Shown: piece by piece, positions 1-64,000 of the stretch | Numbering within the stretch: position 1 is the first letter of the stretch | How the letters are laid out: each line of letters begins with the position of its first letter | Source of the DNA: Candidatus Gottesmanbacteria bacterium GW2011_GWA2_43_14 | GTDB taxonomy: Bacteria; Patescibacteriota; Microgenomatia; 2-02-FULL-39-11 | Assembly: GCA_000999095.1 (NCBI GenBank) | Contig: LCFP01000012.1 | Location: forward strand, 68,140-132,139 | Reading direction: 5' to 3' | Length of the DNA stretch: 64,000 nucleotides | Made by a program: the position numbers and the translations under genes | Notes under the pieces: generated by a model | Told to the model about the DNA's origin: nothing | The model's database searches: none | Seen by the model: only the letters and a program-made list of their open reading frames with translations

Positions 1-1
1 T

Positions 2-253
2 GCCATCCTTATTTACCGGGACATAGTCGGTATGGGCAAAATCCCGATTGACGTCTACAGCGAGCCGCTGCGTTCCCTGATTACGTTTGTCATCCCGGTC
101 GGCATTATGATGGCTTTTCCGGTCAAAGCCCTTTTAGGCAGTCTGAAAATGCCGCTTATCATTTTTACCTTTGTTTTCAGTTTAAGCCTCCTCTTTATAA
201 GCATTGCCTTTTGGAATTATTCTTTGAAAAAATATACGTCAGCCTCCAGCTGA
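2..253 (+). CDS. C-terminal fragment of a polytopic membrane protein (ABC-2-type permease-like); 5' end lies outside the window
   Basis: Reading frame is open from the window edge. Hydrophobic TM-like segments (ITFVIPVGIMMAF, LIIFTFVFSLSLLFISIAF). Stop at 251-253. Confidence 0.35.
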   Translation, partial: AILIYRDIVGMGKIPIDVYSEPLRSLITFVIPVGIMMAFPVKALLGSLKMPLIIFTFVFSLSLLFISIAFWNYSLKKYTSASS

Positions 254-288
254 TTTAAAAATCAGGGAGGTGTTGCAGGTAAAACACG

Positions 289-1533
289 ATGAAAAAAAAC
301 ACAATTGTTATCGGTATCACTTCCGGCATCGCCGCTTACAAGGTCGTCAGTCTCATCAGGCTTTTAAAGACACAAGGTTTCTTAGTCGAAGTGGTGATGA
401 CGGATACGGCCGTCGCTATGTTCGGCGCCGAAATGTTTGAAAAAGAGACAGGCAAGCCTGTTTTCCACAAGCTTGTCGGGAAGGATTTCAGCTGGAGGGA
501 TACGGTTGAAAGGAAAGAAGTCGACCATATCAGGCTGGCTGACCGGGCGGATCTTTTGCTGATTGCCCCGACCACCGCCAATACCATCGCCAAATTGGCT
601 GCCGGCATCGCCGATAATTTTTTGACAACACTCGCTTTGGCGGTGACCTGTCCTGTTGCCATCTGTCCGTCGATGAATGTCCATATGTGGGGAAATCCCG
701 TTGTTCAAAAAAATCTGGAAAGCCTCAAAAAGCGGGGTTTTATCGTCATCCCTCCGGATTCGGGTAGCCTGGCCTGCGGCTATACCGGGGTGGGCAGGCT
801 CAAAGATACGGAAGAAATTGCCGGAAAGATCGGAAACATAATAAAAAGAGGACGCCGTCTTACCGGCAGTAAAATTCTGGTGACAGCCGGCGGGACTGCT
901 GAGTATATTGACAGCGTGCGCATTCTGACCAACAAAGCCAGCGGCAGAATGGGTCTGGCCATAGCCGGAGAGGCCAAGCTCCGGGGAGCGGAAGTGCTTC
1001 TCTTAAGAAGTGAGAAATCCGTTTCCGATCCGTTTGTTCCCGAAAAAACCTTTACCACATCGTCCGACCTGAAAAAACTGCTTGAAACATATACGCCCGT
1101 CTATGATATAATTTTCCACTCGGCCGCTGTTTCCGATTTTATGCCGGAAAAAAGTTTTAAGGGGAAAATCGAAAGCAGCCGGGATTTCGAACTCAGATTC
1201 CGTCACACGGATAAACTGATCGATACGGTCAAAAAACTGAATCCGGAAATCAAATTGATCGGTTTCAAGGCGGTTTTTGGGTTGAAAGAGACTGAAATTG
1301 CACAAATTGCGGATAAGATGTTTGTCAGAAGCGGGGCTGATTTTATTTGCGTAAACGACATCAAAAGAGCCGATATCGGATTTGAAGCCCGTGACAATGA
1401 AATTTGGCTGGTGACAAAAAGAAGAGCGGTGGTAAAATTAGAAAAAGCGCCGAAAGAGGAGATTGCCGCCAAACTTCTGGATTTATGTACGCGCAAGGAA
1501 ACCGGAAATGAGAAAAAGAAAACTGTTCGATAA
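289..1533 (+). CDS. coaBC: bifunctional phosphopantothenoylcysteine decarboxylase / phosphopantothenate-cysteine ligase
   Basis: N-terminal flavoprotein fold (IVIGITSGIAAYKVVSLIRLLK ... ICPSMNVHMW) plus C-terminal CoaB ligase domain (ILVTAGGTAEYIDSVRILTNKASGRMG). SD GGGAGGTG upstream of the ATG. Confidence 0.9.
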   Translation: MKKNTIVIGITSGIAAYKVVSLIRLLKTQGFLVEVVMTDTAVAMFGAEMFEKETGKPVFHKLVGKDFSWRDTVERKEVDHIRLADRADLLLIAPTTANTIAKLAAGIADNFLTTLALAVTCPVAICPSMNVHMWGNPVVQKNLESLKKRGFIVIPPDSGSLACGYTGVGRLKDTEEIAGKIGNIIKRGRRLTGSKILVTAGGTAEYIDSVRILTNKASGRMGLAIAGEAKLRGAEVLLLRSEKSVSDPFVPEKTFTTSSDLKKLLETYTPVYDIIFHSAAVSDFMPEKSFKGKIESSRDFELRFRHTDKLIDTVKKLNPEIKLIGFKAVFGLKETEIAQIADKMFVRSGADFICVNDIKRADIGFEARDNEIWLVTKRRAVVKLEKAPKEEIAAKLLDLCTRKETGNEKKKTVR

Positions 1534-1723
1534 GGAAAAACGCCTCAAGGACCTGGAGATAAAATTGTCTTTTTACGAAGGCAAGCTTCTAAACCAGATG
1601 TCGACCTACCGCGGCATTGTCTCAGAAAGCGTCGCCTCGCCCATCAAGCACCAGGAGCTGATCATGCTGTATACCCATGTTGACGACCTCAAAAAAGAAA
1701 TAGAAGAACTCGAAGCCGATTAA
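1508..1723 (+). CDS. small hypothetical coiled-coil protein (71 aa counted from the internal Met MRKRKLFDKEKRLKDLEIKL)
   Basis: ORF overlaps the coaBC 3' end in another frame. Charged, heptad-like sequence; no recognisable family. Confidence 0.25.
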   Translation: MRKRKLFDKEKRLKDLEIKLSFYEGKLLNQMSTYRGIVSESVASPIKHQELIMLYTHVDDLKKEIEELEAD

Positions 1724-1730
1724 AAGTCGC

Positions 1731-2015
1731 TTACAAAAGTTTTTTCCTATAGAGCTGGACGTGTGTCCCTATTGCGACAAAAAAGGCAACCGATTCTTCA
1801 TAATCTTCGGTAATTTCCTTATAGATAGCTCTCCAGTCTGCTGTGATATTGATGCTGCGAAAACCGTAGTATTCACTTTTAAGCGGGTGATTATTTAACA
1901 GGGGATGGTAGGGATTTTTGACAAAGAGTACAATGCGTTCTTTAAATTTTTTGCGTATGCGTACGTTTGTTTTTTTAAGGGTTTTTATAAATTCAGGGCC
2001 AAACTGAATTTTCAT
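1731..2015 (-). CDS. relE: type II toxin-antitoxin system toxin, RelE/ParE family
   Basis: 94 aa. C-terminal pattern typical of RelE/StbE (YGFRSINITADWRAIYKEI ... VAFFVAIGTHVQLY). Overlaps the upstream antitoxin gene by 4 nt. Confidence 0.7.
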   Translation of the reverse strand: MKIQFGPEFIKTLKKTNVRIRKKFKERIVLFVKNPYHPLLNNHPLKSEYYGFRSINITADWRAIYKEITEDYEESVAFFVAIGTHVQLYRKKLL

Positions 2016-2296
2016 ACCCCTTGTTTTTCCAACCAGTCGATTGCATCTTCAGGTGTGTGGAAAACAGGAGATGCTTTTCCGGATTTCCGGTTTTTCTCCG
2101 CTTTTTTCATGGCACGAAGAAGATACTGGTTGGGGTCTTCATCAATGAGAGTAAAGTTAATTGTTTTAGTTCTGACGAGCTGTTTCAACCAGGCATTCAT
2201 TAAAGAACTTAAACTAAAACCCAGCTCTTTAGCTACTTTTTGAGCTTTTTCTTTTACTTCAGGTTCTGTTTTGATATAAATTGCTGTTGAATTCAT
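2012..2296 (-). CDS. relB: type II toxin-antitoxin system antitoxin, RelB/DinJ family (ribbon-helix-helix)
   Basis: 94 aa. RHH-like N-terminus (IYIKTEPEVKEKAQKVAKELGFSLSSLMNAWLKQL). Lies immediately upstream of and overlaps relE, the classic antitoxin-toxin order. Confidence 0.65.
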   Translation of the reverse strand: MNSTAIYIKTEPEVKEKAQKVAKELGFSLSSLMNAWLKQLVRTKTINFTLIDEDPNQYLLRAMKKAEKNRKSGKASPVFHTPEDAIDWLEKQGV

Positions 2297-2371
2297 ATAG
2301 CTAAAGTATATACAAAGTATATACTTATGTCAAGATAGCGAATTCTAAAATATCTGATAAAATATGCAGAA

Positions 2372-3622
2372 ATGATTCAGACCTACTTCATAAAAACCTT
2401 CGGCTGCCAGCAGAATGAATCCGATTCCGAACGGATCGCCTCCTACTTCCGGAACCGCGGCTTCGGCAAAGCCAAAGGCATGTATCAGGCGGACACGGTA
2501 GTCATCAATACCTGCATGATCAGGGAAATGGCGGAAAACCGCGTCTACGGCACCGTCAACAATCTGGTCAAAAATAAGCTGAAAATGGGCAAACCCGGCA
2601 AGATTGTGGTTACCGGCTGTATGGTCGGTATGGCCGCCAGGGACAAGAGCGGCGTTTTCATGAAACTGATCAGGAAAAGGATGCCCTATGTCGATGAATT
2701 TTTGCCGATCGAGGAAGTCGGCTTCGACCATCCGCCTCTCCGTTCGGATACCGTCAACGCCTGGGTGCCGGTCTCCAACGGCTGCAACAATTTCTGCACT
2801 TTTTGCGTGGTTCCCTTCACCCGCGGCCGCGAGATTTCCAGGCCTTACGCCGATATTTTGGCCGAATGCCGCAAGCTGGCCGCTGGTGGCTTTCGCAAAA
2901 TCACTTTGCTTGGGATGAACGTCAATTCCTACGGCGCGGATCTGATAGTCGGGGCAGACAACGTCCAGGTCATGCGGGATATCGGACGGAAGTATTTCGG
3001 GAACAAGTCCGGCAAAATGCCCGCCGGCTACGTTTTACCTGACGGCCGCAAAGTGAAACCGGTTTTGGTGACGCATCTTGGCCGTTTGCGTATTCCCACC
3101 CTTTTTCCCTATCTTTTGGAGGATATCTGCGCCATTGAGGGGATTGAAAATATCGATTTCATGTCATCAAACCCCTGGGATTTTTCCCCGGAACTGATCG
3201 GAACAATTGCCAAAAATCCCAAAATCACCCGGAAACTGCACCTGGCAGTCCAGTCCGGCAGCGATACGGTCCTTAAGAGGATGAACCGCTGGTACAAAAG
3301 GAGCGAATTTCTGAAATTGCTCCGGACGATGAGAGAAAAAATAAAAGGAGTGGAATTCTCGACGGATATCATCGTCGGCTTCTGCGGGGAAACGGACAAA
3401 GAGTTTGAGGAGACGCTTGACCTGGCCAAAAAAGCCAAATTTTACAAAGCCTATATTGCCATGTATTCGGACCGCCCGGGTACAGCCGCGCACAAAGCCT
3501 TCAAAGATGACGTGCCCCACCCGCTTAAAAAGAAACGCTGGCAGGTTCTGGAAAAGATGATCAACAAGCCGTATGTTGAAAGTTTAAAAAGAAAAAAGAT
3601 TCCATCAAAAGCCAACCGTTAA
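2372..3622 (+). CDS. miaB: radical SAM tRNA methylthiotransferase, MiaB/RimO/MtaB family (probably MiaB given the adjacent miaA)
   Basis: N-terminal MTTase domain (IKTFGCQQNESDSERIASYF). Radical SAM motif CNNFCTFCVVPFTRGRE. TRAM-like C-terminus. Confidence 0.85.
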   Translation: MIQTYFIKTFGCQQNESDSERIASYFRNRGFGKAKGMYQADTVVINTCMIREMAENRVYGTVNNLVKNKLKMGKPGKIVVTGCMVGMAARDKSGVFMKLIRKRMPYVDEFLPIEEVGFDHPPLRSDTVNAWVPVSNGCNNFCTFCVVPFTRGREISRPYADILAECRKLAAGGFRKITLLGMNVNSYGADLIVGADNVQVMRDIGRKYFGNKSGKMPAGYVLPDGRKVKPVLVTHLGRLRIPTLFPYLLEDICAIEGIENIDFMSSNPWDFSPELIGTIAKNPKITRKLHLAVQSGSDTVLKRMNRWYKRSEFLKLLRTMREKIKGVEFSTDIIVGFCGETDKEFEETLDLAKKAKFYKAYIAMYSDRPGTAAHKAFKDDVPHPLKKKRWQVLEKMINKPYVESLKRKKIPSKANR

Positions 3623-4632
3623 TCATCATCTGCGGCCCTACCGCAACCGGCAAAACCGGCCTGGGCCTTGAGCTTGCCCGGAAGTTCGGCGGGGAAATCG
3701 TCTCTGCCGACAGCCGCCAGGTTTACCGGGGGATGGATATCGGCACCGGCAAGGATATCCCCAAAAATTCCAATTTCCGTATCACCCCCGGGGTGATACA
3801 GGATTCACAATCCGGGATTTTAAATCATCAGGATATTAAAATCGGATATTATCTGATAGACGGAATTCCCCTCTGGCTGGTGGATATCGTCAAGCCGGAT
3901 TTTAATTTCCACCTCAGCCTTTACCGCCGCCTGGCTCTTGCTGTTATCGCCGATATCAGCAGGCGGGGGAAACTGCCTTTGGTTGTCGGCGGTACCGGTT
4001 TGTATATCAAATCTCTTTTAACCGATATGCCCGATATGGAGATACTGCCTGATGCGGATCTGAGGCAGCAACTTAGCGGTAAAAACAGCAATGAACTGGG
4101 GGAAATTTTGCGCGCCCGCGATTTTGTCAAATGGCAAAAAATGAACGTGTCGGACAGGCAAAATCCCCGCAGGCTGGTGAGGGCCATCGAAGTTGCCGGC
4201 AAAAGGCCGGCGGAAAAGACTATACTGCCTGTATTCGATTTCCTGATGGTTTATTTGAAAGGCCCGAAAACCTGGTTGGACGACAGGATCAAAAAAAGGG
4301 TGGCGGAGAGAATATCCGCCGGTGTGGTGGCAGAAACGGATAATTTAATAAAAGACGGTTACGATTTTAATTTGCCTTCCTTTTCCGCTTCCCCTTACAG
4401 ACAGCTGGCGGCATACTTCACCGGAGGAAAAAAGCCGGAACTGCTGGATCAGGCTCTTAACAACTGGCAAAAGGCGGAAAAAGACTATGCCCAAAGACAA
4501 ACAGTCTGGTTCGATAAAATGGCCCGGCAGTTTTCAGCCCCAGGAAAAGTAATGGAGGTTGACGCCTCGAAAATAAACAGAAAGCAGTTAGAAGTTGAGA
4601 TTGGGGAATGGTATACTAAAAGACGTGCCTAA
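3604..4632 (+). CDS. miaA: tRNA dimethylallyltransferase (isopentenyl-tRNA transferase); the start is not an ATG
   Basis: The P-loop IIICGPTATGKTGLGLELARKFGGEIVSADSRQVYRGMDIGTGK is encoded in-frame upstream of the first ATG at 3733. The frame opens right after a TGA at 3577-3579 and overlaps the miaB stop. MiaA motifs follow (LVVGGTGLYIKSLL). Confidence 0.8.
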   Translation: MKSQPLIIICGPTATGKTGLGLELARKFGGEIVSADSRQVYRGMDIGTGKDIPKNSNFRITPGVIQDSQSGILNHQDIKIGYYLIDGIPLWLVDIVKPDFNFHLSLYRRLALAVIADISRRGKLPLVVGGTGLYIKSLLTDMPDMEILPDADLRQQLSGKNSNELGEILRARDFVKWQKMNVSDRQNPRRLVRAIEVAGKRPAEKTILPVFDFLMVYLKGPKTWLDDRIKKRVAERISAGVVAETDNLIKDGYDFNLPSFSASPYRQLAAYFTGGKKPELLDQALNNWQKAEKDYAQRQTVWFDKMARQFSAPGKVMEVDASKINRKQLEVEIGEWYTKRRA

Positions 4633-5527
4633 GAAAGTCGAAATTTCCCACAGGACTATCATTTTTACCACGGTTTTTCTGCTGTCTTTGTGGTTTCTGG
4701 TCCAGGTGTCGGAGATTATTTTCTGGCTGTTTATTTCCTTTATCCTGATGTCCGCTTTCAAGCCGACGGTAGATTATCTGGAAGGAAAAAGATTTCCGCG
4801 GATTTTAGCCATACTGGTAATTTATGTCTTTCTGATATTGGTCCTGGTTTTTGTGGGCAGTACGATCATTCCTCCTTTGGTTACCCAGACTATCGGGCTG
4901 ATAGAAAGGCTACCCGGGTACCTCAGGACTGTTTTGCCGTTTTTGACCATCGATCCGGGTGTGGTGACACAGCAGATTGCTCCTATCGGCCAAAACCTGG
5001 TCAAACTTAGCTTGGGTATTTTCAACAATCTGGTAGCTTTCTTTACCATTATCGTTATTACCTTTTATCTTCTTCTGGAACGGAAAAACCTCAATTCTTA
5101 CCTGACTTTTTTACTGGGGGATACAACAGGCAGCAATGTCAGCGGCGTCATCAGGAAGGTCGAGGAACGCTTAGGGGCCTGGGTCAGGGGACAGGTGACC
5201 CTGCTTTTTGTCGTCGGTATCCTGACTTATATCGGTTTGGCGATTCTGGGCATTCCGTATGCTTTGCCTTTGGCGATTCTGGCCGCCCTTCTGGAAATCG
5301 TGCCCAACATCGGTCCCGTTTTGGCTTCCATCCCGGCCATCATCGTTTCCTTTGCCGTTTCCTCCCTGCATCCTATGTTTACGATTATTATGTACATTAT
5401 CATCCAGCAGTTGGAAAACCAGCTGATTGTGCCGCAGGTCATGCGCAGAGTAGTCGGTTTGCCGCCACTTGTCACAATCGTCGCCATTCTGATCGGGGTC
5501 AAACTGGCAGGAATCCGCGGCGTGTAA
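4595..5527 (+). CDS. AI-2E family transporter (PerM/YhhT, UPF0118) membrane protein
   Basis: About 8 TM segments and the family's C-terminal region (GAWVRGQVTLLFVVGILTYIGLAILGIPYALPLAILAALLEIVPNIGPVLASIPA). The 5' end overlaps the miaA 3' end, so the start is uncertain. Confidence 0.7.
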   Translation: MRLGNGILKDVPKKVEISHRTIIFTTVFLLSLWFLVQVSEIIFWLFISFILMSAFKPTVDYLEGKRFPRILAILVIYVFLILVLVFVGSTIIPPLVTQTIGLIERLPGYLRTVLPFLTIDPGVVTQQIAPIGQNLVKLSLGIFNNLVAFFTIIVITFYLLLERKNLNSYLTFLLGDTTGSNVSGVIRKVEERLGAWVRGQVTLLFVVGILTYIGLAILGIPYALPLAILAALLEIVPNIGPVLASIPAIIVSFAVSSLHPMFTIIMYIIIQQLENQLIVPQVMRRVVGLPPLVTIVAILIGVKLAGIRGV

Positions 5528-5552
5528 GCTTCTCTATACTTAATTTTGGACA

Positions 5553-7238
5553 ATGGAAATTTTGGCTCTTATTTCATTCGGTTTATCGATTTATGCTATT
5601 TTGAGGGTAAACCGGTTGGAAAGCTATCTCAAGGAAAAATTTGACGGTGAGATCAAAGGTGAGGTTGTAAATCAAAAGACAGGGGAGGCGGAACCGGTTT
5701 TCGGGAAAAAAGAGAGTACGGCTAATATTTTCAGCTGGTTTGCCCACGAATGGCCTTTAAAAACAGGCGCACTCCTTATTCTCCTCGGATTTATCTGGCT
5801 GGTCACTTATGCCTTTTTAAATAACTGGGTGGGACCGTTGGGCAGGATTACTTTCGGCTTTCTCTCAGGCTCAGCCATCCTTTATTTAGGCGAAAAACGG
5901 TTAAAAACTGTTTCTTCCCAGGGAATAACCATGACCGGACTGGGAGCTGCGGTAATCATGATAACCGTTTATGCGGCCCAGCATGTTTACAGCATGTTTC
6001 CTGCCCCAATCGCCTTATTATTTACCTCTCTGACCATGATGATGACCGCCGCGGTCAGTTTAAAGTATAAAGTCAGGTCGCTGGCCATCTTCAGCCTGGC
6101 AATCGGAGGACTGGCTCCGCTTCTTATAGGCAGGGCGGGCGAAGGCATCCTGGGGCTTTATGGTTACCTTTTGGCTGTAACCGCCGGGGTGATCTGGCTG
6201 GCCGGTTATTCCCGCTGGAAAATCCTGATTTTTCTGTCGATGGTTACTATTTCATTCTACAGTTTTTCCTATTTTTTCCCGGGCAGGATTTTCCCCGGTT
6301 CGATCCTACTGCCGCAGGAGTTTTTCTACCTGAAATTTTTTGCGGTCACCTTCTCTAGCCTGTATTTTTTTACCATCCTTTTGTCCGTGGTTTCGCGCAA
6401 GGTGGAGGTTCCGGATTTGTTGGCAGCGGCAGCCCACGGCCTGTTTACCGTCGGCTGGATCAACGGCATTGTCCTGCCGGAATATAAAAGCGCGGTTACG
6501 CTTTTGGCGGCTGCTTTTTATCTCGGGGCCACCTACCTGGTTTTTCTCCGCACCAAGGTCAAAAACGCTCTTTTCCTCTATACCTTTATTTCCGTATTTC
6601 TGCTGACTTTGGCGGCGGTCTTTGAGTTTCAGGGACCGGTTCTGGTCATTGCCCTGTCGGTCGAGGCGGCTCTCCTGCCTATAGCTGCTCTGGCTTTGCT
6701 GAATCAGGAAATCGCCGGCTACCTGTTAGCACTTTTCATTCTGCCTTCCCTTTTTTCGGTGCCTTCCCTTTTTTCCGGCAAGTGGAACCTGGGGCTTCTT
6801 CAGAATGATTTTTATGCCCTGTCGGGGGTTACTCTGGCATACCTGACTTCCGGCTTTTATTTTCTCGGAAAATTCAGACAGAAGGATCATTCCCTGCACC
6901 GGGCGGCTATCCTCGTAACCATTGCCGGAGCCTATTATGCCTTATTTTTAATCTGGAAAATAAACCGGGTGTTTTTTACGCCTGATTATGTAGCCAGGAT
7001 GATCAGCCTGTTGATTTACTCCCTGGCCGGACTGTATTTTTATGTTAAGGGGGAATTGGAACAAAGAAAAATATTTTACCGTTTCGGCATGTCGGTACTT
7101 ATCTTTGTCGTTGCCAGGCTTTTGATTGTCGAGGTCTGGTCCATGGAAATAAGCTACCGGATTGTTACCTTCTTTTTGACGGGTTTGATGTTTACCGGGT
7201 CCGTAATTTTGAGGAAATCGAAGGTTACCCAAAAATGA
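5553..7238 (+). CDS. hypothetical large polytopic membrane protein (about 16-18 TM; DUF2339-like architecture)
   Basis: 561 aa, almost entirely hydrophobic helices. No catalytic motif recognised. Confidence 0.5.
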   Translation: MEILALISFGLSIYAILRVNRLESYLKEKFDGEIKGEVVNQKTGEAEPVFGKKESTANIFSWFAHEWPLKTGALLILLGFIWLVTYAFLNNWVGPLGRITFGFLSGSAILYLGEKRLKTVSSQGITMTGLGAAVIMITVYAAQHVYSMFPAPIALLFTSLTMMMTAAVSLKYKVRSLAIFSLAIGGLAPLLIGRAGEGILGLYGYLLAVTAGVIWLAGYSRWKILIFLSMVTISFYSFSYFFPGRIFPGSILLPQEFFYLKFFAVTFSSLYFFTILLSVVSRKVEVPDLLAAAAHGLFTVGWINGIVLPEYKSAVTLLAAAFYLGATYLVFLRTKVKNALFLYTFISVFLLTLAAVFEFQGPVLVIALSVEAALLPIAALALLNQEIAGYLLALFILPSLFSVPSLFSGKWNLGLLQNDFYALSGVTLAYLTSGFYFLGKFRQKDHSLHRAAILVTIAGAYYALFLIWKINRVFFTPDYVARMISLLIYSLAGLYFYVKGELEQRKIFYRFGMSVLIFVVARLLIVEVWSMEISYRIVTFFLTGLMFTGSVILRKSKVTQK

Positions 7239-8380
7239 AATTGAAAATCATCCTATTTTCAGTCTGCTTGTTATTTTTGAATTTGTCCGCTTCCGCCCGG
7301 GTTTCGGCGCTGACTTATTATGCGACTCCGGCAGAGTTGCCGGTTGCGGAAATAATCAGCAGTTTTCGCCTTTATCAGGTAATTGCGGATCTGCAATTAA
7401 GCGTTCCCTCGGTGGTAAAGTTTCCGTTAGACGGCAGTTCAGGCAGTTTTGCCGTTCTGGAAACGGAAAGCAATACTTTCCAGCCCTATAATGTCACCTC
7501 CGAACTGACAAAAGTACCGTTTACGGTTGAGAGCGGAAATGCTGATGATCCGTTTTTGAACGACGGCAATAATAATACTTTTGCGGAATATGCCCTGGTT
7601 GATGCGGGTGGCGAAAACACCGCGGTGCTTACTTTTTCCTATTCAAGGCCAATCAGTACATATCAGCTGAAATTCAGCCTGGCGGACAACGTCCAGCTGC
7701 CGGATGCGGTTTCAGTTGTTGAGCTAGGGGGAAATTTGGAAAGGATACTGATCAACCGCAAAGCGCTTTCAAACAGCGCGGTCAGTTTTCCGGCTTCAAA
7801 TGCTTCCTCCTTCAGGGTAATTTTTTATTACCGCCAGCCTTTGAGAATCAGCGAAATAGGCTTTAATGATACGGCCGGCAGAACCGCCCAAAAATATCTT
7901 TTGTTCCTGGCCGGCCCCGGATTGAATTACCATGTTTACAGTTCTGCCGAAGTCGTCCCATATATCAGGCTGCCTGAATCAGCCGACTTGCGGGCAGGGG
8001 CCGAAACCGTGGAAATCGCCGCGCCTCCCAAGGTATTAAACCCCTTCTTTAAAGAAGCCGATTCCGACCGGGACGGGATAGCTGACAAAAGGGACAATTG
8101 CCGCGACATCCATAATCCAGACCAGGCTGATGTCAACCGGAATTCACGCGGGGATGCCTGCGAAGATTTTGACCTTGACGGAGTCTTAAACGGCAAGGAC
8201 AATTGTCCTGACAAGCCGAACCGTTTGCAGCAGGATAGCGACCGCGACGGAGCCGGTGATCATTGCGATTCAACCGAAAACAGGATAATAGAGCGTTTCC
8301 CGTATTTGCCATGGCTGGGCATCGGGATCGGTTTTTTGATAGTGGCTTTAATATTTAAAACCGCCATTTCACCGAAATAA
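7235..8380 (+). CDS. secreted protein with thrombospondin type-3 (calcium-binding) repeats and a C-terminal TM anchor
   Basis: Signal peptide (MKLKIILFSVCLLFLNLSASA). TSP3 repeats (DSDRDGIADKRDNCRDIHNPDQADVN ... DLDGVLNGKDNCPDKPNRLQQDSDRDGAGDHCD). C-terminal hydrophobic segment. ATGA overlap with the upstream gene. Confidence 0.6.
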   Translation: MKLKIILFSVCLLFLNLSASARVSALTYYATPAELPVAEIISSFRLYQVIADLQLSVPSVVKFPLDGSSGSFAVLETESNTFQPYNVTSELTKVPFTVESGNADDPFLNDGNNNTFAEYALVDAGGENTAVLTFSYSRPISTYQLKFSLADNVQLPDAVSVVELGGNLERILINRKALSNSAVSFPASNASSFRVIFYYRQPLRISEIGFNDTAGRTAQKYLLFLAGPGLNYHVYSSAEVVPYIRLPESADLRAGAETVEIAAPPKVLNPFFKEADSDRDGIADKRDNCRDIHNPDQADVNRNSRGDACEDFDLDGVLNGKDNCPDKPNRLQQDSDRDGAGDHCDSTENRIIERFPYLPWLGIGIGFLIVALIFKTAISPK

Positions 8381-8474
8381 CTCCGTCTTTTACGTCCGCT
8401 TTTTTTAATATACAAAATATTAATAAATTATATAAACTTGACTTTATTAATATTTTATAGTTAAATGTATTTAT

Positions 8475-8786
8475 ATGAAGTCGCAAGTATCAATGGACGA
8501 GTTCAGAAAAAATTTGTCAGAGATTGTTGCAAGAGTTATGTACGGTGATCAGACTTACCTGGTTAAAAAACACAGCAGGTCAGGAGTTGTGGTCATTAGC
8601 GAGAGGGAATATGAAAATTTGAGGGATCCGAGAAAACGGTTTGATTCAAAAAGCGATTGGAATAAATTTTTTAAGTTTACCGATAAAATCAGATCCGCAA
8701 TGTCTGTAAAGGATCAATTGAGGTTGGAAAAAATCATTAACAGAGAAATAAAGGCCATTAGGTCAAAAAAAGCCATAAAAGACTGA
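8475..8786 (+). CDS. type II antitoxin, Phd/YefM family
   Basis: 103 aa. N-terminus MDEFRKNLSEIVARVMYGDQTYLVKKHSRSGVVVISEREYENL is typical of Phd/YefM. AT-rich promoter-like region 8400-8470 (TTGACT ... TTAAAT). Confidence 0.65.
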   Translation: MKSQVSMDEFRKNLSEIVARVMYGDQTYLVKKHSRSGVVVISEREYENLRDPRKRFDSKSDWNKFFKFTDKIRSAMSVKDQLRLEKIINREIKAIRSKKAIKD

Positions 8787-8796
8787 AAAACATTTT

Positions 8797-9231
8797 ATGG
8801 CCGGTATTATACGAGTAATTTTAGATACAAATGTCTTAATCAGCGGACTTTTCGGTATCAAAAATTCCGCTTCCGCAAAAATCCTTATAGCCGTCCGTAA
8901 TCAAAAATTTATCCTCGTAAACTCTCCTGAAATTCTTGAAGAGATAGCGGAAGTGATAAACCGTGAAAGAATTGTGAAGATAACCAAAATGAATAAAGCG
9001 GAAAGGAAAAAATTCATGGAAGAATTAATTGGCAGAAGCGAGGTAACTTCAGGCAGGAAACTATCAAAATCAGGAGGACGCGACGAAAAGGACGATAAAT
9101 TTTTGGCTTGTGCTTACGAGGCTCACGCGGATTATATTGTGACAGGGGATAAAGACCTGTTGGTTTTGAAAGAGTATGGATATACAAAAATAGTGTCTCC
9201 GAAAGAATTTACGGAATTCATGAGTCTGTGA
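8797..9231 (+). CDS. PIN-domain toxin (putative toxin-antitoxin toxin component, PIN family)
   Basis: IRVILDTNVLISGL at the N-terminus, acidic residues, and C-terminal YIVTGDKDLL. Directly downstream of the Phd/YefM gene. Confidence 0.65.
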   Translation: MAGIIRVILDTNVLISGLFGIKNSASAKILIAVRNQKFILVNSPEILEEIAEVINRERIVKITKMNKAERKKFMEELIGRSEVTSGRKLSKSGGRDEKDDKFLACAYEAHADYIVTGDKDLLVLKEYGYTKIVSPKEFTEFMSL

Positions 9232-9270
9232 TTAATGCCCCGAATCGATCAGGACAATCATACCATCCGG

Positions 9271-9300
9271 TTGGACGTGTCATGTCATTTTTGTTATAAT
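9271..9300 (+). promoter_or_regulatory. sigma70-type promoter for rnpB (TTGGAC - 17 nt - TGTTATAAT, extended -10)
   Basis: TTGGAC at 9271-9276, a 17-nt spacer, TATAAT at 9295-9300 preceded by TGT. About 7 nt upstream of the predicted RNA 5' end. Confidence 0.6.
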
Positions 9301-9307
9301 CCGTCAT

Positions 9308-9739
9308 GCCTGCGGAAGCTAAGATGACTAGTCCGATTCCCGGTTTAACCGGGGCATCGGACAGGAAAGTCCGGACTGCAGAAAGCGGGGGACTCGCGGT
9401 AACGCGTGCCTAGGTACAATTATAGTATCTAGCGGGTGCCTAAAATCGAAAGATTAAGGGACGATGTCCGACGTACGTCGGACTGAGAGAGCCACAGAGA
9501 CGATCTTTTTCCTAAAGCCGTAAGGATATGGAAAAAGGGTGAAACGGGGCAATCCCACCTGCAGCAATCTCCGAATGGGCTGATAAAGACGGACGCTTTC
9601 CCGGAGCCCGAGGATTGAGAGCATTCCGACGTAAAGTCGGAGCGGTTGAGACGACAGAATCGTCATCCCGGTGAGAATCGGGAGAAACCGAGACAAATTG
9701 TCATCGAAATACAGAATCCGGCTTATTACTTCCGCAGGC
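9308..9739 (+). ncRNA. rnpB: RNase P RNA (bacterial type)
   Basis: The 5' sequence GCCTGCGGAAGC pairs with the 3' sequence CTTCCGCAGGC (P1 helix). The conserved P4 strands ACAGGAAAGTCCGGAC (near 9352) and ACAGAATCCGGCTTA (near 9710) are present. No protein-coding potential. A T-run follows at 9740-9748. Confidence 0.8.
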
Positions 9740-9806
9740 TTTTTTTTATTCCAATCCCCTCAAACACCTCGGACGGTGAATAGTCCTCCCAGGTGGACGG
9801 AAAATA

Positions 9807-9834
9807 TTGCCAGATTGCTCCAAGTGTGTATAAT
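9807..9834 (+). promoter_or_regulatory. sigma70-type promoter (TTGCCA - 16 nt - TGTGTATAAT) upstream of the collagen-like ORF
   Basis: -35 TTGCCA at 9807-9812 and -10 TATAAT at 9829-9834 with a TGn extension. Strong SD AAGGAGGTG lies 6 nt before the ATG at 9903. Confidence 0.5.
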
Positions 9835-9902
9835 AGGGATATATTTTCCGGCTGCCCCCAAAAAGGCAGCTTTTTTTATTCCCGAAAGGAGGTGAAAAAT
9901 AT

Positions 9903-10373
9903 ATGCACGATTTAGTAGCATCACTCATGGCTCTTATAGCTACATTCGTTCCGGGTCAAGGCGGCACGCCGCAGACACTGCCTCCGATCGACCAGTCGCA
10001 ATTTGTGGTCAGAGGCCAGCAGATCAGGGATATTGCCCAATCGTTCAATCCTTCATCATCCGGCCAGTCAGGCCCGACAGGCGCAACCGGTGCCGGCAAT
10101 TTATATACTTTGCCGCCCGGTTTCCAAAACAGGTTCGACAGGATTTCGCGGTATTCAGGACCGGTTGGTCCTTCAGGTTTTACGGGACCGACTGGGGCTA
10201 CCGGAGCGACCGCACATCCACCCAACGACCGTTTGCCGGCGGATAACCTTAACAGCCGGATTCACATGCCGGCCCTGATTCCGCAAAATGCCATCGAAAA
10301 TTCTCGGGCACTTGATTTTGCCCAGTGGAATTTCGCCACGCCTCCGGGTAACAGGGGAAGCAGTGGAAAGTAA
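9903..10373 (+). CDS. hypothetical protein with short collagen-like Gly-X-Y repeats
   Basis: GQSGPTGATGAG and GPVGPSGFTGPTGATGAT tracts. Excellent SD. Overlapping ORFs in other frames have no SD. Confidence 0.5.
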   Translation: MHDLVASLMALIATFVPGQGGTPQTLPPIDQSQFVVRGQQIRDIAQSFNPSSSGQSGPTGATGAGNLYTLPPGFQNRFDRISRYSGPVGPSGFTGPTGATGATAHPPNDRLPADNLNSRIHMPALIPQNAIENSRALDFAQWNFATPPGNRGSSGK

Positions 10374-10454
10374 GGCCGATATGTGAAATTTGAGCTTTAC
10401 AAAGCTCTAATTTGCATTTCAGGAAGAAATGTATTATTATACAGCCCAATCTAT

Positions 10455-11195
10455 ATGAGAAACACTTTTTGGCGTTTTGTTTTTCTCCTGACTGCCGTTC
10501 TGGCGGTTTTTCCGGTGTCGGTATTGGCCCAGCCGGATTTGCCGAAAGGGTTGGCGGACCGCGGACCATTGACCAGGATTAAGTTCATTCATTACCGCAA
10601 GGCTCTTGCCAAACCATCTTCCCCCGGAAACTCCAAAAAACAAAATTCTTGTTTTAGCTATCTGGGTTCAGGGGCCAAATGGAGGACAGAGGAAGATTAT
10701 TTGGTCAATTTTTCGGGATCCGGACTTGATGAAACAGCTGTTTTGGATGCCGTAACCAAAGGGGAAAGCGAATGGGAAAAATACGGAAGCCAAAATATTT
10801 TCGGCCAGGGCAGAGCGGATGCCTCAGCTATCTATAGTGATGATTTTGACGGACAGAATGTGCTGGCGTTCGGTAATTATCCCGATGCGGGCGTAATTGC
10901 CGTCACCTCAGTCTGGGGATACTTTTCAGGACCTCCCGGCAAGCGGGAACTGGTGGAATGGGATATGCTTTTAAATACCGGTTCATCTTGGCAGTTCGGG
11001 GATGCTCTTAGCGATAGTTCCAAAATGGATTTGCAGAATATCACCACCCATGAATTAGGTCACAGCGCCGGTATGGGTGATCTTTACAGTCTTTCCTGCG
11101 ACCAGGAAACAATGTACGGCTATTCGGCGGAAGGTGAGATAATCAAACGGGACCTCAATCAGGGCGATATAGCCGGCATTTCCAGCCTCTATTAA
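10455..11195 (+). CDS. secreted zinc metalloprotease of the metzincin type (matrixin/snapalysin-like, HExxHxxGxxD)
   Basis: Signal peptide MRNTFWRFVFLLTAVLAVFPVSVLA. Zinc motif THELGHSAGMGDLY. Matrixin-like C-terminal DIAGISSLY. The ORF track starts at 10383, but the Met before the signal peptide (10455) is more likely. Confidence 0.6.
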   Translation: MRNTFWRFVFLLTAVLAVFPVSVLAQPDLPKGLADRGPLTRIKFIHYRKALAKPSSPGNSKKQNSCFSYLGSGAKWRTEEDYLVNFSGSGLDETAVLDAVTKGESEWEKYGSQNIFGQGRADASAIYSDDFDGQNVLAFGNYPDAGVIAVTSVWGYFSGPPGKRELVEWDMLLNTGSSWQFGDALSDSSKMDLQNITTHELGHSAGMGDLYSLSCDQETMYGYSAEGEIIKRDLNQGDIAGISSLY

Positions 11196-11291
11196 ATAAG
11201 CTTCCGAAAAAGTTTTCCTAAAATACTTGACAAAGCTATTTGAAGTATTTTAGTATGGAATATAGGTGCAGGCAGGCGCAAAATTAATATT

Positions 11292-11966
11292 ATGAAAAAA
11301 TTTACCTTCCTTTCCGGAGTTTTGGCTACTCCTGTTATTTTTTCCCTTCTTTTTCTGGTAGCTACAGTCAGGGCTGAGCCCTACGGCTGGAGCCCGGATG
11401 TGGACAATTCAGGAGGAGGCCCTCCTTCATGTTCAGACACCAAACCCGACAAAGCACCGATTTTGATGCAGCCGAACCATCCTTTATTGCCGAGAGGCAA
11501 AGCCGGCGAAGTCAGGCTTTTCTGGCACAAAGTGCCGGGGGCGAATAGTTACAATGTCTATTACGGCCTGTCACCGAGTAACTATATCTTTTCAGCCATC
11601 AATATCGGAGACATTGACAATTTCACCGTCGGACAGCTCACCGCCAGGCGGTATTATTTCGCCGTCCAGGCCAGGAATGGCTGTGCCGCCAGTGATTTGT
11701 CAAATGAATGGGCAGGCACACCGGTCGGATTAGGCGGAGGCGTAGGCACGGCTTTAACCTCGGTCAGCAACACCTTCGAGCCTGAACCGACAGTTGTTGA
11801 AGAGGAACCGGAAGCGACTGTGGCGCCAGAAGTCCAGGGATTGACTGAGGAAGTGCCGCCGGTCGAAGAATATCAACCGCCGGCCAATCCGAATCCCTTT
11901 GTTCCGACACCGACACCCAAGCCGTTAAGTTTCTGGCAGAGGCTTTTGAGAATCTTTTTCAGATAA
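11292..11966 (+). CDS. secreted protein with a fibronectin type III-like domain and a Pro/Glu-rich C-terminus
   Basis: Signal peptide, then the Fn3-like stretch RLFWHKVPGANSYNVYYGLSPSNY. PEPT/PVEE low-complexity tail. Confidence 0.45.
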   Translation: MKKFTFLSGVLATPVIFSLLFLVATVRAEPYGWSPDVDNSGGGPPSCSDTKPDKAPILMQPNHPLLPRGKAGEVRLFWHKVPGANSYNVYYGLSPSNYIFSAINIGDIDNFTVGQLTARRYYFAVQARNGCAASDLSNEWAGTPVGLGGGVGTALTSVSNTFEPEPTVVEEEPEATVAPEVQGLTEEVPPVEEYQPPANPNPFVPTPTPKPLSFWQRLLRIFFR

Positions 11967-11990
11967 AAACAGTAGAGTTATAAAAAAAAC

Positions 11991-12026
11991 GCTACCCCGA
12001 TGGGAATCGGGAGTAGCTTTTTTTTT
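11991..12026 (+). terminator. intrinsic terminator (GC hairpin followed by a 9-T run)
   Basis: Hairpin GCTACCCCGATGGGAATCGGGAGTAGC followed by TTTTTTTTT. Confidence 0.7.
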
Positions 12027-12060
12027 AGCCTGATGATTATAATATAGGCTATTCTATTTT

Positions 12061-13356
12061 ATGGGCATTATCAGGAAGATCACGTCACATAAACTTATCA
12101 GGGGCAGTTTCCTGGTTTTTTTGGCGTCCAATTTCGTCAATTTCGGCAACTTCCTCTTCAATCTCCTGATGGCCAGGCTTTTACCCAAGGAAGTCTACGG
12201 TGAGATGGGCGCTCTGTTTTCTCTGTCGATGATGGTCGGCATACCTTTATCCGTCTTCAACATTTATATCATCAAAATCGTTTCCGCCCTTTACGGTAAA
12301 AAGGATTATCCGAAAATCCGTTACCTGCGCTCTTTTATTTTCCCCAGGATTGTGGCCGTCTCGCTTCTGCTTTTTGCCCTGATTGCGGTAAATAGCCTCT
12401 TTCTGGCGGGCTTTCTGAAGCTTTCCTCATCAGTACCATTGATCATTATCGGCTTCAACATTCTTTTGGGCGGCCTTTCGGCCATAAACGGAGCAGTCCT
12501 TACAGGCATGCTGGCCTTTTCATATTCGGCTCTAAACGGCGCGGTGGAAGTCATCCTCAAGCTGCTGCTGTCCGTTTTCCTGGTTTTTTCAGGTTTCGGC
12601 TTGTACGGGGCGCTTCTGGGAGTTTCGATAAGCGCTTTTGCCCGCCTGCTTATGTCATCCTGGGAATTGAAGAAACTTGTTCCTGCAACTAGTGTCAAAC
12701 AATTTCAATTCAGCCGTTTGAAGGATATCGTGCCGGTTGTTTTGACCATGCTGATCTTGGTTTCGTTTCTGAATATCGATATTTTACTGGTCAGGCATTT
12801 TTTCAGCCCCGCCCGCGCCGGTGAATACGTTGCCCTCACCACAATCTCAAAGACCATTCTCTATGCCACCGGGCCTCTTATTACCGTCATGTTTCCGGTT
12901 ATCTCAAACAGGAAAAGCAGCGGCCTGCCGTATCTTCTGCCTCTTCTGGGCTGTCTTTTCGGATCAGCCCTGATTTCGCTTTTAGTCATTATGCTCTTTT
13001 CCATTTTCCCGGATTTTGTGGTCGGCATTCTTTTCGGAGGCAGATATGCCACGATCATTCCCTATATGGTTTATGCTGCCTTCTTTATGGCTGTTTTTAC
13101 TTTGAACGATATCCTGACTTATTTTCTGCTCTCGGCCTCATTTCATAGGTATATCTATATTCTGGCTTTGTTTCCGATCACCCAGGCTGTATTGATATTC
13201 CTGTTCCACGGCAATATCCGGACCGTCATCATGGTCAATATTTCCGTCAGCCTGCTGTATTTGTTGTCAGCTTTGATTATGATCTGGCGTAGTGAAGCGA
13301 AAAATCTTAAAATACTCTTTGCCAGGTACCTGCCGGCCCCCTTTTTCAATGAATGA
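12061..13356 (+). CDS. polysaccharide biosynthesis flippase (Wzx-like, MOP superfamily)
   Basis: 431 aa, about 12-14 TM helices. First gene of a long co-directional glycan locus. Confidence 0.55.
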   Translation: MGIIRKITSHKLIRGSFLVFLASNFVNFGNFLFNLLMARLLPKEVYGEMGALFSLSMMVGIPLSVFNIYIIKIVSALYGKKDYPKIRYLRSFIFPRIVAVSLLLFALIAVNSLFLAGFLKLSSSVPLIIIGFNILLGGLSAINGAVLTGMLAFSYSALNGAVEVILKLLLSVFLVFSGFGLYGALLGVSISAFARLLMSSWELKKLVPATSVKQFQFSRLKDIVPVVLTMLILVSFLNIDILLVRHFFSPARAGEYVALTTISKTILYATGPLITVMFPVISNRKSSGLPYLLPLLGCLFGSALISLLVIMLFSIFPDFVVGILFGGRYATIIPYMVYAAFFMAVFTLNDILTYFLLSASFHRYIYILALFPITQAVLIFLFHGNIRTVIMVNISVSLLYLLSALIMIWRSEAKNLKILFARYLPAPFFNE

Positions 13357-14107
13357 CAACAATAAACATAAACTATCGGTCATTATTCCGGCATACCGCC
13401 AGGCCAGGACAATCGTTACGGATATCAGGAATATCGAGTCGACGCTGAAAAAAATCCGCTATCCGTTCGAAATTATCGCCGTTGTTGACGGTTACGGGGA
13501 CGGCACCTACAGGCAACTGAAAAAAATTCTTTCACCGACTGTCAAAGCCACCGTTTACATGAAAAACCAGGGCAAAGGCCACGCCGTCAGGATCGGCATG
13601 GAGAAGGCGACAGGGGACTATGTGGCATTCATGGACGCCGGCAGGGAGATAGACCCCAACGGTATCTCCATGCTTCTGGAGCACATGGAATGGTACAATG
13701 CTGACATAATTGTCGGGTCCAAGAGGCATCCGGTCTCTTATGTCAACTATCCTCTGACTAGAAGAATTTTAAGCAGAGGTTACCAGTATATTATCTGGGC
13801 GTTGTTCCGGCTAAATGTGCGTGACACCCAGGCGGGCTTGAAAATCTTCAAAAGAAAAGTCCTAAAAAAAGTCCTGCCCAAACTTCTGGTTAAACAGTAT
13901 GCTTTCGATCTGGAAATGTTGGTAGTTGCCCGCCATCTGGGTTATAAACGAATCTTCGAAGCTCCCATCAAGCTAAAATATAATTTCTATTCAATGACCC
14001 GTGCTTCAAATATGCGAGCAATATATGGAATTTGGATTGATACTATGGCTATTTTTTACCGATTGTACATACTAAAATATTACGATCGGAAATCTATCAC
14101 TAAATGA
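13352..14107 (+). CDS. GT2 glycosyltransferase resembling polyprenyl-phosphate sugar synthases (DPM1/GtrB/ArnC type)
   Basis: LSVIIPAYRQARTI ... EIIAVVDGYGDGT ... YVAFMDAGREIDPNGISMLL ... DIIVGSKRH. Likely start MNDNNKHKLSVIIPAY at 13352, overlapping the flippase stop. Confidence 0.7.
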   Translation, partial: NDNNKHKLSVIIPAYRQARTIVTDIRNIESTLKKIRYPFEIIAVVDGYGDGTYRQLKKILSPTVKATVYMKNQGKGHAVRIGMEKATGDYVAFMDAGREIDPNGISMLLEHMEWYNADIIVGSKRHPVSYVNYPLTRRILSRGYQYIIWALFRLNVRDTQAGLKIFKRKVLKKVLPKLLVKQYAFDLEMLVVARHLGYKRIFEAPIKLKYNFYSMTRASNMRAIYGIWIDTMAIFYRLYILKYYDRKSITK

Positions 14108-15084
14108 CTTTAGAGCGCTTCAAATTTTCTGTAATTATCCCCTTTAAAAGTATAAATCCTTACGTACAGCAATGTCTCAATCACCTCAAGAAACAAAGCT
14201 ACCAGAATTTCGAAATTATCCTATTGCCTGATAAAAAGGAAAAAATTATTTATAAAAATGTTATATCTTTAGCTACAGGTTCTATTGGTCCTGCAGAAAA
14301 AAGAGATCTCGGTGCAAAAAAGGCAAGAGGAGAAATTCTGGCTTTTATTGACGATGATGCATATCCTCATCGGGATTGGCTGAAAAATTCTCTTAGTACA
14401 TTAAAAAATAAGAATGTGGCAGCGGTATGTGGGCCCGGGGTGACTCCTCGTGAAGATGATATCTTTAGACAGGCAGGAGGTTGGGTTAATTCACTCTGGT
14501 TTGGTTCAGGTGGAGCGGGTACATATCGTTTTATTCCTCAAAAAGAAAGGTCGGTTGATGATTATCCTTCGATGAATTTTATTGTCAGAAAGGTCGATTT
14601 TGATAAAGTAGGAGGTTTTAATACTCATTATTGGCCGGGAGAAGATACAAAATTATGTCTGGATTTAGTTTATAACTTAAAGAAGAAAATAATTTATCAG
14701 CCAAAAGTATTGGTTTATCACCACCGGAAACCCCTTTTTTTGCCTCATTTGAAACAGGTTTCCCGTTTCGCCATCCACCGTGGATATTTTGCCAGGGTTT
14801 TTCCTCAAACCTCATTAAGGTTCGGATACCTTATTCCTACGCTTTTTGTGTTGTTTTTGATTGTTGGGTTTTTTCTATCATTATTCTTTAAATCCCTTTC
14901 GCCATTGTACCTGATAAGTATAGGTGCCTATCTATCTGTCTTGACCATTAATATGGTCTATGTTATGGTAAAATCACGCAATATTTTAACAGGAGTTTTA
15001 ACGGGTACAGGTATTTTCTTGACCCATATATTCTATGGTATTCTTTTTCCATTAGGATTTCTGAAAAAAAATCTTAAACAATGA
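14104..15084 (+). CDS. GT2 glycosyltransferase with C-terminal transmembrane segments
   Basis: FSVIIPFKSINPYVQQCLNHLKKQSYQNFEIILLPD ... LAFIDDDAYPHRDWL. Two C-terminal TM helices. Confidence 0.7.
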   Translation: MTLERFKFSVIIPFKSINPYVQQCLNHLKKQSYQNFEIILLPDKKEKIIYKNVISLATGSIGPAEKRDLGAKKARGEILAFIDDDAYPHRDWLKNSLSTLKNKNVAAVCGPGVTPREDDIFRQAGGWVNSLWFGSGGAGTYRFIPQKERSVDDYPSMNFIVRKVDFDKVGGFNTHYWPGEDTKLCLDLVYNLKKKIIYQPKVLVYHHRKPLFLPHLKQVSRFAIHRGYFARVFPQTSLRFGYLIPTLFVLFLIVGFFLSLFFKSLSPLYLISIGAYLSVLTINMVYVMVKSRNILTGVLTGTGIFLTHIFYGILFPLGFLKKNLKQ

Positions 15085-16607
15085 AAATAGCCATATCGTA
15101 TCCTTCAATTGATACCAGTAAAGGAGTTCCACTGCTTTCCCAAAACCGCCAGTTCCAGTATTTCAATAATCCTACCTATATTTATCCGGTCGTTCCTGCC
15201 TACGCCGCTACAATGTTAAAAGAGGCAGGATACAAAGTAGCTTGGCTGGATGCTATTGCCGAAAGATGGCAGTTGTCAAAATATCTCGAGGAGTTGGAAA
15301 GAAGCCAGGCTGATATTCTGGCAATCGAAAGTAAAACACCGACTATCAAGCCATTCTGGAAAATCATCGATGATCTTAAAAAATTTTTCCCCAAGTTAAA
15401 AATAGTGCTTATGGGGGATCATGTCACGGCCATGCCTCTGGAATCGATGGAGAATTCAAAAGTTGATTTTGTCCTAACGGGAGGAGATTTCGATTTTGCT
15501 TTATTAAATCTGGTTAATTTTCTAAGTAAAAAAGTTAAATATTTGGAACCGGGTGTATATTACCGGGATAAAAAAGGGAAAATTTTAGACAGCGGACATT
15601 TCAAGCTCGATCACACACTGAAGAATCTGCCGCTGATTGACAGGGAACTAACACGGTGGTGGCTTTATGCCTATGCAAATGGCAATTTTAAATATACACC
15701 GGGGACCTATACCATGATCGGCCGGGACTGCTGGTGGCGACGACCATCAAGTGAAGGCGGTCACGGCTGCACTTTTTGCTCCTGGACTTCCACATTTCCC
15801 ACCTGGAGGGTTGGTACTCCGAAAATGTTGTTAAAAGAGGTAAAAAATTGTTTGAAGCTTGGTATTAGAGAGATATTTGATGATACCGGCACTTTTCCTA
15901 TTGGTCCCTGGTTGAAGGAATTTTGTGAGGGTATGATTGATAAGGGTTACCACAAAAAAATTAAAATCGGCTGCAATATGAGAGCTAATGGTATTAAAGA
16001 TCAGAGTACCTATGATTTGATGGGTAAAGCCGGCTTCCGCTTTATTCTCTATGGTCTTGAATCAGCTTCTCAAAACACTCTTGACCGTCTTAACAAAGGC
16101 ACTATACCGGCTGATATGGTGACGGGTGCAAAAATGGCCAGCAAAGCAAGATTAGAGCCACATGTGACCTGTATGGTCGGCTACCCCTGGGAATCAAAAG
16201 AAGAAGCGGAAACAACGGTAGCCAGAACAAAGGAATTATTTAATAAAGGCTGGATAAATACCCTGCAGGCGACAATTGTCATTCCGTACCCCGGTACGGC
16301 GCTTTTCAGGGAGTGCGAAAAAAATAAATGGCTAAAGACTAGGGATTGGAACAGATACGACATGAGAGAGCCGATCATGAAATCTCCTATTCCGGATGCA
16401 GAAATCATGGAACTTACCCAGAAAATTTACACTTCATTTTTGACACCGCGTTACATTTTAAGAAAGCTTTCATCCATCAGGTCTATGGATGACGTTAATT
16501 ATTATATTTTCCGCGGAGGCAAATACATTTGGGGTCACCTGAAAGACTTTGCAAAATCCCAATTATTGAAAAAGTCACATCCCACTTTAACTCCTAGCCT
16601 CAATTAA
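15081..16607 (+). CDS. B12-binding-domain radical SAM protein (class B-like)
   Basis: Rossmann-like B12-binding N-terminal domain (ADILAIESKTPTIK ... KIVLMGDHVTAMPLE). Cysteine cluster DCWWRRPSSEGGHGCTFCSW, i.e. an unusual Cx12CxxC spacing. Radical SAM core follows (GLESASQNTLDRLNKG). Confidence 0.6.
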   Translation: MKIAISYPSIDTSKGVPLLSQNRQFQYFNNPTYIYPVVPAYAATMLKEAGYKVAWLDAIAERWQLSKYLEELERSQADILAIESKTPTIKPFWKIIDDLKKFFPKLKIVLMGDHVTAMPLESMENSKVDFVLTGGDFDFALLNLVNFLSKKVKYLEPGVYYRDKKGKILDSGHFKLDHTLKNLPLIDRELTRWWLYAYANGNFKYTPGTYTMIGRDCWWRRPSSEGGHGCTFCSWTSTFPTWRVGTPKMLLKEVKNCLKLGIREIFDDTGTFPIGPWLKEFCEGMIDKGYHKKIKIGCNMRANGIKDQSTYDLMGKAGFRFILYGLESASQNTLDRLNKGTIPADMVTGAKMASKARLEPHVTCMVGYPWESKEEAETTVARTKELFNKGWINTLQATIVIPYPGTALFRECEKNKWLKTRDWNRYDMREPIMKSPIPDAEIMELTQKIYTSFLTPRYILRKLSSIRSMDDVNYYIFRGGKYIWGHLKDFAKSQLLKKSHPTLTPSLN

Positions 16608-16664
16608 TTAGAATACGTTAGTTGTTTCTGCTACCATGGTGAAAACAATAACTGATGTATTACT

Positions 16665-17543
16665 ATGTTTATAAATCATATCAATCCATTCATTTCCATA
16701 ATTATACCGACATATAATTCAGAAAAAGTACTCCCATTGACTTTACAGAGTATTAAATATCAGGATTATCAGCGGAATAGAATGGAAATTATCATAGTTG
16801 ATAATAAAAGTACTGATTACACAATACGGATAGCTAAAAAGTTTAATAGTAAAGTACTTTTTGTTGACGGAAAACCACCGCAAGTATGTCTCCAGAGAAA
16901 TTTAGGGGCAAGAAAGGCAAAAGGGGAATATCTATTTTTCTTGGATCATGACATGGAGCTGTCAAAGAATTTGCTTAAAAATTTTTTAATAAAAGTAAAA
17001 AAGTCAAATAATCAAATTGATGCCTGGTATATACCAGAAAAAATACATGGAAATAATTCAGTTATCAGCAAGATAAGAACATTCGAAAGAAGCTTTTATA
17101 ATGGGACGGTAATTGACGCTACCAGGATTATTAAAAAGAAAAAATTTTGGGATACTAATGACAAATATGATGTTTCTTTGTCCGGAGGGCCGGCAGATTG
17201 GGATTTGGATATTCAGTTAAACCTACTGAACTGTAAATTTGGAATTTTAAATGATTTTATTACCCATCACGAGGAAAGCCTTCATTTTTGGCAGTATATT
17301 TTTAAGAAAACAAAATATTTAAAAGGAATAAACATTTATAAAAAAAAATGGGAGAAAAAAAATAATTTGGTCCAGAATAAGGTTTTGCAAAAACAGTTTG
17401 GTTTTAATTATAGGTATATTGAAGTATTCCTTGAAAACAAAAAATGGAAAAAATTAATTTCACAACCGCATCTTACGATTGGAATGTATTTTTTAAGACT
17501 TCTTATCGGATTGAATTATTTGTTAAATGTTGTGAAGAAATAA
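16665..17543 (+). CDS. GT2 glycosyltransferase
   Basis: ISIIIPTYNSEKVLPLTLQSIKYQDY ... EIIIVDNKSTD ... YLFFLDHDMEL. Very AT-rich coding sequence. Confidence 0.7.
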   Translation: MFINHINPFISIIIPTYNSEKVLPLTLQSIKYQDYQRNRMEIIIVDNKSTDYTIRIAKKFNSKVLFVDGKPPQVCLQRNLGARKAKGEYLFFLDHDMELSKNLLKNFLIKVKKSNNQIDAWYIPEKIHGNNSVISKIRTFERSFYNGTVIDATRIIKKKKFWDTNDKYDVSLSGGPADWDLDIQLNLLNCKFGILNDFITHHEESLHFWQYIFKKTKYLKGINIYKKKWEKKNNLVQNKVLQKQFGFNYRYIEVFLENKKWKKLISQPHLTIGMYFLRLLIGLNYLLNVVKK

Positions 17544-17547
17544 TTCT

Positions 17548-18741
17548 ATGAAAGTTCTTTTAATAACTCCGACTTTTTTTCCCGATGTCGGCGGGGTAGA
17601 AACTATGCTTCTGAGATTTTGCGATTATTTAGTGAAAAAAAGAATTTATACTGAGGTGATTACGTTTAATCCATTATTTACGGTTAAGTCAACTCCGATA
17701 AGGGAAATATCCAATAAATATCTTACTATTATCAGAATTCCCTGGCTTGGATATGGATTGTTTAATGTTTTTGAGAAATATCCTATTATCCAGTTTTTTT
17801 ACCTGGTTCCGGCATTGACATTAACAACCTTGTTTTACTTGATGTTCAATAAATCTCGTCCGCGTATCATTCATGCCTTTGGATTATCCGCTGCTTTTGC
17901 AGGAGGAATCGTTTCTAGAATTTTAAAAATTGCCAATATAACAGATTTATGTACGGTTTATAGACTACCTCAGCGTCCTATACTTGCTTTATTTGTGAAA
18001 AGGATACTTGGTTGGAGTAATTATATTAGGGCTAATAATCCAAAAGGAAAAGAAGAATTAATAAAAATTGGCCTGAATGCTCAAAAAATCGGAATTATTA
18101 GTCCTCCAGTTGACGAATCGCTTTTTAGGCCAATGTCCAAAATTAAGGTAAGAAAAAAGCTTGGGTTAACACAAAATAAATTTATAGCTTTGTTTGTAGG
18201 ACGAATGGTAGAAAGTAAGAATGTTGATTTAGCAGTAAAAATTACTTCATTAATACACGACCGGAATATAATATTTATATTTATTGGAGAGGGACCTTTA
18301 CAGTATATGGTGGAGAAAATAGCAAAAAAAGATAAAAGGGTTAAGTATATGAGTAATGTTAGATATGAGGATTTAGTATATTATTATAATACTGCCGACA
18401 TACTTTTGTGTGCAGCAGTAGATGAAAAACTATTATCATTTGTTGGGCGGGAAGCTCTAATGTGTGGTTTACCAATTCTTGCTCCCAATGTTGGGAATTA
18501 TTTTGGAATTTCATACAAAATTAATAAGAATTTAGTTCCTTCACGGGTTGGTAAACTTATTCATCCACAACCAAAAGAATTTGCCCGTTATCTTGAAAAA
18601 TTAATTATTTATAAAAAAAGAAATAATAAAATTCCTTTTTCAAAAGATGATTGTAGGAAACATGCACTTGAAAATTATTCATCAAGTGCACTTAATTGGA
18701 TTGGTGATATTTATAAAACAATTGAGTCTAATAAATTTTAA
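17548..18741 (+). CDS. GT4 (group 1) glycosyltransferase
   Basis: C-terminal GT-B motifs (FVGRMVESKNVD ... EALMCGLPILAPNVGN). Confidence 0.65.
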   Translation: MKVLLITPTFFPDVGGVETMLLRFCDYLVKKRIYTEVITFNPLFTVKSTPIREISNKYLTIIRIPWLGYGLFNVFEKYPIIQFFYLVPALTLTTLFYLMFNKSRPRIIHAFGLSAAFAGGIVSRILKIANITDLCTVYRLPQRPILALFVKRILGWSNYIRANNPKGKEELIKIGLNAQKIGIISPPVDESLFRPMSKIKVRKKLGLTQNKFIALFVGRMVESKNVDLAVKITSLIHDRNIIFIFIGEGPLQYMVEKIAKKDKRVKYMSNVRYEDLVYYYNTADILLCAAVDEKLLSFVGREALMCGLPILAPNVGNYFGISYKINKNLVPSRVGKLIHPQPKEFARYLEKLIIYKKRNNKIPFSKDDCRKHALENYSSSALNWIGDIYKTIESNKF

Positions 18742-18768
18742 ATTTATTAATCGAGATAGACACTGATA

Positions 18769-19578
18769 ATGAAAAAAATAATTCAAATAATAAATAGAGA
18801 TACAGAGAAATATTTCTATAAGAATTATTACGGTGTTGTAAATGACAATATAGATTTTAAGACATTTGTAAATGAACAGTTAAATTTTCGTGGCGCGAAA
18901 GACAAAAACCAATTCTTATGGTTTTCAAAATTTATTAAACTTAAAAAGGAAAATACGATACTGGATTTCGGCTGTGATTTTGGGAATTTAGTTATATTAT
19001 TATGGAAAAAGGGCTATAAAGTTGATGGTAATGAAATAAATCAGGACATTTATCAAGTATTAAAACTCAGAGAAAAAATTTCTAAATTTAAAAAAGGATC
19101 ATTCATTTATTCGAATAATGGATCTGTTATAGCAAAAAAGAACTCATACGATATAATTTTATCGTATTTTGTATTAGTGCATGTAAGTGAGATTGAAGCT
19201 TACATCAAAAAATCAATTAGAGTTCTTAAACCCGAAGGAAAATTCATTTTTACAACCAGTAATTATCGAGTTGGATTCGAATATTATTATGCGTGTTGGT
19301 TACCATTATTTTCAAGAAATCTTTCAAAATTCATTTTAGGTATAAAAAAGAAAAATACTTTATTTATTGATGGATTAAATTTTATTACACCTGAAAAAGT
19401 TGAATCTGTGTTAAAAGAAATGAAATTAACTAATTCAATTAACGTAACAAACTTAGGCTCAAAGTTTTTCTTGAGAGAAATCTTTAACAATAAAATACAT
19501 CCATCAGTATTCATTAGGTATGCTAAATTATTTGATAAATTACATCTTATCCCGCTAATGGTAAAACTAAATTTTTAA
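18769..19578 (+). CDS. class I SAM-dependent methyltransferase
   Basis: Motif I ILDFGCDFGNL; post-I acidic residue; LKPEGKFIFTT. Confidence 0.6.
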   Translation: MKKIIQIINRDTEKYFYKNYYGVVNDNIDFKTFVNEQLNFRGAKDKNQFLWFSKFIKLKKENTILDFGCDFGNLVILLWKKGYKVDGNEINQDIYQVLKLREKISKFKKGSFIYSNNGSVIAKKNSYDIILSYFVLVHVSEIEAYIKKSIRVLKPEGKFIFTTSNYRVGFEYYYACWLPLFSRNLSKFILGIKKKNTLFIDGLNFITPEKVESVLKEMKLTNSINVTNLGSKFFLREIFNNKIHPSVFIRYAKLFDKLHLIPLMVKLNF

Positions 19579-19633
19579 AATCCGTTAATTTATGTAATTC
19601 AGAAATTATAAAATTATTTAAGCAAAAATCATT

Positions 19634-20206
19634 ATGTCTCAATTGTCTGTAAAAGATTTATTGAAGCTAAAATTTAAAAAACTGGGTAAAAATTTATATA
19701 TTTCTGATAAAACATCGTTTCATAATCCAACAAATATATCCATCGGTGATAATTCTAGAATTGATGATTATTGTGTTCTTTCAGCAGGTCGCGAAGGTAT
19801 AGATATTGGTAGAAATGTACATATAGCAGTTTATTCATCTTTAATTGGCCAAAGTAAAATTCGGATCGGCGATTTTACTAATATATCATCACGGGTATCT
19901 GTATACTCAAGCAATGATGATTATTCGGGAGAAACAATGACAAATCCAACAATCAATGAGAAATATAAGAAAGTAACGCATGGTAAAGTCGATATCGGTA
20001 AACATGTAATTATTGGATCGGGCAGTATCATATTACCAAATGTAATAATAGAGGATGGTGTCGCGGTAGGTGCACTCTCTCTGATAAAATCCAACTGTAA
20101 AAGTTTTAATATTTATGCAGGTATCCCTGCAAAAATTATTAAAAAACGGAGTAAAAAGCTTCTGAATCTGGAAAAGAGATATTTACTTTCTTTCCAGAGA
20201 AAATAA
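19634..20206 (+). CDS. hexapeptide-repeat (LbH) acyl/acetyltransferase, probably an amino-sugar N-acetyltransferase
   Basis: Repeated [LIV]GxxxxI hexapeptides (IGDNSRIDDYCVLSAG, IGRNVHIAVYSSLIG, IRIGDFTNISSRVSVY, IGKHVIIGSGSIILPNVII). Adjacent to a sugar aminotransferase. Confidence 0.65.
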   Translation: MSQLSVKDLLKLKFKKLGKNLYISDKTSFHNPTNISIGDNSRIDDYCVLSAGREGIDIGRNVHIAVYSSLIGQSKIRIGDFTNISSRVSVYSSNDDYSGETMTNPTINEKYKKVTHGKVDIGKHVIIGSGSIILPNVIIEDGVAVGALSLIKSNCKSFNIYAGIPAKIIKKRSKKLLNLEKRYLLSFQRK

Positions 20207-20211
20207 ATTTT

Positions 20212-21345
20212 ATGGATCTAAAGCCATTCAAAAAACCGATTTACATTACTCGTCCCATCTTGCCTAATCTACAGGCAATGCAGGATAAGCTCAAACAAAT
20301 ATGGATCACAAAATGGTTATCTAACAACGGTTATCAGCATAGATTGTTTGAACGAGAAATCCAGAAAGTATTAAAGGTCCCTTGCGTTTCTTTATTCAAT
20401 AACGGAACCATTGCGCTGCTTACGGCCGTAAGAGCACTCAATCTTTCCGGAGAAGTAATCACAACTCCCTTTACGTTCCCCGCAACTCCACACGTACTTT
20501 CTTGGAATAATATTCAACCTGTGTTTTGCGATATAGATCCTGTTTCCCTGACAATTGATGCTAATAAAATTGAAAAACAAATTAACAAGAAAACTACAGC
20601 AATCCTTGCAGTGCATGTTTTCGGTAATCCGTGTAACATTTATAAAATCCAAAAAATTGCTTCCCGTTACAACCTTAAAGTAATTTATGATGCTGCACAT
20701 GCTTTTGAAGTTGAATTAAACGGTATTGGAATAGGTAATTTTGGTGATCTCACAATGTTTAGTTTTCACCCGACCAAGCTTTTTCATACCGCCGAAGGAG
20801 CGGCTTTAACGGGTAAAAAGCATGAACTGAAAAAGAAAGTTGATCTCTTAAAAAATTTTGGTATAAAAAATGAGGAAGAAGTGGTAGAGATCGGGATCAA
20901 TGGAAAAATGAATGAAATACAGGCAGCCTTAGGCTTATTAGTATTAAAAATTAAGAATAAGGAGCGCATGAAAAGAAAGTTGTTATGTGCAACCTACAGA
21001 AACTGTTTAATTAATACAGAGGGGATTTCCATTTTGGGAGAAGAATCTAATATTAAAAACAGTTATCAATATTTAGTAATTAGAATTGATCAAAAAAAAT
21101 TTGGCAGATCCAGAAACTTTATATATAGCAAGCTAAAAGAATATAACATATTTACTCGAAAATATTTTTATCCGCTCTGTAGTAATTTTCCTTATTATAA
21201 AAATCACAAATCATCAGGGAGTAAGAATCTACCGGAAGCTACAAAGGCTGTGGAAGAAGTACTTTCAATGCCATTTTATGGTGAGTTAAAAGTGGTTGAT
21301 ATCGAAAAAATCTGTACAATACTTAAAAATCTTAAGACGAAATGA
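20212..21345 (+). CDS. DegT/DnrJ/EryC1/StrS family PLP-dependent sugar aminotransferase
   Basis: Family hallmark FSFHPTKLFHTAEGAAL (Schiff-base Lys). Overall length about 377 aa. Confidence 0.8.
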   Translation: MDLKPFKKPIYITRPILPNLQAMQDKLKQIWITKWLSNNGYQHRLFEREIQKVLKVPCVSLFNNGTIALLTAVRALNLSGEVITTPFTFPATPHVLSWNNIQPVFCDIDPVSLTIDANKIEKQINKKTTAILAVHVFGNPCNIYKIQKIASRYNLKVIYDAAHAFEVELNGIGIGNFGDLTMFSFHPTKLFHTAEGAALTGKKHELKKKVDLLKNFGIKNEEEVVEIGINGKMNEIQAALGLLVLKIKNKERMKRKLLCATYRNCLINTEGISILGEESNIKNSYQYLVIRIDQKKFGRSRNFIYSKLKEYNIFTRKYFYPLCSNFPYYKNHKSSGSKNLPEATKAVEEVLSMPFYGELKVVDIEKICTILKNLKTK

Positions 21346-22037
21346 AATCGCAAAAATTATTAAAAATAAATATTGGTTCAGGTCCTATAGGCAGATCAGA
21401 TTGGATAAATTTGGACTGGGGAATTCTGCCACTATTAAGCAAACTTCCTTTGCTAATCCGATTATTAGTCAATTTAAAGTTATTGCCGCGTGGATATAAT
21501 AAACCATGGCCGAGTAATCCCGTACTGCACGATTGCCGTAAAAAGCTTCCTTTTTCTGATTCAACCGTAGATTTCATATATTCATCCCATTTTTTGGAAC
21601 ACCTTTATCGTTTTCAGGCAATAGAATTATTAAAAGACTGTAAAAGAATATTAAAACCAAATGGAATTATAAGAATTGTTGTACCTGATTTAGCTATTTT
21701 GGCAGAAAAATACTTAAAAAATGACAAGGTTTTCTATAATAAATTATTATCTGATAGTGAAAGAAAAAATACGATTTCCAAATATTTAGCCGATGAGTTT
21801 GTGAATAATTTTAATGGATATGAATCCTGGGATAAATCAAATTTAATTCAAAAAATTCAACGATTATTTATCAGGGGACACTTATGGATGTATGACTATG
21901 AATCTCTAAAAAATATTTTAATTACTCTCGGTTTCAGAAAAATAATAAGATGCAAGCCTGGAATCGGAAAAGTACCTAATATAAAATATTTGGATATTCA
22001 TAAGTTTGGTAGTTTACTTATTGAATCTTCAAAATAA
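21342..22037 (+). CDS. class I SAM-dependent methyltransferase
   Basis: LKINIGSGPIGRSDWINLD (motif I); LKPNGIIRIVVPD. ATGA overlap with the upstream gene. Confidence 0.55.
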   Translation: MKSQKLLKINIGSGPIGRSDWINLDWGILPLLSKLPLLIRLLVNLKLLPRGYNKPWPSNPVLHDCRKKLPFSDSTVDFIYSSHFLEHLYRFQAIELLKDCKRILKPNGIIRIVVPDLAILAEKYLKNDKVFYNKLLSDSERKNTISKYLADEFVNNFNGYESWDKSNLIQKIQRLFIRGHLWMYDYESLKNILITLGFRKIIRCKPGIGKVPNIKYLDIHKFGSLLIESSK

Positions 22038-22056
22038 TTTTCTATAAATTAAATTA

Positions 22057-23223
22057 ATGAATAAGCGAAAAATATTGTTTATAGCTTCAGCATTAGACGG
22101 TTCTACCATAAATCAAGGTATTAGCGGAGGAGAGGTTAGACTTGCTGAAATTATAAAGGCATTTATTAAAAATAATTGGGAAGTTCATTTTCTGGCAAAT
22201 AAAAACAATAATATTTTCTGTGAACACTTTAATCTTAATAATGTCATAAACCATAATTTTAATATTCAATACAATAATACTAGATTCTGGTTTATTAAAT
22301 TCACCTTAAAGGTATTATTTACTTTGCCTGAAAGTCTGAAGGATTTTAAAGGAAATATTTATACCGCAAATGAACAATTATATGATGTAATTCCTGCCGT
22401 TAAATTAAAGTTAAACAACAGTAATATTTGGACAGCAATTGTTCATTGGCTTCCTCCTTATAAATTCTGGCAAAGAAAAAAATCAAATTGGTATAACTCC
22501 TTGATTTTTATGTTAGCAGAAATGATAAGCATACTGCTGATTAAATATCTTGCCGATAAATCTCTGGCTGTATCAAACTCCACTAGAAATCAATTGCTGA
22601 AAATTGGTTTTAGTAAAAATAAAGTTATAGCTGTGGAATGCGGTGTCGATTTTGGTTTAATTACACAAATAAGTAAAAAAAAGTCTAGAAAAGAATTCGA
22701 CGCTGTCTTCATAAAAAGAATCCAGGCTGTAAAAGGAGTATTTGATTTAATTGATATATGGAAATTAGTACTTAAGAAAATTCCAAATGTTAAGTTGGCT
22801 ATAATCGGCGGTAGCATTGATAATTCGTTACTAATAAATGAAATAAGAAAAGAAAAGTTATATAATAATATATCTTTTTTTGGCCCGATCATTGATTTTA
22901 AAAAGAAAATTCAGATTCTTTTATCTTCGAAGCTTTTTATTCTTCCAAGTTATGAAGAAAACTGGGCAATCGTAATTGGTGAAGCAATGGCATGTAAAAT
23001 ACCAGTGCTAGCTTACGGACTCCACGAGCTAATTGACGTCTGGAAAAATAATTTCTTCCCAATAAAAGTAGGAAATAAAGGGGAATTTGCACGTACTATT
23101 ATTCGCTATCTGGGCAATGAAAAACTACGAATAAGCCAAGCAGACATAGGTTATAAATATATTCAGCAGTTTGATTGGAAGAAGATTGCTGAAAGGGAAG
23201 TTAAAATTATCCAAAGCTTATGA
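22057..23223 (+). CDS. GT4 glycosyltransferase
   Basis: GT-B C-terminal domain (LAIIGGSID ... FILPSYEENWAIVIGEAMACKIPVLAYG). Confidence 0.65.
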   Translation: MNKRKILFIASALDGSTINQGISGGEVRLAEIIKAFIKNNWEVHFLANKNNNIFCEHFNLNNVINHNFNIQYNNTRFWFIKFTLKVLFTLPESLKDFKGNIYTANEQLYDVIPAVKLKLNNSNIWTAIVHWLPPYKFWQRKKSNWYNSLIFMLAEMISILLIKYLADKSLAVSNSTRNQLLKIGFSKNKVIAVECGVDFGLITQISKKKSRKEFDAVFIKRIQAVKGVFDLIDIWKLVLKKIPNVKLAIIGGSIDNSLLINEIRKEKLYNNISFFGPIIDFKKKIQILLSSKLFILPSYEENWAIVIGEAMACKIPVLAYGLHELIDVWKNNFFPIKVGNKGEFARTIIRYLGNEKLRISQADIGYKYIQQFDWKKIAEREVKIIQSL

Positions 23224-24296
23224 AAATAGCAATAATTTTGGGAACACGGCCGGAGATAATCAAAATGAGCCCTATTATCAAAGAATGTCAACACAGAAAA
23301 CTCGATTTTTTTATTTTACACACGAACCAGCATTATTCAACAAATCTAGATTCAATATTTTTCAAAGAACTCTGCCTTCCCCATCCGCAATATAATTTAC
23401 AGATTGGATCAGGAACCCATGCGGAAGAGACTGGTAAAATGCTTATTGGTATTGAGAAAATACTAAAGAAGGAAAATCCAAATATCATATTAGTCGAAGG
23501 TGACACAAATACAGTATTAGCCGGAGCATTATCAGCTGCTAAGCTTCGGATTAAAGTCGGACACGTAGAGGCCGGACTTAGGTCATATTTTCGGGAAATG
23601 CCGGAAGAAATTAATAGAATATTAACTGACCACTTATCTGATTATTTATTTACACCAACTACCCAAACTAAAGAAATTCTGTTAAGAGAAGGCATTAGCC
23701 AGGAAAGGATATTTTTAACTGGAAATACAATTGTTGATGCCGTATTCCAAAATTTGAAAATTGCTGAAGAAAAATCACAAATATTAAAAAAAATAAAATT
23801 AAAGAAAAACAATTATTTATTATTGACTGTTCACAGACAGGAAAATGTTGATATTAGAAATCGGTTAAACCAAATTATGAGCGGAATAGGTAAAATTTAT
23901 CGTAAATATAATTTACCGATAATCTACCCGATTCACCCTAGATCTTCAAAGATGATTAAACAGTTCAAAATAATTATTCCTGATGGAGTAAAGATAATCA
24001 ATTCGGTTGGGTATCTTGATTTTCTTAATCTAGAAGCTAGCTCAAGGCTTGTGTTAACGGATTCAGGAGGAGTTCAAGAGGAAACATGCGTACTTCAAGT
24101 TCCTTGTGTGACATTACGGGATAATACCGAAAGACCGGAAACCATAGAAGTTGGTAGTAATATTCTGGCAGGAGTGAATCCCCAAAAAATTCTTCAATCG
24201 ACTGAATTTATGTTAAATAAAAAGAAGCATTGGGAAAATCCGTTTGGAAGTGGAAAATCTTCTCTGACTATTTTAAATATAATTACCCATATATGA
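23220..24296 (+). CDS. wecB: UDP-N-acetylglucosamine 2-epimerase (non-hydrolysing)
   Basis: MKIAIILGTRPEIIKMSPII, HVEAGLRSY, DSGGVQEET, which are the conserved WecB/MnaA segments. Confidence 0.85.
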   Translation: MKIAIILGTRPEIIKMSPIIKECQHRKLDFFILHTNQHYSTNLDSIFFKELCLPHPQYNLQIGSGTHAEETGKMLIGIEKILKKENPNIILVEGDTNTVLAGALSAAKLRIKVGHVEAGLRSYFREMPEEINRILTDHLSDYLFTPTTQTKEILLREGISQERIFLTGNTIVDAVFQNLKIAEEKSQILKKIKLKKNNYLLLTVHRQENVDIRNRLNQIMSGIGKIYRKYNLPIIYPIHPRSSKMIKQFKIIIPDGVKIINSVGYLDFLNLEASSRLVLTDSGGVQEETCVLQVPCVTLRDNTERPETIEVGSNILAGVNPQKILQSTEFMLNKKKHWENPFGSGKSSLTILNIITHI

Positions 24297-26089
24297 AAAT
24301 CTGTTATGTATTTTCTGGCATTTATCAGGCAAATATTATTGGACAATCAGGAGTAGCGCTTCGATTAATAGAAAATATAAAAAAGTATAATAATGATATT
24401 TACCTCATCTCAAATTACCTTTCAGAATCAGATAACTTTGATTTAAAGGGAAAAAACAATTTATTGCTAAAAGGCCCAAATACATTAAATACTTATCTAA
24501 GAAACACCCTTAAAATTGTTAGTTATCTTAGAAAATTGCATCCAAATATCCTTCACGTCAGGGGATTATTAATTGTTCCATTTATGTGGGTAATAAATAA
24601 ACTATTTCTTGGTTATCCTATTGTCTTCTCTATTTTTGAAACTCCGGAACATTTAAAATCTCACTTTATTTATTTAATCGCATATTGCATAAACCATGGG
24701 GATGGAACATTTGTTTCATCGAATTTCATAAAGAAAAAATTTGTTGAAAAAGGAGCATTACCAGAAAAAATTTTTGTTAGGTATACCGGAATTAAAGATA
24801 AATTTCTAGTGCAGAACAAATTAAATTCAACTGAAGACAATGATGTGTTATTTTTCGGGGATAGTAGCAAAGAAAGAGGTTTTGACATAGTTTGTAAACT
24901 AGCAAAAAAAATGCCCAAAGTAAAGTTTAAAGTACTCCTTAGATGGCAGGCAAAAAATTGCCATATTGAATTGGAAAAGATAAAAAATCTTAAAAATACG
25001 ACTATTTGGTATTATCCATACAAAAAAAACCTAGAAGAGATATTGTCGAATACAAAACTCATCATATTGCCATTTAGATACATGGGAATGAGACCTCCGA
25101 TTAGTCTTTTAGAAGCTATGGCTTTGTCGAAATGTGTGATTACATCCACTATGGGTGGAAATAAAGAATTCATTAACAATAACAAGAATGGTTTTGTAAT
25201 GAACATTTCCAAAATAAGTAACATTGAAAAAAAAATTTTGTTTTTACTTAAGAATCAAAATGTAAGGAAAAAAATAGGTGATGCTGCAAATCGAACGATT
25301 CGTAATTTATACTCAAAGAATGAGTATAAGAAAATTGCTGATTATTATACCTATATAAAAGAAGACTTTTATGAGAGAAGAATGTTTGATAGTATCGGGG
25401 GACATCACATATCCCATAAAGAAATTAATTTAGTTTTACGTTTACTGAATCCGAAAGAAAAGAGTGTGATACTAGAGGTAGGCACAGGTAGCGGTCGTTT
25501 TGCCCGAGCGATAGTGAAGTCTTCATCGGCAAGAGTGGTAGGTGTAGATCCGGACAGAAAGATATTGAGAGAAGGAAAAATACTGAAGCGTATTTTCCTT
25601 TCCAGAGAAGATAAAGATAGGTATACTTGTGTGATAGGAGACGGACATGCGCTTCCTTTTGGAAATAATACATTTGATAAGGTACTCTGTTTTAGAGTAA
25701 TAAAGTATTATAAGGATCCATGGAAAGGGATAGACGAGTTAATAAGAGTTCTTAAGCCTGGTGGAGAAATGGTGTTGGAAATCACCAGTAATCTTAGTTG
25801 GGAATCTATAGTGAATCCACTACTATCTTTTTTCATAAAAAGAAAACAATTTCATCACTTTTGGGAAAAAAAAATGATAAATTTTAATTCTATATCAGTT
25901 AAAAAATACTTTATGGTAAGAAATATGAAAATTACGCACGAAGTATTTCTTCATAAAATGCCACCTGCTTTATATTCAAAATTAAACAATCCAATTATAA
26001 ATAACATACTTGATGCATTTGAAAGTGTATTACAGTATACCCCGAAGCGTCTTTTTTCCAAGAGCATTATTTTAAGATATAAGAAATAA
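24293..26089 (+). CDS. fusion protein: GT4 glycosyltransferase (N-terminal) plus class I SAM methyltransferase (C-terminal)
   Basis: N-terminal half is a GT-B fold (ILPFRYMGMRPPISLLEAMALSKCVITSTMGGN). C-terminal half has methyltransferase motifs (ILEVGTGSGRFARAIV ... VGVDPD ... LKPGGEMVLE). Likely start MKICYVF at 24293; the track starts at 24230. Confidence 0.6.
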   Translation: MKICYVFSGIYQANIIGQSGVALRLIENIKKYNNDIYLISNYLSESDNFDLKGKNNLLLKGPNTLNTYLRNTLKIVSYLRKLHPNILHVRGLLIVPFMWVINKLFLGYPIVFSIFETPEHLKSHFIYLIAYCINHGDGTFVSSNFIKKKFVEKGALPEKIFVRYTGIKDKFLVQNKLNSTEDNDVLFFGDSSKERGFDIVCKLAKKMPKVKFKVLLRWQAKNCHIELEKIKNLKNTTIWYYPYKKNLEEILSNTKLIILPFRYMGMRPPISLLEAMALSKCVITSTMGGNKEFINNNKNGFVMNISKISNIEKKILFLLKNQNVRKKIGDAANRTIRNLYSKNEYKKIADYYTYIKEDFYERRMFDSIGGHHISHKEINLVLRLLNPKEKSVILEVGTGSGRFARAIVKSSSARVVGVDPDRKILREGKILKRIFLSREDKDRYTCVIGDGHALPFGNNTFDKVLCFRVIKYYKDPWKGIDELIRVLKPGGEMVLEITSNLSWESIVNPLLSFFIKRKQFHHFWEKKMINFNSISVKKYFMVRNMKITHEVFLHKMPPALYSKLNNPIINNILDAFESVLQYTPKRLFSKSIILRYKK

Positions 26090-26718
26090 TGACAAATAAT
26101 TCGTGGTTAGACTGGAATCATCTACTAAATACCTATTCCAATGTTGTTACAAAAGAGAATCTAGTTATAGAAATTGGTAGCTCTACAGTTTCAAGGACAA
26201 TTGATATAGCAAAACGTTGTAAAAAATTGATAGGGGTGGAAAAGTATAAAAATCGAATTCCTGCAGACAATAAATTTTCAAGATATAAAATTAAAATTAT
26301 TAAGGGAGATTGGCAAAATTTAGGAGAAGTAATTACCCCAAATTCAATAGACATTATTATTGCTTCCCATGTAATAGAGCATGTTAAAGACGATATTAAG
26401 TGTTTGAATGAGAGTTATAAAGTGCTTAAAGAGGGAGGATACTTGATATTTAATACTCCAAATAGGAAAAGATTAGCAAGAACTATTATTGAATTTTTTA
26501 TTGGAGAAAGAAAGTTTCCTTTTTGGGAACATATTAGGGAATATGTCAAGTCAGATCTAGAAAAATTAATTGAAAAGTCAAATTTTTCTGACAAGGAAGC
26601 AGTAATTTCTTCTGTTGGATTTGGACTCCGCCTATTTGGTTTTGGATACTATACAACTCGGTCCCCAGTAATTCTTGACTCATTATCTACTTTTTGGGAA
26701 GTTGTACTAAGAAAATAA
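26089..26718 (+). CDS. class I SAM-dependent methyltransferase
   Basis: IIASHVIEHVKDDIKCLNESYKVLKEGGYLIFNTPN. Confidence 0.55.
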   Translation: MTNNSWLDWNHLLNTYSNVVTKENLVIEIGSSTVSRTIDIAKRCKKLIGVEKYKNRIPADNKFSRYKIKIIKGDWQNLGEVITPNSIDIIIASHVIEHVKDDIKCLNESYKVLKEGGYLIFNTPNRKRLARTIIEFFIGERKFPFWEHIREYVKSDLEKLIEKSNFSDKEAVISSVGFGLRLFGFGYYTTRSPVILDSLSTFWEVVLRK

Positions 26719-29481
26719 ATGTCAGTTTTTAAGAAGTATTATCCTTTTCTCTTTTTGACTCTTCTATCTTTTTGGTTTGTTATTTATCAAAAAAATGGCC
26801 TTCTTTCATTAGGTGATTTTGTATTTCCTCCAATACCTGAACTGTGGTTATATTTTAGATTGTTTGCTTGGAAAGATTTCGCATTTTTAGGGAATGCATC
26901 CTACATTGATTATGTAAATCTCATTCACTATTTCCCAATTTTTGCGCTTTTTAAAATCGGAATTCCAATTACTGTAATACAATCCATTTTCATTTCGGCA
27001 CTTTTTATTATTGGTTCTTTTGCTATGTACCATTTGCTTCATGAAGTATTAATAGAGTCAATCCACAAGAAAATTATTTGTATGATATGTGCAATTTTGT
27101 ATATGTTTAATCCATATGTAGCGATAGTCAAACTTAGAGGATATAATATGAGTTTATATGCTTATGTATTCGCTCCTTTAATAATCTATTTCTTTACAAA
27201 ATATATTAAAGGAAGACATTTTTTTAAAAACAAATATCTATACTTAATCGGATTTTCATATTTATTATCAAGTCCTGCGAGTACTCAACCTGCGTATATA
27301 ACTTGGTCAATTTTCCTAATTTTCTATTTCAGTCTTTTACTGTTTTTGTTTCATAACTTTAATAAAACTATTCTTCTAAAATTTTTAATTGTAATCACTC
27401 TTTTTTTTCTCATAAATACATTTTGGATTATGTCTTTGGTGTTAAATTTAGGTGCGATCAATAGAATTATAGACGTAGTTCAAGATGAAACTAGTCTTGA
27501 AGCAATAAATAATGTTAGTGGGAATAATTTAGTTAATACATTCAGGTTATTGGGTATACCTGGAATGGACGCTACATGGAGAGGGATCCCGTATCTTTCA
27601 TATTATCAAATATATTCTTCTCCGATTTTTATCTTCGTAGGAATTTCATTGTTTTTAATAACATTTTTCGGATGGTTATTTTCACCTTGGACTCATTTAA
27701 AAGGTAAAGAAAGATTATGGTGGTTCTATTTTATTTCAATATCTCTACTCTCAATCTTTATTATTGGAGGAGTAAATTTTCTAATTCCAAATTTGAAACT
27801 CTGGTTATTTAAAAATTTTCCTCTTTTTCTACTCTATAGAAAACCGTATGAAAAAGGGGCATTTTTTTTCATTTTTTCACTAGTAGGCCTTTTAGCTATT
27901 TCCTTGAAAATCATATCAAACATGCTTGATTTTCATGTTAAAAAGCGAAATAAGAATATTACTACAATTTTTTTTATTGTTATTCTATTCTTCGTGCTTC
28001 TATACAATTTCCCGTTTTGGTCAAAGCAGATTTTCACGTCCATAAATCATCCAGAATGTACTATTAATAGTCTGAATCATTACCCGAATTATCTTTATTA
28101 TTTTGGAGAACAATTAGAAAAGGATAAAAAAGTTGGTCGATTATTAGGATTACCGATTAATAACAGTCCAATCAGTTCTGGTGTAGAAAATTTTAAATGG
28201 GGTTATGCTGGAATTGATCCAATATTTCTATTTACTAATAAAGGATATATTCTTATGAATCCTTTAATCCCCTTTATAAAAAATTTTTATCAAAATATAA
28301 ATAGCGAATCTGTAAATGAAATAAATTATGTGTCAAATTTATCATCCATAAATAGTCTATTCAATATAAAAAAAAACATATTACGAAACGATATTTGCTG
28401 GCAACTGTATCATTCTCCAGATCCTTCTCATGACAAAAAATATTTAGATGGAATGAACACAAAAAAAACTAGTATCGGAGAACTAGATTTATATGATGTT
28501 TCTGCTGAAAATTTTGTCCCCCATGTTTACACACCTCAACATATAATTTATTCTCAAGACTCTGTAAAAAAACTTACATTTATCATTTCTCAACCAGAGT
28601 TTACTGCTCGCTCTGCAGTATTTTTTGAAAGCCAAAATTCTTTTACTCATTTTAAGAATCAATTAAACCAATTAGGAATAAGTAGTATTTCAACAGATGG
28701 AGCAAAAATTCAGCTGAGTCGTCTTCCTGTAACTGAATTTAAGAAAATTAATCCTGTAAAGTATAGAGTTATTATCCATGGTGCTACCGGTAAATTCCCC
28801 TTTTTACTTAATGAAAGTTTTCATGATGGGTGGAAGACTTATTTTGTAAAACTCAATAATATTTGGTCATCAAATCATAATTCCAAATCGGATCTCAACT
28901 CCCTAATTACAAAATATAAAATACTAGATGGAAATGAAGAAGATCAGGTAAATATTGAAGAATTAAAGGAATTTGTAGATAAAGGTTTGGTAACAATCTT
29001 AGGAAATGGCGAGGAACAATCGATTATTCATTTGAAATATGAAAATGGAATAGAGAAATTGGATTACATTGAAAAATATAAAATTGATTTTGTATCGAAG
29101 AATTTTCAGGATACGATTCAGAATGATAATTTGCCTAACGGTTCGTATTATGAAACTTGGTTTGCCGGAAAGAGTGATGATTCCTGGATCAGCAAAATAA
29201 CTGGTTTTAATAAAAGCATACTTCAAGTTCCTGATGATACTCACTTAATGGTTAATGGATATGCTAATTCTTGGATTATTGATCCTGAAAAAATTTGTAA
29301 AAATAATGGATTCTGTAAAATAAATGATGACGGAAGTTACGACTTAGAAATGGTTATTGAATTTTGGCCGCAAAGGCTATTTTATTTGGGATTAGGAATT
29401 TCCGGAATGACATTGCTATTATGTTTGATATATTTAATTTATGACTTTATATATAAAAAGATGGTAAGATATAGAGTGTGA
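26719..29481 (+). CDS. very large polytopic membrane protein with an extracytoplasmic C-terminal domain; putative GT-C-type glycosyltransferase/polymerase (YfhO-like)
   Basis: 920 aa. About 14 N-terminal TM helices, a long soluble region, then a final TM helix (LGLGISGMTLLLCLIYLIY). No soluble enzyme motif recognised. The architecture matches GT-C enzymes that use polyprenyl-phosphate sugars. Confidence 0.4.
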   Translation: MSVFKKYYPFLFLTLLSFWFVIYQKNGLLSLGDFVFPPIPELWLYFRLFAWKDFAFLGNASYIDYVNLIHYFPIFALFKIGIPITVIQSIFISALFIIGSFAMYHLLHEVLIESIHKKIICMICAILYMFNPYVAIVKLRGYNMSLYAYVFAPLIIYFFTKYIKGRHFFKNKYLYLIGFSYLLSSPASTQPAYITWSIFLIFYFSLLLFLFHNFNKTILLKFLIVITLFFLINTFWIMSLVLNLGAINRIIDVVQDETSLEAINNVSGNNLVNTFRLLGIPGMDATWRGIPYLSYYQIYSSPIFIFVGISLFLITFFGWLFSPWTHLKGKERLWWFYFISISLLSIFIIGGVNFLIPNLKLWLFKNFPLFLLYRKPYEKGAFFFIFSLVGLLAISLKIISNMLDFHVKKRNKNITTIFFIVILFFVLLYNFPFWSKQIFTSINHPECTINSLNHYPNYLYYFGEQLEKDKKVGRLLGLPINNSPISSGVENFKWGYAGIDPIFLFTNKGYILMNPLIPFIKNFYQNINSESVNEINYVSNLSSINSLFNIKKNILRNDICWQLYHSPDPSHDKKYLDGMNTKKTSIGELDLYDVSAENFVPHVYTPQHIIYSQDSVKKLTFIISQPEFTARSAVFFESQNSFTHFKNQLNQLGISSISTDGAKIQLSRLPVTEFKKINPVKYRVIIHGATGKFPFLLNESFHDGWKTYFVKLNNIWSSNHNSKSDLNSLITKYKILDGNEEDQVNIEELKEFVDKGLVTILGNGEEQSIIHLKYENGIEKLDYIEKYKIDFVSKNFQDTIQNDNLPNGSYYETWFAGKSDDSWISKITGFNKSILQVPDDTHLMVNGYANSWIIDPEKICKNNGFCKINDDGSYDLEMVIEFWPQRLFYLGLGISGMTLLLCLIYLIYDFIYKKMVRYRV

Positions 29482-29482
29482 T

Positions 29483-30487
29483 ATGCAAAGTTCAGGTAAA
29501 CAGTCTTTAGACGAACAGTATCATATTAAAAGGATTGATCCCCAAGCCAAGAGTAGTATAATACCCTCTAATGGAAATTTTATGAGCTCAAACAGAAATG
29601 TTGTCATATCAGCCTTGATCATTCTGGTGACGGTTGTACTGGGAGGATATTTGTTAATAACCAAAAAAGACTCGCTGATCAGAAAGGGCAGTTCTACTGA
29701 TATTATTAATACTGTCGGCCTCAAATTTTCTGAAAAAAGCTTCAAGCTAGATTATGCCAATATTGATCCGGAAACTGTTTTGGAGATTTCTGACTTTGAG
29801 CGCAAAGAAGAATGGCGGGGTAGCCACGAATATGATGATGTAATCTTTTGGAAAGGCGAATACTCACTTCTTTTATCTTCCAAAGATAACGAGCAGGTTG
29901 ATGCTTACACGGAAAAGTCCTTGAATCTAGATAAACATGATGTTTTCAAAATGGCTCTGAATGTCCAGACAGATCCGGCCGATATTGAATCAGTCAAGGT
30001 TTATTTTTCCGATAAGGACAAAAACTCGTCATATTATTATTCCATCCGCAGTATTGTTAAAGGATGGAATTTTCTGGTCATTCCCAAAGAGAAATTCTCA
30101 ACGAGGGGACTCTCCAAGGAGCCGGCAGCGGCTTCCCCCGGCGCTATAACTGGTGAACTGAGTTGGTCTAACATCGAAAGGGTAGGCTTCGAATTAGCTT
30201 CAAGGGCAAATTCTTCCAGTGAAATAAATGTGGATTCGATGGAAACCTTCATCAATGAAGAATATTTGGATTCCTGGTTGGTAAAAAGTCCGGTACAGCT
30301 TAATTTGGCAAAAGTGGGAGGTCAATATTATCTTGAAGGACGTAATTACGGCGGCTCCGTAGCCTTGCTGAAAAAACTCAGCGGCATTTCCAACTTTAAA
30401 TTTAAAGCCAAGTTGATGCCAATGAAATCCAATGCCAGGAGTGGCTTGTTTGTGCGCGGTGATACGGTGTCATTAATAATTTTATAG
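29483..30487 (+). CDS. membrane-anchored extracytoplasmic protein with a beta-sandwich (lectin/GH16-like) C-terminal part; 3' end appears frameshifted
   Basis: N-terminal TM VVISALIILVTVVLGGYLLI. The ORF stops at SLIIL*, but the homologous-looking sequence continues in another frame (see next feature). Confidence 0.5.
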   Translation: MQSSGKQSLDEQYHIKRIDPQAKSSIIPSNGNFMSSNRNVVISALIILVTVVLGGYLLITKKDSLIRKGSSTDIINTVGLKFSEKSFKLDYANIDPETVLEISDFERKEEWRGSHEYDDVIFWKGEYSLLLSSKDNEQVDAYTEKSLNLDKHDVFKMALNVQTDPADIESVKVYFSDKDKNSSYYYSIRSIVKGWNFLVIPKEKFSTRGLSKEPAAASPGAITGELSWSNIERVGFELASRANSSSEINVDSMETFINEEYLDSWLVKSPVQLNLAKVGGQYYLEGRNYGGSVALLKKLSGISNFKFKAKLMPMKSNARSGLFVRGDTVSLIIL

Positions 30488-30681
30488 TTGAAAAAGATGT
30501 TCCTTTGTGGCTGTCAGTAGAAGCAAAAGGCTCGAATTTTAAATATTCCTTGTCAATGGATGATAAATCCTATTCCGAGCTGGCCCAGGTAAATGACTCG
30601 GAATATAAAGAGGGCGGCCTGGGAATAGCAGTTCTTGATTTGGGAGCCACTCTTTTTGACATGTTTGACTTCTCTCAATAA
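30463..30681 (+). pseudogene. frame-shifted C-terminal continuation of the preceding gene (indel or sequencing error around ...TCATTAATAATTTTATAG...)
   Basis: Open frame YGVINNFIVEKDVPLWLSVEAKGSNFKYSLSMDDKSYSELAQVNDSEYKEGGLGIAVLDLGATLFDMFDFSQ*. It reads through the stop of 29483..30487 and has no start codon or SD of its own. Confidence 0.4.
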
Positions 30682-30706
30682 AATCCCTTTCGTGTAAAAT
30701 AAAATA

Positions 30707-31921
30707 GTGAGAGATATACGGCCTGTAAACATCCTTTTTACCAGCATTGTTTTTCTGTTTGTAGTCTATCTGACCGGCGCATTGGATTTGGCGATAACAG
30801 CTTCCGTTATCGCCTCTGCCTTGCTTTTTCGGTTTCAGTCTGTTTGGCTCTTTCTCTCGGCTTTAATTGTTTTTGCTTTCTATTTGGTGACTATCTTCCT
30901 GTCACTGAAGATCAAACTGGTAACCGATTTTTCCGTTTCCTCCTATCTTCTTTTTGCTTCAGGACTTTTGCTATATTTTCTTGAAGGGCAGAAAAGCCGC
31001 TGGCAGATAAATCTGCCCGTTTTGGATAAGTTCCCGGTGGATAGGAATAATTTGGTTAAGCTCGGGGCTATCCTGTTTTTCACTTTTTTGGTTTATCCCC
31101 TAACCGGACCAAATTTTGGTGCCATATTCGGTTACATTGCATTTCTGTATTTATTTAAAAAATCTGAAGGCAGGTACGCTTTTATAGTGGCTTTATTTTT
31201 TCTTATTCTTTGCCCGTTTCTTCTGATCGCTAAGAGAGAAAAAGTAGCTGAAGAATCGGCAATATTTACCTATTATTTTCTTGTTATCGGTACCTTTCAG
31301 GAAATCATTGATATGTTTAGAAGTCCCACCAGTGAGGATGAGCCAATTGAGGATGACGGGGAAAACAGTCTGGGATATACTCTTCTCGACTATAGGAAAA
31401 AAATGCATTCGGTCCATATTAAAAAATTAAAGCTGTACACAGCTTTAGTATTTATCCTGATATTAATTTTGGCGGGCATCTTTTACGGCCAGAAATATTT
31501 ATCGAACGGAAAAAAATTAAATTTAAACCTTAAACTATTCAATAAGACGTCAAAACAATTACCTACTGTCACTCCGTCTCCGGCGGATATGTCTCCGACG
31601 CCTACTTTAACTCAAGTAGAATTAAAGGACAGAATAGCCAGCGACAGTTTTAATCTCAAGGTTTCCGTTCTCAACGGTACCGATATCGCCGGATTGGCAG
31701 CCTCAACCGGTGCCAAATTGAAGACAGCCGGCTTTAATAATGTCGATACAGGGAATACTCCGGAAGCTTACCAGACTTGGAGGCTTTCCATAAAGGAAAA
31801 AGAAGACTTGCTAATAGAGTATTTAAAGGCAATTCTTGAGCTTAAACAGTTGGATGTTATAGAAGCAACCGGCGGAGCTGTCTACGACTTGGAAATAATT
31901 GCCGGAAAATCCTCTCAATGA
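30707..31921 (+). CDS. membrane protein with a C-terminal LytR_C (cell-envelope-related) domain
   Basis: About 6 N-terminal TM helices and a further mid-protein TM helix. C-terminal KVSVLNGTDIAGLAASTGAKLKTAGFNNVDTGNTPEAYQTWRL matches the LytR_C domain pattern. Confidence 0.5.
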   Translation: MRDIRPVNILFTSIVFLFVVYLTGALDLAITASVIASALLFRFQSVWLFLSALIVFAFYLVTIFLSLKIKLVTDFSVSSYLLFASGLLLYFLEGQKSRWQINLPVLDKFPVDRNNLVKLGAILFFTFLVYPLTGPNFGAIFGYIAFLYLFKKSEGRYAFIVALFFLILCPFLLIAKREKVAEESAIFTYYFLVIGTFQEIIDMFRSPTSEDEPIEDDGENSLGYTLLDYRKKMHSVHIKKLKLYTALVFILILILAGIFYGQKYLSNGKKLNLNLKLFNKTSKQLPTVTPSPADMSPTPTLTQVELKDRIASDSFNLKVSVLNGTDIAGLAASTGAKLKTAGFNNVDTGNTPEAYQTWRLSIKEKEDLLIEYLKAILELKQLDVIEATGGAVYDLEIIAGKSSQ

Positions 31922-31964
31922 TCCTGTTGTCCCGGAAGATGTTTTTAACTACAATATCTGTTAT

Positions 31965-33752
31965 ATTTTGATGATTAAAAGGAATCTGTCCGCTTTTGTT
32001 TTTTTTGGCCTGCTATCCCTGGTTATTACTCTGCCTCTTTTAAAGCCGGGCTACATCCTGACTTTGGATATGGTCCAGGTGCCTGATCCGGGCTGGCCAT
32101 CCCCCTGGCAGGTCAGTTTTCCGGTTGCCCTCTTAAACAAATTATTTGTCCTGTTTCTGCCTTCTTACTGGTTTCCGAAGATAGTTTTATTTCTGGTTTT
32201 TTTCCTTTCAGGTGTAAGCATGGCTACTTTTGTAGGAACAGGGAATATTCTCGTTAATCTTTTTGCCGGAACAATTTATACCCTGAATCCGTTTGTATAT
32301 GAAAGGGTCATGGCCGGTCACTGGTATTTCCTCCTCGGTTACGCTTTGTTTCCCTGGCTGGTTAAATCCGTTGTTGATCTTTTCCGCCGGCCGGCTCTTA
32401 CTTCGACTTTAAAATTAGCCTTGCTGGCCACTCTTATATTCAATCTTTTTCTTCATTTTACAGTCATTTTCGCCGTTTTTTTTGTCATCTATGCGATCTT
32501 CTTTCTTATTGTCAACTCCCGGAACATAAAATCAAAACTGTATTATTATTTGAGCCTGTTCCTCTTTGTCATCTTTATTTTCAATCTTAACTGGTTATTG
32601 CCTACATTAGCCGGTAAATCTACAATCAGTGATTCCCTAAGCTCTTTTTCCCGGCAGGACCTCTATGCTTTCCAGACAGTCGCTGATCCGCAGTTCGGGC
32701 TGATATTCAATCTTCTATCCGGTTTTGGTTTTTGGGAAGAAGTATATGATTATTTTATTTCACAAAAGCAGATAATCCCCTTTTGGCCTTTACTGTCATT
32801 GCCGATCATTGCTCTTTCAATCATGGGGTTAGTTTACCTCCTGACTAAAAAAGAAAATTGGGAAAACCTGGTTTTGAATATCAGTTTGCTGGTGGTTTTT
32901 ATACTGGCTTTGGATTTTGCCGGAGGCATCGCCTTAAAACAGTTCGCTCCGACAGTCTTTGCTCTGTATGATAGGATTCCCATCCTCTATGGATTGAGAG
33001 AGCCGCAAAAGCTGGTCATGCTGATGATGTTCTCTTACGCTTATTTCGGAGCGTACGGGCTGAAATGGTTTAAATCATTAGTAAAGCCATTGGCAGCCAA
33101 ATTGCTTGTTATCGGCGGATTTTTCTTGATTCCTTTTGTTTATACACCACTTATCTTTGCAGGATTTTGGGGACAGTTAAAGCCTGTTTTTTATCCCGAA
33201 AGCTGGTACCGTGTCAGCGCCATTATTAATGCGGACAATGATAACTTCCGGATGTTATTTTTACCATGGCACCAGTATTTGAGGTTTAATTTCAATCATA
33301 ATTTGGTTATCGCTAATCCCGTGCCTGAATTTTTTAATAAACCTGTTTTGGCTTCTCGAAACTATGAAACCAGGCCTTTATACAGTCATGACCAAAGGCC
33401 GGAAGCGCTTCATATGGAGGGGCTTTTCTCTATTCAGGAAAAGAAAGTCAACCTTTTCGGGCAGGAGGTTGAATATCCGGTAGATTGGAGCCGGGATTTA
33501 GCGATCATAGATATAAAGTACATCATGCTGTCGAAGGACTCCGACTGGCTAAAGTATAAATTCTTGGATGATGATCCTGAGTTGTATAAACAATTCGAGG
33601 ATGACAGCCTTATACTTTACCGCAATCTGATGTTCGGGGTAGAGCCTGTCTACCCCGAACCGGAGCCTTCCCCCACGGTTGCCACCGGGTCAGCCGGGCT
33701 GGAAAATGAAGAAACATCAACTGCCCCTGCCGAAACGATCGAAGAAGAATGA
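31965..33752 (+). CDS. large polytopic membrane protein; second putative GT-C/YfhO-like glycosyltransferase
   Basis: More than 12 TM helices, then a soluble C-terminal region and an acidic PEPEPSP...EEE tail. Likely start MIKRNLSAFVFFGLL; the track ORF begins at 31899. Confidence 0.4.
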   Translation: MLMIKRNLSAFVFFGLLSLVITLPLLKPGYILTLDMVQVPDPGWPSPWQVSFPVALLNKLFVLFLPSYWFPKIVLFLVFFLSGVSMATFVGTGNILVNLFAGTIYTLNPFVYERVMAGHWYFLLGYALFPWLVKSVVDLFRRPALTSTLKLALLATLIFNLFLHFTVIFAVFFVIYAIFFLIVNSRNIKSKLYYYLSLFLFVIFIFNLNWLLPTLAGKSTISDSLSSFSRQDLYAFQTVADPQFGLIFNLLSGFGFWEEVYDYFISQKQIIPFWPLLSLPIIALSIMGLVYLLTKKENWENLVLNISLLVVFILALDFAGGIALKQFAPTVFALYDRIPILYGLREPQKLVMLMMFSYAYFGAYGLKWFKSLVKPLAAKLLVIGGFFLIPFVYTPLIFAGFWGQLKPVFYPESWYRVSAIINADNDNFRMLFLPWHQYLRFNFNHNLVIANPVPEFFNKPVLASRNYETRPLYSHDQRPEALHMEGLFSIQEKKVNLFGQEVEYPVDWSRDLAIIDIKYIMLSKDSDWLKYKFLDDDPELYKQFEDDSLILYRNLMFGVEPVYPEPEPSPTVATGSAGLENEETSTAPAETIEEE

Positions 33753-34654
33753 AAATTCTCGTCACAGGATCTGCCGGATTTATAGGTTCCCATCTTATTG
33801 ACAGGCTGTCAAAGGACGGTTTTTCCGCAATCGGATTGGATATAGCCGAAAACCGGGGCAGGCAGGGAAAGCCGAACGCACAAATCGACATCAGGGACAA
33901 GGCCGGGTTGGAAAAACTTTTTAAAAAGGAAAGTTTCCGCTCCATAGTCCATCTGGCAGCCAGGGGTGGCGTCAGGCAGAGCATTGCCGAACCGGTCGTT
34001 TTTATGGAAACCAACATCATCGGCACCGTAAATCTGCTGGAGCTGGCCGAAAAGTATAAAGTCAGAAATATCATCTTTGCCTCTTCCTCGTCCGTTTACG
34101 GCGACGTAAAGACTCCTTTCCGTGAAGATATGCCTTCAGGCAGGCTTCTGAGTCCGTACGCGGTCAGTAAAAGGGCAGGTGAGGATTTGTGCCGTATTTA
34201 CCACAAAAGGAGCGGACTAAAAATGGCGGTCCTGAGATTTTTTACGGTTTACGGCCCCCGGGGACGAACGGATATGGCCGCCGGTCTTTTCACCAAAGCT
34301 GTCCTGGGGAATAAAAAGCTTGTCCGGTTCGGCAAAGGGGAATGTCTGCGGGATTTTACCTATATTGACGATATTGTCGACGGTGTGATGTCGGTCCTTA
34401 AGGCCGTTCCTGATTTTGAGATCATCAATCTGGGCAGCGGGCGGGCTGTTTCCGTCAACGGATTGATTGAAACAATCGAGAAAATCACCGGCAAAAAGGC
34501 CGCAGTTGCCGAAAGGCCGTTGAATCCGGCTGACGTTTTTTCCACCCTGGCTGACATTTCCAAGGCCAAAAAGCTTTTGGGTTACCGCCCGAAATGGACA
34601 CTTGAGAAGGGGATGGCAAAGTTCATTGAGTGGTATCTTAAATTTAAGCAATAA
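33749..34654 (+). CDS. NAD-dependent epimerase/dehydratase (SDR family sugar-nucleotide 4-epimerase-like)
   Basis: MKILVTGSAGFIGSHLIDRL (GxxGxxG). Catalytic YAVSK. 301 aa. Confidence 0.8.
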   Translation: MKILVTGSAGFIGSHLIDRLSKDGFSAIGLDIAENRGRQGKPNAQIDIRDKAGLEKLFKKESFRSIVHLAARGGVRQSIAEPVVFMETNIIGTVNLLELAEKYKVRNIIFASSSSVYGDVKTPFREDMPSGRLLSPYAVSKRAGEDLCRIYHKRSGLKMAVLRFFTVYGPRGRTDMAAGLFTKAVLGNKKLVRFGKGECLRDFTYIDDIVDGVMSVLKAVPDFEIINLGSGRAVSVNGLIETIEKITGKKAAVAERPLNPADVFSTLADISKAKKLLGYRPKWTLEKGMAKFIEWYLKFKQ

Positions 34655-34734
34655 GTATAGAATTGATTTTCAAAAAGAAAACTGAAAGAAGTTATTGTCT
34701 TGTCAATAGGACAATAATATGGTAATGTTGTCCT

Positions 34735-36021
34735 ATGAATACAATATTAAGAACATTGTTATATGAGTGGAAGGATAGGAAATTACCCAAAGTATTGGCA
34801 CGGGATACCCGTATAGACATTTTACCTGAACAGAAAACTGAAAACGCTACAGTAATAACGGGATTCAGACGGGTAGGCAAAACCTACCTGCTGTATGGGG
34901 CGATAGAGAAACTGTTGGAAACACAGCCTCGTGAGGATGTTGTTTACCTGAATTTTGAAGATGAACGGATAATTGCACCATCTACAGGAATTCTGACAGA
35001 CCTTATTCCGGAAACTCAGGCAGTCTATGGCAGGAAACCTAAATATCTGTTTTTGGATGAATTACAACTTGTTCCCAACTGGTCAAAATGGATACGACGG
35101 ATACTTGATACCGAAGACATTCAGCTTTTTATAACCGGATCCTCGTCAAAAATGAGCAGTTCCGAGCTGCCCACTGAGCTTAGGGGCAGGGCTTGGGAAG
35201 TTAAGGTTTCCCCGCTTACCTTTCATGAATTTTTACGTTTTAAAAAATTATATCTTGATCCTGAGAAAATGGCTTTTGTAAAAGAGGAAACAGCCCGTTT
35301 CCGTTTTCTTTTTGATGAATATCTGACCTTTGGAGCACTGCCGGCTGTAGTTCTGACATCATTTGAAAAAAAACAGGAGCTGCTCCAATCCTATTTTCAG
35401 ACGGTAGTGCAAAAAGATATATCAGAGAGATACAAAATAGAGAACGACACCGCTTTAAAAACGCTATTGAAACTGCTGCTTAATTCTAGCTATATTACTA
35501 TTTCCAAACTTCATAACTCTCTGAAAAGTATGGGTATACCTGTAGGGAAATCTACCGTAGATAATTATATTTCTTATATAGAGAGTTCCTATTTTATGAA
35601 CGAGCTATATATTCACACCCCGGCAGTTATAAACCAATTGCAGTATCCCAGAAAAGTCTATTTTATAGATACCGGATTCATGACGGCACTTTCAACCAAA
35701 TTTTCAAAGAACATGGGTAGGCTTTTTGAAAATACGGTATTTCAGAAGTTGTCGCGGGAAATGGAAACGATGTATTACTTTAAAGATGATAAAGGCAATG
35801 AAGTTGATTTTGCAGTACTCAAAGACGGCAAATGCATAGCCTTATACCAGGTTTGTTTTGATTTGTCGGATGAGGAAACACGGCAACGGGAAGTAAAATC
35901 ACTTATCAAAACCGGAGCAGTCTTAAATTGCCGGAATCTGAATATTATAACTGCGGAGAGTATAGATACGGTCAAATTCCCCGAAGAAATAAAGATAATT
36001 ACTGCCGGTGAGTTTTTTTAA
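34735..36021 (+). CDS. AAA-family ATPase with a DUF4143-type C-terminal domain
   Basis: P-loop VITGFRRVGKTYLL. Walker B LFLDELQ. DUF4143-like C-terminal region. Confidence 0.65.
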   Translation: MNTILRTLLYEWKDRKLPKVLARDTRIDILPEQKTENATVITGFRRVGKTYLLYGAIEKLLETQPREDVVYLNFEDERIIAPSTGILTDLIPETQAVYGRKPKYLFLDELQLVPNWSKWIRRILDTEDIQLFITGSSSKMSSSELPTELRGRAWEVKVSPLTFHEFLRFKKLYLDPEKMAFVKEETARFRFLFDEYLTFGALPAVVLTSFEKKQELLQSYFQTVVQKDISERYKIENDTALKTLLKLLLNSSYITISKLHNSLKSMGIPVGKSTVDNYISYIESSYFMNELYIHTPAVINQLQYPRKVYFIDTGFMTALSTKFSKNMGRLFENTVFQKLSREMETMYYFKDDKGNEVDFAVLKDGKCIALYQVCFDLSDEETRQREVKSLIKTGAVLNCRNLNIITAESIDTVKFPEEIKIITAGEFF

Positions 36022-37646
36022 TGGAAAAAATCTCAGGCAATATTGTCGACCTTATAGGTTTCCGGATTTATCCGGGCACCCTGGTTATTTCCGGCGGCCG
36101 CATCAAAGACATCATTCCCGGAAAGCGGAAATATAGGGAGTTTATCCTGCCCGGTTTTGTCGATGCCCATATCCACATCGAAAGTTCGATGCTGCCCCCG
36201 GCAGAATTCGCCAGGCTGGCTGTTGCCCACGGCACGGTGGCCACTGTTTCCGACCCCCATGAAATCGGCAATGTGCTGGGGGTTGCCGGCGTTGAATATA
36301 TGATCAGGGAAGGCAAACGGGTCCCCTTTAAATTTTATTTCGGCGCTCCATCCTGTGTCCCTGCCACCAGCTTTGAAACTTCAGGCAGCGAAATTATTCC
36401 GGGAGATGTCGACAGGCTGATGAAGCGGGCGGAGATAAAATATTTAAGCGAAGTCATGAATTATCCGGGAGTCATAGCTCGGGATAAGGATTTCATGGCC
36501 AAGATAAAAAGTTCCCTGGACAAAGGTAAGCCGGTTGACGGGCATGCGCCTGGTTTAAGGGGAGGGCTTTTGAAAAAGTATGCCTCTGCCGGCATCTCGA
36601 CTGACCATGAGTCTTTTGAATACAAGGAAGGCCTGGAAAAAATAAAGCTGGGGATGAAGCTGATCATCAGGGAAGGCTCGGCTGCCAAAAATTTTGAAGC
36701 CCTGATTCCGCTTTTGGACCTCTATCCGGACAGCTGTATGTTCGGCAGCGACGACAAGCATCCCGATGATCTCGCCCGCGGGCATATCAATCTGCTGGTT
36801 GAAAGGGCGCTGAAAAAAGGCATAAACGTATTCAAGGTTTTGCGGGCAGCTTCCCTTAATCCGGTTAAACACTACAAGCTGGCTGTCGGGCTCCTGCAAA
36901 AAAATGATCCGGCAGATTTTATCATCACCGCAAATTTAGATGATTTGAATATTTTGGCAACGGTAATAGACGGACAACAGGTTGCCGCAAAGGGAAAATC
37001 TTTGATTCCTGCCAAAAAAGCGGCCTTGGTCAATAAATTTGCCGCACTACAAATAACCCTTAAGGATCTGGCGGTCCGCCAAAAGACCGGCAAGATGCGG
37101 GTGATGGCAGCCCTGGATAAACAGCTGGTTACCGGCAAACTTACCGTTAAACCGGCGGCAGGCTTAAACGGTTTTGTGGCGGCCGATCCCCTCAGGGATA
37201 TCCTGAAGATCGCGGTTGTTAACAGGTACAAAAAAGCGCTTCCATCCGTTGGTTTTATCAAAAACTTCGGTTTGAAAAAAGGCGCCATCGCATCCTCCGT
37301 CGCCCATGATTCCCATAATGTGGTGGCTGTCGGAGCAAATGATGAAGATTTGCTGCTTTCCATAAACAGCATCCTTGGGATAAAAGGCGGCCTGTCGGTT
37401 GTCTATAAAAATAAGGTAACGCTTTTGGAGCTGCCGATTGGGGGACTGATGTCCGGGCGGGATGGTTATGAGGTTGCCCGGAAATATGAGGAGCTGGACC
37501 GTTTAGCCAAAAAATTGGGAAGCAGGCTGACTTCCCCTTTTATGACTTTGTCATTCATGGCTCTGCCGGTTATACCCAGTCTGAAAATCACCGACAAAGG
37601 GCTTTTCGATGTCGACAAGTTCCGGCCGGTTGATTTGTTTATTTGA
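36021..37646 (+). CDS. ade: adenine deaminase (amidohydrolase superfamily)
   Basis: GFVDAHIHIESSMLPPAEFARLAVAHGTVATVSDPHEIGNV is a diagnostic adenine deaminase N-terminus. 541 aa. Confidence 0.85.
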   Translation: MEKISGNIVDLIGFRIYPGTLVISGGRIKDIIPGKRKYREFILPGFVDAHIHIESSMLPPAEFARLAVAHGTVATVSDPHEIGNVLGVAGVEYMIREGKRVPFKFYFGAPSCVPATSFETSGSEIIPGDVDRLMKRAEIKYLSEVMNYPGVIARDKDFMAKIKSSLDKGKPVDGHAPGLRGGLLKKYASAGISTDHESFEYKEGLEKIKLGMKLIIREGSAAKNFEALIPLLDLYPDSCMFGSDDKHPDDLARGHINLLVERALKKGINVFKVLRAASLNPVKHYKLAVGLLQKNDPADFIITANLDDLNILATVIDGQQVAAKGKSLIPAKKAALVNKFAALQITLKDLAVRQKTGKMRVMAALDKQLVTGKLTVKPAAGLNGFVAADPLRDILKIAVVNRYKKALPSVGFIKNFGLKKGAIASSVAHDSHNVVAVGANDEDLLLSINSILGIKGGLSVVYKNKVTLLELPIGGLMSGRDGYEVARKYEELDRLAKKLGSRLTSPFMTLSFMALPVIPSLKITDKGLFDVDKFRPVDLFI

Positions 37647-37808
37647 AATAAATGAGGTACAGGGTGAACCCAAATTTTTCGCGCGCAGGCGGACCCCGCC
37701 CGAAGGGAAGGGATCCGAGCACGATAAAATTTCGGGTGAACCCTGTGGCGGATTTCATTTAGTTAATCTGATTTGACTGCCGGAAGGCGTTCATTTAGAA
37801 TAAAATCC

Positions 37809-38972
37809 ATGAAAAAATACTTCCTCCTTTTTTTCCTGTTGCTTCTTCTTCCCCTGAAAGCAGTATTCGCCCAATCTGACGGCAGTCAGAATAATAACGA
37901 AATGAAAGTTTTCCGCATCGAAAGCGATGAGGTAATCGATCACGATGTCTTTGCCGCCGCCGAACGGGTCGATATCGAAGGCACGGTCAACGGCGATGTC
38001 TACGCGGCAGGAGGGCAGGTTTATGTCGGAGGAACTATAACAGGCGATCTTCTGGTTGCGGCCGGGCAGATAAACATCACAGGCGATATCGGCCAGAATC
38101 TGAGACTGGTCGGCGGCAACGTGACCATAAACGGCAATGTCGGACGCAATGTTTCTCTGGCTGCCGGGAATGTGGATATCACCGGTGAAGGAGAAATCAC
38201 CGGCGGCCTGGCAGCTGCTTTCGGCAATCTGAATCTGACCTCACCTGTCGGAAAATACCTCAAAGTTGCCGGCGGCAATCTGACGGTAGCCAACAGAGTC
38301 GGCGGTGATGTGGAAGCCGCCATTGGTGTCATGAGGCTTACCCCCAATGCCCAGATAGACGGAAACTTAACCTATTGGAGTGACAACCGGTCGTCACTTG
38401 ACGAGTCCCGGGTTGCCGGACAGGTGTATTTCAACCGGACTGATATGCCGGCCCGGGGCAGAGTCAGGGATGCCGTCGGACGTGTCGGCGGGGCCATGTC
38501 TGTCGGCAGCTTCATCTTTACCTTTATTTTGGGACTTGTCTTTTTGTGGCTCTTCCCCAAATTCACGCGAAAAACGGTCGGCGTCCTGCGGGAACAGCCG
38601 ATGAAGTCCTTTTTATGGGGAATAGCGACTTTATTTATTTTTATCTTCGTTTTCATCGTTCTGGCCGTGACCATTCTCGGCATACCCCTGGCATTGCTGT
38701 TGGCTTTTCTCTACGGGTTTGCCTCGTATATTTTCCGCATCCCGGTCATCTATTTCGCCGGCTCCTGGCTGATGCAGAGGTTCGGTGATGAGGAAAGGGA
38801 AATCCTCTCCTTGACGGCAGGGCTTATCATTTACTGGATACTGATACTTCTGCCTGTCAGGATGCTAGCGACTTTGGTTGTCACTTTTATGGGATTGGGC
38901 GCGGCTTTTCTGGCCTTCAGGAAAAAGCAGCCGGCGGCTTCGGCAACTGCCCGGGGACGGAAAAAAGCTTGA
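37809..38972 (+). CDS. secreted beta-helix repeat protein (bactofilin-like / polymer-forming repeats) with C-terminal TM segments
   Basis: Signal peptide MKKYFLLFFLLLLLPLKAVFA. Repeats GDVYAAGGQVYVGGTITGDLLVAAGQINITGDIGQNLRLVGGNVTINGNVGRNVSLAAGNVDITG. Three C-terminal TM helices. The track start at 37773 lies upstream of the signal-peptide Met. Confidence 0.45.
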   Translation: MKKYFLLFFLLLLLPLKAVFAQSDGSQNNNEMKVFRIESDEVIDHDVFAAAERVDIEGTVNGDVYAAGGQVYVGGTITGDLLVAAGQINITGDIGQNLRLVGGNVTINGNVGRNVSLAAGNVDITGEGEITGGLAAAFGNLNLTSPVGKYLKVAGGNLTVANRVGGDVEAAIGVMRLTPNAQIDGNLTYWSDNRSSLDESRVAGQVYFNRTDMPARGRVRDAVGRVGGAMSVGSFIFTFILGLVFLWLFPKFTRKTVGVLREQPMKSFLWGIATLFIFIFVFIVLAVTILGIPLALLLAFLYGFASYIFRIPVIYFAGSWLMQRFGDEEREILSLTAGLIIYWILILLPVRMLATLVVTFMGLGAAFLAFRKKQPAASATARGRKKA

Positions 38973-39006
38973 AAAAACGGTAGTCATCTGTTATATATAA
39001 ATAATT

Positions 39007-39090
39007 ATGACGGCGCGTCACGGTAACGAAATTAATATCCTCTCAATTATTGTCCTTGTCATTGGACAGGGCAAAATGCGGGAGGCCTGA
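39007..39090 (+). CDS. ilvL: ilv operon leader peptide (27 aa: MTARHGNEINILSIIVLVIGQGKMREA)
   Basis: Small ORF in the 170-nt ilvD leader. It is rich in Ile/Leu/Val codons (ATC CTC TCA ATT ATT GTC CTT GTC ATT) and is followed by an antiterminator/terminator arrangement. No obvious SD. Confidence 0.55.
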   Translation: MTARHGNEINILSIIVLVIGQGKMREA

Positions 39091-39118
39091 AAAGCAAAAA
39101 ATTTTTAATTTAAAAAAA

Positions 39119-39150
39119 GCCTCTCAAAACAGAGAGGTTTTTTGGTTTTT
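39119..39150 (+). terminator. attenuator terminator of the ilv operon (GCCTCTC-AAAACA-GAGAGGC plus TTTTTTGGTTTTT)
   Basis: Hairpin directly abutting the ilvD start. Its 5' arm can alternatively pair with GGGAGGC (39080-39086), which overlaps the leader peptide stop. The 3' arm GAGAGG doubles as the SD for the TTG at 39142. Confidence 0.6.
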
Positions 39151-40869
39151 ATGAAGAAAAAAAGCCTTAAATGGAGAAGCGGGCTTCTGACGGGAACAGC
39201 CGGTGGCAGCGACTGGGTCAAAAGGGCGGCCGCCAGGGCTATGCTTCGCGCGGTCAATTTCCGGGATGAGGATTTTCTGAAACCGATTGTCACGGTCGCC
39301 TGTCCTTTTACCAACGCCACTCCCTGCAATGCCCATCTTCTCACTTTGGGTGAAACCGTAAGCTTGGAAATCGAAAAACAGGGCGGCAAACCTTTTTTGT
39401 TCGGAACTCCCGTTATTACCGACGGCGAATCGATGGGTATGGAAGGCATGAAGTATTCCCTGGTTTCCCGCGACCTGATTGCCGACTGCATCGAATCAAT
39501 GCACGAATCCTACCAAGCCGACGGCTTAATCGCCCTTTGCGGCTGCGACAAAACCATACCGGCCGCCGCCATGGGACTGGCCCGCAACAATTCAATCGGC
39601 CTGGTTCTTTACGGAGGCAGCATATTGCCGGGACGGCTCAACGGCAAAGACCTGACCGTGGTCTCCATTTTCGAAGCCATCGGATCCAAAAGCGCCGGAA
39701 AAATGACCGATAAGGATTTCCATGATGTAGAATGCGCCTCCTGTCCGGGAAACGGGGCCTGCGGAGGGATGTATACCGCCAATACCATGGCTTCCGCCCT
39801 CGAGGTTTTGGGCATCAGCCTGCCTTATTCCTCTTCAAACCTGGCCGTTGATAGCCAAAACAGACTTTCCCGGGACAAGCTGGCCGATTGCCGCAAAAGC
39901 GCGGAGGCTTTGTTCCTGCTTCTGGAAAAAGGCATCCGGGCCAGGGATATTTTGACCGGGAAAGCTTTTGAAAACGCCGTCACTTTTGTTCTGGCCATCG
40001 GCGGCTCGACCAATGCTGTTTTGCATTTGCTGGCCATTGCCCGTGAGGCCGGCGTCAAACTGGACCTTTCTGATTTTTCCAAATTAGCTGAAAAAGTGCC
40101 CCTGATCGGCAATTTCAAACCGTTCGGCAAATATGTCATGGAAGATCTGCATAAAATCGGCGGCGTGCCCATGGTCATGAAAATGCTTTTTGAGAAAGGC
40201 CTTCTCAACGGCAGCTGTCTGACGGTCACAGGCAAAACTGTGGCCGAAAATTTAAAGGAAACGGGCAAGCGTCCTGCCGGCCAGGATGTGGTTTATAGCC
40301 TGGAAAAACCCCTGGCAGCCAAAAACTGCCATATCCGCATTCTTTACGGCAGTCTTGCCCCCGAAGGCGCTGTTATCAAGCTGGCGGGATCGGGGATAAC
40401 CCGGCACCGCGGCCCGGCGCGTGTTTTTGATCAGGAAGAATCAGCCCTGGAGGCGATTTTGGCAGGTAAAATAAAAAAAGGCGAGTGTCTTATCATCCGC
40501 TACGAAGGACCCAAAGGCGGTCCGGGCATGCGCGAAATGCTCTCTCCTTCATCCGCTTTAATGGGGGCGGGACTAGGCAGAGAGGTGGCCCTTCTTACCG
40601 ACGGCCGTTTTTCCGGAGGCACACACGGTATCATGGTCGGGCATATTTCGCCTGAAGCCGTAGACGGAGGATTGATTGCCTTGGTCAGGGACGGGGACAT
40701 CATAAATATTGACGCTGACAGCCGGACAGTTGATCTGGAGGTGGCGCAAAGCGAAATTAAAAAAAGGAAGGCTGCCTGGAAAAAGCCGAAAGCAAAATAC
40801 CCGCGGGGCGTGTTGGCCAAGTATGCCAGATTAGTCGGCAGCGCCTCGGAGGGAGCCGTCACCAGCTAG
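39142..40869 (+). CDS. ilvD: dihydroxy-acid dehydratase
   Basis: ALCGCDKTIPAAAMGLARNNSIGLVLYGGSILPG and the C-terminal GGPGMREML ... TDGRFSGGTHG motifs. Start is either TTG at 39142 or ATG at 39151. Confidence 0.9.
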   Translation: MVFMKKKSLKWRSGLLTGTAGGSDWVKRAAARAMLRAVNFRDEDFLKPIVTVACPFTNATPCNAHLLTLGETVSLEIEKQGGKPFLFGTPVITDGESMGMEGMKYSLVSRDLIADCIESMHESYQADGLIALCGCDKTIPAAAMGLARNNSIGLVLYGGSILPGRLNGKDLTVVSIFEAIGSKSAGKMTDKDFHDVECASCPGNGACGGMYTANTMASALEVLGISLPYSSSNLAVDSQNRLSRDKLADCRKSAEALFLLLEKGIRARDILTGKAFENAVTFVLAIGGSTNAVLHLLAIAREAGVKLDLSDFSKLAEKVPLIGNFKPFGKYVMEDLHKIGGVPMVMKMLFEKGLLNGSCLTVTGKTVAENLKETGKRPAGQDVVYSLEKPLAAKNCHIRILYGSLAPEGAVIKLAGSGITRHRGPARVFDQEESALEAILAGKIKKGECLIIRYEGPKGGPGMREMLSPSSALMGAGLGREVALLTDGRFSGGTHGIMVGHISPEAVDGGLIALVRDGDIINIDADSRTVDLEVAQSEIKKRKAAWKKPKAKYPRGVLAKYARLVGSASEGAVTS

Positions 40870-40900
40870 TCCATATCACACCGGGTGTGATATAGCTAGA
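40864..40900 (+). repeat. perfect palindromic hairpin (ATATCACACC-GG-GTGTGATAT, flanked by CTAG...CTAG) between ilvD and ilvB
   Basis: Inverted repeat with no T-run, overlapping the ilvD stop. Shares the ACACC...GGTGT core with the repeats at 47431 and 58745. Confidence 0.5.
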
Positions 40901-40923
40901 CACATCCGGGATTTATTAAAAAT

Positions 40924-42645
40924 ATGAAAACAAGATTAAAACAGGGACAAAAGGTCCAGGGGGCGGAAATTATCTGCGAATGCCTGCTCAGGGCAGGGGT
41001 AACTGTTATCTTCGGCTATCCGGGAGGGGCCAATATCCCGATTTATGACGCTTTGTATAAATATCCCGAGTTGAGGCATATATTGGTCCGTCATGAACAG
41101 GGAGCAGCCCATGCAGCCGAAGGCTATGCCTGGGCGACCGGCCGGCCGGGTGTTTGTTTTGCCACTTCAGGTCCCGGTGCCACCAACCTGATTACCGGAT
41201 TGGCCGATGCCATGCTCGATTCCATCCCCATGGTTTGTATCACAGGACAGGTGCCTTCGCCTCTGTTGGGTTCGGATGCCTTTCAGGAAGCGGATATATT
41301 GGGCATGACTTTGCCTGTCACCAAACACAATTATCTGGTAACCAGGGCCGATGATATTGCCGATGTTTTTGCCGAGGCATTTTATCTGGCTGTTGCCGGC
41401 CGTCCCGGACCCGTCCTTATCGATATCACCAAAGATGCCCAGGTCGATTATGCCGAATTCCGTTACAAAGAAAACCGGGACAGGCTCAAAAAGAGGTTGA
41501 AGCTTGAAGCGACAGAAGAAGAAATCGGACAGATATCCTCGCTTTTAAATGAAGCTTTGCGGCCGCTGATTGTGGCCGGCCACGGAATTTTGCTGTCCGG
41601 AGATGGGAAAACACTTTTAAGCGTGGCCGAAAAACAGGATATCCCCGTCACCCTGACGCAATTGGGGCTGTCGGCCATCCCCCACGACCACAGGCTTTTT
41701 ATGGGCATGCCGGGCATGCACGGCAATGTGGCTGCCAACCGGGCGCCTTTGGAGACGGATGTCCTTCTGGCTGTCGGCATGCGCTTTCATGACAGGGTGA
41801 CCAGTAAAGTATCGGCCTACGCGCCCCAGGCCAAGATCATCCATATCGACATCGATCCGTCGGAAATCGGCAAAAACGTCATGCCGCATTTAGGGGTTGT
41901 CGGGGATGCCAAAGCGGTTTTGGGTCAGCTTTTGCCTAAATTGAAATCCCGCAAAAATCCCGGCTGGCTGAAAAAATTTGAAGCCTGGAAAAGTGAAGAA
42001 CAAAAAAAAGTTTTTACCAGGGAATTGTTAAGCCCGAAACTCAAATCCGCCCAGGTGATAGATGAAATTGCCAGGCAGACAGGTTTTCAGGCGACCATTG
42101 TGGCGGATGTGGGTCAGAACCAAATGTATGCCGCCCGTTATTACCAATACCGGAAATACAATACCCATTTCACCTCAGGCGGACTTGGCACCATGGGTTT
42201 TGCCCTGCCGGCCGGCATGGGGGCCAAACTGGGCGATCCCGGGAGGGAAGTGTGGATTGTTATCGGAGATGGCGGCATCCAGATGACTTTGCAGGAACTG
42301 GCCACCATCGTCCAGGAAAAAACGGAGGTAAAAATTGCCCTTTTGAACAATAATTATCTGGGGATGGTCCGGCAGTGGCAGGAATTGTTTTATAAGGGCA
42401 ATTATTCGGAAGTGAAGCTTAAAAACCCAAATTTTCAAAAGCTTTGTGAAGGATTCGGCATCAGCTCTCTCAAGGCTGAAAATCTTAAGGAGACCAAAGA
42501 AGCGATAAATATTGCCAGAAAATCCCAAGGTCCCTTTTTAATCGAGTTCACGGTCGAGGCCGAGGAAAATGTTTTTCCCATGATCCCGGCCGGGGCGGGC
42601 ATCGGCGAAATGGTCGTAAGTTTGGAGGAGTTGAGTAAAAAATGA
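40924..42645 (+). CDS. ilvB: acetolactate synthase (acetohydroxy-acid synthase) large subunit
   Basis: ThDP-enzyme motifs (GYPGGANIPIYDALY ... GDGGIQMTLQEL). 573 aa. Overlaps ilvN with ATGA. Confidence 0.9.
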   Translation: MKTRLKQGQKVQGAEIICECLLRAGVTVIFGYPGGANIPIYDALYKYPELRHILVRHEQGAAHAAEGYAWATGRPGVCFATSGPGATNLITGLADAMLDSIPMVCITGQVPSPLLGSDAFQEADILGMTLPVTKHNYLVTRADDIADVFAEAFYLAVAGRPGPVLIDITKDAQVDYAEFRYKENRDRLKKRLKLEATEEEIGQISSLLNEALRPLIVAGHGILLSGDGKTLLSVAEKQDIPVTLTQLGLSAIPHDHRLFMGMPGMHGNVAANRAPLETDVLLAVGMRFHDRVTSKVSAYAPQAKIIHIDIDPSEIGKNVMPHLGVVGDAKAVLGQLLPKLKSRKNPGWLKKFEAWKSEEQKKVFTRELLSPKLKSAQVIDEIARQTGFQATIVADVGQNQMYAARYYQYRKYNTHFTSGGLGTMGFALPAGMGAKLGDPGREVWIVIGDGGIQMTLQELATIVQEKTEVKIALLNNNYLGMVRQWQELFYKGNYSEVKLKNPNFQKLCEGFGISSLKAENLKETKEAINIARKSQGPFLIEFTVEAEENVFPMIPAGAGIGEMVVSLEELSKK

Positions 42646-43124
42646 CCAGGCAATTATCCAATATCATTATATGGGCGGAAAACAAAACAGGCGTCTTTTT
42701 CCGCATCCTCTGGCTTTTCAGGCGCAAGCAGTTCAATATCGAATCGGCAACTGTGGGACATTCGGAAACTCCGGGAATTACCAGGTTTACCATAACCGTT
42801 GCCGGCAACGAAAACCAGATTGCCAATATGGTGAAGCAGATCACCAAACTGGTCAATGTGATCAAGGCAGAAACCGTAGCAACGGATATGCTCGTTTACA
42901 GGGAATTGGCTTTGATGAAAGTGGCCGTTAAAAATTCCCGCGAAAAAGGCGATATTTTGAGGGTTATCGAGCATTTCCGCGGCCGGGCTATCAACATGGC
43001 CAAAAATACCGTGACTATCGAAGTCACCGGGGATGAAAACAAGATTGACGCCTTTTACGAAAACATGAAGGATTTTGCCGTTTTAGAATTTGTCCGCACA
43101 GGAAGAACGGCCTTGTTTAAATAA
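42642..43124 (+). CDS. ilvN: acetolactate synthase small (regulatory) subunit
   Basis: ACT domain (IIIWAENKTGVFFRILWLFRRKQFNIESATVGHSE) plus ALS_ss_C. 160 aa. Confidence 0.85.
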   Translation: MTRQLSNIIIWAENKTGVFFRILWLFRRKQFNIESATVGHSETPGITRFTITVAGNENQIANMVKQITKLVNVIKAETVATDMLVYRELALMKVAVKNSREKGDILRVIEHFRGRAINMAKNTVTIEVTGDENKIDAFYENMKDFAVLEFVRTGRTALFK

Positions 43125-43145
43125 ATTTAGAAAGGAGCACTACTT

Positions 43146-44213
43146 ATGTCAAAAATGAAATTCGGAGACACGCAGGAAACAGTGGTTACCAGGGAGGAGT
43201 TTCCCTTAAGCCGCGCCAGAAAAGTCCTTAAAAATGAGACAATTGCCGTCATCGGTTACGGCGTCCAGGGGCCGGCCCAGGCGCTGAATCTCAGGGACAA
43301 CGGATTTAAAGTCATCGTCGGCCAGAGAAAACCGTCACCTTCATGGAACAAGGCTCTCAAGGACGGCTGGAAGCCGGGCAAAGACCTTTTTTCCATTGAA
43401 GAGGCCTGTAAAAAAGGGACCGTTGTAGCCTATCTGTTGTCCGATGCCGGACAGGTAACTTTATGGCCGGCTGTCAAAAAATATCTGACGGAAGGCAAAG
43501 CTCTTTATTTTTCCCACGGCTTTGCCGTTACCTACCGCAAACAAACCGCCGTCGTGCCCCCGAAAAATATCGACGTTCTATTGGTGGCTCCCAAAGGCGC
43601 CGGCCGCAGTGTCAGAAGGAATTTCCTCTCCGGCTCCGGCATCAATTCCAGTTATGCCGTTTTTCAGGATGCCTCGGGCAAAGCAGGCGACCGGGTTAAA
43701 GCAATAGGGATGGGGATAGGATCAGGCTTTTTGTTCGAAACGACTATTGAAAAGGAAGTATACTCCGATTTGACCGGCGAACGGGGGGTTCTGATGGGAG
43801 CCATCGCCGGCATTATGGAAGCCCAGTACAATGAGCTTCGCAGGCGTGGCCATACGCCGAGCGAAGCCTTCAATGAAACAGTCGAGGAAGCCACCCAGTC
43901 TTTGATCCCCCTGATCGGCGAAAACGGCATGGATTGGATGTTTGCCAACTGCTCGACAACCGCCCAAAGAGGCGCTTTGGACTGGAAAGGCAAATTCCGC
44001 CAAGCCGTCGAGCCTGTTTTCAGGCAGTTATATACTTCGGTCAAAAAAGGCGAAGAAACGAAAAGGGTCCTTAAATCCAATTCCAGTCCCGATTATAAAA
44101 AGAATCTGCGCCGGGAGCTGGACTTGATTAAAAACAGCGAGATGTGGCGGGTAGGCGCCAAGGTCAGGAGCTTAAGGCCGGAAAAAATAATATTGGTCAA
44201 AGGCAAAAAATGA
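43146..44213 (+). CDS. ilvC: ketol-acid reductoisomerase
   Basis: IAVIGYGVQGPAQALNLRDNGFKVIVGQR (NADPH-binding). 355 aa. SD AAAGGAG upstream. Confidence 0.9.
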   Translation: MSKMKFGDTQETVVTREEFPLSRARKVLKNETIAVIGYGVQGPAQALNLRDNGFKVIVGQRKPSPSWNKALKDGWKPGKDLFSIEEACKKGTVVAYLLSDAGQVTLWPAVKKYLTEGKALYFSHGFAVTYRKQTAVVPPKNIDVLLVAPKGAGRSVRRNFLSGSGINSSYAVFQDASGKAGDRVKAIGMGIGSGFLFETTIEKEVYSDLTGERGVLMGAIAGIMEAQYNELRRRGHTPSEAFNETVEEATQSLIPLIGENGMDWMFANCSTTAQRGALDWKGKFRQAVEPVFRQLYTSVKKGEETKRVLKSNSSPDYKKNLRRELDLIKNSEMWRVGAKVRSLRPEKIILVKGKK

Positions 44214-46057
44214 GCACCAACGGTTTTTACCATATCAGCTGTTTTATCTGCTCCAAAGTCTGGGATGAAAAGGTAAACACGACCGTCTGCAGCTGCGGCG
44301 GGCCTTTGGACATTGTTTACGATTACGACCAGCTGGCCGGTTTGAATACCTATCTTCTGCGCAACGCTCCGCCGAAGGTGATCAAGTATCTGGACTTCTT
44401 TCCCCTAAAAGAAAGAAAAGCACTGGTGAGTTTGGATGAGGGAGCCACCCAGCTTCATAAAGCGGAAAACCTCGGCAAACGATTATCACTGCCGAAACTT
44501 TACATCAAAAACGAGGGCTTGAATCCGACCGGCGCCTTCAAGGACCGGGGTTCATTTGTCGAGATCAACAAAGCCAAAGAGCTCGGCTTTGCTAAAGTCT
44601 GTGTCGCTTCAACAGGCAACATGGCGGCATCCGTGGCAGCTTACAGCGCCCAGGCCGGATTGACCTGTTTTGTCTTTGTCCCGGAAAATACGCCCAGGGG
44701 AAAACTGGCCCAGGCCATTTCTTACGGTTCACATGTCATCCAGGTCAGGGGCACCTATTCGGATGCTTATGACTTGACGATGAAGGTAGCCGCCCATTAC
44801 CGCTATTATCTGGCGGGCGATTATGCCTTCCGGGGAGAGGGCCAGAAATCGCTGTCATACGAAGTCTGTGAGCAGTTGTGGTTTTCGCCGCCTGATTGGG
44901 TTTTGGTTCCGGCCGGTATGGGCACCAATCTTTCGTACATTTGGAAAGGATTCAAGGAGTATTACCGTTTGGGACTGATCCCCAAATTGCCCCATATGGT
45001 GGCAGTCCAGGCGGAAGGATCTGCCCCGATTGTTACTGCATTTGAGAAAAGGTCCAAACTCGTGCCTGTCGGAAAGCCCCAGACTGTCTGTTCCGCCATC
45101 GCCGTCGGCAATCCGATAGACGCGCCGAAAGTCTTTGCCGCACTCAAAGAGTCAAAGGGCCAGGCAATAGCAGTTTCGGATGACGAGACTTTAAAAGCCC
45201 AGCAGGAACTGGCCAAACTGGAAGCTCTGTATGTCGAGCCGTCCTCGGCAACCGTGATAGCTGCCCTGAAAAAACTTATAAAAAAAGGCCTGATAAAGGA
45301 AAGCGATACCGTGGTGGCTGTGGCAACCGGAGCCGGTCTCAAGGATCCCGCGACCACGCTGAAAGTCATTGCCGAGCCGCCATTGATCGAACCTGTTTTG
45401 TCCGAAGTGGAAAGGGTCATGGACAGCGATTTTTTAAGCTTGAGGGCAGGCAGTGTCGGAGAAAAAGAAAAGCTGATATTTGCCAAAGTCCCGGCTTTAC
45501 GGCAGGTGAAGGAGATAATCAAAAAGGAATTCAGCCTGAGCCTGGATGATGAAACAGTCAAAATCATCCGCAACGTCATTGCCAAATTCATAAACATCAA
45601 GGGCAAAAAGATCGTCAAAGCGGATTTGCAGTCGATTATCGAAACGGTTATTGCCGATGAACGCAGGCAAAAGACTTTGGAAGTAGTTGATTTCCATATC
45701 GAAACTTTCAAGAAAAAGAAGCCCATGGCAACAGTCACGGTTGATATTAAAGGCCGTAAGTATACGGAAACCAGTGACGGGGTAGGTCCTGTCGATGCCG
45801 CCATCCGCGCCATCACAGCAGCCATCCGCAAAAATGATGCGGTCAAATTCAGGCTGACCGATTTTGCCGTCGAGATTCCGACCACCGGTTCCGACGCTAC
45901 GGTTGAAGCAACGATGGTCCTTCAGGATGAACACGGCACCCAGGTAGTGGAAAAGGGGACCTCTCCGGATATTATCGTCGCCTCTATCGAAGCCTATGAA
46001 AAGGGGTATAATGAACTTGTTTATCAAAGATCCAAAAACGGAAAGGATAAAAAATGA
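44210..46057 (+). CDS. threonine-synthase-fold PLP enzyme fused to a LeuA/CimA-type allosteric regulatory domain (putative threonine deaminase/synthase-like enzyme of the ilv operon)
   Basis: N-terminal Cys4 ribbon (CFICSKVW ... CSCGG). PLP lysine motif NPTGAFKDRGS. Fold-type II core. C-terminal approx 150 aa matches the LeuA_dimer regulatory domain (SDGVGPVDAAIRAITAAI ... TGSDATVEATMVL ... DIIVASIEAYEKGYNEL). ATGA overlap with ilvC. ridA immediately downstream. Confidence 0.7.
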   Translation: MSTNGFYHISCFICSKVWDEKVNTTVCSCGGPLDIVYDYDQLAGLNTYLLRNAPPKVIKYLDFFPLKERKALVSLDEGATQLHKAENLGKRLSLPKLYIKNEGLNPTGAFKDRGSFVEINKAKELGFAKVCVASTGNMAASVAAYSAQAGLTCFVFVPENTPRGKLAQAISYGSHVIQVRGTYSDAYDLTMKVAAHYRYYLAGDYAFRGEGQKSLSYEVCEQLWFSPPDWVLVPAGMGTNLSYIWKGFKEYYRLGLIPKLPHMVAVQAEGSAPIVTAFEKRSKLVPVGKPQTVCSAIAVGNPIDAPKVFAALKESKGQAIAVSDDETLKAQQELAKLEALYVEPSSATVIAALKKLIKKGLIKESDTVVAVATGAGLKDPATTLKVIAEPPLIEPVLSEVERVMDSDFLSLRAGSVGEKEKLIFAKVPALRQVKEIIKKEFSLSLDDETVKIIRNVIAKFINIKGKKIVKADLQSIIETVIADERRQKTLEVVDFHIETFKKKKPMATVTVDIKGRKYTETSDGVGPVDAAIRAITAAIRKNDAVKFRLTDFAVEIPTTGSDATVEATMVLQDEHGTQVVEKGTSPDIIVASIEAYEKGYNELVYQRSKNGKDKK

Positions 46058-46479
46058 AAAAAGCAGTAGTGGCAGAGAAAAGTCCCAAAGCAGTCGGGCC
46101 TTATTCACAGGCAGTTAAAATCGGAGACCTGGTGTTTGTTTCGGGCCAGATCGGCATAGATCCGAAAACTGATGAGATGGTAAAAGGAGGCATCAATGTC
46201 CAGACGCACCAGACGTTGAAAAATCTGGATGAGGTCCTGAAAGCAGCCGGTACGGGACAGGAAAATGTCCTAAAGGTAACCGTCTATCTGGCGAATATGG
46301 CTGATTTTCCGGTGATGAACGGAATTTACGGCAAATTTTTCAGGGAGCCTTATCCGGCCAGGGCTACAGTCCAGGTTGTCAAACTGCCGAAGGATGCCCT
46401 GATAGAGATAGAATGCATCGCTTATAAAAGTTTTCATCGTGATGATAATGAAGGTTCAGGCTGCTGCGGCAAGTGTTGA
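46054..46479 (+). CDS. ridA: RidA family reactive enamine/imine deaminase (YjgF/TdcF) with an unusual Cys-rich C-terminal tail
   Basis: VGPYSQAVKIGDLVFVSGQIG ... PARATVQVVKLPKDALIEIECIA. Tail SFHRDDNEGSGCCGKC. Confidence 0.8.
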   Translation: MKKAVVAEKSPKAVGPYSQAVKIGDLVFVSGQIGIDPKTDEMVKGGINVQTHQTLKNLDEVLKAAGTGQENVLKVTVYLANMADFPVMNGIYGKFFREPYPARATVQVVKLPKDALIEIECIAYKSFHRDDNEGSGCCGKC

Positions 46480-46482
46480 AAA

Positions 46483-47421
46483 GTGCCCGGGCAGAATCGA
46501 ATGAATGAGATTTTTTTGCCATTCGCTTTTTTCCGGGGAAAAATAATTCCGGCGGAATTGGCAAAGGTTTCCATCATGACCAATGCCCTGCAGTACGGTA
46601 CGGGAGTCTTCGGCGGCATCCGCGGCTACCAGGCAAACAATAAAAAAACTTTTCATCTCTTCCGTTTGTCCGATCATTATCAGCGTTTTTTAAGCAGCTT
46701 AAAAATTCTGAATGCGAAAATTCCCTACAACCGGGAAAAATTAGTCGGGCTGACACTGGAGCTGGCCGCCAGGAACAATTCCAAAACTGATTTTTACATC
46801 AGGCCATTGGCTTATGCTTCAAATTACGAACTCTCTCCTGATTTGTCGCTTTTAACTTTCGACTTTGCCATATATATGATTCCTTTAGGAGAATATCTGC
46901 CCATCCACAAAGGTTTAAAGATTGCCGTCTCAAGCTGGATGCGGATCAACGACAATATGATACCGTCCAGGGCTAAAATAACCGGAGGCTATATCAATTC
47001 TGCCCTGGCCAAAGGCGATGCCGCCCGGATGGGATTTGACGATGCCCTGTTGCTGACATCGGACGGTCATATAGCCGAAGGGTCCGCGGCCAATTTCTTT
47101 ATCGTCAGGGACGGCGTTCTGATCACCTCTCCCCGTAATGCCGATGTTTTGGAAGGCATAACCCGCAGGACCATCCTTCAGCTGGCGCAGGATCTGGGCA
47201 TTCCCACTCAGGAAAGGATGATTGACCGGACCGAGTGTTACATTGCCGATGAGGCTTTTCTGTCGGGGACAGGCGCCCAGCTGGCCTGGATTGCCGAAAT
47301 AGACGGACGGATAATCGGAAACGGAAAAATAGGCGAGATATCAGCCCGGCTGCAGAAACTTTTTTTCTCAATCGTCCGGGGTAACGAGCGGAAATACACC
47401 TCCTGGCTGACTAAGGTTTAG
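46483..47421 (+). CDS. ilvE: branched-chain amino acid aminotransferase (class IV)
   Basis: QYGTGVFGGIRGY ... catalytic region. 312 aa. Last gene of the + strand ilv operon. Confidence 0.85.
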   Translation: MPGQNRMNEIFLPFAFFRGKIIPAELAKVSIMTNALQYGTGVFGGIRGYQANNKKTFHLFRLSDHYQRFLSSLKILNAKIPYNREKLVGLTLELAARNNSKTDFYIRPLAYASNYELSPDLSLLTFDFAIYMIPLGEYLPIHKGLKIAVSSWMRINDNMIPSRAKITGGYINSALAKGDAARMGFDDALLLTSDGHIAEGSAANFFIVRDGVLITSPRNADVLEGITRRTILQLAQDLGIPTQERMIDRTECYIADEAFLSGTGAQLAWIAEIDGRIIGNGKIGEISARLQKLFFSIVRGNERKYTSWLTKV

Positions 47422-47430
47422 TTTCAAGGC

Positions 47431-47467
47431 TACACCCTCGAGGTGTTACAAGGCTACACCTATTGAA
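47431..47467. repeat. REP-like palindromic element GGCTACACC-CTCGAG-GTGT-TACAAGGCTACACC-TATT at the convergent ilvE/leuB junction
   Basis: ACACC / GGTGT / ACACC arms allow alternative hairpins. A near-identical copy sits at 58745-58781, also between convergent genes. Confidence 0.55.
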
Positions 47468-48553
47468 TTAATTGAAAATATATACCGAAATTTTGTTGCC
47501 GGTTTCTCCGGTGCCTAAGATTTTGGACCTATGTGTATTTTTATCAGCGATATCCATAGTCCTGAAACCGTCTGAAATGAATTTTTCCACGGCACCTTCA
47601 ATCGCCGACGCTTCTTTTTGCAAATGAAATGAAATTTTCAGCATCATGGCATCAGACAGGATAGCGCCTATCGGATTGGCAATGTTTTTACCGGCAGCCC
47701 TGTTGAATGCACCGTGGATCGGTTCGTAAAGGGCATATTCATCTCCGATTGAAGCGGAAGGCAATAGGCCGATTGAGCCGGCTATGACAGAGGCTTCGTC
47801 TGTCAGAATATCGCCGAACATGTTTTCCGTCAGGATTACGTCAAAATCAGCCGGCCTTTTGATAATCTGCATGGCCGCGTTATCGACAAACAGATGGGTT
47901 AAGACAACGGCCGGATATTTAACCGCAACCTCGCCAACCGTTTTCCGCCAAAGCCTGGACGTTTCCAAAACATTGGCTTTATCAACAGAGGTGACTTTTT
48001 TCTTTCGCCTCATGGCGAGATCAAAAGCGATCTTGGCTGCCCTTTCGATTTCGGATTTCATATATACAGAAGTATCGATTGCCGTTGTGCCTCCGTCTTT
48101 CCGTTTCCTCGGCTCCCCGAAATAAATTCCTCCGGTCAGCTCCCTGACAACCAGCAAATCAACGTGTTTTATTCTGTCGTTTTTTAAAGGAGATAAATCC
48201 ATAAGATCGGGGTAGACTTTCACCGGACGCAGGTTTGCAAATAGATTTAAAGATTTTCTCAATTTCAAAAGTCCCTGTTCCGGCCGGATTTTGGCTCCGG
48301 GGTTATTATCAAACATCGGATCACCGACAGCGCCGAACAATACGGCATCGGACCTCCGGCAAAGTTCCAGAGTTTCCTCAGGCAGCGGGTTTTTGGTTTT
48401 AACGATGGCAGCTGCTCCGATTAATCCTTCTTTGAAAACAAAATCATGTCCGTATTTTTCAGAAACAGTTTCCAGTACTTTGACCGACTGGGCAGTAACT
48501 TCCGGCCCGACTCCGTCACCGGGCAAGACGGCAATTTTATAGGTTTTTTTCAT
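47468..48553 (-). CDS. leuB: 3-isopropylmalate dehydrogenase
   Basis: MKKTYKIAVLPGDGVGPEV and conserved IMDH core. 361 aa. Confidence 0.9.
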   Translation of the reverse strand: MKKTYKIAVLPGDGVGPEVTAQSVKVLETVSEKYGHDFVFKEGLIGAAAIVKTKNPLPEETLELCRRSDAVLFGAVGDPMFDNNPGAKIRPEQGLLKLRKSLNLFANLRPVKVYPDLMDLSPLKNDRIKHVDLLVVRELTGGIYFGEPRKRKDGGTTAIDTSVYMKSEIERAAKIAFDLAMRRKKKVTSVDKANVLETSRLWRKTVGEVAVKYPAVVLTHLFVDNAAMQIIKRPADFDVILTENMFGDILTDEASVIAGSIGLLPSASIGDEYALYEPIHGAFNRAAGKNIANPIGAILSDAMMLKISFHLQKEASAIEGAVEKFISDGFRTMDIADKNTHRSKILGTGETGNKISVYIFN

Positions 48554-49121
48554 AAGTATTTATTTCCTCCTCATGTGACAAGATGTATCCGAGTTCATCC
48601 GTGCCTGACAGGAGGCAGTACTTGCGGAAAGCATCAATCTCAAAATTGAATTTTATTTTTATTTCAGGAATTTTCACTTCCTGTTTTTTTAATTCAACGT
48701 TAATTTGACAGTCAGGCCGTGTTTTTACAATCTTCATGAACCTGCTTATTTCCATGTCATTTAACTTGATGCATAAGAGCCCGTTTTTAAGAGAATTATT
48801 GTAAAAAATATCTCCGAAGGTGGAGGAAATGATTACTTTGAATCCGAAATCAGTTAAAGCCCAGACCGCATGTTCGCGGCTGGAGCCGCTGCCGAAGTTT
48901 TTGCCGGCCGCCAGAATTTTGGCTCCTTTTGTTTTTTTCTCATTGAAAATATGCTTTTTAAATTTGCCGCCGGTTTCATACCGCCAGTTATAGAAAAGAT
49001 ATTTGCCCAAGCCGGTCCTTACGGTTGTTTTCAAAAATACAGCCGGAATGATCTGGTCGGTGTCGATATTTTCGGTCTCGACAACTATTGCCGTTGAAAT
49101 AATTTTGGAAAAAGATTTCAT
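48537..49121 (-). CDS. leuD: 3-isopropylmalate dehydratase small subunit
   Basis: 194 aa aconitase swivel domain (NIDTDQIIP ... GKNFGSGSSREHA). Confidence 0.85.
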   Translation of the reverse strand: MKSFSKIISTAIVVETENIDTDQIIPAVFLKTTVRTGLGKYLFYNWRYETGGKFKKHIFNEKKTKGAKILAAGKNFGSGSSREHAVWALTDFGFKVIISSTFGDIFYNNSLKNGLLCIKLNDMEISRFMKIVKTRPDCQINVELKKQEVKIPEIKIKFNFEIDAFRKYCLLSGTDELGYILSHEEEINTYEKNL

Positions 49122-50518
49122 AAATAATTCCTGGGGTCGGCAATCCTGCCTTCAAGTGCCGAAACAGCCGCTGTCAGGGGACTGGCCAGAAAAGTCCTCG
49201 CCCCCGGCCCCTGCCTGCCTTCGTAATTGCGGTTGGAAGTCGAAACGCAATATTTGCCGGCAGGAATCCGGTCGCTGTTCATGGCTATGCAGGCGGAGCA
49301 GCCGGACCACCGCCACTGGAAACCGGCATCGGTAAAAATCCGGTCCAATCCTTCTCTTTCCGCTGCCAGTTTTACCTGACGGGAACCGGGAACAACCAGG
49401 GCCGTCACCTCCGGGCTGACTTTTTTGCCTTTGATGATTGCGGCTGCCTCCCGCAGGTCTGATATCCGGGCATTGGTGCAGCTGCCGATGAATATATAAT
49501 CGATGGGGAAGCCTTCCAATTTACCCGACGGCTTAAGGTTCATATAGCTCAGCGCTTTTTCCATCGATTTCCTGCGGCTTTCCGATTTCTCGTTTTTAGG
49601 ATCGGGTATTTCCCCGTTAATTTTTATGGCGGAAGCCGGATCCGTACCCCAGGTAACCAGAGGGGTGATTTTGTTTGCTTCAAATTTTAGCGATTTGGCA
49701 AATTTCGCTCCCTTGTCAGTTTTCAATTTCTTCCATTGCCGGACTTTCTCGTCAAATTTTTGACCATTGGGAACAAATTTCTTGCCTTTCAGATAACTGA
49801 AAGTTATTTCGTCAGGTGCGATCAGTCCCGCCCGGGAGCCTGCTTCTATCGACATGTTGCAGATTGTCATTCTTTGCTCCATGGTAAGATTTCTGATTAA
49901 ACTTCCGGTATATTCGATAAAAAATCCCGCGCCTCCGCCCGTTCCGATTCCGGCCAGGATTGTCAGGATGATGTCTTTGGCAGTGACTCCCTTGCCGATA
50001 TCGCCTTCAACGGCTATTTCCATCGACTGCATGAGTTTGGCCAAGATGCATTGTGTCGCCAGTACCTGTTCTATCTCGGTCGTGCCGATGCCGAAAGCCA
50101 GGGCGCCGAATGCGCCGTGTGTTGAGGTATGGGAATCTCCGCAGACGATAGTTTGACCCGGCTGGACAAAACCGAGCTCAGGCGCCATCACATGGACGAT
50201 TCCCTGGTAAGCGGAATCAAGCCCGTAGAGCCTGATGCCGAAATCACGGCAGTTCTTAATTAAAGTCTCTACCTGAAGTTTGGACAGGGGATCGGCAATG
50301 ACGGTCTGGTTGTCAGTTGGTACGTTATGGTCGCAGGTGGCGATGGTTTTGTCCGTCCGGCGGACTCTTAAGCCTTTTAGGCGAAGATTGGCAAAAGCCT
50401 GCGGGGTGGTCACCTCATGCAGGATATGGCCGTCGATGTAAAGGATTGAAGGCCCGTTTTTTTCCCGGTGGACAATATGTTTTTCCCAGATTTTTTCAGC
50501 CAGAGTTTTTTTCGTCAT
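49118..50518 (-). CDS. leuC: 3-isopropylmalate dehydratase large subunit
   Basis: Aconitase-family motifs (VCGDSHTSTHGAFGALAFGIG ... GSCTNARISDL). Likely start MTKKTLAEKIWEKH at 50518; the track ORF extends to 50605. Confidence 0.9.
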   Translation of the reverse strand: MTKKTLAEKIWEKHIVHREKNGPSILYIDGHILHEVTTPQAFANLRLKGLRVRRTDKTIATCDHNVPTDNQTVIADPLSKLQVETLIKNCRDFGIRLYGLDSAYQGIVHVMAPELGFVQPGQTIVCGDSHTSTHGAFGALAFGIGTTEIEQVLATQCILAKLMQSMEIAVEGDIGKGVTAKDIILTILAGIGTGGGAGFFIEYTGSLIRNLTMEQRMTICNMSIEAGSRAGLIAPDEITFSYLKGKKFVPNGQKFDEKVRQWKKLKTDKGAKFAKSLKFEANKITPLVTWGTDPASAIKINGEIPDPKNEKSESRRKSMEKALSYMNLKPSGKLEGFPIDYIFIGSCTNARISDLREAAAIIKGKKVSPEVTALVVPGSRQVKLAAEREGLDRIFTDAGFQWRWSGCSACIAMNSDRIPAGKYCVSTSNRNYEGRQGPGARTFLASPLTAAVSALEGRIADPRNYL

Positions 50519-50520
50519 GT

Positions 50521-52032
50521 TTATTTTGCGGAAAGATGATTTATGGCATCGATATAAGCCAGGCAGGCAGCCATGACGGTATCGGTGTGGACTGCCGTGC
50601 CCCAACAGAGATTCTTGTTCGATTCCAGGGCGATGTTTACCCGCGCCTGGGCATCGGAACCGCCGGTGGCAGCCTGGATTAAAAATTCCTTCAACGGATA
50701 TTTTTTACCCAGGCTTTTATCGATCGCATTGAAGATGGCATCTATTGCTCCGTTCCCCAGAGCTTCGGCTGATTTTATTTTTCCGCCAACCAGCAATTTA
50801 ATGTCTGCCCGCGGTTTTATATGGCTGCCGGAAATAATTTTCAAATCAGAAAGCCTTATTTTTTTAGTTTGCCCGTTTGACCCGTTGCTGCCAAAAATAG
50901 TCAGCAGGTCTTCGTCGTAGATTTCTTTTTTGGCATCTGCAAGCTGCAAGAATTTTGCGTAGAGTTTATCAAGTTCTTCCGGAGAAATCCTGATGTTCAT
51001 TTTTTCCAGTTTATGTCTGACCGCTGCCCGGCCGCTTCTGGCGGTCAGGATAATCTGCGACAGGCCTGCGCCGACAATTTTCGGATCAATGATCTCATAA
51101 TTTTCCCTGTGTTTGAGAATGCCGTCCTGGTGGATGCCTGATGAATGGGCAAAAGCATTTGATCCGACGATGGCTTTGTTCGGCGCCACGGGAATGCCCA
51201 TGATGTGGGAAACCATCCGGGAAGTATTTATTATTTGCCGGGTTTTGACTTTGGTCGAAAAATTCTGAAAATTTTTCCTGGTATAAAGAGCCATGACGAT
51301 TTCTTCCAGGGAAGTGTTGCCGGCCCGCTCGCCTATGCCGTTGACGGTCACTTCCGCCTGCCGGGCGCCGTTTTCGATGCCTGCTAAAGTATTGGCGGTA
51401 GCCAAGCCCAGATCATCATGGCAGTGGACGCTGATGACAGCCTTGCCGATATTCGGTACGTTTTCTTTCAGGTATTTGATTTTTCGGCCGAATTCTTCCG
51501 GGAAACAGTAGCCGGTGGTATCGGGGATGTTGACGACGGTCGCGCCGGCGTGTATTACGGCGGTAATCAGTTTGGCCAGAAATTCCAAATCAGCCCGGCC
51601 TGCGTCCTCGGCGTAAAACTCGACGTCGTGCACGAATTTTTTGGCGTACTTAACGGCTTCGACTCCCTTTATCAGGATTTTTTCCCTGGTCGATTTGAAC
51701 TTATATTTGATATGGACATCGGATGCTCCTATGCCGGTATGGATTCTGGGACGTTTGGCATGCTGCAAAGCTTCAGCCGCCGCGTCGATATCCTCTTTGA
51801 CAGCCCTGGTCAGTCCGCAGACAACCGTTTTTTTGATCACCCTTGAGATCTGGTCGACTGAGCGGAAATCACCCGGGCTTGAGACGGGGAAGCCGGCCTC
51901 GATTGTGTCCACCCCCAGATTTTCCAGCTGCAGGGCCAGTTGGATTTTCCGGTTGGTGTCCAGTTTCGCCCCGGGCGACTGTTCTCCGTCGCGCAGAGTC
52001 GTATCGAAAATATGGATTTTTTGTCTGCTCAT
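50521..52032 (-). CDS. leuA: 2-isopropylmalate synthase
   Basis: [31 protein letters not shown], and C-terminal LeuA_dimer regulatory domain ([16 protein letters not shown] ...). Confidence 0.9.
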
Positions 52033-52037
52033 CCGAT

Positions 52038-52376
52038 TCAGTCTCCTTTGGTGTTTACTTTTTTAGGTTCCAAAAGCAAAACGACTGCTCTTTTTTCAGC
52101 TTTCGGACAGTGTTTGACGCCCTTCGGTACGACATATCCTTCACCTGACGACAATTCCACGTTTCCGTTTTCGGTTTGAATGGTAATTTTCCCTTTATAA
52201 ATCAGGAAAAATTCGTCATCATCGTGTTTATGCCAATGAAATTCTCCCTTGACCGCGACAGCCCTTAAGACCCAGTCATTGATATAGGCGACATCGACAG
52301 GAGACCAGTAAGTGTCTCCGAGCTTTTTATCTACCTGGGCAAGATTGTATTTTTCGGCCATTTTATTAACATTCAT
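52038..52376 (-). CDS. cupin-domain protein (first gene of the leu operon)
   Basis: [17 protein letters not shown] ... [12 protein letters not shown] (cupin_2 His/Glu pattern). SD AGGAAAGGAG upstream. Only 5 nt precede leuA. Confidence 0.6.
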
Positions 52377-52405
52377 AAAACTCCTTTCCTGCCGTTTTGC
52401 GGCAT

Positions 52406-52430
52406 AAAAAAACCTCTCCTGTTTGGAGAG
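52406..52430 (-). terminator. attenuator terminator of the leu operon (CTCTCC-AAACAG-GAGAGG plus 7 T, on the - strand)
   Basis: Lies about 30 nt upstream of the cupin start. The 5' arm TCTCTCC can alternatively pair with GGGGAGA 20 nt upstream. Nearly identical to the ilv attenuator hairpin. Confidence 0.6.
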
Positions 52431-52469
52431 ATTTAAAATTTATTAAAAAGGATTTTCTCCCCAAACCGC

Positions 52470-52544
52470 TCAGACCTTCAAAAGAAGGCTAAGATCAGGG
52501 TTAAGGAGAGAAATTCCGGTCATGTTTGATTTTATTTTACTCAT
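52470..52544 (-). CDS. leuL: leu operon leader peptide (24 aa: MSKIKSNMTGISLLNPDLSLLLKV)
   Basis: Small - strand ORF in the leu leader with seven Leu codons, including a CTT AGC CTT CTT TTG run. The coding segment GGAATTTCTCTCC is complementary (12/13) to downstream GGGGAGAAAATCC. Confidence 0.55.
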   Translation of the reverse strand: MSKIKSNMTGISLLNPDLSLLLKV

Positions 52545-52574
52545 TCCGCTATTTTCTGTCAATTCCGGTCCGAT

Positions 52575-52601
52575 AAAAAAGGACCGGACAGGTCCTTTTT
52601 T
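52575..52601 (-). terminator. bidirectional-looking intrinsic terminator (AAAAAA-GGACCGGACAGGTCC-TTTTTT) ending the upstream - strand operon
   Basis: Perfect 5-bp stem with flanking A and T runs, just downstream of the stop of 52623..53333 (-). Confidence 0.6.
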
Positions 52602-52622
52602 ATTTTTAAAGATAATTGGTGT

Positions 52623-53333
52623 TTAATTCACGTCAGTTGACACTTCGTAAAACCTGAGCTGAAGCAACTTCAGTCCCTGGTTATCATAGCTCCAGAAATA
52701 ATCCTGAAGCGCGTCATTGAACAGATTATACCTCTCAGTCTGACCGTCACCGTCAAGATCGACATAGATATAAAGCAGTTCCTTGCTGACATTGGTAAAG
52801 GCACTCTTTCCTTTTGTCCTCACTTGGACTGATGTGTAGACCGAGCACCATTCTTCACCCGTTAAAGGATCGGTGGCGCAGGTTGTCATCGTTGATTTAC
52901 CGCCCGGTTTACCCAAAGCTCTGGCATAGACAGAATATTTGGTAATACCGTCATTTTCCGGATCCGGATTGGGCAGTTGAAAAGAAGACTGTCCGTTATC
53001 GGTACAGTTTCCGTCAAGCACCTGGAATTCTCCCATGCTTAAATTTATCTTGCAGTTTCCTTCGAGAGGAACGAATATCCTGTGTCCGCTTGAGCCTGTC
53101 ATACTGGCAGTTTTATTTTTAGGCACACCGATAATATTCAAATTATAGTGGGTGCCGGAGGGCGCGCTGTTGCCTGTTAAGCCAGGCTTGGCTGCCCTGC
53201 CTCTGGTTGAAGTCGAACCATACTGGACTCCCCATAGGACCATAAATACGACTACAGTCAGGAAAAAGATGACCATTAAAGGTGATAAAACGATTTTTAA
53301 ATCTTTATGTATTTTTTTTCTCGCCTTCGGCAT
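52623..53333 (-). CDS. hypothetical N-terminally membrane-anchored extracytoplasmic protein
   Basis: N-terminal TM LSPLMVIFFLTVVVFMVLWGV. Cys-containing, Gly/Asp-rich extracellular part. No family recognised. Confidence 0.45.
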   Translation of the reverse strand: MPKARKKIHKDLKIVLSPLMVIFFLTVVVFMVLWGVQYGSTSTRGRAAKPGLTGNSAPSGTHYNLNIIGVPKNKTASMTGSSGHRIFVPLEGNCKINLSMGEFQVLDGNCTDNGQSSFQLPNPDPENDGITKYSVYARALGKPGGKSTMTTCATDPLTGEEWCSVYTSVQVRTKGKSAFTNVSKELLYIYVDLDGDGQTERYNLFNDALQDYFWSYDNQGLKLLQLRFYEVSTDVN

Positions 53334-53397
53334 GTGATCACCCCCTTTTTATATCTGTATTTATCTTGCCCATAAAATGTCATAATTGTCAACCGTA

Positions 53398-53430
53398 TTT
53401 TCCTTTTTCCAAATCAAAACCCCTTCAATT
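53398..53430 (-). terminator. intrinsic terminator hairpin (CCCCTTCA ... TGAAGGGG) downstream of the small zinc-ribbon gene
   Basis: 8-bp GC-rich stem flanked by AAAA and TT; on the - strand a U-rich stretch follows. Confidence 0.5.
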
Positions 53431-53474
53431 TTTCAATGAAGGGGTTATGAGAAAAACATTTGAAAATTCCTTTT

Positions 53475-53615
53475 TTAGCCGCCGATCTTATACATGCCTG
53501 TTCCGCAGACCGGACACTTACCTTTCAGAGCGGGCTTGCCGTTCTTCATGGTAACTTTCTGGGCATTGGGATCATCTCTTTTGGCGCGGCATTTAACGCA
53601 ATACATTTCTGCCAT
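53475..53615 (-). CDS. small zinc-ribbon protein (46 aa: MAEMYCVKCRAKRDDPNAQKVTMKNGKPALKGKCPVCGTGMYKIGG)
   Basis: Not in the ORF track because it is under 60 aa. Two CxxC pairs (CVKC ... CPVC). Strong SD GGAGGTGAAG 6 nt before the ATG. Terminator downstream. Confidence 0.6.
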   Translation of the reverse strand: MAEMYCVKCRAKRDDPNAQKVTMKNGKPALKGKCPVCGTGMYKIGG

Positions 53616-53644
53616 TAAACTTCACCTCCTTTATTTGAGCCTAT

Positions 53645-53977
53645 TTAGCCTCGTAGCAAGTAATATAACACAACTTGAATTACCAAAGCAAAAACCGTGA
53701 ACAGAGAGATTTTAAGAAGGTCTTTTTTTACGTGGCTGTCGGCGCTCCCGGTGTTAATTGTCTGGGCTGTTCCAACAGTCTTTTCCTTTAATTCAGCCTT
53801 AACGGGTAAACTGATTTCAGGGGAAGGGATCGCCTCCCCAACTTGGGGCTTGACAGGTCCGGCCATTGAGATCTGGAATTGCGTCTGTCTGAGTTTTTCA
53901 GCTCTGAGTTTTTGCTTTTTGGTTTTCTTTGGCATTGAAGTGTCGGCGGGGTTTTGCTTTGGTTTCGAGCGTAGCAT
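53645..53977 (-). CDS. hypothetical Lys-rich protein with a C-terminal TM anchor
   Basis: 110 aa. Basic N-terminus and a C-terminal hydrophobic helix (ISLFTVFALVIQVVLYYLL). Directly upstream of the zinc-ribbon gene on the same strand. Confidence 0.35.
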   Translation of the reverse strand: MLRSKPKQNPADTSMPKKTKKQKLRAEKLRQTQFQISMAGPVKPQVGEAIPSPEISLPVKAELKEKTVGTAQTINTGSADSHVKKDLLKISLFTVFALVIQVVLYYLLRG

Positions 53978-54045
53978 ATTGACAGTAAGTTGTAAAGTCA
54001 GTACAATCTCGAATACATAGTTTACTCATTTGAATTCTTGAAAAT

Positions 54046-54516
54046 ATGGAGTCGGTATTGATCATTATACTGACGGGGATAATAGTTTATTTGGTTGTCC
54101 TGACTTATTATCTGAACCGATATAAAATTCTGATGAGTAAGCTGGTTCAGAATCCCGGTGGGGAAAATCTGGCTGACATTTTGAGATCCATTGTTTCAAA
54201 ATTGGATACTGACAGGGAAAATATAGACCAAATACGCAAAGAAATTTCCCGGCAGGCCCAGTTGAGTTTGAAGCATGTCCAAAAAGTCAGTCTATTGAGA
54301 TTCAACCCTTTTTCCGATACCGGCGGTGACCAGTCGTTTGTCATGGCTTTTCTCGATGCCGATGATAGCGGCATTGTTTTGACTTCACTGCACAACAGGG
54401 GTCAAAGCCGCTGGTATGCCAAAAGCATTGTTCACGGCAAGGGGCTCAGTCATGAACTGTCAAACGAAGAAATTAAAGCCATAAAAATTGCCCATGAAGG
54501 ACATGTTAAACATTAA
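54046..54516 (+). CDS. DUF4446-like protein with an N-terminal TM helix
   Basis: 156 aa. Conserved-looking core RFNPFSDTGGDQSFVMAFLDADDSGIVLTSLHNRGQSRWYAK. Confidence 0.4.
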   Translation: MESVLIIILTGIIVYLVVLTYYLNRYKILMSKLVQNPGGENLADILRSIVSKLDTDRENIDQIRKEISRQAQLSLKHVQKVSLLRFNPFSDTGGDQSFVMAFLDADDSGIVLTSLHNRGQSRWYAKSIVHGKGLSHELSNEEIKAIKIAHEGHVKH

Positions 54517-54532
54517 TTAAGGAGCTTCGACA

Positions 54533-55702
54533 ATGAAATTAAAAATGGTCAATATCATGATGGGACTGGGACTTTACCTCCTGTCAACAGGTATTTCTTT
54601 TGCCGCATTTAACCTGACGTCGCCGCCCTCATCCGATGTGACTTTCCCCCTTATCAACGTTTCTCCCGGACAAAAACCCAAATTCAAGGTCGATCCGTCT
54701 GTTCCCCGCGACCAGGAATGTCCTTTAAACGGAGTCATGTACACCAAGCAGGAAAGCGATATTTACGCCGGGAGGCGGCCTCTGGCTGTCATGATAGAAA
54801 ACAGCGCCGAATCGCGTCCGCAGTCAGGATTGTCCCGGGCCGATATTGTCTATGAAGCCATTGCCGAGGGTTGGATTACCAGAATGATGGGCATTTATTA
54901 CTGCAATACCCCTATGGAAAACATTATTTTTGCACCCGTCAGAAGCGCCAGAACATATTACGTCGATTGGGTGTCTGAATATGACGCTTTGTATAACCAT
55001 GTCGGCGGTGCCGGCCGCTGCAATGACGACACGGTTGACGACAGGGCCAAAGCTCTTTGCCAGATCGACCGCTTCGGCATCAAGGATTTGGACCAGTTCA
55101 GTATCGGTTATCCTGACTGTTACCGCAATCCCGACAGGCTTGACCATCCGGTAGCCACAGAACATACCATGGTCTGTTTCTCGGAAAACCTCTATAAAAT
55201 TGCCGAAAAACGGGGTTGGACGAATGTCGACGAGAGGGATATTCCCTGGGATAAGAATTTTCAAAGCTGGCAGTTCAAGGACGATGCCAAGGAAGCTGAC
55301 CGGGGAACAACCAATTCAATCAAAATAGTTTTCGCGAAAGGCTATGACAAATACGATGCCGGCTGGACGTTTGATCGGGCAAGCAACAGTTATAAGAGGT
55401 CAAGCGGCGGGCAAGTCCATCTCGATCTGGAAACCAAAGAGCAGATTACCGCTAAAAATGTAGTTGTCCAGGTTTCGGAAATAACCGGTCCGGTTGATGA
55501 CCACGCACATATTCTTTATGACACGATCGGTTCCGGTAAAGCTCTGGTTTTTTCGGATGGCAAGGTTATTAACGGCACCTGGACAAAAAAAAGCCGCATC
55601 GGCAGAACTGTCTTTTTTGACAGCGTCGGTAAGGAAATTTCCTTTACCAGGGGGCCGGTTTGGATTGAAGTCATACCGAGCGAACAACAGGTAACCTATT
55701 AA
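54533..55702 (+). CDS. DUF3048-domain secreted protein (YerB-like)
   Basis: Signal peptide, then RPLAVMIENSAESRPQSGLSRADIVYEAIAEGWITRMMGIYY, which is characteristic of DUF3048. Confidence 0.55.
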   Translation: MKLKMVNIMMGLGLYLLSTGISFAAFNLTSPPSSDVTFPLINVSPGQKPKFKVDPSVPRDQECPLNGVMYTKQESDIYAGRRPLAVMIENSAESRPQSGLSRADIVYEAIAEGWITRMMGIYYCNTPMENIIFAPVRSARTYYVDWVSEYDALYNHVGGAGRCNDDTVDDRAKALCQIDRFGIKDLDQFSIGYPDCYRNPDRLDHPVATEHTMVCFSENLYKIAEKRGWTNVDERDIPWDKNFQSWQFKDDAKEADRGTTNSIKIVFAKGYDKYDAGWTFDRASNSYKRSSGGQVHLDLETKEQITAKNVVVQVSEITGPVDDHAHILYDTIGSGKALVFSDGKVINGTWTKKSRIGRTVFFDSVGKEISFTRGPVWIEVIPSEQQVTY

Positions 55703-55745
55703 TAAAGTTATTCTGCCCGAAAGAAAAACCGGAAAGGGGAATAAC

Positions 55746-56321
55746 ATGCTTAAAGAACTAATAATCTCGCGGGTCAGGGTAAAAATTCTGCGACTCTTCT
55801 TTTTGTCCCCGGGAAATATTTATCATGTCAGGGAAATAGTCCGCCGCACCGAAGAGGAAATCAACGCCGTCAGAAGGGAATTGGCCCATTTGGAAAAAGC
55901 GGGCATTATGAGCAAGGAAAGGCGCGCCAACCGTCTTTTCTATATGCTCCGGAAAGATTATGCTTTGTATTACGACCTTATGGCACTCCTCGAGAAAACC
56001 ATGGGACTGGGTGGGGAACTATTGAAAAACAAGGCAAAACTAGGCAAAATCAAATACGCCATGATAGCAGGCCGCTTTGCCCGCCATATTCCCAGAAGCG
56101 GCAATGAAGTTGATCTTTTGATTGTCGGCAAAGTAGTCCTGCCGGAACTGGGCCAAATCGTCCGTAAGGAGGAAGTCCGCCGCGAAGGCGAAATCAATTA
56201 TACGGTGATGACTGAGGATGAATTTGAATTCAGAAAGAAAAGGCGGGACCCGTTCATTATTGATGTATTAAAAGGCTCAAGGATAATGATCATCGGAGAT
56301 GAATACGAACTGGTGAAGTAA
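55746..56321 (+). CDS. putative winged-helix transcriptional regulator with an uncharacterised C-terminal domain
   Basis: N-terminal wHTH-like RVKILRLFFLSPGNIYHVREIVRRTEEEINAVRRELAHLEKAGIM. 191 aa. Confidence 0.4.
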   Translation: MLKELIISRVRVKILRLFFLSPGNIYHVREIVRRTEEEINAVRRELAHLEKAGIMSKERRANRLFYMLRKDYALYYDLMALLEKTMGLGGELLKNKAKLGKIKYAMIAGRFARHIPRSGNEVDLLIVGKVVLPELGQIVRKEEVRREGEINYTVMTEDEFEFRKKRRDPFIIDVLKGSRIMIIGDEYELVK

Positions 56322-56341
56322 GGACTGCCCCGCAACCATTC

Positions 56342-56524
56342 ATGAAACATAAGGTCATCAGAGCAGGTTTGCACAGTCTGGCGGTTATCATTCCGTCCCA
56401 GTTTATCCAGGCACTGGGCATCAAAAAGGGAGATACGGCCGATGTTACGGTTTTCAGGCACAAAGGTGAAGTCAGGATCAAATTTAAAGGCAATCTGCAG
56501 CTTTTATTGCCGGAAGGTAAATGA
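56342..56524 (+). CDS. small AbrB/MazE/SpoVT-like swapped-hairpin DNA-binding protein (60 aa)
   Basis: LAVIIPSQFIQALGIKKGDTADVTV pattern. Immediately upstream of secD. Confidence 0.35.
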   Translation: MKHKVIRAGLHSLAVIIPSQFIQALGIKKGDTADVTVFRHKGEVRIKFKGNLQLLLPEGK

Positions 56525-57856
56525 GTGAAATCAGATAGACGTCTTTTATGGCTTATTGCGGTTTTGACGGTATTGTCAATCTGGATTGTGCTGCCGGAAA
56601 AAATGGAAATCTCCCTGCCGTTTTTGAATAATCTCAAAAGAACGGTTGGGTCCCCGGAAATTAATATCAACCTCGGACCGGTCAAATTGCAGCGGAAATT
56701 TACCACCCGCCTGGGTTTGGACCTTTCCGGCGGGACGCATCTGGTGATGGAAGCGGATATGGCTAAAATACCTGAAGCCGACCGCAAAAGCGCTTTTGAC
56801 AGTGCCAAAAACATCGTCGAGACCAGAATCAACCTCTACGGGCTGACGGAACCGGTGATCCAGGAGTCAAAAGTCGGCGATGCCTTCCGGATTATTGTGG
56901 AAATCCCGGGAGTGGCCAATTTACAGGATGCGGTTGACCTGATCGGGACCACAGCCCAGTTGTCATTCCGGGAAGAGGCGTCGGATGCGGCCAAGGTCGC
57001 TACCCCGTCATCGCTTCTGGAGGTCTGGCCGACGGAATCAGGCATAACCGGCAAAAATCTGAAAAAAAGCGAAGTTGTTTTTGACCAGAACAGCGGCAAC
57101 CCGCAGGTCAGCCTGCAGTTTGACTCGGAGGGAGCAAAAGAATTTGAAGAGCTGACCAAACGGAGTACCGGTAAAACCGTGGCCATTTTCCTTGATGACC
57201 AGTTGCTGTCGGCCCCCCGTGTCAGTACGGCCATCACCGGCGGCAACGCCGTTATCCAGGGCTCATTTTCGGTCAAGGAAGCCCGCGACCTGTCGGTCAT
57301 GCTCAATGCCGGCGCTTTGCCCGTACCTTTGAATGTCATCCAGCAAAGGCATATCGGAGCTACATTAGGCCGGGACACCATCCAGAGAAGCCTGATTGCC
57401 GGCGCGATCGGACTTTCCACAGTGGCCGTTTTCATGATTGTCAATTACGGTTTATTGGGATTGGTTGCCGATTGTGCTTTGATTGTCTATGCTCTTTTAG
57501 TCATGTCAGTCTTCAAGCTCGTTCCGGTTACTTTGACTTTGGCAGGTATTGCCGGATTTATTCTCTCAATCGGCATGGCAGTCGACGCCAATATACTGAT
57601 ATTTGAAAGGTTGAAAGAGGAACTTCGTTGGGGCAAGGATTTTTCAACCGCCTTACACTTAGGCTTCAACCGGGCTTTTCCTTCGATTTGGGACTCCAAT
57701 CTCTCTTCGCTTATAACCTGCGCTATTTTATACTGGTTCGGAACAGGCATCGTCAGGGGTTTTGCCGTGACTTTGGCCATAGGCATTGTTGTCTCCCTGT
57801 TTTCCGCCGTCACCGTGACCCGGACGTTATTAAGGTTGATGTATCCTGAAAGATAA
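56525..57856 (+). CDS. secD: protein translocase subunit SecD
   Basis: LGLDLSGGTHLVMEAD, periplasmic domain, and a C-terminal 6-TM bundle. Confidence 0.9.
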   Translation: MKSDRRLLWLIAVLTVLSIWIVLPEKMEISLPFLNNLKRTVGSPEININLGPVKLQRKFTTRLGLDLSGGTHLVMEADMAKIPEADRKSAFDSAKNIVETRINLYGLTEPVIQESKVGDAFRIIVEIPGVANLQDAVDLIGTTAQLSFREEASDAAKVATPSSLLEVWPTESGITGKNLKKSEVVFDQNSGNPQVSLQFDSEGAKEFEELTKRSTGKTVAIFLDDQLLSAPRVSTAITGGNAVIQGSFSVKEARDLSVMLNAGALPVPLNVIQQRHIGATLGRDTIQRSLIAGAIGLSTVAVFMIVNYGLLGLVADCALIVYALLVMSVFKLVPVTLTLAGIAGFILSIGMAVDANILIFERLKEELRWGKDFSTALHLGFNRAFPSIWDSNLSSLITCAILYWFGTGIVRGFAVTLAIGIVVSLFSAVTVTRTLLRLMYPER

Positions 57857-58743
57857 TGAATATCATCAAATATAAGAACTGGTTTTTCGCTTTTTCCGGT
57901 GCAATCATACTTCCGGGTATTGTTTCCCTTCTTGTTTGGGGAATCAAACCCTCCATAGATTTTACCGGAGGCAGCCTTTTAGAGATTAAAGCAGTTGACG
58001 AAGATAAAAATCTTGATACAAACCGTCTGGCTTCCATTGCCAAGGACCAGGGGATCCAACTCGTTTCTGCTTCAAGGACTCAGGACGGCACTTATCTTCT
58101 CCGTTTAAAGCCTCTTGATAAAGACCAGAACAGGAATTTCCAAAATAAAATTTCCCAGGAGCTGTCGCCCGTCGAGGAAGTCCGTTTCGAAACTGTCGGA
58201 CCGACAATTGGGGCCGAAACTACCCGCAATGCCTTTTATGCCGTGGTTGTGTCTACCATCGCGATTATTATATATATCGCTCTGTCATTCCGGGCTATTC
58301 CCAAACCGTATTCATCCTGGAAGTTCGGCGTCAGTGCTGTATTGACCCTGATCCATGATGTGGTATTGGTGGTGGGGGTTTTTTCCCTCCTGGGACGCTT
58401 TTTCAATGTTGAGGTAGACAGTCTGTTTATCACCGCGCTTTTGACGATCATGGGTTTTTCCATACATGACTCGATTGTGGTCTACGACCGCATCAGGGAA
58501 AATTTACGGAAAATGCCGGGGGAGGATTTTGCCTACATCGTCAATGAGTCGATAGTGCAAACCTTGGCCAGGTCTCTCTCGACTTCATTGACCGTGCTGT
58601 TCACGCTTTTTGCCCTGCTTTTATTTTCCGGAGAATCAATCCGCTGGTTTGTCTTTGCCTTGCTGATCGGTATTGCCTCAGGCAGCTATTCATCCATCCT
58701 GGCCGCCCCTATCCTCATTGCCTGGGAAAAACGCAAGAACTAG
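57856..58743 (+). CDS. secF: protein translocase subunit SecF
   Basis: IDFTGGSLLEIK and 6 TM helices. Start overlaps the secD stop. Confidence 0.9.
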   Translation: MNIIKYKNWFFAFSGAIILPGIVSLLVWGIKPSIDFTGGSLLEIKAVDEDKNLDTNRLASIAKDQGIQLVSASRTQDGTYLLRLKPLDKDQNRNFQNKISQELSPVEEVRFETVGPTIGAETTRNAFYAVVVSTIAIIIYIALSFRAIPKPYSSWKFGVSAVLTLIHDVVLVVGVFSLLGRFFNVEVDSLFITALLTIMGFSIHDSIVVYDRIRENLRKMPGEDFAYIVNESIVQTLARSLSTSLTVLFTLFALLLFSGESIRWFVFALLIGIASGSYSSILAAPILIAWEKRKN

Positions 58744-58744
58744 C

Positions 58745-58781
58745 CATACACCCTCCAGGTGTTATGAGGCTACACCTATTC
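58745..58781. repeat. second copy of the REP-like palindromic element (CCATACACC-CTCCAG-GTGT-TATGAGGCTACACC-TATT) at the secF/cca convergent junction
   Basis: About 30 of 37 nt identical to 47431-47467. Overlaps the cca stop codon. Confidence 0.55.
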
Positions 58782-60149
58782 TTTGAGGGTTATTTCTTTT
58801 TTCAAATCTTTTATTCTTTTAAGCAGAATCTCGCGCGTATTGGGCAGTTTGCCTTCAGAAACATCATTGAAAAGCATATTGAGGACCGAGCCGACCATAG
58901 GACCGGAACCGATATTATAAATTTCCATGACATCGCGGCCGTTGGCTTTCAGGTCGGTGACGGAGAACGGCTGTTTTTGTACTTCAAGAAGCCTTTTTTT
59001 GAAAAGCTCGAGCCTCCACGAAGTTTCCCGGGCACCGCCTCCCAGCCTGTCGCCCGTTCTTAAATGAAGCATATCGGCGAGATACTCTTTGCCGACGTTT
59101 TTGATAAAGCGCCGGAGAGCCGAATCTGTCTGCCTCTCATCAACAGTAAACTGGTGGAAACGAACCAGTCGGACAAGTTTTTCGGAGTCTTTTTTTGACA
59201 TGTGAAGCCTGGCGGCAATGTTTCTGACGATTGAGGCACCGACAATCTCATGGTTGTAAAAGGTGATGACCCCTTCATCGGTTTTGCGGAAAGTCGGCGG
59301 TTTGCCCACATCATGCAGAAGCGTCGCCAGGCGGACAACCGGGTCCCTGGAAGGAGTGTTTTTCAGAGATTCCAACAGGTGGTTGCCCACATCGAGCGTG
59401 TGGTGTCTTTTGGGGCTTTTCTGTTCCACTTGGAAACACTTATCAAGCTCCGGCAGTATTTCCGCCAGAAGCAGACTGTTTCGCAAAAGCCTGATGCCTT
59501 CGGTGGGATACGCAGAGGCAAGGATTTTTAAAAGTTCTTCCCTTACCCTTTCTGCCGATATTTTATTGATAAGTTTGGCGTTATCAGTTATGGCTTGAAA
59601 GGTTTTTTCCTCTATCACAAAACCCAATTCAGAAGCCAGGCGGACAGCTCTCATCATCCTCAGGGCATCCTCGTTAAATCTTTCCGGGGCTTTTCCCACG
59701 CTGCGGATGATTTTTTTCTCCAGATCTTTAAGACCTTCAAAAAGATCGGTAATTTCGCTGCCGTCGTAAGCCATGGCATTGACAGTGAAATCCCTTCTTT
59801 GCAGATCCTCTTCCAATTTTTGTCCGAACACTATTTCGTCAGGGTGGCGGAAATCGCTGTAGCCCTTTTCACTGCGGTAAGTGGTAATTTCATAAACCGT
59901 TTTTTTATAGGGATTGTCCCGGTCCATGGGGATGCCGACCGTACCGAATTTATTATCATAGAAACTGTCGGGAAAAAGTTTCTGAATTTGGTCCGGTGTG
60001 GCGTTGGTGGTGAAATCCCAGTCATTTGTCGGGCGTCCAATGACCAGGTCGCGGACACAGCCGCCGACGGCATAGCAGTCAAAGCCGGCTTTTTTCATTT
60101 TGACAATTATCGCAGAAACTTCCTTCGACAATTTAAATTTATTTTTCAT
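58776..60149 (-). CDS. cca: CCA-adding tRNA nucleotidyltransferase with HD domain
   Basis: GFDCYAVGGCVRDLVIGRPTNDWDFTT (pol-beta NTase). HD motif HHTLDVGNHL ... LLHDVGKP. Confidence 0.85.
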   Translation of the reverse strand: MKNKFKLSKEVSAIIVKMKKAGFDCYAVGGCVRDLVIGRPTNDWDFTTNATPDQIQKLFPDSFYDNKFGTVGIPMDRDNPYKKTVYEITTYRSEKGYSDFRHPDEIVFGQKLEEDLQRRDFTVNAMAYDGSEITDLFEGLKDLEKKIIRSVGKAPERFNEDALRMMRAVRLASELGFVIEEKTFQAITDNAKLINKISAERVREELLKILASAYPTEGIRLLRNSLLLAEILPELDKCFQVEQKSPKRHHTLDVGNHLLESLKNTPSRDPVVRLATLLHDVGKPPTFRKTDEGVITFYNHEIVGASIVRNIAARLHMSKKDSEKLVRLVRFHQFTVDERQTDSALRRFIKNVGKEYLADMLHLRTGDRLGGGARETSWRLELFKKRLLEVQKQPFSVTDLKANGRDVMEIYNIGSGPMVGSVLNMLFNDVSEGKLPNTREILLKRIKDLKKEITLKE

Positions 60150-60170
60150 TTTAGTGTTATTATATCCTAT

Positions 60171-61862
60171 ATGAAGAAATGGCTTGTGGCTTCAGATAAG
60201 CATTTTAACGTCAGTGACGATCATGTTTACGAAAAAATTATTTCGGAGCTTTTATCCAACAGGGGCTTGACCGGCAAAAAGAATATCGCTAAATTCCTGC
60301 ACCCGGATTTAAAGGAAATAAACTTCCGGGAAGCGGGAATTGACGAAAGTGAGTTGTCCAAAGCGGCTGAAAGGGTAAAGAAAGCCATAAAAAACAAAGA
60401 GCAGATGGTAGTTTACACGGATTATGATGTCGACGGCATTACCTCCGGCGCCATTATATGGGAAACAATCAATGACTTGGGAGGTAAAATCATGCCTTTT
60501 GTGCCGCACAGGGTTACGGAAGGCTACGGACTGTCCGAAACCGGTATTGACCGCGTCATAGAGAAGTTCGATCCCCGGCTGATTATTACGGTTGACCACG
60601 GCATTACGGCAGCGGAGCAGATATCTTATGCCAAAAAAAAAAGTATTGACGTAGTTGTTATCGACCATCATCTGGCTCCGGAAAAACTGCCGAAGGCAGT
60701 GTCCGTCGTCCATTCAACTAAAATGGCAGCCGGCGGCGTAGCCCTTTTGTTCGCCGTCTATCTGTATGAAAAACTCCGCGGACAAAAGGAGGCCGATAAA
60801 AAATTTCTCTCCTTTTTGGATCTGGCAGCCTTGGCCACCATTGCCGACCTTGTTCCTCTGGCCGGAATGAACAGGGTGCTGGTGAAGTACGGCCTTGTGA
60901 GTTTACAAAATACCAAACGGGTAGGACTTGAAGCGTTGATTGCTTCGGCGGGACTGGATAAATCGAAAATTGACGTCTACAGCGTCAGCCATATGCTGGC
61001 GCCAAGGTTAAATAGCACCGGCCGGATCCTGCATGGGCTTGATTCCCTGCGGCTTATCTGCACCAGGGACAGGCAGCGGGCTGTGGAATTGGCCGAAAAG
61101 ATAAGCATGATCAACCGCGACCGCCAACTGATGACAGACGACAACACAGCCAGGGCAAGGGAATTACTGCGGGTTGAGGAGGTAAAGGGTAAAATGGGAA
61201 AACTCATTTTTATAGCCAGCGATTACAACCAGGGAATCATCGGTTTGATTGCCGGCAAACTTGTTGATCTGTACCAGCGGCCGGCAATCGTGGTTTCCGT
61301 GGGAGCTGAATTCTGCAAGGCTTCGGCCAGAAGCGTGGCCGGCTTCAATATTGTCGGGCTTTTGAGGCAGGCTACAGATCTTTTGGTTGATGTCGGCGGT
61401 CATCCGATGGCTGCAGGCTTTACCGTCAGGAAAGACAAACTGGAAATTTTGAAGAAAACTCTTCAGGGTCTTACCGAAAAGACTTTGACTGATGGATTGC
61501 TGGTTGGGACTTTGGCTGTTGATTTGATTTTAGATCTTACGCTTGCCAATCTCAAATTGCTTCAAGCTCAGGAAGACCTGGCACCGTTCGGCATGGGGAA
61601 TCCACAGCCGGTATATGCTTCATACGGGACAGTCCTTGCAGGATATTCGCGGGTGGGAAGGGACCAGAAGCACCTCAAGTTTATATTAAAAGGCGGGGCG
61701 GCATATCTTGAGGCCATCGCTTTTAATTTCGGCGATTTGGCCACCCAGTTGTCGCCGGGAGTGAAGCTGGATGTGGCTTATACCTTAAACCGTGACGGCT
61801 GGAAAGGTAAAGATAACTTGATTTTAAAAATAAAGGATGTTAGGGTAAGCGCTAATCTTTAG
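60171..61862 (+). CDS. recJ: single-stranded-DNA-specific exonuclease RecJ
   Basis: DHH motifs (VVYTDYDVDGITSGAI, ITVDHGI, IDHH) and DHHA1 (GGHPMAAG). The real start is MKKWLVASDKHF. The track ORF 59595.. is an artefactual upstream extension antisense to cca. Confidence 0.9.
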   Translation: MKKWLVASDKHFNVSDDHVYEKIISELLSNRGLTGKKNIAKFLHPDLKEINFREAGIDESELSKAAERVKKAIKNKEQMVVYTDYDVDGITSGAIIWETINDLGGKIMPFVPHRVTEGYGLSETGIDRVIEKFDPRLIITVDHGITAAEQISYAKKKSIDVVVIDHHLAPEKLPKAVSVVHSTKMAAGGVALLFAVYLYEKLRGQKEADKKFLSFLDLAALATIADLVPLAGMNRVLVKYGLVSLQNTKRVGLEALIASAGLDKSKIDVYSVSHMLAPRLNSTGRILHGLDSLRLICTRDRQRAVELAEKISMINRDRQLMTDDNTARARELLRVEEVKGKMGKLIFIASDYNQGIIGLIAGKLVDLYQRPAIVVSVGAEFCKASARSVAGFNIVGLLRQATDLLVDVGGHPMAAGFTVRKDKLEILKKTLQGLTEKTLTDGLLVGTLAVDLILDLTLANLKLLQAQEDLAPFGMGNPQPVYASYGTVLAGYSRVGRDQKHLKFILKGGAAYLEAIAFNFGDLATQLSPGVKLDVAYTLNRDGWKGKDNLILKIKDVRVSANL

Positions 61863-61866
61863 AACC

Positions 61867-63369
61867 ATGCGCAAAATACCGACAACCATGGCTACCCAGC
61901 ATCCGGACAATGCCGGCAAGCCCTATTGGCACACACGCCCTTTTATATCTTCTTCCGCGGAACTTAAGGAAAGCTACCTTTGTTTTTCCGACCTCTCAAT
62001 CGATGAGTACAACTGGGATTGGGAAGGCAAATTTGTTGATGAGGCTGTTGTCGACAGGCTTTTGCATGAGTATTATCCGTATTTCCGTAAAAATCCCTTA
62101 GGCCGGGAGAAATTCCTAACCTTCCGTTTTCCCAATCCGCGTGTGGAAAAGCAATTCCGGCTGGCCAGGGCTCTGATGGTGGCCATCACTTCCAGCCAGC
62201 TTTCCCGCAGTTTGGGATTTGACCGGCCGCCTATTTTTGAAGCTATTTTGCCGCTGACCGAAACTGCGGAGGAAATCATCGACATTCAGGAAGCTTACCG
62301 CCTTCTGGTGGGGATTGAACACCGGCTCTTGAAGATGAACGAATCACTGTCCCATATGGAGATCATTCCGCTTTTTGAACAGGTATCGACCATCATGTAT
62401 TCCGATGAACTATTGGCCAAATATATTGATCTACACCTTAAAAAATTCAAGAAGAAGCCGGCTTATATCAGGCCTTACTGTGCCCGCAGCGATCCGGCTT
62501 TAAATTCGGGCCTGGTTCCTACCATTCTGGCTTTGAAAGTAGCCCTGTCAAAATACAGGAAGCTGGAAGAGGCAAAAGGCGTGCCTCTTTACCCGATGCT
62601 GGGTACAGGCTCCCTGCCTTTCCGGGGCGGACTTTCGCCTGCAAATGTCGGTAATTCTCTCAAAGAATATGCCGGCGTCGACACCCTGACCATTCAAAGC
62701 GCTTTCCGTTATGACTATCCGAAAAAGGAAGTCGTAGCCGCCATAAAAAAAATTAATGCCGAATTGCCGGAAAACCGGGCGGCCCAACTTACATCCTTTG
62801 AAGTTAGGGAAGTCGAAGAAGTAATTCCGGGTTTTATCAAAAATTACCGTACTACGGTCGAAAATATAGCTGGAATTATCAATGCTGTTTCCGGCCATGT
62901 TTCCAAAAGACGGGAAAGGATGCAGCATATCGGTTTGTTCGGCTACAGCCGGGGGGTGGGGAAAGTGCAACTGCCGCGCGCCATCACATTCACGGCAGCC
63001 TTATATTCTTTGGGAGTGCCGCCTGAGCTGATCGGAACGGGCAGGGGACTTGCCGAAGCGAAAAAAAAGGGGCTTTTAAATTCAGTCAGGCGCCACTATC
63101 TGTTTTTAAAAGAGGATTTGCAACAGGCAGGTTTTTATCTGAATAAAAAAAATTTGGAAATATTGGCAGGCCGGTCGAATTACTGGCAGGAGGTTGAGGA
63201 GGACATTAGGCAAATCGAGAAAATTATGGAGCTGGAATTGGGTCCTGAAACCGGGGAGCACAGGAAGCACCTTTTAATCACGGAAAAGATCCTGGATAAA
63301 TATTACCGGAACCAAAATATCAGCCAGCTTATTACCTTGGGCGGATTATTGAGAAGAAGCCTGGGGTGA
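61867..63369 (+). CDS. ppcA: archaeal-type phosphoenolpyruvate carboxylase
   Basis: MATQHPDNAGKPYW N-terminus and about 500 aa length are typical of PepcA-type PEPC. Confidence 0.8.
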   Translation: MRKIPTTMATQHPDNAGKPYWHTRPFISSSAELKESYLCFSDLSIDEYNWDWEGKFVDEAVVDRLLHEYYPYFRKNPLGREKFLTFRFPNPRVEKQFRLARALMVAITSSQLSRSLGFDRPPIFEAILPLTETAEEIIDIQEAYRLLVGIEHRLLKMNESLSHMEIIPLFEQVSTIMYSDELLAKYIDLHLKKFKKKPAYIRPYCARSDPALNSGLVPTILALKVALSKYRKLEEAKGVPLYPMLGTGSLPFRGGLSPANVGNSLKEYAGVDTLTIQSAFRYDYPKKEVVAAIKKINAELPENRAAQLTSFEVREVEEVIPGFIKNYRTTVENIAGIINAVSGHVSKRRERMQHIGLFGYSRGVGKVQLPRAITFTAALYSLGVPPELIGTGRGLAEAKKKGLLNSVRRHYLFLKEDLQQAGFYLNKKNLEILAGRSNYWQEVEEDIRQIEKIMELELGPETGEHRKHLLITEKILDKYYRNQNISQLITLGGLLRRSLG

Positions 63370-63409
63370 GCTATACTAAAGAGGAATATTCCTGTCCCGA
63401 ACCTGATTT

Positions 63410-64000
63410 ATGAAAACAATTTCACCTTCCCGCCGCGCTCTGGAAGCGCCCGCTTCTGCCATCAGGAAGCTGGTGCCTTTGGCTGACGCTGCCAAAAAAA
63501 GGGGCATAAAGGTTTATCACGTCAATATCGGACAGCCTGATTTGCCGACACCCGCTCCCGTCATGAAAGCTATCAGGGAATTTCCCGAGAAAACCCTGGA
63601 ATATGCTCCTTCAGCCGGCATAAGAGAAGCACTGGAGGCCTGGGAAACATTTTACCGGAAGAAGAAATTCCCTTTTTCGGTTCAGGATCTGCTGATTACC
63701 TCAGGGGGCAGCGAAGGTCTGATTTTTGCTTTTTTCGCGGTAACCGACCCCGGTGACGAAATAATCATGTTTGAACCCTTCTACACAAGTTATGCCATTA
63801 TTGCCGCCATGGGCGCAATCAGGATTGTTCCTGTGACAACACAGGTAGAAGACGGCTATCATCTGCCTGATAAAAAAACTATTGAGGGTGCGATAACCTC
63901 CAAAACCCGGGCTATATTAGTATGCAATCCCAATAATCCTACAGGCACACTCTACCGGGATGAGGAAGTGAAGCTCATAAAAGAGATTGCCCTGGAACGA
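63410..64000 (+). CDS. class I PLP-dependent aminotransferase (aspartate/aromatic type); 3' end outside the window
   Basis: Aminotransferase class I/II N-terminal pattern (KVYHVNIGQPDLPTP ... LVCNPNNPTG). Confidence 0.75.
   Translation, partial: MKTISPSRRALEAPASAIRKLVPLADAAKKRGIKVYHVNIGQPDLPTPAPVMKAIREFPEKTLEYAPSAGIREALEAWETFYRKKKFPFSVQDLLITSGGSEGLIFAFFAVTDPGDEIIMFEPFYTSYAIIAAMGAIRIVPVTTQVEDGYHLPDKKTIEGAITSKTRAILVCNPNNPTGTLYRDEEVKLIKEIALER

Follow-up and report, generated by a model that had tools for sequence, protein, structure and literature searches.

Inside a glycan locus, the window analysed here (the whole stretch of DNA, 64,000 nt in length) carries a gene for a radical SAM protein with a B12-type domain, in which the cysteines proposed to hold the [4Fe-4S] cluster are spaced as Cx12Cx2C instead of the canonical Cx3Cx2C. 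This raises the questions of whether these cysteines are the cluster ligands, what the long spacing means, and on which sugar such an enzyme would act.

Domain architecture and cluster motif

The gene and its parts are as follows.
15081-16607, + strand: B12-binding radical SAM gene (rSAM), an ATG-to-TAA open reading frame of 508 aa
15198-15479, + strand: N-terminal Rossmann-type B12-binding domain, residues 40-133 (PF02310)
15729-15779, + strand: [4Fe-4S] motif C217-x12-C230-x2-C233, directly past strand beta1 (residues 208-211)
15744-15767, + strand: loop insertion PSSEGGHG, residues 222-229 (a gap in most aligned homologues; pLDDT; loop-length census)
15762-16220, + strand: radical SAM core, residues 228-380 (PF04055)

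The 508-aa product was 100% identical to a protein of Candidatus Gottesmanbacteria GW2011_GWA2_43_14, and no hydrophobic segment was found in it. Both domains scored above the Pfam gathering cut-offs, PF02310 with 40.5 bits (cut-off 32.1, E 2.9e-10) and PF04055 with 54.8 bits (cut-off 29.5, E 1.7e-14). The class-B architecture (B12 domain plus radical SAM core) proposed in an earlier note on this DNA was thereby confirmed, and the possibility, raised there for a profile search to decide, that the protein is not a radical SAM enzyme was dismissed by the PF04055 match. The AlphaFold2 model (pLDDT 92.2, pTM 0.92) displayed an alternation of strands and helices in the B12-type domain and a TIM-barrel-like core matching radical SAM folds. 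In the alignment, G112-D113-H114 and G134-G135 of the B12-type domain were invariant across the family, as were D267-D268-x-G270, E327-S328 and G367-x-P369-W370-E371 of the core. By analogy with other class-B enzymes, DDxG (267-270), ES (327-328) and GxPWE (367-371) may correspond in position to the motifs for SAM binding (GGE-like, ribose and GxIxGxxE-like). These results show that the gene encodes an intact two-domain class-B enzyme, in which a partial TIM-barrel core comes after a Rossmann B12-type domain.

The protein contains eight cysteines (217, 230, 233, 257, 282, 298, 364, and 412). The string DCWWRRPSSEGGHGCTFCSW, corresponding to C217-x12-C230-x2-C233, was the sole cluster motif, while a canonical Cx3Cx2C was absent from the whole protein and from all 120 closest protein clusters. 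C217, C230, and C233 were conserved without exception in the 47 family members aligned, and the pattern RDC...C.FC was unchanged in every aligned homologue. This invariance and the lack of Cx3Cx2C in the 120 closest clusters indicate that the spacing of the motif is not due to chance. Moreover, in the alignment with more distant B12-binding radical SAM proteins, which have the canonical RGCPxxCxFC, Cys1 of that motif was matched by C217 in the RDC of the family, and the canonical motif of these distant relatives fell onto the same three cysteines. The assignment of the cluster to the Cx12CxxC cysteines was therefore upheld, and the canonical CxxxCxxC elsewhere in homologues that might have spoken against it was not encountered. 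In some homologues, inteins were inserted exactly before C217 or C233, with Cys1 or Cys3 as the +1 residue. Radical SAM members that deviate from the canonical cysteine spacing are on record (PMC9477430), so that Cx3Cx2C is not strictly required. The predicted [4Fe-4S] ligands of this protein are C217, C230, and C233, and its identity as a class-B enzyme with these ligands is very highly probable.

The loop between Cys1 and Cys2

In the AlphaFold2 model, residues 221-230 had a pLDDT of 74, the lowest within the radical SAM core. The Cys1-Cys2 spacing was x4 in 60, x7 in 19, and x15 in one of 80 species-level genomes. Among 189 family sequences, it was x7 in 78, x4 in 64, and x11-18 in 47, and the long x11-18 loops were spread over at least five separate clades. 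The lengths recorded in the family were x4, x7, x11-13, x15, and x18. These results showed that Cx12 is the canonical cluster loop lengthened between Cys1 and Cys2 by eight inserted residues rich in Gly, Ser, and Pro. Within the family, the Cys1-Cys2 loop is a hot spot of indels, and its x11-x18 forms originated several times. Since the loop length varies so widely, the Cx12 form is a lineage-specific decoration and not a different mode of cluster binding. The Cx12CxxC spacing, for which conservation in homologues had been suggested as a check, turned out to be a rare lineage-specific expansion, with Cx4 and Cx7 as the common states. By itself, the Cx12 spacing is a minor curiosity.

In radical SAM enzymes, the loop that carries the cluster is exposed at the surface. 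An extended loop could be functional, for example as a shield of the cluster or as a docking site, on the cluster side, for the electron donor of the lineage (ferredoxin or flavodoxin). Such a role would account for the repeated independent expansions seen as long loops in at least five clades, and the pattern RRP-x3-GG-x-G is retained in the loop inside the Cx12 clade. However, most family members, archaeal and bacterial, carry only x4 or x7, and the Gly/Ser/Pro-rich composition, together with the lowest model confidence of the core, is what a tolerated surface insertion would have. We consider a functional loop unlikely.

The comparison with families of extended Cys1-Cys2 spacing drawn in the earlier note was supported. 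In QueE, the motif is Cx14Cx2C in some species, and this insertion between Cys1 and Cys2 within the family leaves cluster binding intact. QueE belongs to another radical SAM subgroup without a B12 domain and has no profile similarity to rSAM, no QueE model being among the Pfam and NCBIfam matches at E <= 1; the analogy is structural only. The class-B enzymes OxsB and GenD1 carry Cx4Cx2C (PMC9204698, PMC4340712), and x4 is also the ground state of the rSAM family, but no x7-x18 variants are reported for OxsB and GenD1. The Cx7Cx2C and Cx11Cx2C megaclusters of RadicalSAM.org were also considered as the family of rSAM and rejected, since they are of the ELP3/YhcC type and not of the B12 type. The rSAM family is a natural experiment on how far the cluster loop can be stretched (x3 to x18) while the cluster is kept.

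The conserved glycosyltransferase partner

The neighbouring genes are the following.
12061-13356, + strand: Wzx-type flippase (Polysacc_synt_3, Pfam), first gene of the operon
13292-14107, + strand: GT2a, a soluble GT2 resembling polyprenyl-phosphate sugar synthases, in ATGA overlap with GT2b at 14104-14107
14104-15084, + strand: GT2b, a membrane-anchored, synthase-like family-2 glycosyltransferase (Pfam Glycos_transf_2 and Glyco_trans_2_3)
16665-17543, + strand: GT2c, the GT2 that follows rSAM, variable as a partner (Pfam)
17548-30487, + strand: rest of the glycan locus, variable and low in GC (Pfam; GC 27-34%)

The stop codon of GT2b overlaps the start codon of rSAM as ATGA (15081-15084). 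The ATGA coupling to both flanking GT2 genes that had been claimed earlier was thus borne out upstream, for GT2a-GT2b and GT2b-rSAM, but not downstream, where rSAM and the start of GT2c at 16665 are separated by a 57-nt gap without overlap. A scan for promoters and terminators round the rSAM gene gave only one signal above the shuffled background, a terminator-like hairpin at 11996-12011 ahead of the flippase gene.

In 71 of 76 bacterial and archaeal loci, a GT2b orthologue was found upstream of the rSAM gene in the same orientation, and the gap between the two genes was below 200 nt in 54 of the 76. In many loci, a GT2a-type gene preceded the rSAM gene by about 1.7-1.8 kb, and homologues of the Wzx flippase were present upstream in 22. 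The gene downstream of rSAM differed between loci, and a related GT2 followed it in 27 of the 60 loci having a close downstream ORF on the same strand. The conserved partner of rSAM, in Bacteria and in Archaea, is the directly upstream membrane glycosyltransferase GT2b, and the two are in all likelihood functionally coupled.

GT2b ends in three hydrophobic transmembrane helices, and its AlphaFold2 model (pLDDT 93.6) had hyaluronan synthase, BcsA, and PcManGT as the best full-length fold matches. The classification of GT2b as HpnI-, GtrB-, or DPMS-like was rejected, because no such profile (the NCBIfam HpnI model included) or PDB sequence was matched and the fold is synthase-like. The best NCBIfam match of GT2a was PpgS, with 56.7 bits, under the PpgS cut-off.

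The region 17548-30487 contains GT4s, four class-I methyltransferases, a hexapeptide acetyltransferase, a DegT aminotransferase, a UDP-GlcNAc 2-epimerase, and a 920-aa polytopic membrane protein, none of which are kept beside the rSAM gene in other genomes. The earlier note had read the DegT aminotransferase and the acetyltransferase as pathway partners of rSAM; in such a pathway, a nucleotide-activated aminosugar would be C-methylated before glycosyl transfer. It is true that DegT, the hexapeptide acetyltransferase, the epimerase, and several methyltransferases share one operon-like array with rSAM, and that DegT-type genes also lie within 6 kb of rSAM in some other loci. Nevertheless, these loci number about a dozen of 86, with the gene in variable positions, and an acetyltransferase was near rSAM in two of the 86, while the great bulk of loci have GT2b next to rSAM. 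Furthermore, the class-B enzymes with a known sugar substrate, GenK, GenD1, MoeK5, and HpnJ, act after transfer (PMC4340712, PMC9204698). The precursor pathway is accordingly very improbable. As the conserved partner is GT2b and not DegT or the acetyltransferase, an already transferred sugar is a likelier substrate of rSAM than an aminosugar precursor.

The GT2b-coupled B12-binding radical SAM family was defined by the motif RDC[WY][WH]...C[TSK]FC[SA]W, a cross-domain identity above 50%, and a GT2b orthologue immediately upstream, and the protein encoded at 15081-16607 has all three features. This protein shares 51-65% identity with members from Bacteria and Archaea, and the species-level genomes that carry the family number at least several hundred. 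The family has a wide distribution among lineages of neutral groundwater and sediment, including archaea and candidate-phyla bacteria. The cross-domain conservation, the several hundred genomes, and the lock to one membrane glycosyltransferase point to a single widespread sugar modification. Of the very large number of class-B radical SAM enzymes, only a few dozen have an established reaction, and almost none are assigned to the assembly of cell-envelope glycans. Nothing specific to this family, or to a GT2-coupled B12 radical SAM enzyme, was found in the literature searches.

Relatives of rSAM and candidate reactions

Our best reading, with a probability of about one half, is that rSAM modifies by radical chemistry a sugar that GT2b has installed on a membrane-bound acceptor. 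Since the family adjoins one membrane glycosyltransferase in bacteria and archaea, it probably remodels a membrane-bound sugar. Judging from the conserved gene order, rSAM and the membrane-embedded, synthase-like, translationally coupled GT2b would form one module, often accompanied, it seems, by a GT2 resembling polyprenyl-phosphate sugar synthases and by the Wzx flippase. At the cytoplasmic face, GT2b would attach a sugar to a membrane-bound (lipid-linked) acceptor. With a 5'-deoxyadenosyl radical, the soluble rSAM would then take a hydrogen from this sugar and modify it. After this step, other glycosyltransferases would lengthen the glycan, which would then be flipped outward.

The rSAM family is uncharacterised, very conserved, and below every curated family cut-off. 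The best curated match of the protein was HpnJ (TIGR03471), with 128.9 bits against a cut-off of 577.6, followed by BchE (TIGR02026), with 102.4 bits against a cut-off of 481; both scores exceeded those of PhpK, HpnR, and MgmA (35 bits for the curated MgmA model, far below its cut-off). Assignments of rSAM as HpnJ, BchE, PhpK, MgmA, or AprD4 were all rejected, with scores far below the cut-offs. A PDB sequence search returned weak matches only, to MgmA, AprD4, and OxsB, and the best PDB fold matches of the model were MgmA, AprD4, OxsB, TsrM, CysS, and TokK; all of these but AprD4 are cobalamin-binding enzymes, and they were matched over the full length. MgmA (PDB 9ccb) and AprD4 (PDB 6fd2) are the closest solved structures by sequence and fold, with 15-17% identity, but their substrates differ: MgmA acts on a protein glutamine and AprD4 on paromamine. 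OxsB has 15-16% identity to rSAM and carries extra domains.

AprD4 is described as not using cobalamin despite its B12-like domain, and because it was the second-best fold match, cobalamin binding by rSAM is not guaranteed. The N-terminal domain could likewise be a cobalamin-free relic, in which case the enzyme would carry out pure 5'-deoxyadenosyl-radical chemistry on the sugar (dehydration or deoxygenation of a 1,2-diol, or oxidation). AprD4 (6fd2) gave the highest TM-scores of the fold matches, 0.68-0.77, and was matched by the family profile (E 3.9e-9). Besides, an Rfam scan of the whole window had no hits at all, a cobalamin riboswitch included, and no cobalamin transporter was seen in its annotated parts; candidate-phyla bacteria are, as far as we know, generally unable to make B12. 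On the other hand, PF02310 was above its gathering score and the residues of the Rossmann domain are strongly conserved. The NCBIfam AprD4 model (NF033070) scored no more than 19.5 bits, with a cut-off of 500, and the likeness to AprD4 is one of structure only. The cassette has no conserved AprD3-like partner reductase. A cobalamin-free rSAM is hence improbable. In class-B enzymes, cobalamin is bound base-off and His-off (PMC13331322), so that no sequence motif is diagnostic of its use.

For the modification of a GT2b-installed sugar, the likeliest candidate is C-methylation, the commonest class-B reaction. By analogy, the reaction of rSAM may be a cobalamin-mediated C-methylation of an unactivated sugar carbon, which we put forward tentatively, at slightly less than an even chance. 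MoeK5, Fom3, and GenK are class-B enzymes that C-methylate sugars or small polar substrates, by description the reaction type proposed here for rSAM. C-methylation on already transferred sugars is known for GenK, GenD1, and MoeK5 (PMC4340712, PMC9204698). MoeK5 methylates the sugar of a lipid-linked saccharide (PMC9204698), like the substrate proposed for rSAM, and GenD1 C-methylates an aminosugar that has already been transferred (PMC4340712, PMC9204698), a likeness by description only. Against methylation counts that HpnJ and BchE, the closest among the curated families, are not methylases. However, published similarity networks group the methylases Fom3 and MoeK5 together with HpnJ (PMC9204698), so that closeness to HpnJ does not exclude methylation.

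A serious rival of C-methylation is a rearrangement of the HpnJ or calditol synthase type, in which the lipid-linked sugar is not methylated but, for example, epimerised or contracted from a pyranose to a cyclopentitol. A glycosyltransferase would install the sugar, rSAM would contract or rearrange it, and a second glycosyltransferase would extend it. Ring contraction was proposed for HpnJ, which would turn a hopanoid-glucosamine into a cyclitol ether, and for calditol synthase Cds (PMC13459092, PMC9385802). HpnJ was the top curated match not only of rSAM but also of each intermediate relative tested, with scores of 105-471 bits grading towards HpnJ, and it shares with rSAM the two-domain architecture and the C(T/S)FC(S/L)W signature after Cys2. 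It works downstream of the glycosyltransferase HpnI on a sugar linked to a membrane lipid (PMC13459092), in parallel to the GT2b-rSAM pair and the role proposed for rSAM. Cds (Saci_1489) is a radical SAM enzyme that remodels a lipid-attached hexose (PMC9385802, PMC13459092), a likeness by description only, and the order of glycosyltransferase, radical SAM enzyme, and second glycosyltransferase proposed for the calditol pathway (PMC9385802) matches GT2b-rSAM-GT2 in the 27 loci above. A cross-domain identity of 51-65% would also suit a fixed, simple substrate.

The HpnJ score is, however, far under the equivalog cut-off (129 vs. 578), and HpnJ-proximal proteins have the canonical Cx3Cx2C, unlike the rSAM family. 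The context of HpnJ (hpnI, hpnK, and squalene-hopene cyclase) is absent round rSAM, whose neighbours are generic glycan-assembly genes, and neither hopanoid nor tetraether-lipid genes are nearby. Cds occurs mainly in acidophilic archaea, unlike the widespread rSAM family. In addition, Fom3 and MoeK5, which cluster with HpnJ, are methylases (PMC9204698), and the chemistry of HpnJ and Cds is itself biochemically unproven. A rearrangement by rSAM is therefore possible but doubtful.

It is likewise conceivable, at fairly long odds, that GT2b-rSAM is an ancient, horizontally mobile module in hundreds of lineages which makes an undescribed lipid-carrier sugar by non-methylation chemistry, such as a carbocycle-forming contraction. 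If this is true, radical remodelling of sugars to carbocycles would be general in prokaryotic surface glycans and glycolipids, beyond hopanoids and Sulfolobus lipids.

As for annotation, automated procedures that demand Cx3Cx2C will miss or misflag such proteins. In some databases, homologues of rSAM carry the name BchE.

Identity of the enzyme and its cluster cysteines

The radical SAM gene of the glycan locus (window 15081-16607, forward strand; rSAM gene) runs from an ATG start to a TAA stop and encodes 508 aa. The product is identical to a protein of Candidatus Gottesmanbacteria bacterium GW2011_GWA2_43_14, a candidate-phyla-radiation bacterium, which is labelled merely "radical SAM protein". 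An earlier note had assigned it a B12-binding domain and a radical SAM core, and both were recovered by Pfam: the former (residues 40-133) scored 40.5 bits against a cut-off of 32.1, and the latter (residues 228-380) 54.8 bits against 29.5. No hydrophobic segment was found in the protein. Its AlphaFold2 model reached a pLDDT of 92.2 and a pTM of 0.92.

The string DCWWRRPSSEGGHGCTFCSW was found in the protein and corresponds to C217-x12-C230-x2-C233 (Cys1, Cys2 and Cys3). There are eight cysteines in total, and Cx3Cx2C is absent from all 508 residues. We aligned 117 of the 120 closest protein clusters, i.e., those below 600 aa, which were 54-100% identical to the query. RDC...C(T/S/K)FC(S/A)W was invariant across them, and none of the 120 clusters contained the canonical motif anywhere. 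The hits of an exhaustive search over 1.84 billion representatives were also scanned and aligned. Remoter relatives (about 30% identity) bore the standard class-B signature sRGCPxxCxFC, the first cysteine of which aligned onto C217, and one 45%-identical relative had RDCPMKCSFC (x3) at that position. In the model the motif comes after strand beta1 (residues 208-211), the location it has in every radical SAM enzyme, and residues 221-230 were the lowest-confidence part of the core (pLDDT 74), as expected for a flexible surface insertion. Conservation and alignment with the canonical triad of relatives thus argue that the earlier note chose the right cysteines. The gene encodes a class-B radical SAM enzyme that is intact, its cluster loop being stretched yet homologous.

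Moreover, eight homologues carried inteins of about 350-440 aa with LAGLIDADG/intein Pfam domains, at two independent sites within a single 17-residue motif.

Intein insertion sites (window equivalents, forward strand)
15726-15731, site A, between D216 and C217, before Cys1 (homologues P0071, P0079, P0108, P0121)
15774-15779, site B, between F232 and C233, before Cys3 (homologues P0122, P0124)

Inteins usually target the catalytic sites under the strongest constraint, and insertion exactly before Cys1 or Cys3 implies that the cluster ligand is the +1 splice nucleophile. The inteins are independent support for the cluster-cysteine assignment. In addition, five relatives (P0135, P0137, P0140, P0144, and P0152) were without all three cluster cysteines, for example RDSDWGQSSLGS. 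These proteins were full length, 36-42% identical to the query and otherwise retained the fold signature; they may be non-catalytic pseudo-enzymes.

Length variation of the cluster loop

The Cys1-Cys2 stretch varied in length among the 117 aligned clusters, comprising x4 (CWWGKC or CWHAKC), x7 (CWWRKDGGC), x11-13 (the type of the query), x15, and x18. The 80 best species-level genome matches had x4 (60), x7 (19), or x15 (1) loops, and x12 occurred in none of these 80. In 189 family sequences, a sample that over-represents the clade of the query, the counts were x7 78, x4 64, x12 32, x18 7, x11 4, x15 3, and x13 1. In a rough neighbour-joining tree, sequences with long loops fell into at least five distinct clades, which were nested among those with x7, and the insertion point was constant, past the fourth residue after Cys1 (between WWR[RK] and G-C). 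These results indicated that Cx12 reflects lineage-specific expansion of an indel hot spot. Such expansion is not limited to this family, since a neighbouring RGCG...C.FC(I/V/S)WQ subfamily (P0141, P0159, P0164, P0195, P0199, P0212) also had long loops (x9, x10, x17).

QueE is a case of a large loop insertion within one family. The likeness to QueE drawn in the earlier note is fair in this respect, but Pfam and NCBIfam profile searches gave no sequence relationship. The spacing is a minor variant of a known phenomenon, with Cx4 in class B and large inserts in QueE as precedents. The simplest reading of the extended loop is a surface insertion that is tolerated, while a role in docking the reductant of the lineage is conceivable. 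Cx4 within class B was already known from OxsB and GenD1 (PMC9204698, PMC4340712), and other cysteine spacings have been catalogued for other radical SAM subgroups (PMC9477430). The published Cx7 and Cx11 clusters were rejected as representatives of the present family, being of ELP3/YhcC type (PMC9477430).

A conserved family and its glycosyltransferase partner

The family outweighs the spacing in interest: it is uncharacterised, extremely conserved over both domains and tied to one synthase-like membrane glycosyltransferase, and it is also noteworthy for inteins at two cluster cysteines and for Cys-less paralogues. A literature search found no description of it. The query reached none of the curated NCBIfam models, scoring 128.9 bits with HpnJ (cut-off 577.6), 102.4 with BchE (481), and 72 with PhpK (600); MgmA (35 bits) and AprD4 (19.5 bits) were likewise below cut-off. 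HpnJ was the best model for all intermediate relatives from the exhaustive search (105-471 bits, all under cut-off), with scores peaking in those furthest from the query, which puts the family on the fringe of an HpnJ-like superclade. The nearest solved structures were MgmA (9ccb), AprD4 (6fd2), OxsB, TsrM, CysS, and TokK, at 12-17% identity.

A word-indexed search with the query gave 6,419 clusters at E <= 1e-5. The exhaustive search gave just 172 clusters (50% identity clustering) at E <= 1e-30, because the members are so alike. A relative was encoded in at least 575 genome loci, the best 80 of which were 51-65% identical to the query. Bacterial carriers include Chloroflexota, Verrucomicrobiota, Chlamydiae, Elusimicrobiota, Saccharibacteria, Nitrospinota, and Gammaproteobacteria; archaeal carriers include Bathyarchaeia, Nitrososphaerales, Micrarchaeota, ANME-2, and the cultured Methanocaldococcus indicus SL43.

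In the window, the rSAM gene lies within an operon-like array of glycan genes.

Genes around the rSAM gene (window coordinates)
12061-13356, Wzx-type flippase, first in the array
13292-14107, family-2 glycosyltransferase GT2a; best match the polyprenyl-phosphate GalNAc synthase PpgS, under its cut-off
14104-15084, family-2 glycosyltransferase GT2b, between GT2a and the rSAM gene
16665-17543, family-2 glycosyltransferase GT2c, downstream of the rSAM gene

Beyond GT2c follow GT4s, four class-I methyltransferases, a hexapeptide acetyltransferase, DegT, a UDP-GlcNAc 2-epimerase, and a 920-aa polytopic membrane protein. GT2b shares ATGA overlaps with GT2a on one side (14104-14107) and with the rSAM gene on the other (15081-15084). 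The overlaps with both flanking GT2 genes reported earlier therefore hold upstream, but a 57-nt gap lies downstream.

The context was compared across 86 loci of other organisms. Of the 76 with enough upstream DNA, 71 had a GT2b orthologue (36-51% identity) upstream in the same orientation, less than 200 nt away in 54 loci. Under strict clustering, GT2a (28 loci) and the flippase (22 loci) were rarer upstream partners. The 3' gene was variable; 27 of 60 loci had a related GT2 there. GT2b has DxD, GEDT, and QxSR[FY] motifs and three C-terminal hydrophobic helices. The best full-length matches of its AlphaFold2 model (pLDDT 93.6) were hyaluronan synthases, BcsA, and the archaeal membrane mannosyltransferase PcManGT. 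These features mark it as a small membrane-embedded, synthase-like GT2 acting at the membrane interface.

In M. indicus SL43 (complete genome; L021 4348-13404), which could serve as an experimental organism, the GT2b-rSAM cassette adjoins a DDE transposase gene and is followed by a small membrane protein, a GT2, a methyltransferase, another GT2, and a 974-aa membrane protein. One Cx4 locus has, within its glycan cluster, a further B12-binding radical SAM gene distinct from the first (L003:15440-16705, 421 aa); it lies 6 kb downstream, past DegT and epimerase genes.

Proposed reaction and features of the window

Synteny and translational coupling suggest that the enzyme would act on the GT2b product, a sugar on a membrane-bound acceptor, probably polyprenyl- or lipid-linked, at the cytoplasmic face. 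Once this modification is in place, further glycosyltransferases would extend the glycan and the flippase would export it. To our knowledge, every class-B enzyme known to target sugars works on its substrate once glycosyl transfer has taken place: GenK and GenD1 modify pseudo-oligosaccharides (PMC4340712, PMC9204698), MoeK5 a lipid-linked saccharide (PMC9204698), and HpnJ hopanoid-glucosamine (PMC13459092). Their timing fits the role proposed here.

As for the chemistry, cobalamin-mediated C-methylation is our guess (probability about 0.45), favoured because it is the commonest outcome in class B. A non-methylating rearrangement, such as the ring contraction proposed for HpnJ and calditol synthase, is rather unlikely but still a serious rival, because the nearest curated families are non-methylases. 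The calditol synthase pathway is drawn as GT, rSAM, GT (PMC9385802). That the family represents a widespread radical sugar-remodelling module producing a non-methyl modification is similarly doubtful. A cobalamin-independent, AprD4-like reaction is less likely. So is the NDP-aminosugar route of the earlier note, which had partnered the enzyme with DegT and the acetyltransferase; neither of these, nor the methyltransferases, was a conserved neighbour of the rSAM gene across the 86 loci.

The GC content fell to 27-38% between about 14 kb and 30.5 kb, compared with 46-50% on either side. This island (about 14000-30500) covers most of the glycan locus, with GT2b and the rSAM gene on its upstream edge; such islands are typical of horizontally exchanged surface-glycan gene sets. 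The 920-aa protein (26719-29481, forward strand) had no Pfam or NCBIfam match. About 12 hydrophobic segments at its N terminus are followed by a large middle domain, and a TM helix lies at the C terminus. Over its C-terminal region the protein was 42% identical (E 1e-13) to the end of the 974-aa M. indicus protein (L021:10480-13404); it is a candidate GT-C/YfhO-like transferase that would use lipid-linked sugars outside the membrane.

An Rfam scan of all 64 kb at gathering thresholds found no RNA family, including riboswitches and rRNA. Elsewhere in the window, CoaBC lies at 289-1533, and at 2372-3622 and 3733-4632 (forward strand) another radical SAM gene, encoding a methylthiotransferase of MiaB type (UPF0004 and Radical_SAM), adjoins MiaA (IPP transferase). 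Two proteins are encoded upstream of the glycan operon (7235-8380 and 10383-11195, forward strand): one has a thrombospondin type-3 repeat, and the other a C-terminal region resembling matrixin (Peptidase_M10), the latter unusual for a candidate-phyla bacterium.

Follow-up and report, generated by a model that had tools for sequence, protein, structure and literature searches.

A predicted leader-peptide attenuator upstream of the ilvD operon in Candidatus Gottesmanbacteria

Organization of the ilvD leader

An operon with the gene order ilvD-ilvB-ilvN-ilvC, followed by a PALP/LeuA_dimer fusion gene, is located in a 64-kb window (the whole stretch of DNA that was analysed, 64,000 nucleotides) from Candidatus Gottesmanbacteria, with ilvE lying about 425 nt further downstream. 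The IlvD encoded here shows 100% identity to a protein from Candidatus Gottesmanbacteria (Patescibacteria). The following features were recognized at the start of the operon:

38969..38997, + strand: promoter read from the sequence, with the -35 hexamer TTGAAA (38969-74), a 17-nt spacer and the extended -10 element TGT-TATATA (38989-97; -10 hexamer 38992-97)
39007..39090, + strand: leader-peptide ORF of 27 codons plus TGA, MTARHGNEINILSIIVLVIGQGKMREA (ORF reading; stop TGA 39088-39090)
39031..39063, + strand: regulatory codons I-N-I-L-S-I-I-V-L-V-I, with 5 Ile, 2 Leu and 2 Val by codon count
39039..39044, + strand: region 1, CCUCUC, within the regulatory codons; partner of region 2 (MFE and RNAalifold consensus)
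39050..39074, + strand: inner stem-loop of the 1:2 hairpin, UUGUCCU.GUC-AUUG-GAC.AGGGCAA (fold; 7 consensus pairs)
39080..39086, + strand: region 2, GGGAGGC; partner of region 1 (through GGGAGG, 39080-85) or of region 3
39114..39125, + strand: region 3, the terminator 5' arm, an A-tract plus GCCUCUC (terminator scan, per-sequence arm extraction)
39132..39150, + strand: region 4, the terminator 3' arm GAGAGG (39132-37), then the U-tract UUUUUUGGUUUUU (39138-50) (terminator scan)
39151..40869, + strand: ilvD, encoding dihydroxy-acid dehydratase (NCBIfam NF002068, 755 bits)

The -35 hexamer overlaps the TGA of the upstream gene, whose last nucleotide, 38972, is about 140 nt from the hairpin. The promoter was missed by the promoter scanner because the scanner accepts only -10 hexamers that end in T. 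The ATG of the leader ORF is located 9 nt past the -10 hexamer, leaving no space for a Shine-Dalgarno (SD) sequence. The intrinsic terminator (39114-39150) ends at the ilvD ATG; its core is GCCTCTC-AAAACA-GAGAGG with a T-run behind, and the terminator scanner reports a 12-bp stem at 39114-39143 with the tail GGTTTTTATG. The alternative 2:3 antiterminator, GGGAGGC/GCCUCUC, contains 7 bp with a computed energy of -12.0 kcal/mol.

Sequence reading, folding and the terminator scan located every element named in the original prediction, including the 27-codon ORF with its nine consecutive Ile/Leu/Ser/Val codons (ILSIIVLVI) and CCTCTC at 39039-39044. Several details were revised. GGGAGGC is present at 39080-39086, but it ends 1 nt before the TGA and abuts the leader stop instead of overlapping it. 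The leader had been given as 170 nt, whereas about 147 nt are transcribed if the promoter TTGAAA-17-TATATA is used. The GAGAGG arm is SD-like as proposed, but it lies 4 nt, not 5 nt, before the TTG at 39142 and 13 nt, not 14 nt, before the ATG at 39151. The TTG itself was rejected as the ilvD start; it is not conserved, and the homologues all begin with M-x-x-K-x-L-K at the ATG.

The leader region folds with z = -4.1, and equal folding was reached in none of 200 shuffles. The mini-ORF is the most ILV-dense small ORF on both strands of the window (8/9 residues being Ile, Leu or Val), and these three amino acids account for 9 of its 12 core codons. Nowhere in the leader does the terminator 5' arm find a better partner than region 2, and the energy of this pairing was matched by 11 of 1000 dinucleotide shuffles.

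Conservation of the leader

Scans for IlvD in genomes and metagenomes returned mostly relatives of 50-56% identity from unrelated phyla, among which the leader was present in L081 only. No such leader was found at the nearest "deltaproteobacterium" MAGs (L001 and L002) or at loci L082-L084. Useful relatives were taken instead from the protein database and the contigs around its matches. The mini-ORF and hairpins, whose conservation the original prediction had proposed to check, are kept before ilvD in eight distinct relatives from metagenomes, whose IlvD is 69-82% identical, giving nine ilv leaders with that of the window.

The promoter TTGA(A/C)A-17-TATAnn is present in all nine, with a TGn extension in seven. 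The start codon, which is GTG in five of the nine, lies 8-10 nt past the -10 hexamer in every case; when chosen solely by its distance from the promoter, it shares the frame of the ILV block in 9/9 leaders. Indels in the leader ORF measure 0, 3, 6 or 9 nt, the stretch from region 1 to region 2 aligns without gaps, and no in-frame stops occur in the nine ORFs. Outside the helices, leader positions change within the I/V/L class. The N- and C-terminal parts of the peptide vary freely and its length ranges from 20 to 31 aa. Together, the nine peptides contain 48 Ile, 24 Leu and 24 Val among 241 residues.

The RNA structure is conserved as well. The 1:2 helix, the inner stem and the terminator all appear in the RNAalifold consensus, in which 6 pairs have double changes. 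Compensatory changes are seen in the inner stem (e.g., CCUCG...CGAGG in L172), and the foot pair of the terminator core is G:U, G:C, U:A or C:G depending on the leader. A three-way compensatory change in regions 2, 3 and 4 is found in L169 (GGGAGGA-UAU / AUA-UCCUCC / GGAGGAU). The terminator is present in all nine leaders. The "broken" terminator pairs reported by RNAalifold are spurious, because the MAFFT alignment mis-registers the 3' arms behind loops of unequal length; the arms were therefore extracted from each sequence separately.

The leader and terminator remain attached to ilvD whatever gene lies upstream. This gene encodes a DNA_binding_1 protein in L163, a HemolysinCabind protein in L169 and a Mg-chelatase-like protein in L170, and it is divergent in L172. 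In L173 (Levybacteria) ilvD directly follows leuA, and the L171 contig begins at ilvD; both are uninformative on the reach of the leader family in other CPR groups.

Switching between alternative pairings

In 9/9 leaders the terminator 5' arm finds its best partner in region 2, at an energy reached by 1-86 of 1000 shuffles. The upper value belongs to L172, in which the 2:3 duplex has just 5 bp and -8.9 kcal/mol. Folding with masked leader codons had been suggested in the original prediction. On full-length RNA carrying ribosome masks, the terminator is always the thermodynamic winner, so the attenuator model needs co-transcriptional kinetics. Switching was accordingly assessed with region 4 left untranscribed (co-transcriptional truncation) and a ribosome footprint placed on the leader. 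A footprint over the ILV codons led to exact pairing of region 3 with region 2 in eight of the nine leaders, and a footprint at the stop codon left region 3 free in six. The stop codon of L163 and L170 lies 20-23 nt past the start of region 2, and a ribosome parked there would therefore leave region 2 uncovered. Termination in these two leaders would have to rely on re-pairing of regions 1 and 2.

The leu leader

A leu counterpart had been mentioned in the original prediction. It exists on the minus strand of the window and consists of the following features:

52404..52562, - strand: whole leu leader element, upstream of the leu operon (fold z = -4.8)
52562-52534, - strand: promoter (sequence)
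52523-52470, - strand: leader ORF of the putative leaderless type, MTGISLLNPDLSLLLKV (sequence)
within 52404..52562, - strand: region 1, UCUCUCC, and region 2, GGGGAGA (sequence)
52434-52404, - strand: terminator, AUCUCUCC-AAACA-GGAGAGGU plus U7 (terminator scan)

The element was located by annotating leuABCD; a window scan for homopolymeric amino-acid runs was too noisy. It shares the four-segment design of the ilv leader and is conserved in L175 and L176, giving three leu leaders in all. The leader ORF of the window contains 6 Leu among 17 codons. The leu leaders contain 6-7 Leu and 0-2 Ile/Val, versus the Ile-rich ilv leaders.

Translation initiation of the leader ORF and ilvD

The leader ORF lacks an SD in both the ilv and leu leaders, and its start codon lies 6-10 nt past the -10 hexamer in all 12. 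This spacing suggests that the leader mRNA is effectively leaderless, because there is no room for an SD between the -10 hexamer and the ATG, and that the mini-ORF is translated by leaderless initiation. Many genes in the window have no SD at all, and the genuine SDs are located 8-12 nt from their start codons.

The GAGAGG of region 4 is the only SD-like sequence for ilvD in the window. In seven of the nine ilv leaders the ilvD ATG lies 9-12 nt past the terminator 3' arm and has no other SD, and the leu leader of L176 has the same arrangement, the 3' arm lying before the leuA ATG. Burial of the SD in the terminator, as originally proposed, thus applies to these leaders. It is not universal, because a spacer of about 90-125 nt separates the terminator from ilvD in L169, L170 and the partial L168. 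A regulatory effect of such masking would be expected from the arrangement of these elements.

Proposed mechanism and alternative explanations

The ilvD-ilvB-ilvN-ilvC operon of Candidatus Gottesmanbacteria is very probably controlled by a ribosome-mediated (leader-peptide) transcription attenuator. Transcription would start a few nucleotides before the ATG at 39007, so that translation of the leader peptide would begin on an mRNA with practically no 5' leader. With ample charged tRNA-Ile and, less importantly, charged tRNA-Leu and tRNA-Val, the ribosome would reach the stop codon at 39088, where it would cover region 2 (GGGAGGC), or else region 2 would re-pair with region 1. Region 3 would then pair with region 4, and the hairpin with its U-tract would end transcription just before the ilvD ATG. 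When Ile-, Leu- or Val-tRNA is scarce, the ribosome would stall on INILSIIVLVI and cover region 1 and the inner stem; the free region 2 would pair with region 3 as soon as the latter is made, the terminator would be blocked and RNA polymerase would enter ilvD. The switch probably also governs the ilvD ribosome-binding site, since region 4 is its only SD-like sequence: on read-through transcripts this site would be exposed in the 2:3 state and hidden in the 3:4 state.

The ribosome-stalling interpretation survived every computational test applied, with the ORF and the 1:2, 2:3 and 3:4 pairings conserved in the eight relatives. The organization and conservation of the element, pairings that exclude each other and a codon bias that suits the function of the operon are computational observations; leaderless initiation, termination in vivo, the amino-acid response and the translational layer are predicted from them. 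Anatomy alone is not proof, because in the S. coelicolor ilvB leader, as it is cited in PMC1262725, mutated candidate regulatory codons are said to have had no effect.

Control that is mainly translational, as in the erm/cat genes, would use the same parts with different weight: the 3:4 hairpin would hide the ilvD SD, stalling would open it, and termination would be secondary or inefficient. This reading draws on the position of the terminator 3' arm as the sole SD-like sequence 9-12 nt before the ATG (7/9 ilv leaders and the L176 leu leader), on the SD-like or anti-SD-like character of all four switching segments and on the interrupted U-tracts of L161 and L166 (UUAUUUUAUUAU and UUAAUUCGUUU). 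Most leaders, however, have canonical terminators with an A-tract, a stem and U6-9, and the terminator is kept in L169, L170 and the partial L168 although ilvD begins about 90-125 nt further on, so the hairpin is conserved independently of any role at the ribosome-binding site. Mainly translational control is thus unlikely. It is quite improbable that the leader is a structured RNA switch responding not to a translating ribosome but, for example, to a protein, tRNA or metabolite, with the ILV-rich ORF as a by-product. The best-conserved codons, SIIVLVIGQG, do coincide with the helices, so that RNA structure alone could conserve them, and the ORF has no SD; but the frame is kept in 9/9 leaders with indels in multiples of three and in-frame stops absent, replacements outside the helices preserve the I/V/L class, and the leu leader swaps ILV codons for Leu codons in agreement with its operon. 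Nor does Rfam yield a T-box or riboswitch match, even at E up to 10.

The hydrophobic, conserved peptide core, bracketed by a promoter and a terminator, could also belong to an independent small gene for a micro-protein, with ilvD expressed separately. This is very hard to reconcile with the ilvD ATG abutting the U-tract, which leaves no space for a promoter between terminator and ilvD, with the free variation of peptide ends and length, and with the constant association of the element with ilvD regardless of the upstream gene; it would also assign no role to the repeat of the terminator 3' arm that is conserved where the ORF ends. The original prediction had named one further alternative, in which the hairpin is simply the terminator of the upstream gene and the ORF is there by chance. 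The end of that gene about 140 nt before the hairpin is compatible with it, but a promoter lies between the two and the ORF heads the ILV-dense small ORFs of the window. The comparative data already refute it: the upstream gene, where visible, differs between relatives (L163, L169, L170) and is divergent in L172, while the leader stays with ilvD.

Beyond the attenuator itself, a broader proposal is put forward tentatively and may well claim too much. Gottesmanbacteria may use lineage-specific, leaderless leader-peptide attenuators for their own branched-chain synthesis, in which a single hairpin would serve as terminator and also as a mask of the ribosome-binding site of the first gene because the four switching segments are SD-like and anti-SD-like, resulting in coupled control. 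If true, this would be the first evidence of regulation dependent on ribosome-RNA polymerase coupling in the Candidate Phyla Radiation.

Comparison with known systems

Four-segment attenuators are found in the enterobacterial ilvGMEDA (ilvL) and ilvBN (ivbL) leaders and in the trp, leu, his, thr and pheA leaders. The Gottesmanbacteria element resembles the ilvL/ivbL class in its short ORF with a codon run for the end-product amino acids of the operon, in the 1:2, 2:3 (antiterminator) and 3:4 (intrinsic terminator) pairings and in the stop codon beside region 2; it shares mixed Ile/Leu/Val codons with ilvL. It differs in lacking sequence homology, in its SD-less ORF with a start codon 8-10 nt downstream of the -10 hexamer, in a terminator that abuts the ATG of the structural gene with its 3' arm doubling as an SD, and in its CPR host. 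In the translational attenuation of erm and cat genes, the SD of the regulated gene is locked in a downstream hairpin, which is rearranged when a ribosome stalls on the leader peptide. This hairpin is comparable to that proposed here, whereas the stall in erm/cat is caused by a drug instead of uncharged tRNA, the hairpin does not act as an intrinsic terminator and the leader ORFs have their own SD. The general model of leader-peptide attenuation has been described (PMC1183508).

[quoted passage not shown] The same order of leader peptide, terminator and first gene ilvD is seen here. The S. aureus leader differs in having its own ribosome-binding site 9 nt upstream of the ORF and a terminator 52 nt past the stop (PMC5794164); in its proposed antiterminator the partner is the poly-U tail and not the 5' arm, it is also under CodY control, and there is no sequence similarity. 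ILV-rich ORFs with terminators have also been described outside Proteobacteria in actinobacterial ilvB leaders, together with the LEU element (PMC1262725), and in Corynebacterium ilvBNC (PMC11857589, PMC10272879). In the LEU element, a run of Leu codons was proposed to pair with the leuA SD, adding a translational layer (PMC1262725). Mapped transcription starts in D. deserti coincide with, or lie no more than 1 nt from, the starts of 14 predicted leader peptides (PMC4007540), a leaderless layout like that suggested here, where transcription starts are deduced from promoter spacing. The statement in the original prediction that attenuation is described mainly in Proteobacteria is thus outdated, since documented or predicted cases exist in Actinobacteria, Staphylococcus and Deinococcus (PMC1262725, PMC5794164, PMC4007540). 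The actinobacterial and Deinococcus leaders belong to other phyla and have unrelated sequences, and in the present leader one hairpin would be both terminator and SD mask.

The finding is notable because the host is a CPR/Patescibacteria bacterium and not because it lies outside Proteobacteria. Members of the CPR/Patescibacteria are usually described as ultra-small and metabolically dependent, with little biosynthesis and little known regulation. The Gottesmanbacteria genome has ilv and leu biosynthetic operons, each under a predicted amino-acid-specific, ribosome-sensing attenuator conserved across the lineage, which implies that these bacteria may make and economise their own Ile, Leu and Val, couple transcription and translation kinetically and initiate translation on leaderless mRNAs. 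Literature searches on leader-peptide attenuation in Patescibacteria or the candidate phyla radiation, and on Gottesmanbacteria with branched-chain amino acids, returned no papers. The element is a convincing new example of a known mechanism; its principle is that of the textbook, and its novelty lies in taxonomic reach and in a compact design that combines a leaderless ORF with a terminator 3' arm doubling as an SD.

T-box leaders are the usual form of ilv-leu control in Bacillota. The T-box covariance model gave no match in 38900-39250 at E up to 10, and no Rfam family matched anywhere in the window at gathering score, the curated leader families (Leu_, Thr_, Phe_, His_, Trp_leader and others) included. 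For annotators, the element adds an RNA motif absent from Rfam. The best sub-threshold scores, 24.5 bits for Phe_leader and 17 bits for Thr_leader against a gathering score of 55 bits for each, were driven by the terminator.

The ilv leader and its operon

Judged from its sequence, the segment directly upstream of ilvD is a genuine leader-peptide attenuator, conserved and well formed, and leu has a sister element. Its parts in the window are as follows.

38969-74 (TTGAAA), 17-nt spacer, 38989-97 (TGT-TATATA), plus strand: ilv promoter, read from the sequence
39007 (ATG) to 39088-90 (TGA), plus strand: ilv leader ORF of 27 codons, MTARHGNEINILSIIVLVIGQGKMREA, with the ATG 9 nt past the -10 hexamer
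Between an AT-rich spacer and the ilvD ATG at 39151, plus strand: ilv terminator, AAAAAGCCTCTC-AAAACA-GAGAGGTTTTTT-GGTTTTT
Downstream of the leader: ilvD, ilvB, ilvN and ilvC, then a PALP/LeuA_dimer fusion protein, then ilvE

The stretch 38973-39160 folds at -48.7 kcal/mol (RNAfold; z = -4.1), a stability equalled by 0 of 200 shuffles, and is predicted to form a long hairpin and the terminator. In the long hairpin CCUCUC (39039-44) is paired with GGGAGG (39080-85), enclosing an inner stem-loop; a terminator scanner called a 12-bp stem at 39114-39143. No other small ORF on either strand of the 64-kb window is as dense in Ile/Leu/Val as the leader ORF, which has 8 of 9 such residues. Rereading of the sequence, the ORF call, the fold and the terminator scan agree with the element coordinates of the original prediction save for trivia. 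The GGGAGGC said to overlap the leader stop adjoins the stop codon instead, and ilvD starts at the ATG, the proposed TTG start being unconserved.

KKS96094.1 of a Candidatus Gottesmanbacteria bacterium matches the window IlvD at 100% identity. LeuA is also 100% identical to a Gottesmanbacteria protein, its next-best named matches being from Gottesman-, Roizman- and Moranbacteria. These protein matches place the host in the Microgenomates group of Patescibacteria, i.e., the CPR. The gene upstream of the leader encodes a 399-aa protein that has no family match in the window annotation; its counterpart in relatives is annotated as DUF8173. The fusion protein of the ilv operon (44210-46057, plus strand; also at locus L163 from 6159 onward) has 615 aa and joins a threonine-synthase-like PLP enzyme (PALP) to a C-terminal LeuA allosteric/dimerisation domain. 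The window's ilv operon shows no ilvA, and the fusion could be a feedback-regulated threonine-utilising enzyme in IlvA's place.

Conservation of the ilv leader

IlvD relatives at 69-82% identity were taken from a protein database and their contigs were then fetched; broad genome and metagenome scans gave a single locus with the element (L081). The mini-ORF and hairpins, whose conservation had been proposed as a check, are kept upstream of ilvD in eight further distinct leaders (L161/L162, L167, L166, L169, L163-165, L170, L172 and L081). Locus L168, which holds only the terminator at a contig edge, is outside the counts of nine leaders (window plus eight). All nine share the promoter TTGA(A/C)A-17-TATAnn (seven of them carry the TGn extension), an ATG or GTG start codon 8-10 nt past the -10 hexamer, region 2 as (U)GGGAGGC, and the terminator. 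The start codon was chosen by position alone, yet all nine read in frame into the conserved block.

The peptides are 20-31 aa long, and their N- and C-termini vary around the core ..I-x-I-L-S-I-I-V-L-V-I-G-Q-G... In the alignment the ORF carries indels of 0, 3, 6 or 9 nt, with no gap anywhere from region 1 through region 2. The helix-free positions just 5' of region 1 vary, yet are always I, V or L (EINI, QINI, LIII, SVVI, PIII and others); such I/V/L-only variation outside helices reads as a signature of selection on codon class, not on RNA alone. The RNAalifold consensus structure includes the 1:2 helix, the inner stem and the terminator, whose arms covary (GCCUCUC/GAGAGG, GCCUCC/GGAGGC, CCCUCCC/GGGAGGG, CCCUCCU/AGGAGGG and AUCCUCC/GGAGGAU). 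The change in L169 is three-way, region 2 being GGGAGGA-UAU, complementary to AUA-UCCUCC.

The hairpin might instead be simply the terminator of the upstream gene. This reading is rejected because the upstream gene, where visible, changes by locus (DUF8173, DNA_binding_1, HemolysinCabind, Mg-chelatase-like ATPase) and is divergent in L172, while the element remains attached to ilvD across the loci examined.

In L169 the database IlvD call (P0007, 561 aa) misses the first 33 nt by beginning at 1501; translation from the ATG at 1468 gives MPKNKLKWRSG..., in agreement with other IlvD homologues. PhdYeFM/PIN or PhdYeFM/ParE pairs flank the ilv leader in L161 and L163.

Predicted switching between antiterminator and terminator

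When full-length RNA is folded with ribosome masks, the terminator (regions 3:4) wins every time, as it should in an attenuator under kinetic control. Each transcript was therefore folded only to the terminator loop, with region 4 still unmade. A ribosome footprint over the Ile/Leu/Val codons then leaves region 3 exactly paired with region 2, the antiterminator, in eight of nine leaders; the window duplex has 7 bp (-12.0 kcal/mol). Moving the footprint to the stop codon leaves region 3 unpaired in six of nine. L172 shows a weak 3-bp pairing of region 3 elsewhere. Region 2 begins 20-23 nt before the stop in L163 and L170, so it is left uncovered and pairs with region 3. For these two leaders direct masking is no option, and regions 1 and 2 would need to pair again behind the ribosome. 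In a whole-leader scan, the terminator 5' arm pairs best with region 2 in all nine leaders, and the same energy is reached by only 1-86 of 1000 dinucleotide shuffles. The weak points are L163 and L170, for the reason given, and L172, with a 2:3 duplex of just 5 bp.

Shine-Dalgarno-like sequence inside the terminator

The original prediction also placed the ilvD Shine-Dalgarno-like sequence (SD) within the terminator. This arrangement holds in seven of nine ilv leaders, where the ilvD ATG follows the terminator 3' arm after 9-12 nt of U-rich sequence, and in the leu leader of locus L176, where GAGAGG lies 11 nt upstream of the leuA ATG; it fails in L169, L170 and the partial L168, where a structured spacer of ~90-125 nt separates terminator and ilvD. 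Elsewhere in the window, recognisable SDs precede their start codons by 8-12 nt (leuB AGGAGG-12, ilvN AGGAG-11, leuA AAGGAG-10, ilvC AAGGAG-8), and the ilvD spacing, GAGAGG-13-ATG, falls at the upper end. If region 4 served as an SD, the GGAGG-like or CCUCC-like character of all four segments would also be accounted for. Because L168-L170 carry the spacer and many window genes have no SD, translational masking of the ilvD SD by the terminator is rated as plausible but somewhat less likely than not.

The extra spacer (L168 35-123; L169 1349-1467; L170 1396-1500) contains a hairpin and an AUCCGC...GGCGGAU stem, with z = -3.3 for the L169 segment, and finds no match in Rfam up to E = 1; it might represent either an insertion or a further regulatory element.

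The leu leader and probable leaderless starts

Attenuation had been claimed for both ilv and leu, and a leu counterpart of the same design indeed precedes a cupin gene and leuA-leuC-leuD-leuB.

52404-52562, minus strand: leu leader, z = -4.8
52562-52534, minus strand: leu promoter TTGACA-17-TAAAAT, 10-nt gap to the ORF
52523 (ATG) to 52470 (end), minus strand: leu leader ORF, MTGISLLNPDLSLLLKV
52434-52404, minus strand: leu terminator, AUCUCUCC-AAACA-GGAGAGGU followed by U7

Region 1 is UCUCUCC and region 2 GGGGAGA. The element is kept in two other Gottesmanbacteria loci, L175 (960-1115; peptide MPGFSLLNLDLGLLLKA) and L176 (2338-2500; peptide MNMNLSNLSLLLLGEGEFVV), and in L176 regions 1, 2 and 3 are altered in concert (CUCUCAAACC/GGUUUGAGAG/CUCUCAAACC). 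The leu leaders have 6-7 Leu and 0-2 Ile/Val. Of the 241 residues in the ilv leaders, 48 are Ile, 24 Leu and 24 Val. Codon bias thus follows operon function, which is the strongest non-experimental argument for function.

A 10-codon ORF (52373-52405, minus strand) begins 7 nt past the GGAGAGG of the leu terminator, and its stop overlaps the cupin gene ATG (ATGA). It may be a translational-coupling relay from the terminator-embedded SD to the first gene, or else chance.

The ilv leaders have 8-10 nt between the -10 hexamer and the start codon; among the leu leaders this gap is 6 nt for L176 and 9-10 nt for the other two. The leader ORFs thus have an inferred 5' UTR of 0 to about 4 nt, without SD. 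Such a start has a precedent in Deinococcus deserti, where leader peptides of the leaderless kind have been mapped (PMC4007540). A -10-like hexamer is also found 6-9 nt before the start codon of several protein genes, without SD, at 34735, 30707 and 2372 (plus strand) and at 60149 (minus-strand gene start). Leaderless mRNAs may be common in this genome, in agreement with leaderless leader ORFs.

Relation to known attenuators

The window element matches every computationally testable defining feature of the classic enterobacterial ilvGMEDA/ilvBN/trp type. An Rfam scan assigned it to no leader family by sequence, and it is not a T-box. The element probably functions as a ribosome-mediated attenuator. 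The statement that such attenuation is described mainly in Proteobacteria is dated, because leader-peptide control of ilv/leu genes is known or predicted in Actinobacteria (PMC1262725, PMC11857589, PMC10272879) and Deinococcus (PMC4007540), and a case directly before ilvD in S. aureus has genetic support (PMC5794164). No paper on leader-peptide attenuation in CPR/Patescibacteria, or linking Gottesmanbacteria with branched-chain amino acids, was found in open-access full text. The mechanism is known and the lineage unexpected, with a compact layout of probable leaderless start and SD-like sequence in the terminator.

Other features

The ilv leader of the Patescibacteria contig L170 (1259-1393) gives a sub-threshold match to BTnc231 (34 bits vs a gathering score of 80.4; E = 7e-4). 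BTnc231 is a Bacteroides thetaiotaomicron sRNA that Northern blots confirmed as a short transcript, with a transcription start and a terminator of its own (PMC7366714). It might itself be a terminated attenuator leader.

A low-GC island at 16001-32000 (31-33% vs 44-50% elsewhere) is rich in genes without recognisable SD and is likely a horizontally acquired cluster. At 9314-9737 (plus strand) lies an RNase P RNA (bacterial class A) that has a reduced P1 region and is enlarged by long insertions of 74 and 65 nt. It scores only 73 bits against an Rfam gathering score of 100 (E = 3e-22) and would escape default annotation. Sub-threshold, insertion-bearing RNase P RNA is typical of divergent CPR RNase P. 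Adjoining it at 8475-9231 (plus strand) is a pair of small ORFs (103 aa and 144 aa), by layout and sequence a putative antitoxin/PIN-toxin-like pair.

Follow-up and report, generated by a model that had tools for sequence, protein, structure and literature searches.

Which function should be assigned to a protein that resembles threonine synthase (ThrC) and is encoded in the middle of an ilv operon? For such a gene in the 64,000-nucleotide stretch of DNA analysed here (the window), the first-pass annotation had proposed that a ThrC-fold enzyme supplies 2-oxobutyrate, with feedback through a LeuA/CimA-like domain. This proposal is supported by the active site of the protein, its clade, its gene context, its stand-alone relatives and the likeness of its C-terminal domain. 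With a probability of about 0.6, the fusion protein would be a ThrC-derived, feedback-regulated threonine deaminase doing the job of IlvA. The domain architecture, fold, residue substitutions, clade structure and gene neighbourhoods are observed; from them we infer which substrate and effector the enzyme binds, which product it makes and in which direction it is regulated. A literature search retrieved no paper describing a ThrC-like/LeuA_dimer fusion.

The operon and the fusion protein

The genes of the forward strand are ordered ilvD (39151-40869), ilvB (40924-42645), ilvN (42642-43124), ilvC (43146-44213), the fusion gene (44210-46057), ridA (46054-46479) and ilvE (46501-47421), followed on the reverse strand by leuB, leuD, leuC and leuA (47468-52032). 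The products of ilvD, ilvB and ilvN scored above the cut-offs of NCBIfam equivalogs, the ketol-acid reductoisomerase IlvC matched TIGR00465 with 314 bits and the branched-chain amino acid aminotransferase IlvE matched NF005146 with 349 bits (cut-off 279). The enamine/imine deaminase RidA falls in its subfamily by both its TIGR00004 score (168.7 bits, cut-off 106.25) and its catalytic arginine, carried by a P-A-R motif. In the leu cluster, leuB was assigned with NCBIfam and leuA with TIGR00973, and the genes were called with Pfam. The presence of ridA and then ilvE downstream of the fusion gene, already noticed at first reading, was thereby established, as was its translational coupling to ilvC: ATGA overlaps flank the gene on both sides, joining the ilvC stop to its start and its own stop to the ridA start. 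The extent first attributed to the gene (44210-46479, 616 residues) had to be corrected. It is a single uninterrupted ORF of 615 amino acids plus a stop ending at 46057, and the longer span covers two genes because 46479 is the end of ridA.

The absence of a canonical ilvA from the operon was verified, and no ilvA, thrC, thrB or hom was found along the ~94 kb of source contig covered. Within the window, no other ORF was detectably similar to the PLP domain of the fusion. Judged by the TIGR00973 score of 667 bits (cut-off 598.7), leuA of the window encodes a genuine 2-isopropylmalate synthase and not a CimA, so that the cluster contains no other source of 2-oxobutyrate. The same protein scored 207.7 bits with the citramalate synthase model TIGR00977, whose cut-off is 450.

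The fusion protein starts with a Cys4 zinc-ribbon-like knuckle (44240-44296; motif CFIC...CSC read from the sequence), whose cysteines C11, C14, C27 and C29 are each conserved in 90% or more of 78 homologues. A ThrC-like fold-type II PLP catalytic domain follows (residues 73-374, 44426-45331; Pfam PALP, E 5.4e-74), with the PLP-lysine motif NPTGAFKDRGS at residues 105-115 and an invariant K111 (codon 44540-44542). A conserved helical linker (residues ~385-467, 45362-45610), corresponding in part to the accessory/linker region found ahead of the LeuA regulatory domain, leads to a LeuA_dimer (PF08502) allosteric domain (residues 468-603, 45611-46018; E 8e-28, 97.4 bits versus a gathering score of 24.9). 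This profile search, PALP then LeuA_dimer, upheld the LeuA/CimA-type C-terminus described at first reading. Its likeness to the LeuA tail of the window was also recovered, the region aligning to LeuA residues 356-499 with 26% identity (E 3e-8). Neither an ACT-like Thr_dehydrat_C domain nor an HMGL-like domain was detected in the fusion by Pfam; its C-terminus is LeuA_dimer instead of the former, and the N-terminal partner of LeuA_dimer is PALP. The AF2 model (pLDDT 86.5, pTM 0.73) has the fold expected of LeuA_dimer at the C-terminus and that of a ThrC-type PLP enzyme, with its catalytic lysine, at the N-terminus.

The top NCBIfam matches were threonine synthase models, with 250.5 bits for TIGR00260 (cut-off 167.1) and 299.4 bits for PRK08197, just under its cut-off of 303. 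Together with the motifs, the first of these scores and the low scores of the IlvA models (TIGR01127, 90.3 bits for a cut-off of 378.75; TIGR01124, 73.3 bits for a cut-off of 411.3) confirmed that the N-terminus is ThrC-like and places the protein outside the IlvA family. The nearest relatives in sequence and fold are class I ThrCs (EC 4.2.3.1; PDB 2ZSJ, 2D1F, 6CGQ and 1UIM), with 38-42% identity and a TM-score of about 0.85. They share with the fusion the PLP lysine, the S-T-G-N loop and the R-x-E-G-Q-K and T-G-x-G-L-K-D motifs. An identity of 40-42% to authentic ThrCs and a score above the TIGR00260 equivalog cut-off count against the deaminase reading.

An assembly or frameshift artefact was ruled out. 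The identical protein is encoded in at least three independent assemblies (ENA ERZ27254745, ENA ERZ978281 on a 131.8 kb contig, and Logan SRR29904086), the two domains occur together in more than 115 protein clusters (45-90% identity), and 518 GTDB species genomes, mainly of CPR/Patescibacteria, DPANN archaea and Methylomirabilota, encode a relative.

Active site and phylogeny

Active-site positions were compared by alignment to the Thermus thermophilus ThrC, using the 1UIM numbering. In this enzyme, T88, N154, S155, R160 and N188 are the presumed ligands of the substrate or product phosphate, as reportedly described by Omi in 2003 and by Murakawa in 2011; our comparison bears on their conservation. 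The PLP lysine K61 (K111 in the fusion) and R160 (R208) are retained. T88 is replaced by M138, N188 by M237 and the N154-S155 pair by G203-D204 with a one-residue deletion; the placement of the gap can shift the pair to A202-G203, and it is lost in either alignment. The pattern K-T-[SA]-N-S-R-N is kept in all five solved ThrCs and in 57 metagenomic canonical ThrCs, whereas M138, G203, D204 and R208 are found in 78 out of 78 fusions, with M, C, V, A or F at position 237. Four of the five conserved ThrC positions are thus replaced in the 78 fusions, which keep only the R160 equivalent. Since this arginine is retained and invariant, some anion binding may persist.

A neighbour-joining tree was built from 150 representatives and 3 ThrCs from the PDB. 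The proteins with the K-M-x-G-D-R pattern form one clade of 36, separate from a clade of 10 canonical ThrCs, and by this tree the M-GD signature marks a clade apart from canonical ThrC. TIGR00260 scores ranged from 217 to 267 bits for the M-type proteins and reached 336 for two representatives with the canonical signature. The fusion enzyme itself lies outside the clade of canonical ThrCs.

Gene neighbourhoods and rival readings

Loci from 80 species genomes with the fusion were compared with 57 canonical ThrC loci as controls. A ridA gene is directly adjacent in 20 of the 80 fusion loci and in none of the controls (Fisher exact p = 9e-6), and ilv genes flank 34 of the former versus 3 of the latter (p = 5e-7). 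This association with ilv genes and RidA, also seen in the window operon, is the one expected of IlvA. Conversely, hom/thrA was found in the flank of 37 canonical ThrC genes and of no fusion gene (p = 3e-19), nor was hom or thrB detected near the fusions, which lack the linkage to threonine-pathway genes (hom, thrA, thrB) expected of a ThrC. No IlvA-like paralogue was detected within 10 kb of the fusion at the 80 loci. The Methylomirabilota (NC10) fusion loci, about 31 of the 80, and an archaeal stand-alone subgroup (KMGGDRN) are devoid of ilv or ridA neighbours; in these two groups, a functional ThrC could carry the signature.

Some members of the same subclade lack the C-terminal domain. In P0123, ridA overlaps the ThrC-like gene, and in P0134 it follows. 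P0150 and L097 both exhibit the order HMGL-like gene, ThrC-like gene, ridA. Finally, the P0138/L094 operon comprises ilvB, ilvN, ilvC, the ThrC-like gene, ilvD, thrA, a SKI-like kinase gene and a class-II thrC (Thr_synth_N match, E 1e-19), so that this operon already has a gene for a genuine threonine synthase.

Linkage to ridA and ilv genes would fit equally well a beta,gamma-elimination of O-phosphohomoserine to 2-oxobutyrate, phosphate and ammonia, with RidA clearing the enamine and isoleucine feeding back through the C-terminal domain. As Murakawa is said to have described in 2011, 2-oxobutyrate formation from O-phosphohomoserine is a side reaction of ThrC chemistry; losing phosphate retention would favour this product, R208 is invariant and, in L094, thrA and the gene of a putative homoserine kinase lie in one operon with the stand-alone homologue. 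The enzyme would then make no use of threonine, and the isoleucine route of CPR, DPANN and NC10 organisms would leave upstream of threonine, by way of an isoleucine-regulated phosphohomoserine lyase that has not been described before. We regard both this reaction and this route as unlikely: the loss of most presumed phosphate ligands and the new Asp disfavour a phosphorylated substrate, no hom or thrB accompanies any fusion gene, and threonine is available in L094 because it also encodes ThrC.

There is likewise only a small chance that the fusion is a genuine threonine synthase that acquired a LeuA-type domain, isoleucine or leucine tuning the threonine supply while a separate IlvA encoded elsewhere in the genome makes 2-oxobutyrate. 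The public annotations, all of which name the protein threonine synthase, the TIGR00260 and PRK08197 scores, the retained PLP lysine and R160, and the NC10 and archaeal members without ilv or ridA context all speak for it. The replacement of four out of five presumed phosphate-site residues, including Ser to Asp, speaks against it, together with the contrasting hom/thrA and ridA linkages of fusion and canonical loci and the class-II thrC found beside one stand-alone member. Moreover, we know of no precedent for branched-chain amino acid feedback on ThrC.

Another substrate is similarly doubtful, be it L-serine (giving pyruvate) or homoserine or methionine (giving 2-oxobutyrate). With its hydrophobic lining (M138 and, at position 237, M, C or V) and D204, the former phosphate pocket could accommodate various side chains. 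The NC10 neighbourhoods give no hint of the substrate, and 2-aminoacrylate derived from serine is another substrate of RidA (PMC3565831). The recurrent position in ilv operons nevertheless points to 2-oxobutyrate from the Asp/Thr branch, as does the L094 operon with its thrA, kinase and thrC genes. A catalytically modest amino-acid sensor is put in the same doubtful group, and the invariance of the catalytic lysine and of the motifs that bind PLP makes a pure sensor unlikely.

Proposed reaction and its regulation

In the threonine deaminase reading, a ThrC-derived PLP enzyme would have lost the phosphate site for O-phosphohomoserine and would serve as the biosynthetic threonine deaminase of the organism. 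L-threonine would form an external aldimine on K111-PLP, and elimination of water would give PLP-aminocrotonate, which ThrC also forms as its final intermediate. With no bound phosphate directing water to C-beta, 2-aminocrotonate/2-iminobutyrate would be let go and hydrolysed to 2-oxobutyrate by the translationally coupled RidA, and IlvBN, IlvC, IlvD and IlvE of the same operon would turn 2-oxobutyrate into isoleucine. A ThrC without active-site phosphate reportedly yields mainly 2-oxobutyrate, a result attributed to Murakawa and colleagues (JBC, in 2011). Counting against the deaminase reading, the threonine deaminase activity known for ThrCs is a weak side reaction.

ThrCs of Microcystis, T. 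thermophilus and B. subtilis convert threonine to 2-oxobutyrate in vitro, and the Microcystis aeruginosa enzyme is inhibited in vitro by isoleucine and alanine (PMC12172450). The latter, compared here by description, is like the fusion of ThrC lineage and makes 2-oxobutyrate (predicted only for the fusion); it differs in still using O-phosphohomoserine at low Km and in lacking LeuA_dimer (PMC12172450). IlvA itself (EC 4.3.1.19; TIGR01124/TIGR01127) resembles the fusion in that a fold-type II PLP domain precedes a C-terminal amino-acid-sensing domain (sensing being predicted for the fusion), the gene lies in ilv operons and the enamine/imine product is processed by RidA; this processing and the same committed isoleucine step are predicted for the fusion. 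It differs by its ACT-like Thr_dehydrat_C domain where the fusion has LeuA_dimer, and the fusion carries in addition its N-terminal Cys4 knuckle. In the tdc operon of E. coli, the threonine dehydratase TdcB is genetically paired with TdcF, a RidA-family protein. There too a threonine-deaminating PLP enzyme (as predicted for the fusion) is encoded beside a Rid-family gene, but the system is catabolic and TdcB is IlvA-type and nucleotide-regulated, not a ThrC derivative.

If the deaminase reading is true, "threonine synthase" would be a systematic misannotation in hundreds of genomes, from at least 518 GTDB species that are mostly CPR/Patescibacteria, DPANN archaea and Methylomirabilota. A non-orthologous enzyme would stand in for the ilvA step that these genomes seem to lack, which would alter metabolic reconstructions and predicted auxotrophies in lineages usually called biosynthetically poor. 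It would also be a clear natural switch of reaction specificity in PLP enzymes, loss of the "product-assisted" phosphate turning a synthase into a deaminase, and a case of modular allostery, a LeuA/CimA effector domain having moved onto an unrelated catalytic scaffold with the same pathway controlled.

As the counterpart of the ACT-like domains of IlvA, the LeuA/CimA-type domain is predicted to dimerise and to inhibit the catalytic domain upon binding a branched-chain amino acid, for which isoleucine is the most probable candidate. In CimA, PF08502 responds specifically to L-isoleucine (PMC13381585). The fusion shares with the CimA/LeuA regulatory domains (PDB 3F6G/3F6H and 3FIG) the G-x-G-P-x-D and S-P-D motifs and, in the deaminase reading, the presence on an enzyme committing carbon to a branched-chain amino acid; its domain is joined to a PLP enzyme instead of an HMGL-like TIM-barrel Claisen condensase, and its effector is a predicted one. 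In such domains, a hydrophobic pocket for an amino acid is expected at the dimer interface. Among solved structures, the isoleucine-bound regulatory domain of the Leptospira citramalate synthase (LiCMS) is the nearest to that of the fusion; its isoleucine pocket is presumed to be lined by L451, I458, V468, Y454, T464 and Y430. Most of this presumed pocket is kept in the alignment, where five of the six residues are identical (L549, I556 and V565 for L451, I458 and V468) or conservatively replaced (Y454 by F552, T464 by S561) in the fusion, the sixth, Y430, corresponding to V528.

Predicted function and domain architecture of the fusion

We propose, with a probability of about 0.6, that the fusion is a ThrC-derived biosynthetic threonine deaminase, coupled to RidA and feedback-controlled via a transplanted LeuA/CimA domain. 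In this scheme 2-aminocrotonate/2-iminobutyrate would pass from the enzyme to the coupled RidA, the 2-oxobutyrate thus formed would feed IlvBN, and control would be exerted through the transplanted domain. The chemistry has a precedent, since in vitro deamination of threonine is documented for the ThrCs of Microcystis, T. thermophilus and B. subtilis (PMC12172450). In the full-text papers and preprints searched, neither a protein combining ThrC with LeuA_dimer nor a RidA-linked ThrC-like deaminase clade was described. Fold-type II PLP deaminases that act at the isoleucine branch point and bear a C-terminal effector domain are already known; the catalytic lineage and the regulatory module of the proposed deaminase are new.

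The fusion is encoded by one uninterrupted ORF of 615 aa on the forward strand (44210-46057). The first-pass annotation had correctly described a single gene and its start; the end it gave, 46479, is that of the next gene, ridA, and its length of 616 aa was also inexact. The Pfam profile search located PALP at residues 73-374 (E-value 5.4e-74) and LeuA_dimer (PF08502) at residues 468-603 (E-value 8e-28, 97.4 bits for a gathering score of 24.9), in the order anticipated by that annotation. The ThrC-like N-terminus it had recognised was recovered as well: the Cys4 motif (C11, C14, C27 and C29) and NPTGAFKDRGS with K111 are present, and the top-ranked NCBIfam models are threonine synthases, TIGR00260 scoring 250.5 bits (cut-off 167.1) and PRK08197 299.4 bits (cut-off 303), while IlvA models reached merely 73-90 bits against cut-offs of 378-411. 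The LeuA-like C-terminus was likewise upheld, the last 235 aa aligning in BLASTP with residues 356-499 of the window's own LeuA (26% identity, E-value 3e-8) and residues 411-612 covering positions about 316-510 of the NCBIfam LeuA models. The sole PDB match of this domain by sequence was 3F6G/3F6H (E-value 6.7e-6). An AlphaFold2 model of the fusion, calculated from a 78-sequence alignment, had a mean pLDDT of 86.5 and a pTM of 0.73.

A frameshift or chimeric-assembly artefact was rejected because the ORF runs without a break, an identical protein is encoded on contigs of three independent assemblies (one of them a 131.8-kb groundwater contig), and the linker is well conserved, as are both domains, across the 78 homologues. 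The family is large: a relative is encoded in 518 genomes in a scan that covered each GTDB species with one genome, and a protein search yielded upwards of 115 clusters that combine both domains, at 45-90% identity, every named one being annotated "threonine synthase". The top match, at 91%, belongs to a Candidatus Gottesmanbacteria MAG, and further hosts are Peregrinibacteria, Gracilibacteria, Woesebacteria, Methylomirabilota (NC10) and some DPANN archaea. On one Gottesmanbacteria contig (L010, MFJR01000010, 10001-11768) the fusion gene lies in two ORFs, with matches of 771 and 175 bits, probably through a frameshift or sequencing error; such splits may explain some PALP-only entries of 420-443 aa, such as P0072 and P0079.

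Active site and stand-alone relatives

The fusion was aligned to T. thermophilus ThrC and positions were counted from the HMMER alignment. K61 and R160 of the latter are kept as K111 and R208, T88 and N188 are replaced by M138 and M237, and N154-S155 corresponds, with a one-residue deletion, to G203-D204 or A202-G203 according to gap placement, the N-S pair being lost in both placements. T88, N154, S155, R160 and N188, which reportedly bind the substrate and product phosphate (Omi et al. 2003; Murakawa et al. 2011), are retained in all five solved ThrCs and in 57 metagenomic canonical ThrCs (signature K-T-[SA]-N-S-R-N). Among 78 fusions, M138, G203, D204 and R208 are invariant, and the residue at position 237 varies (M, C, V, A or F). 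Phosphate is reportedly needed to steer water addition towards threonine, and without it the main product of ThrC is said to be 2-oxobutyrate. The retention of R160 counts against the deaminase reading. A direct lyase converting O-phosphohomoserine into 2-oxobutyrate, which the kept arginine favours and the alteration of the other presumed ligand positions disfavours, is improbable; a genuine ThrC under allosteric regulation, which has the model scores on its side and the loss of T88, N154, S155 and N188 against it, also appears unlikely.

When the catalytic domain was used for an exhaustive HMMER search, many stand-alone ThrC-like proteins were recovered besides fusions, and the K-M-x-G-D-R signature of the fusions was also found in stand-alone proteins of 350-440 aa. 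In a neighbour-joining tree the proteins with this signature formed one clade of 36 (15 fusions, 18 stand-alone proteins and 3 near-variants), and the canonical-signature ThrCs a separate clade of 10 including three PDB enzymes. TIGR00260 scored 217-267 bits on eight proteins of the former type and 336 bits on two canonical representatives. About 15 further ThrC-like proteins of 470-520 aa (P0145, P0159, P0167, P0168, P0188, P0201, P0207, P0220, P0231, P0246, P0248, P0261, P0262, P0265 and P0269) carry I, L, M, V, N or T in the PLP-lysine column, which could reflect either a family of pseudoenzymes lacking the lysine or a shifted alignment.

In two stand-alone members of the fusion's subclade, the gene is overlapped by ridA (P0123) or directly followed by it (P0134). 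In P0150 and at locus L097, the stand-alone gene is followed by ridA and immediately preceded by an HMGL-like gene (LeuA/CimA catalytic type, about 410 aa) without a LeuA_dimer domain; this arrangement may be a relic or a precursor of the domain shuffling behind the fusion. The most telling stand-alone case is P0138 (locus L094), with the order ilvB, ilvN, ilvC, ThrC-like gene, ilvD, thrA (a bifunctional aspartokinase/homoserine dehydrogenase, 1045 bits), a shikimate-kinase-like gene and the first part of a class-II threonine synthase gene (Thr_synth_N, 70.7 bits, E-value 1e-19), within which the contig ends. The kinase-like P-loop protein (210 aa, 9311-9943) scored best with NF040667, the model for homoserine kinases of the Desulfovibrio type (50.8 bits, below the cut-off of 197), and may be a divergent homoserine kinase. 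A canonical ThrC is therefore already encoded in this operon, and the ThrC-like M-GD enzyme is placed between ilv genes, as expected if the latter performs the IlvA step. The gene contexts of an archaeal stand-alone subgroup (KMGGDRN) were uninformative.

Gene context in the window and across genomes

The fusion is preceded by ilvD, ilvB, ilvN and ilvC and followed by ridA and ilvE, beyond which leuB, leuD, leuC and leuA lie on the opposite strand. The coupling to ilvC noted at first pass was verified, the start of the fusion overlapping the ilvC stop by ATGA and its stop overlapping the ridA start in the same manner. The reported absence of a canonical ilvA from the operon also stood: no ilvA, thrC, thrB or hom was found across roughly 94 kb of its contig, and no second ORF similar to the PLP domain was detectable in the window. 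Judged by its model scores, the leuA product is a genuine isopropylmalate synthase (667 bits on TIGR00973, cut-off 598.7) and not a citramalate synthase (207.7 bits on TIGR00977, cut-off 450), and for this operon the citramalate route to 2-oxobutyrate was therefore rejected.

The branched-chain amino acid cluster (ilvD, ilvB, ilvN, ilvC, fusion, ridA, ilvE, leuA, leuC, leuD, leuB; 39142-52032) is complete, in a genome assigned through its top match to Candidatus Gottesmanbacteria (CPR), a group usually described as without amino-acid biosynthesis. RidA (46054-46479) has an unusual Cys-rich C-terminal tail (…HRDDNEGSGCCGKC) past the normal end of its domain. An archaeal-type PEP carboxylase (Pfam PEPcase_2), then a class I/II aminotransferase and an aspartyl-tRNA synthetase, are encoded at 61867-63369 and just past the window end (L087), which suggests a local oxaloacetate-to-aspartate supply. 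A large cluster at about 12000-30500, probably a cell-surface polysaccharide locus, comprises glycosyltransferases, methyltransferases, a B12-binding radical-SAM protein, a DegT-type aminotransferase and two large proteins, of 920 and 334 aa, that match no Pfam family.

Fusion loci of 80 genomes were compared with the 57 metagenomic canonical ThrC loci by Fisher test. ridA is directly adjacent at 20/80 fusion loci and lies anywhere in the flank at 0/57 canonical loci (p = 9e-6); the flanks contain ilv genes in 34/80 and 3/57 cases (p = 5e-7), and hom/thrA in 0/80 and 37/57 cases, 31 of the latter adjacent (p = 3e-19). None of the 80 fusion loci has a SKI-like kinase or class-II thrC homologue in its flank, and none has an IlvA-like paralogue at a distance of up to 10 kb. 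In a Methylomirabilota genome (L017, 1312-2562) and an unclassified bacterial MAG (L033, 4482-5888), the fusion is directly preceded by a second ThrC-like paralogue, which stands alone; it was not taken as proof of a separate ThrC because its own active site is non-canonical (STGNAG, R160 changed to K, no GNAGN loop).

Neither ilv genes nor ridA occur at 41 of the 80 loci. Of these 41, 31 are labelled Methylomirabilota or NC10, and ORF clustering with Pfam yielded PutA, HhH-GPD, ApbA and DCD but no conserved informative neighbours in the Methylomirabilota. This absence of supporting context in NC10, and in one archaeal subgroup, also counts against the deaminase reading. Another substrate, or a sensor role, is an unlikely alternative.

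Regulatory domain

The amino-acid pocket of the Leptospira citramalate synthase LiCMS is reportedly formed by L451, I458, V468, Y454, T464 and Y430 (Zhang et al. 2009). In the sequence alignment L451, I458 and V468 are matched by L549, I556 and V565 of the fusion, and Y454, T464 and Y430 are replaced by F552, S561 and V528. In the 78-sequence alignment V528 and V565 are invariant, and L549 and I556 are conserved in at least 90% of the sequences. Since these residues are mostly kept and conserved in the family, the pocket of the fusion may be intact. The predicted effector is Ile, Leu or Val, of which Ile is favoured by pathway logic rather than by sequence. The PF08502 domain of CimA responds specifically to L-isoleucine (PMC13381585).
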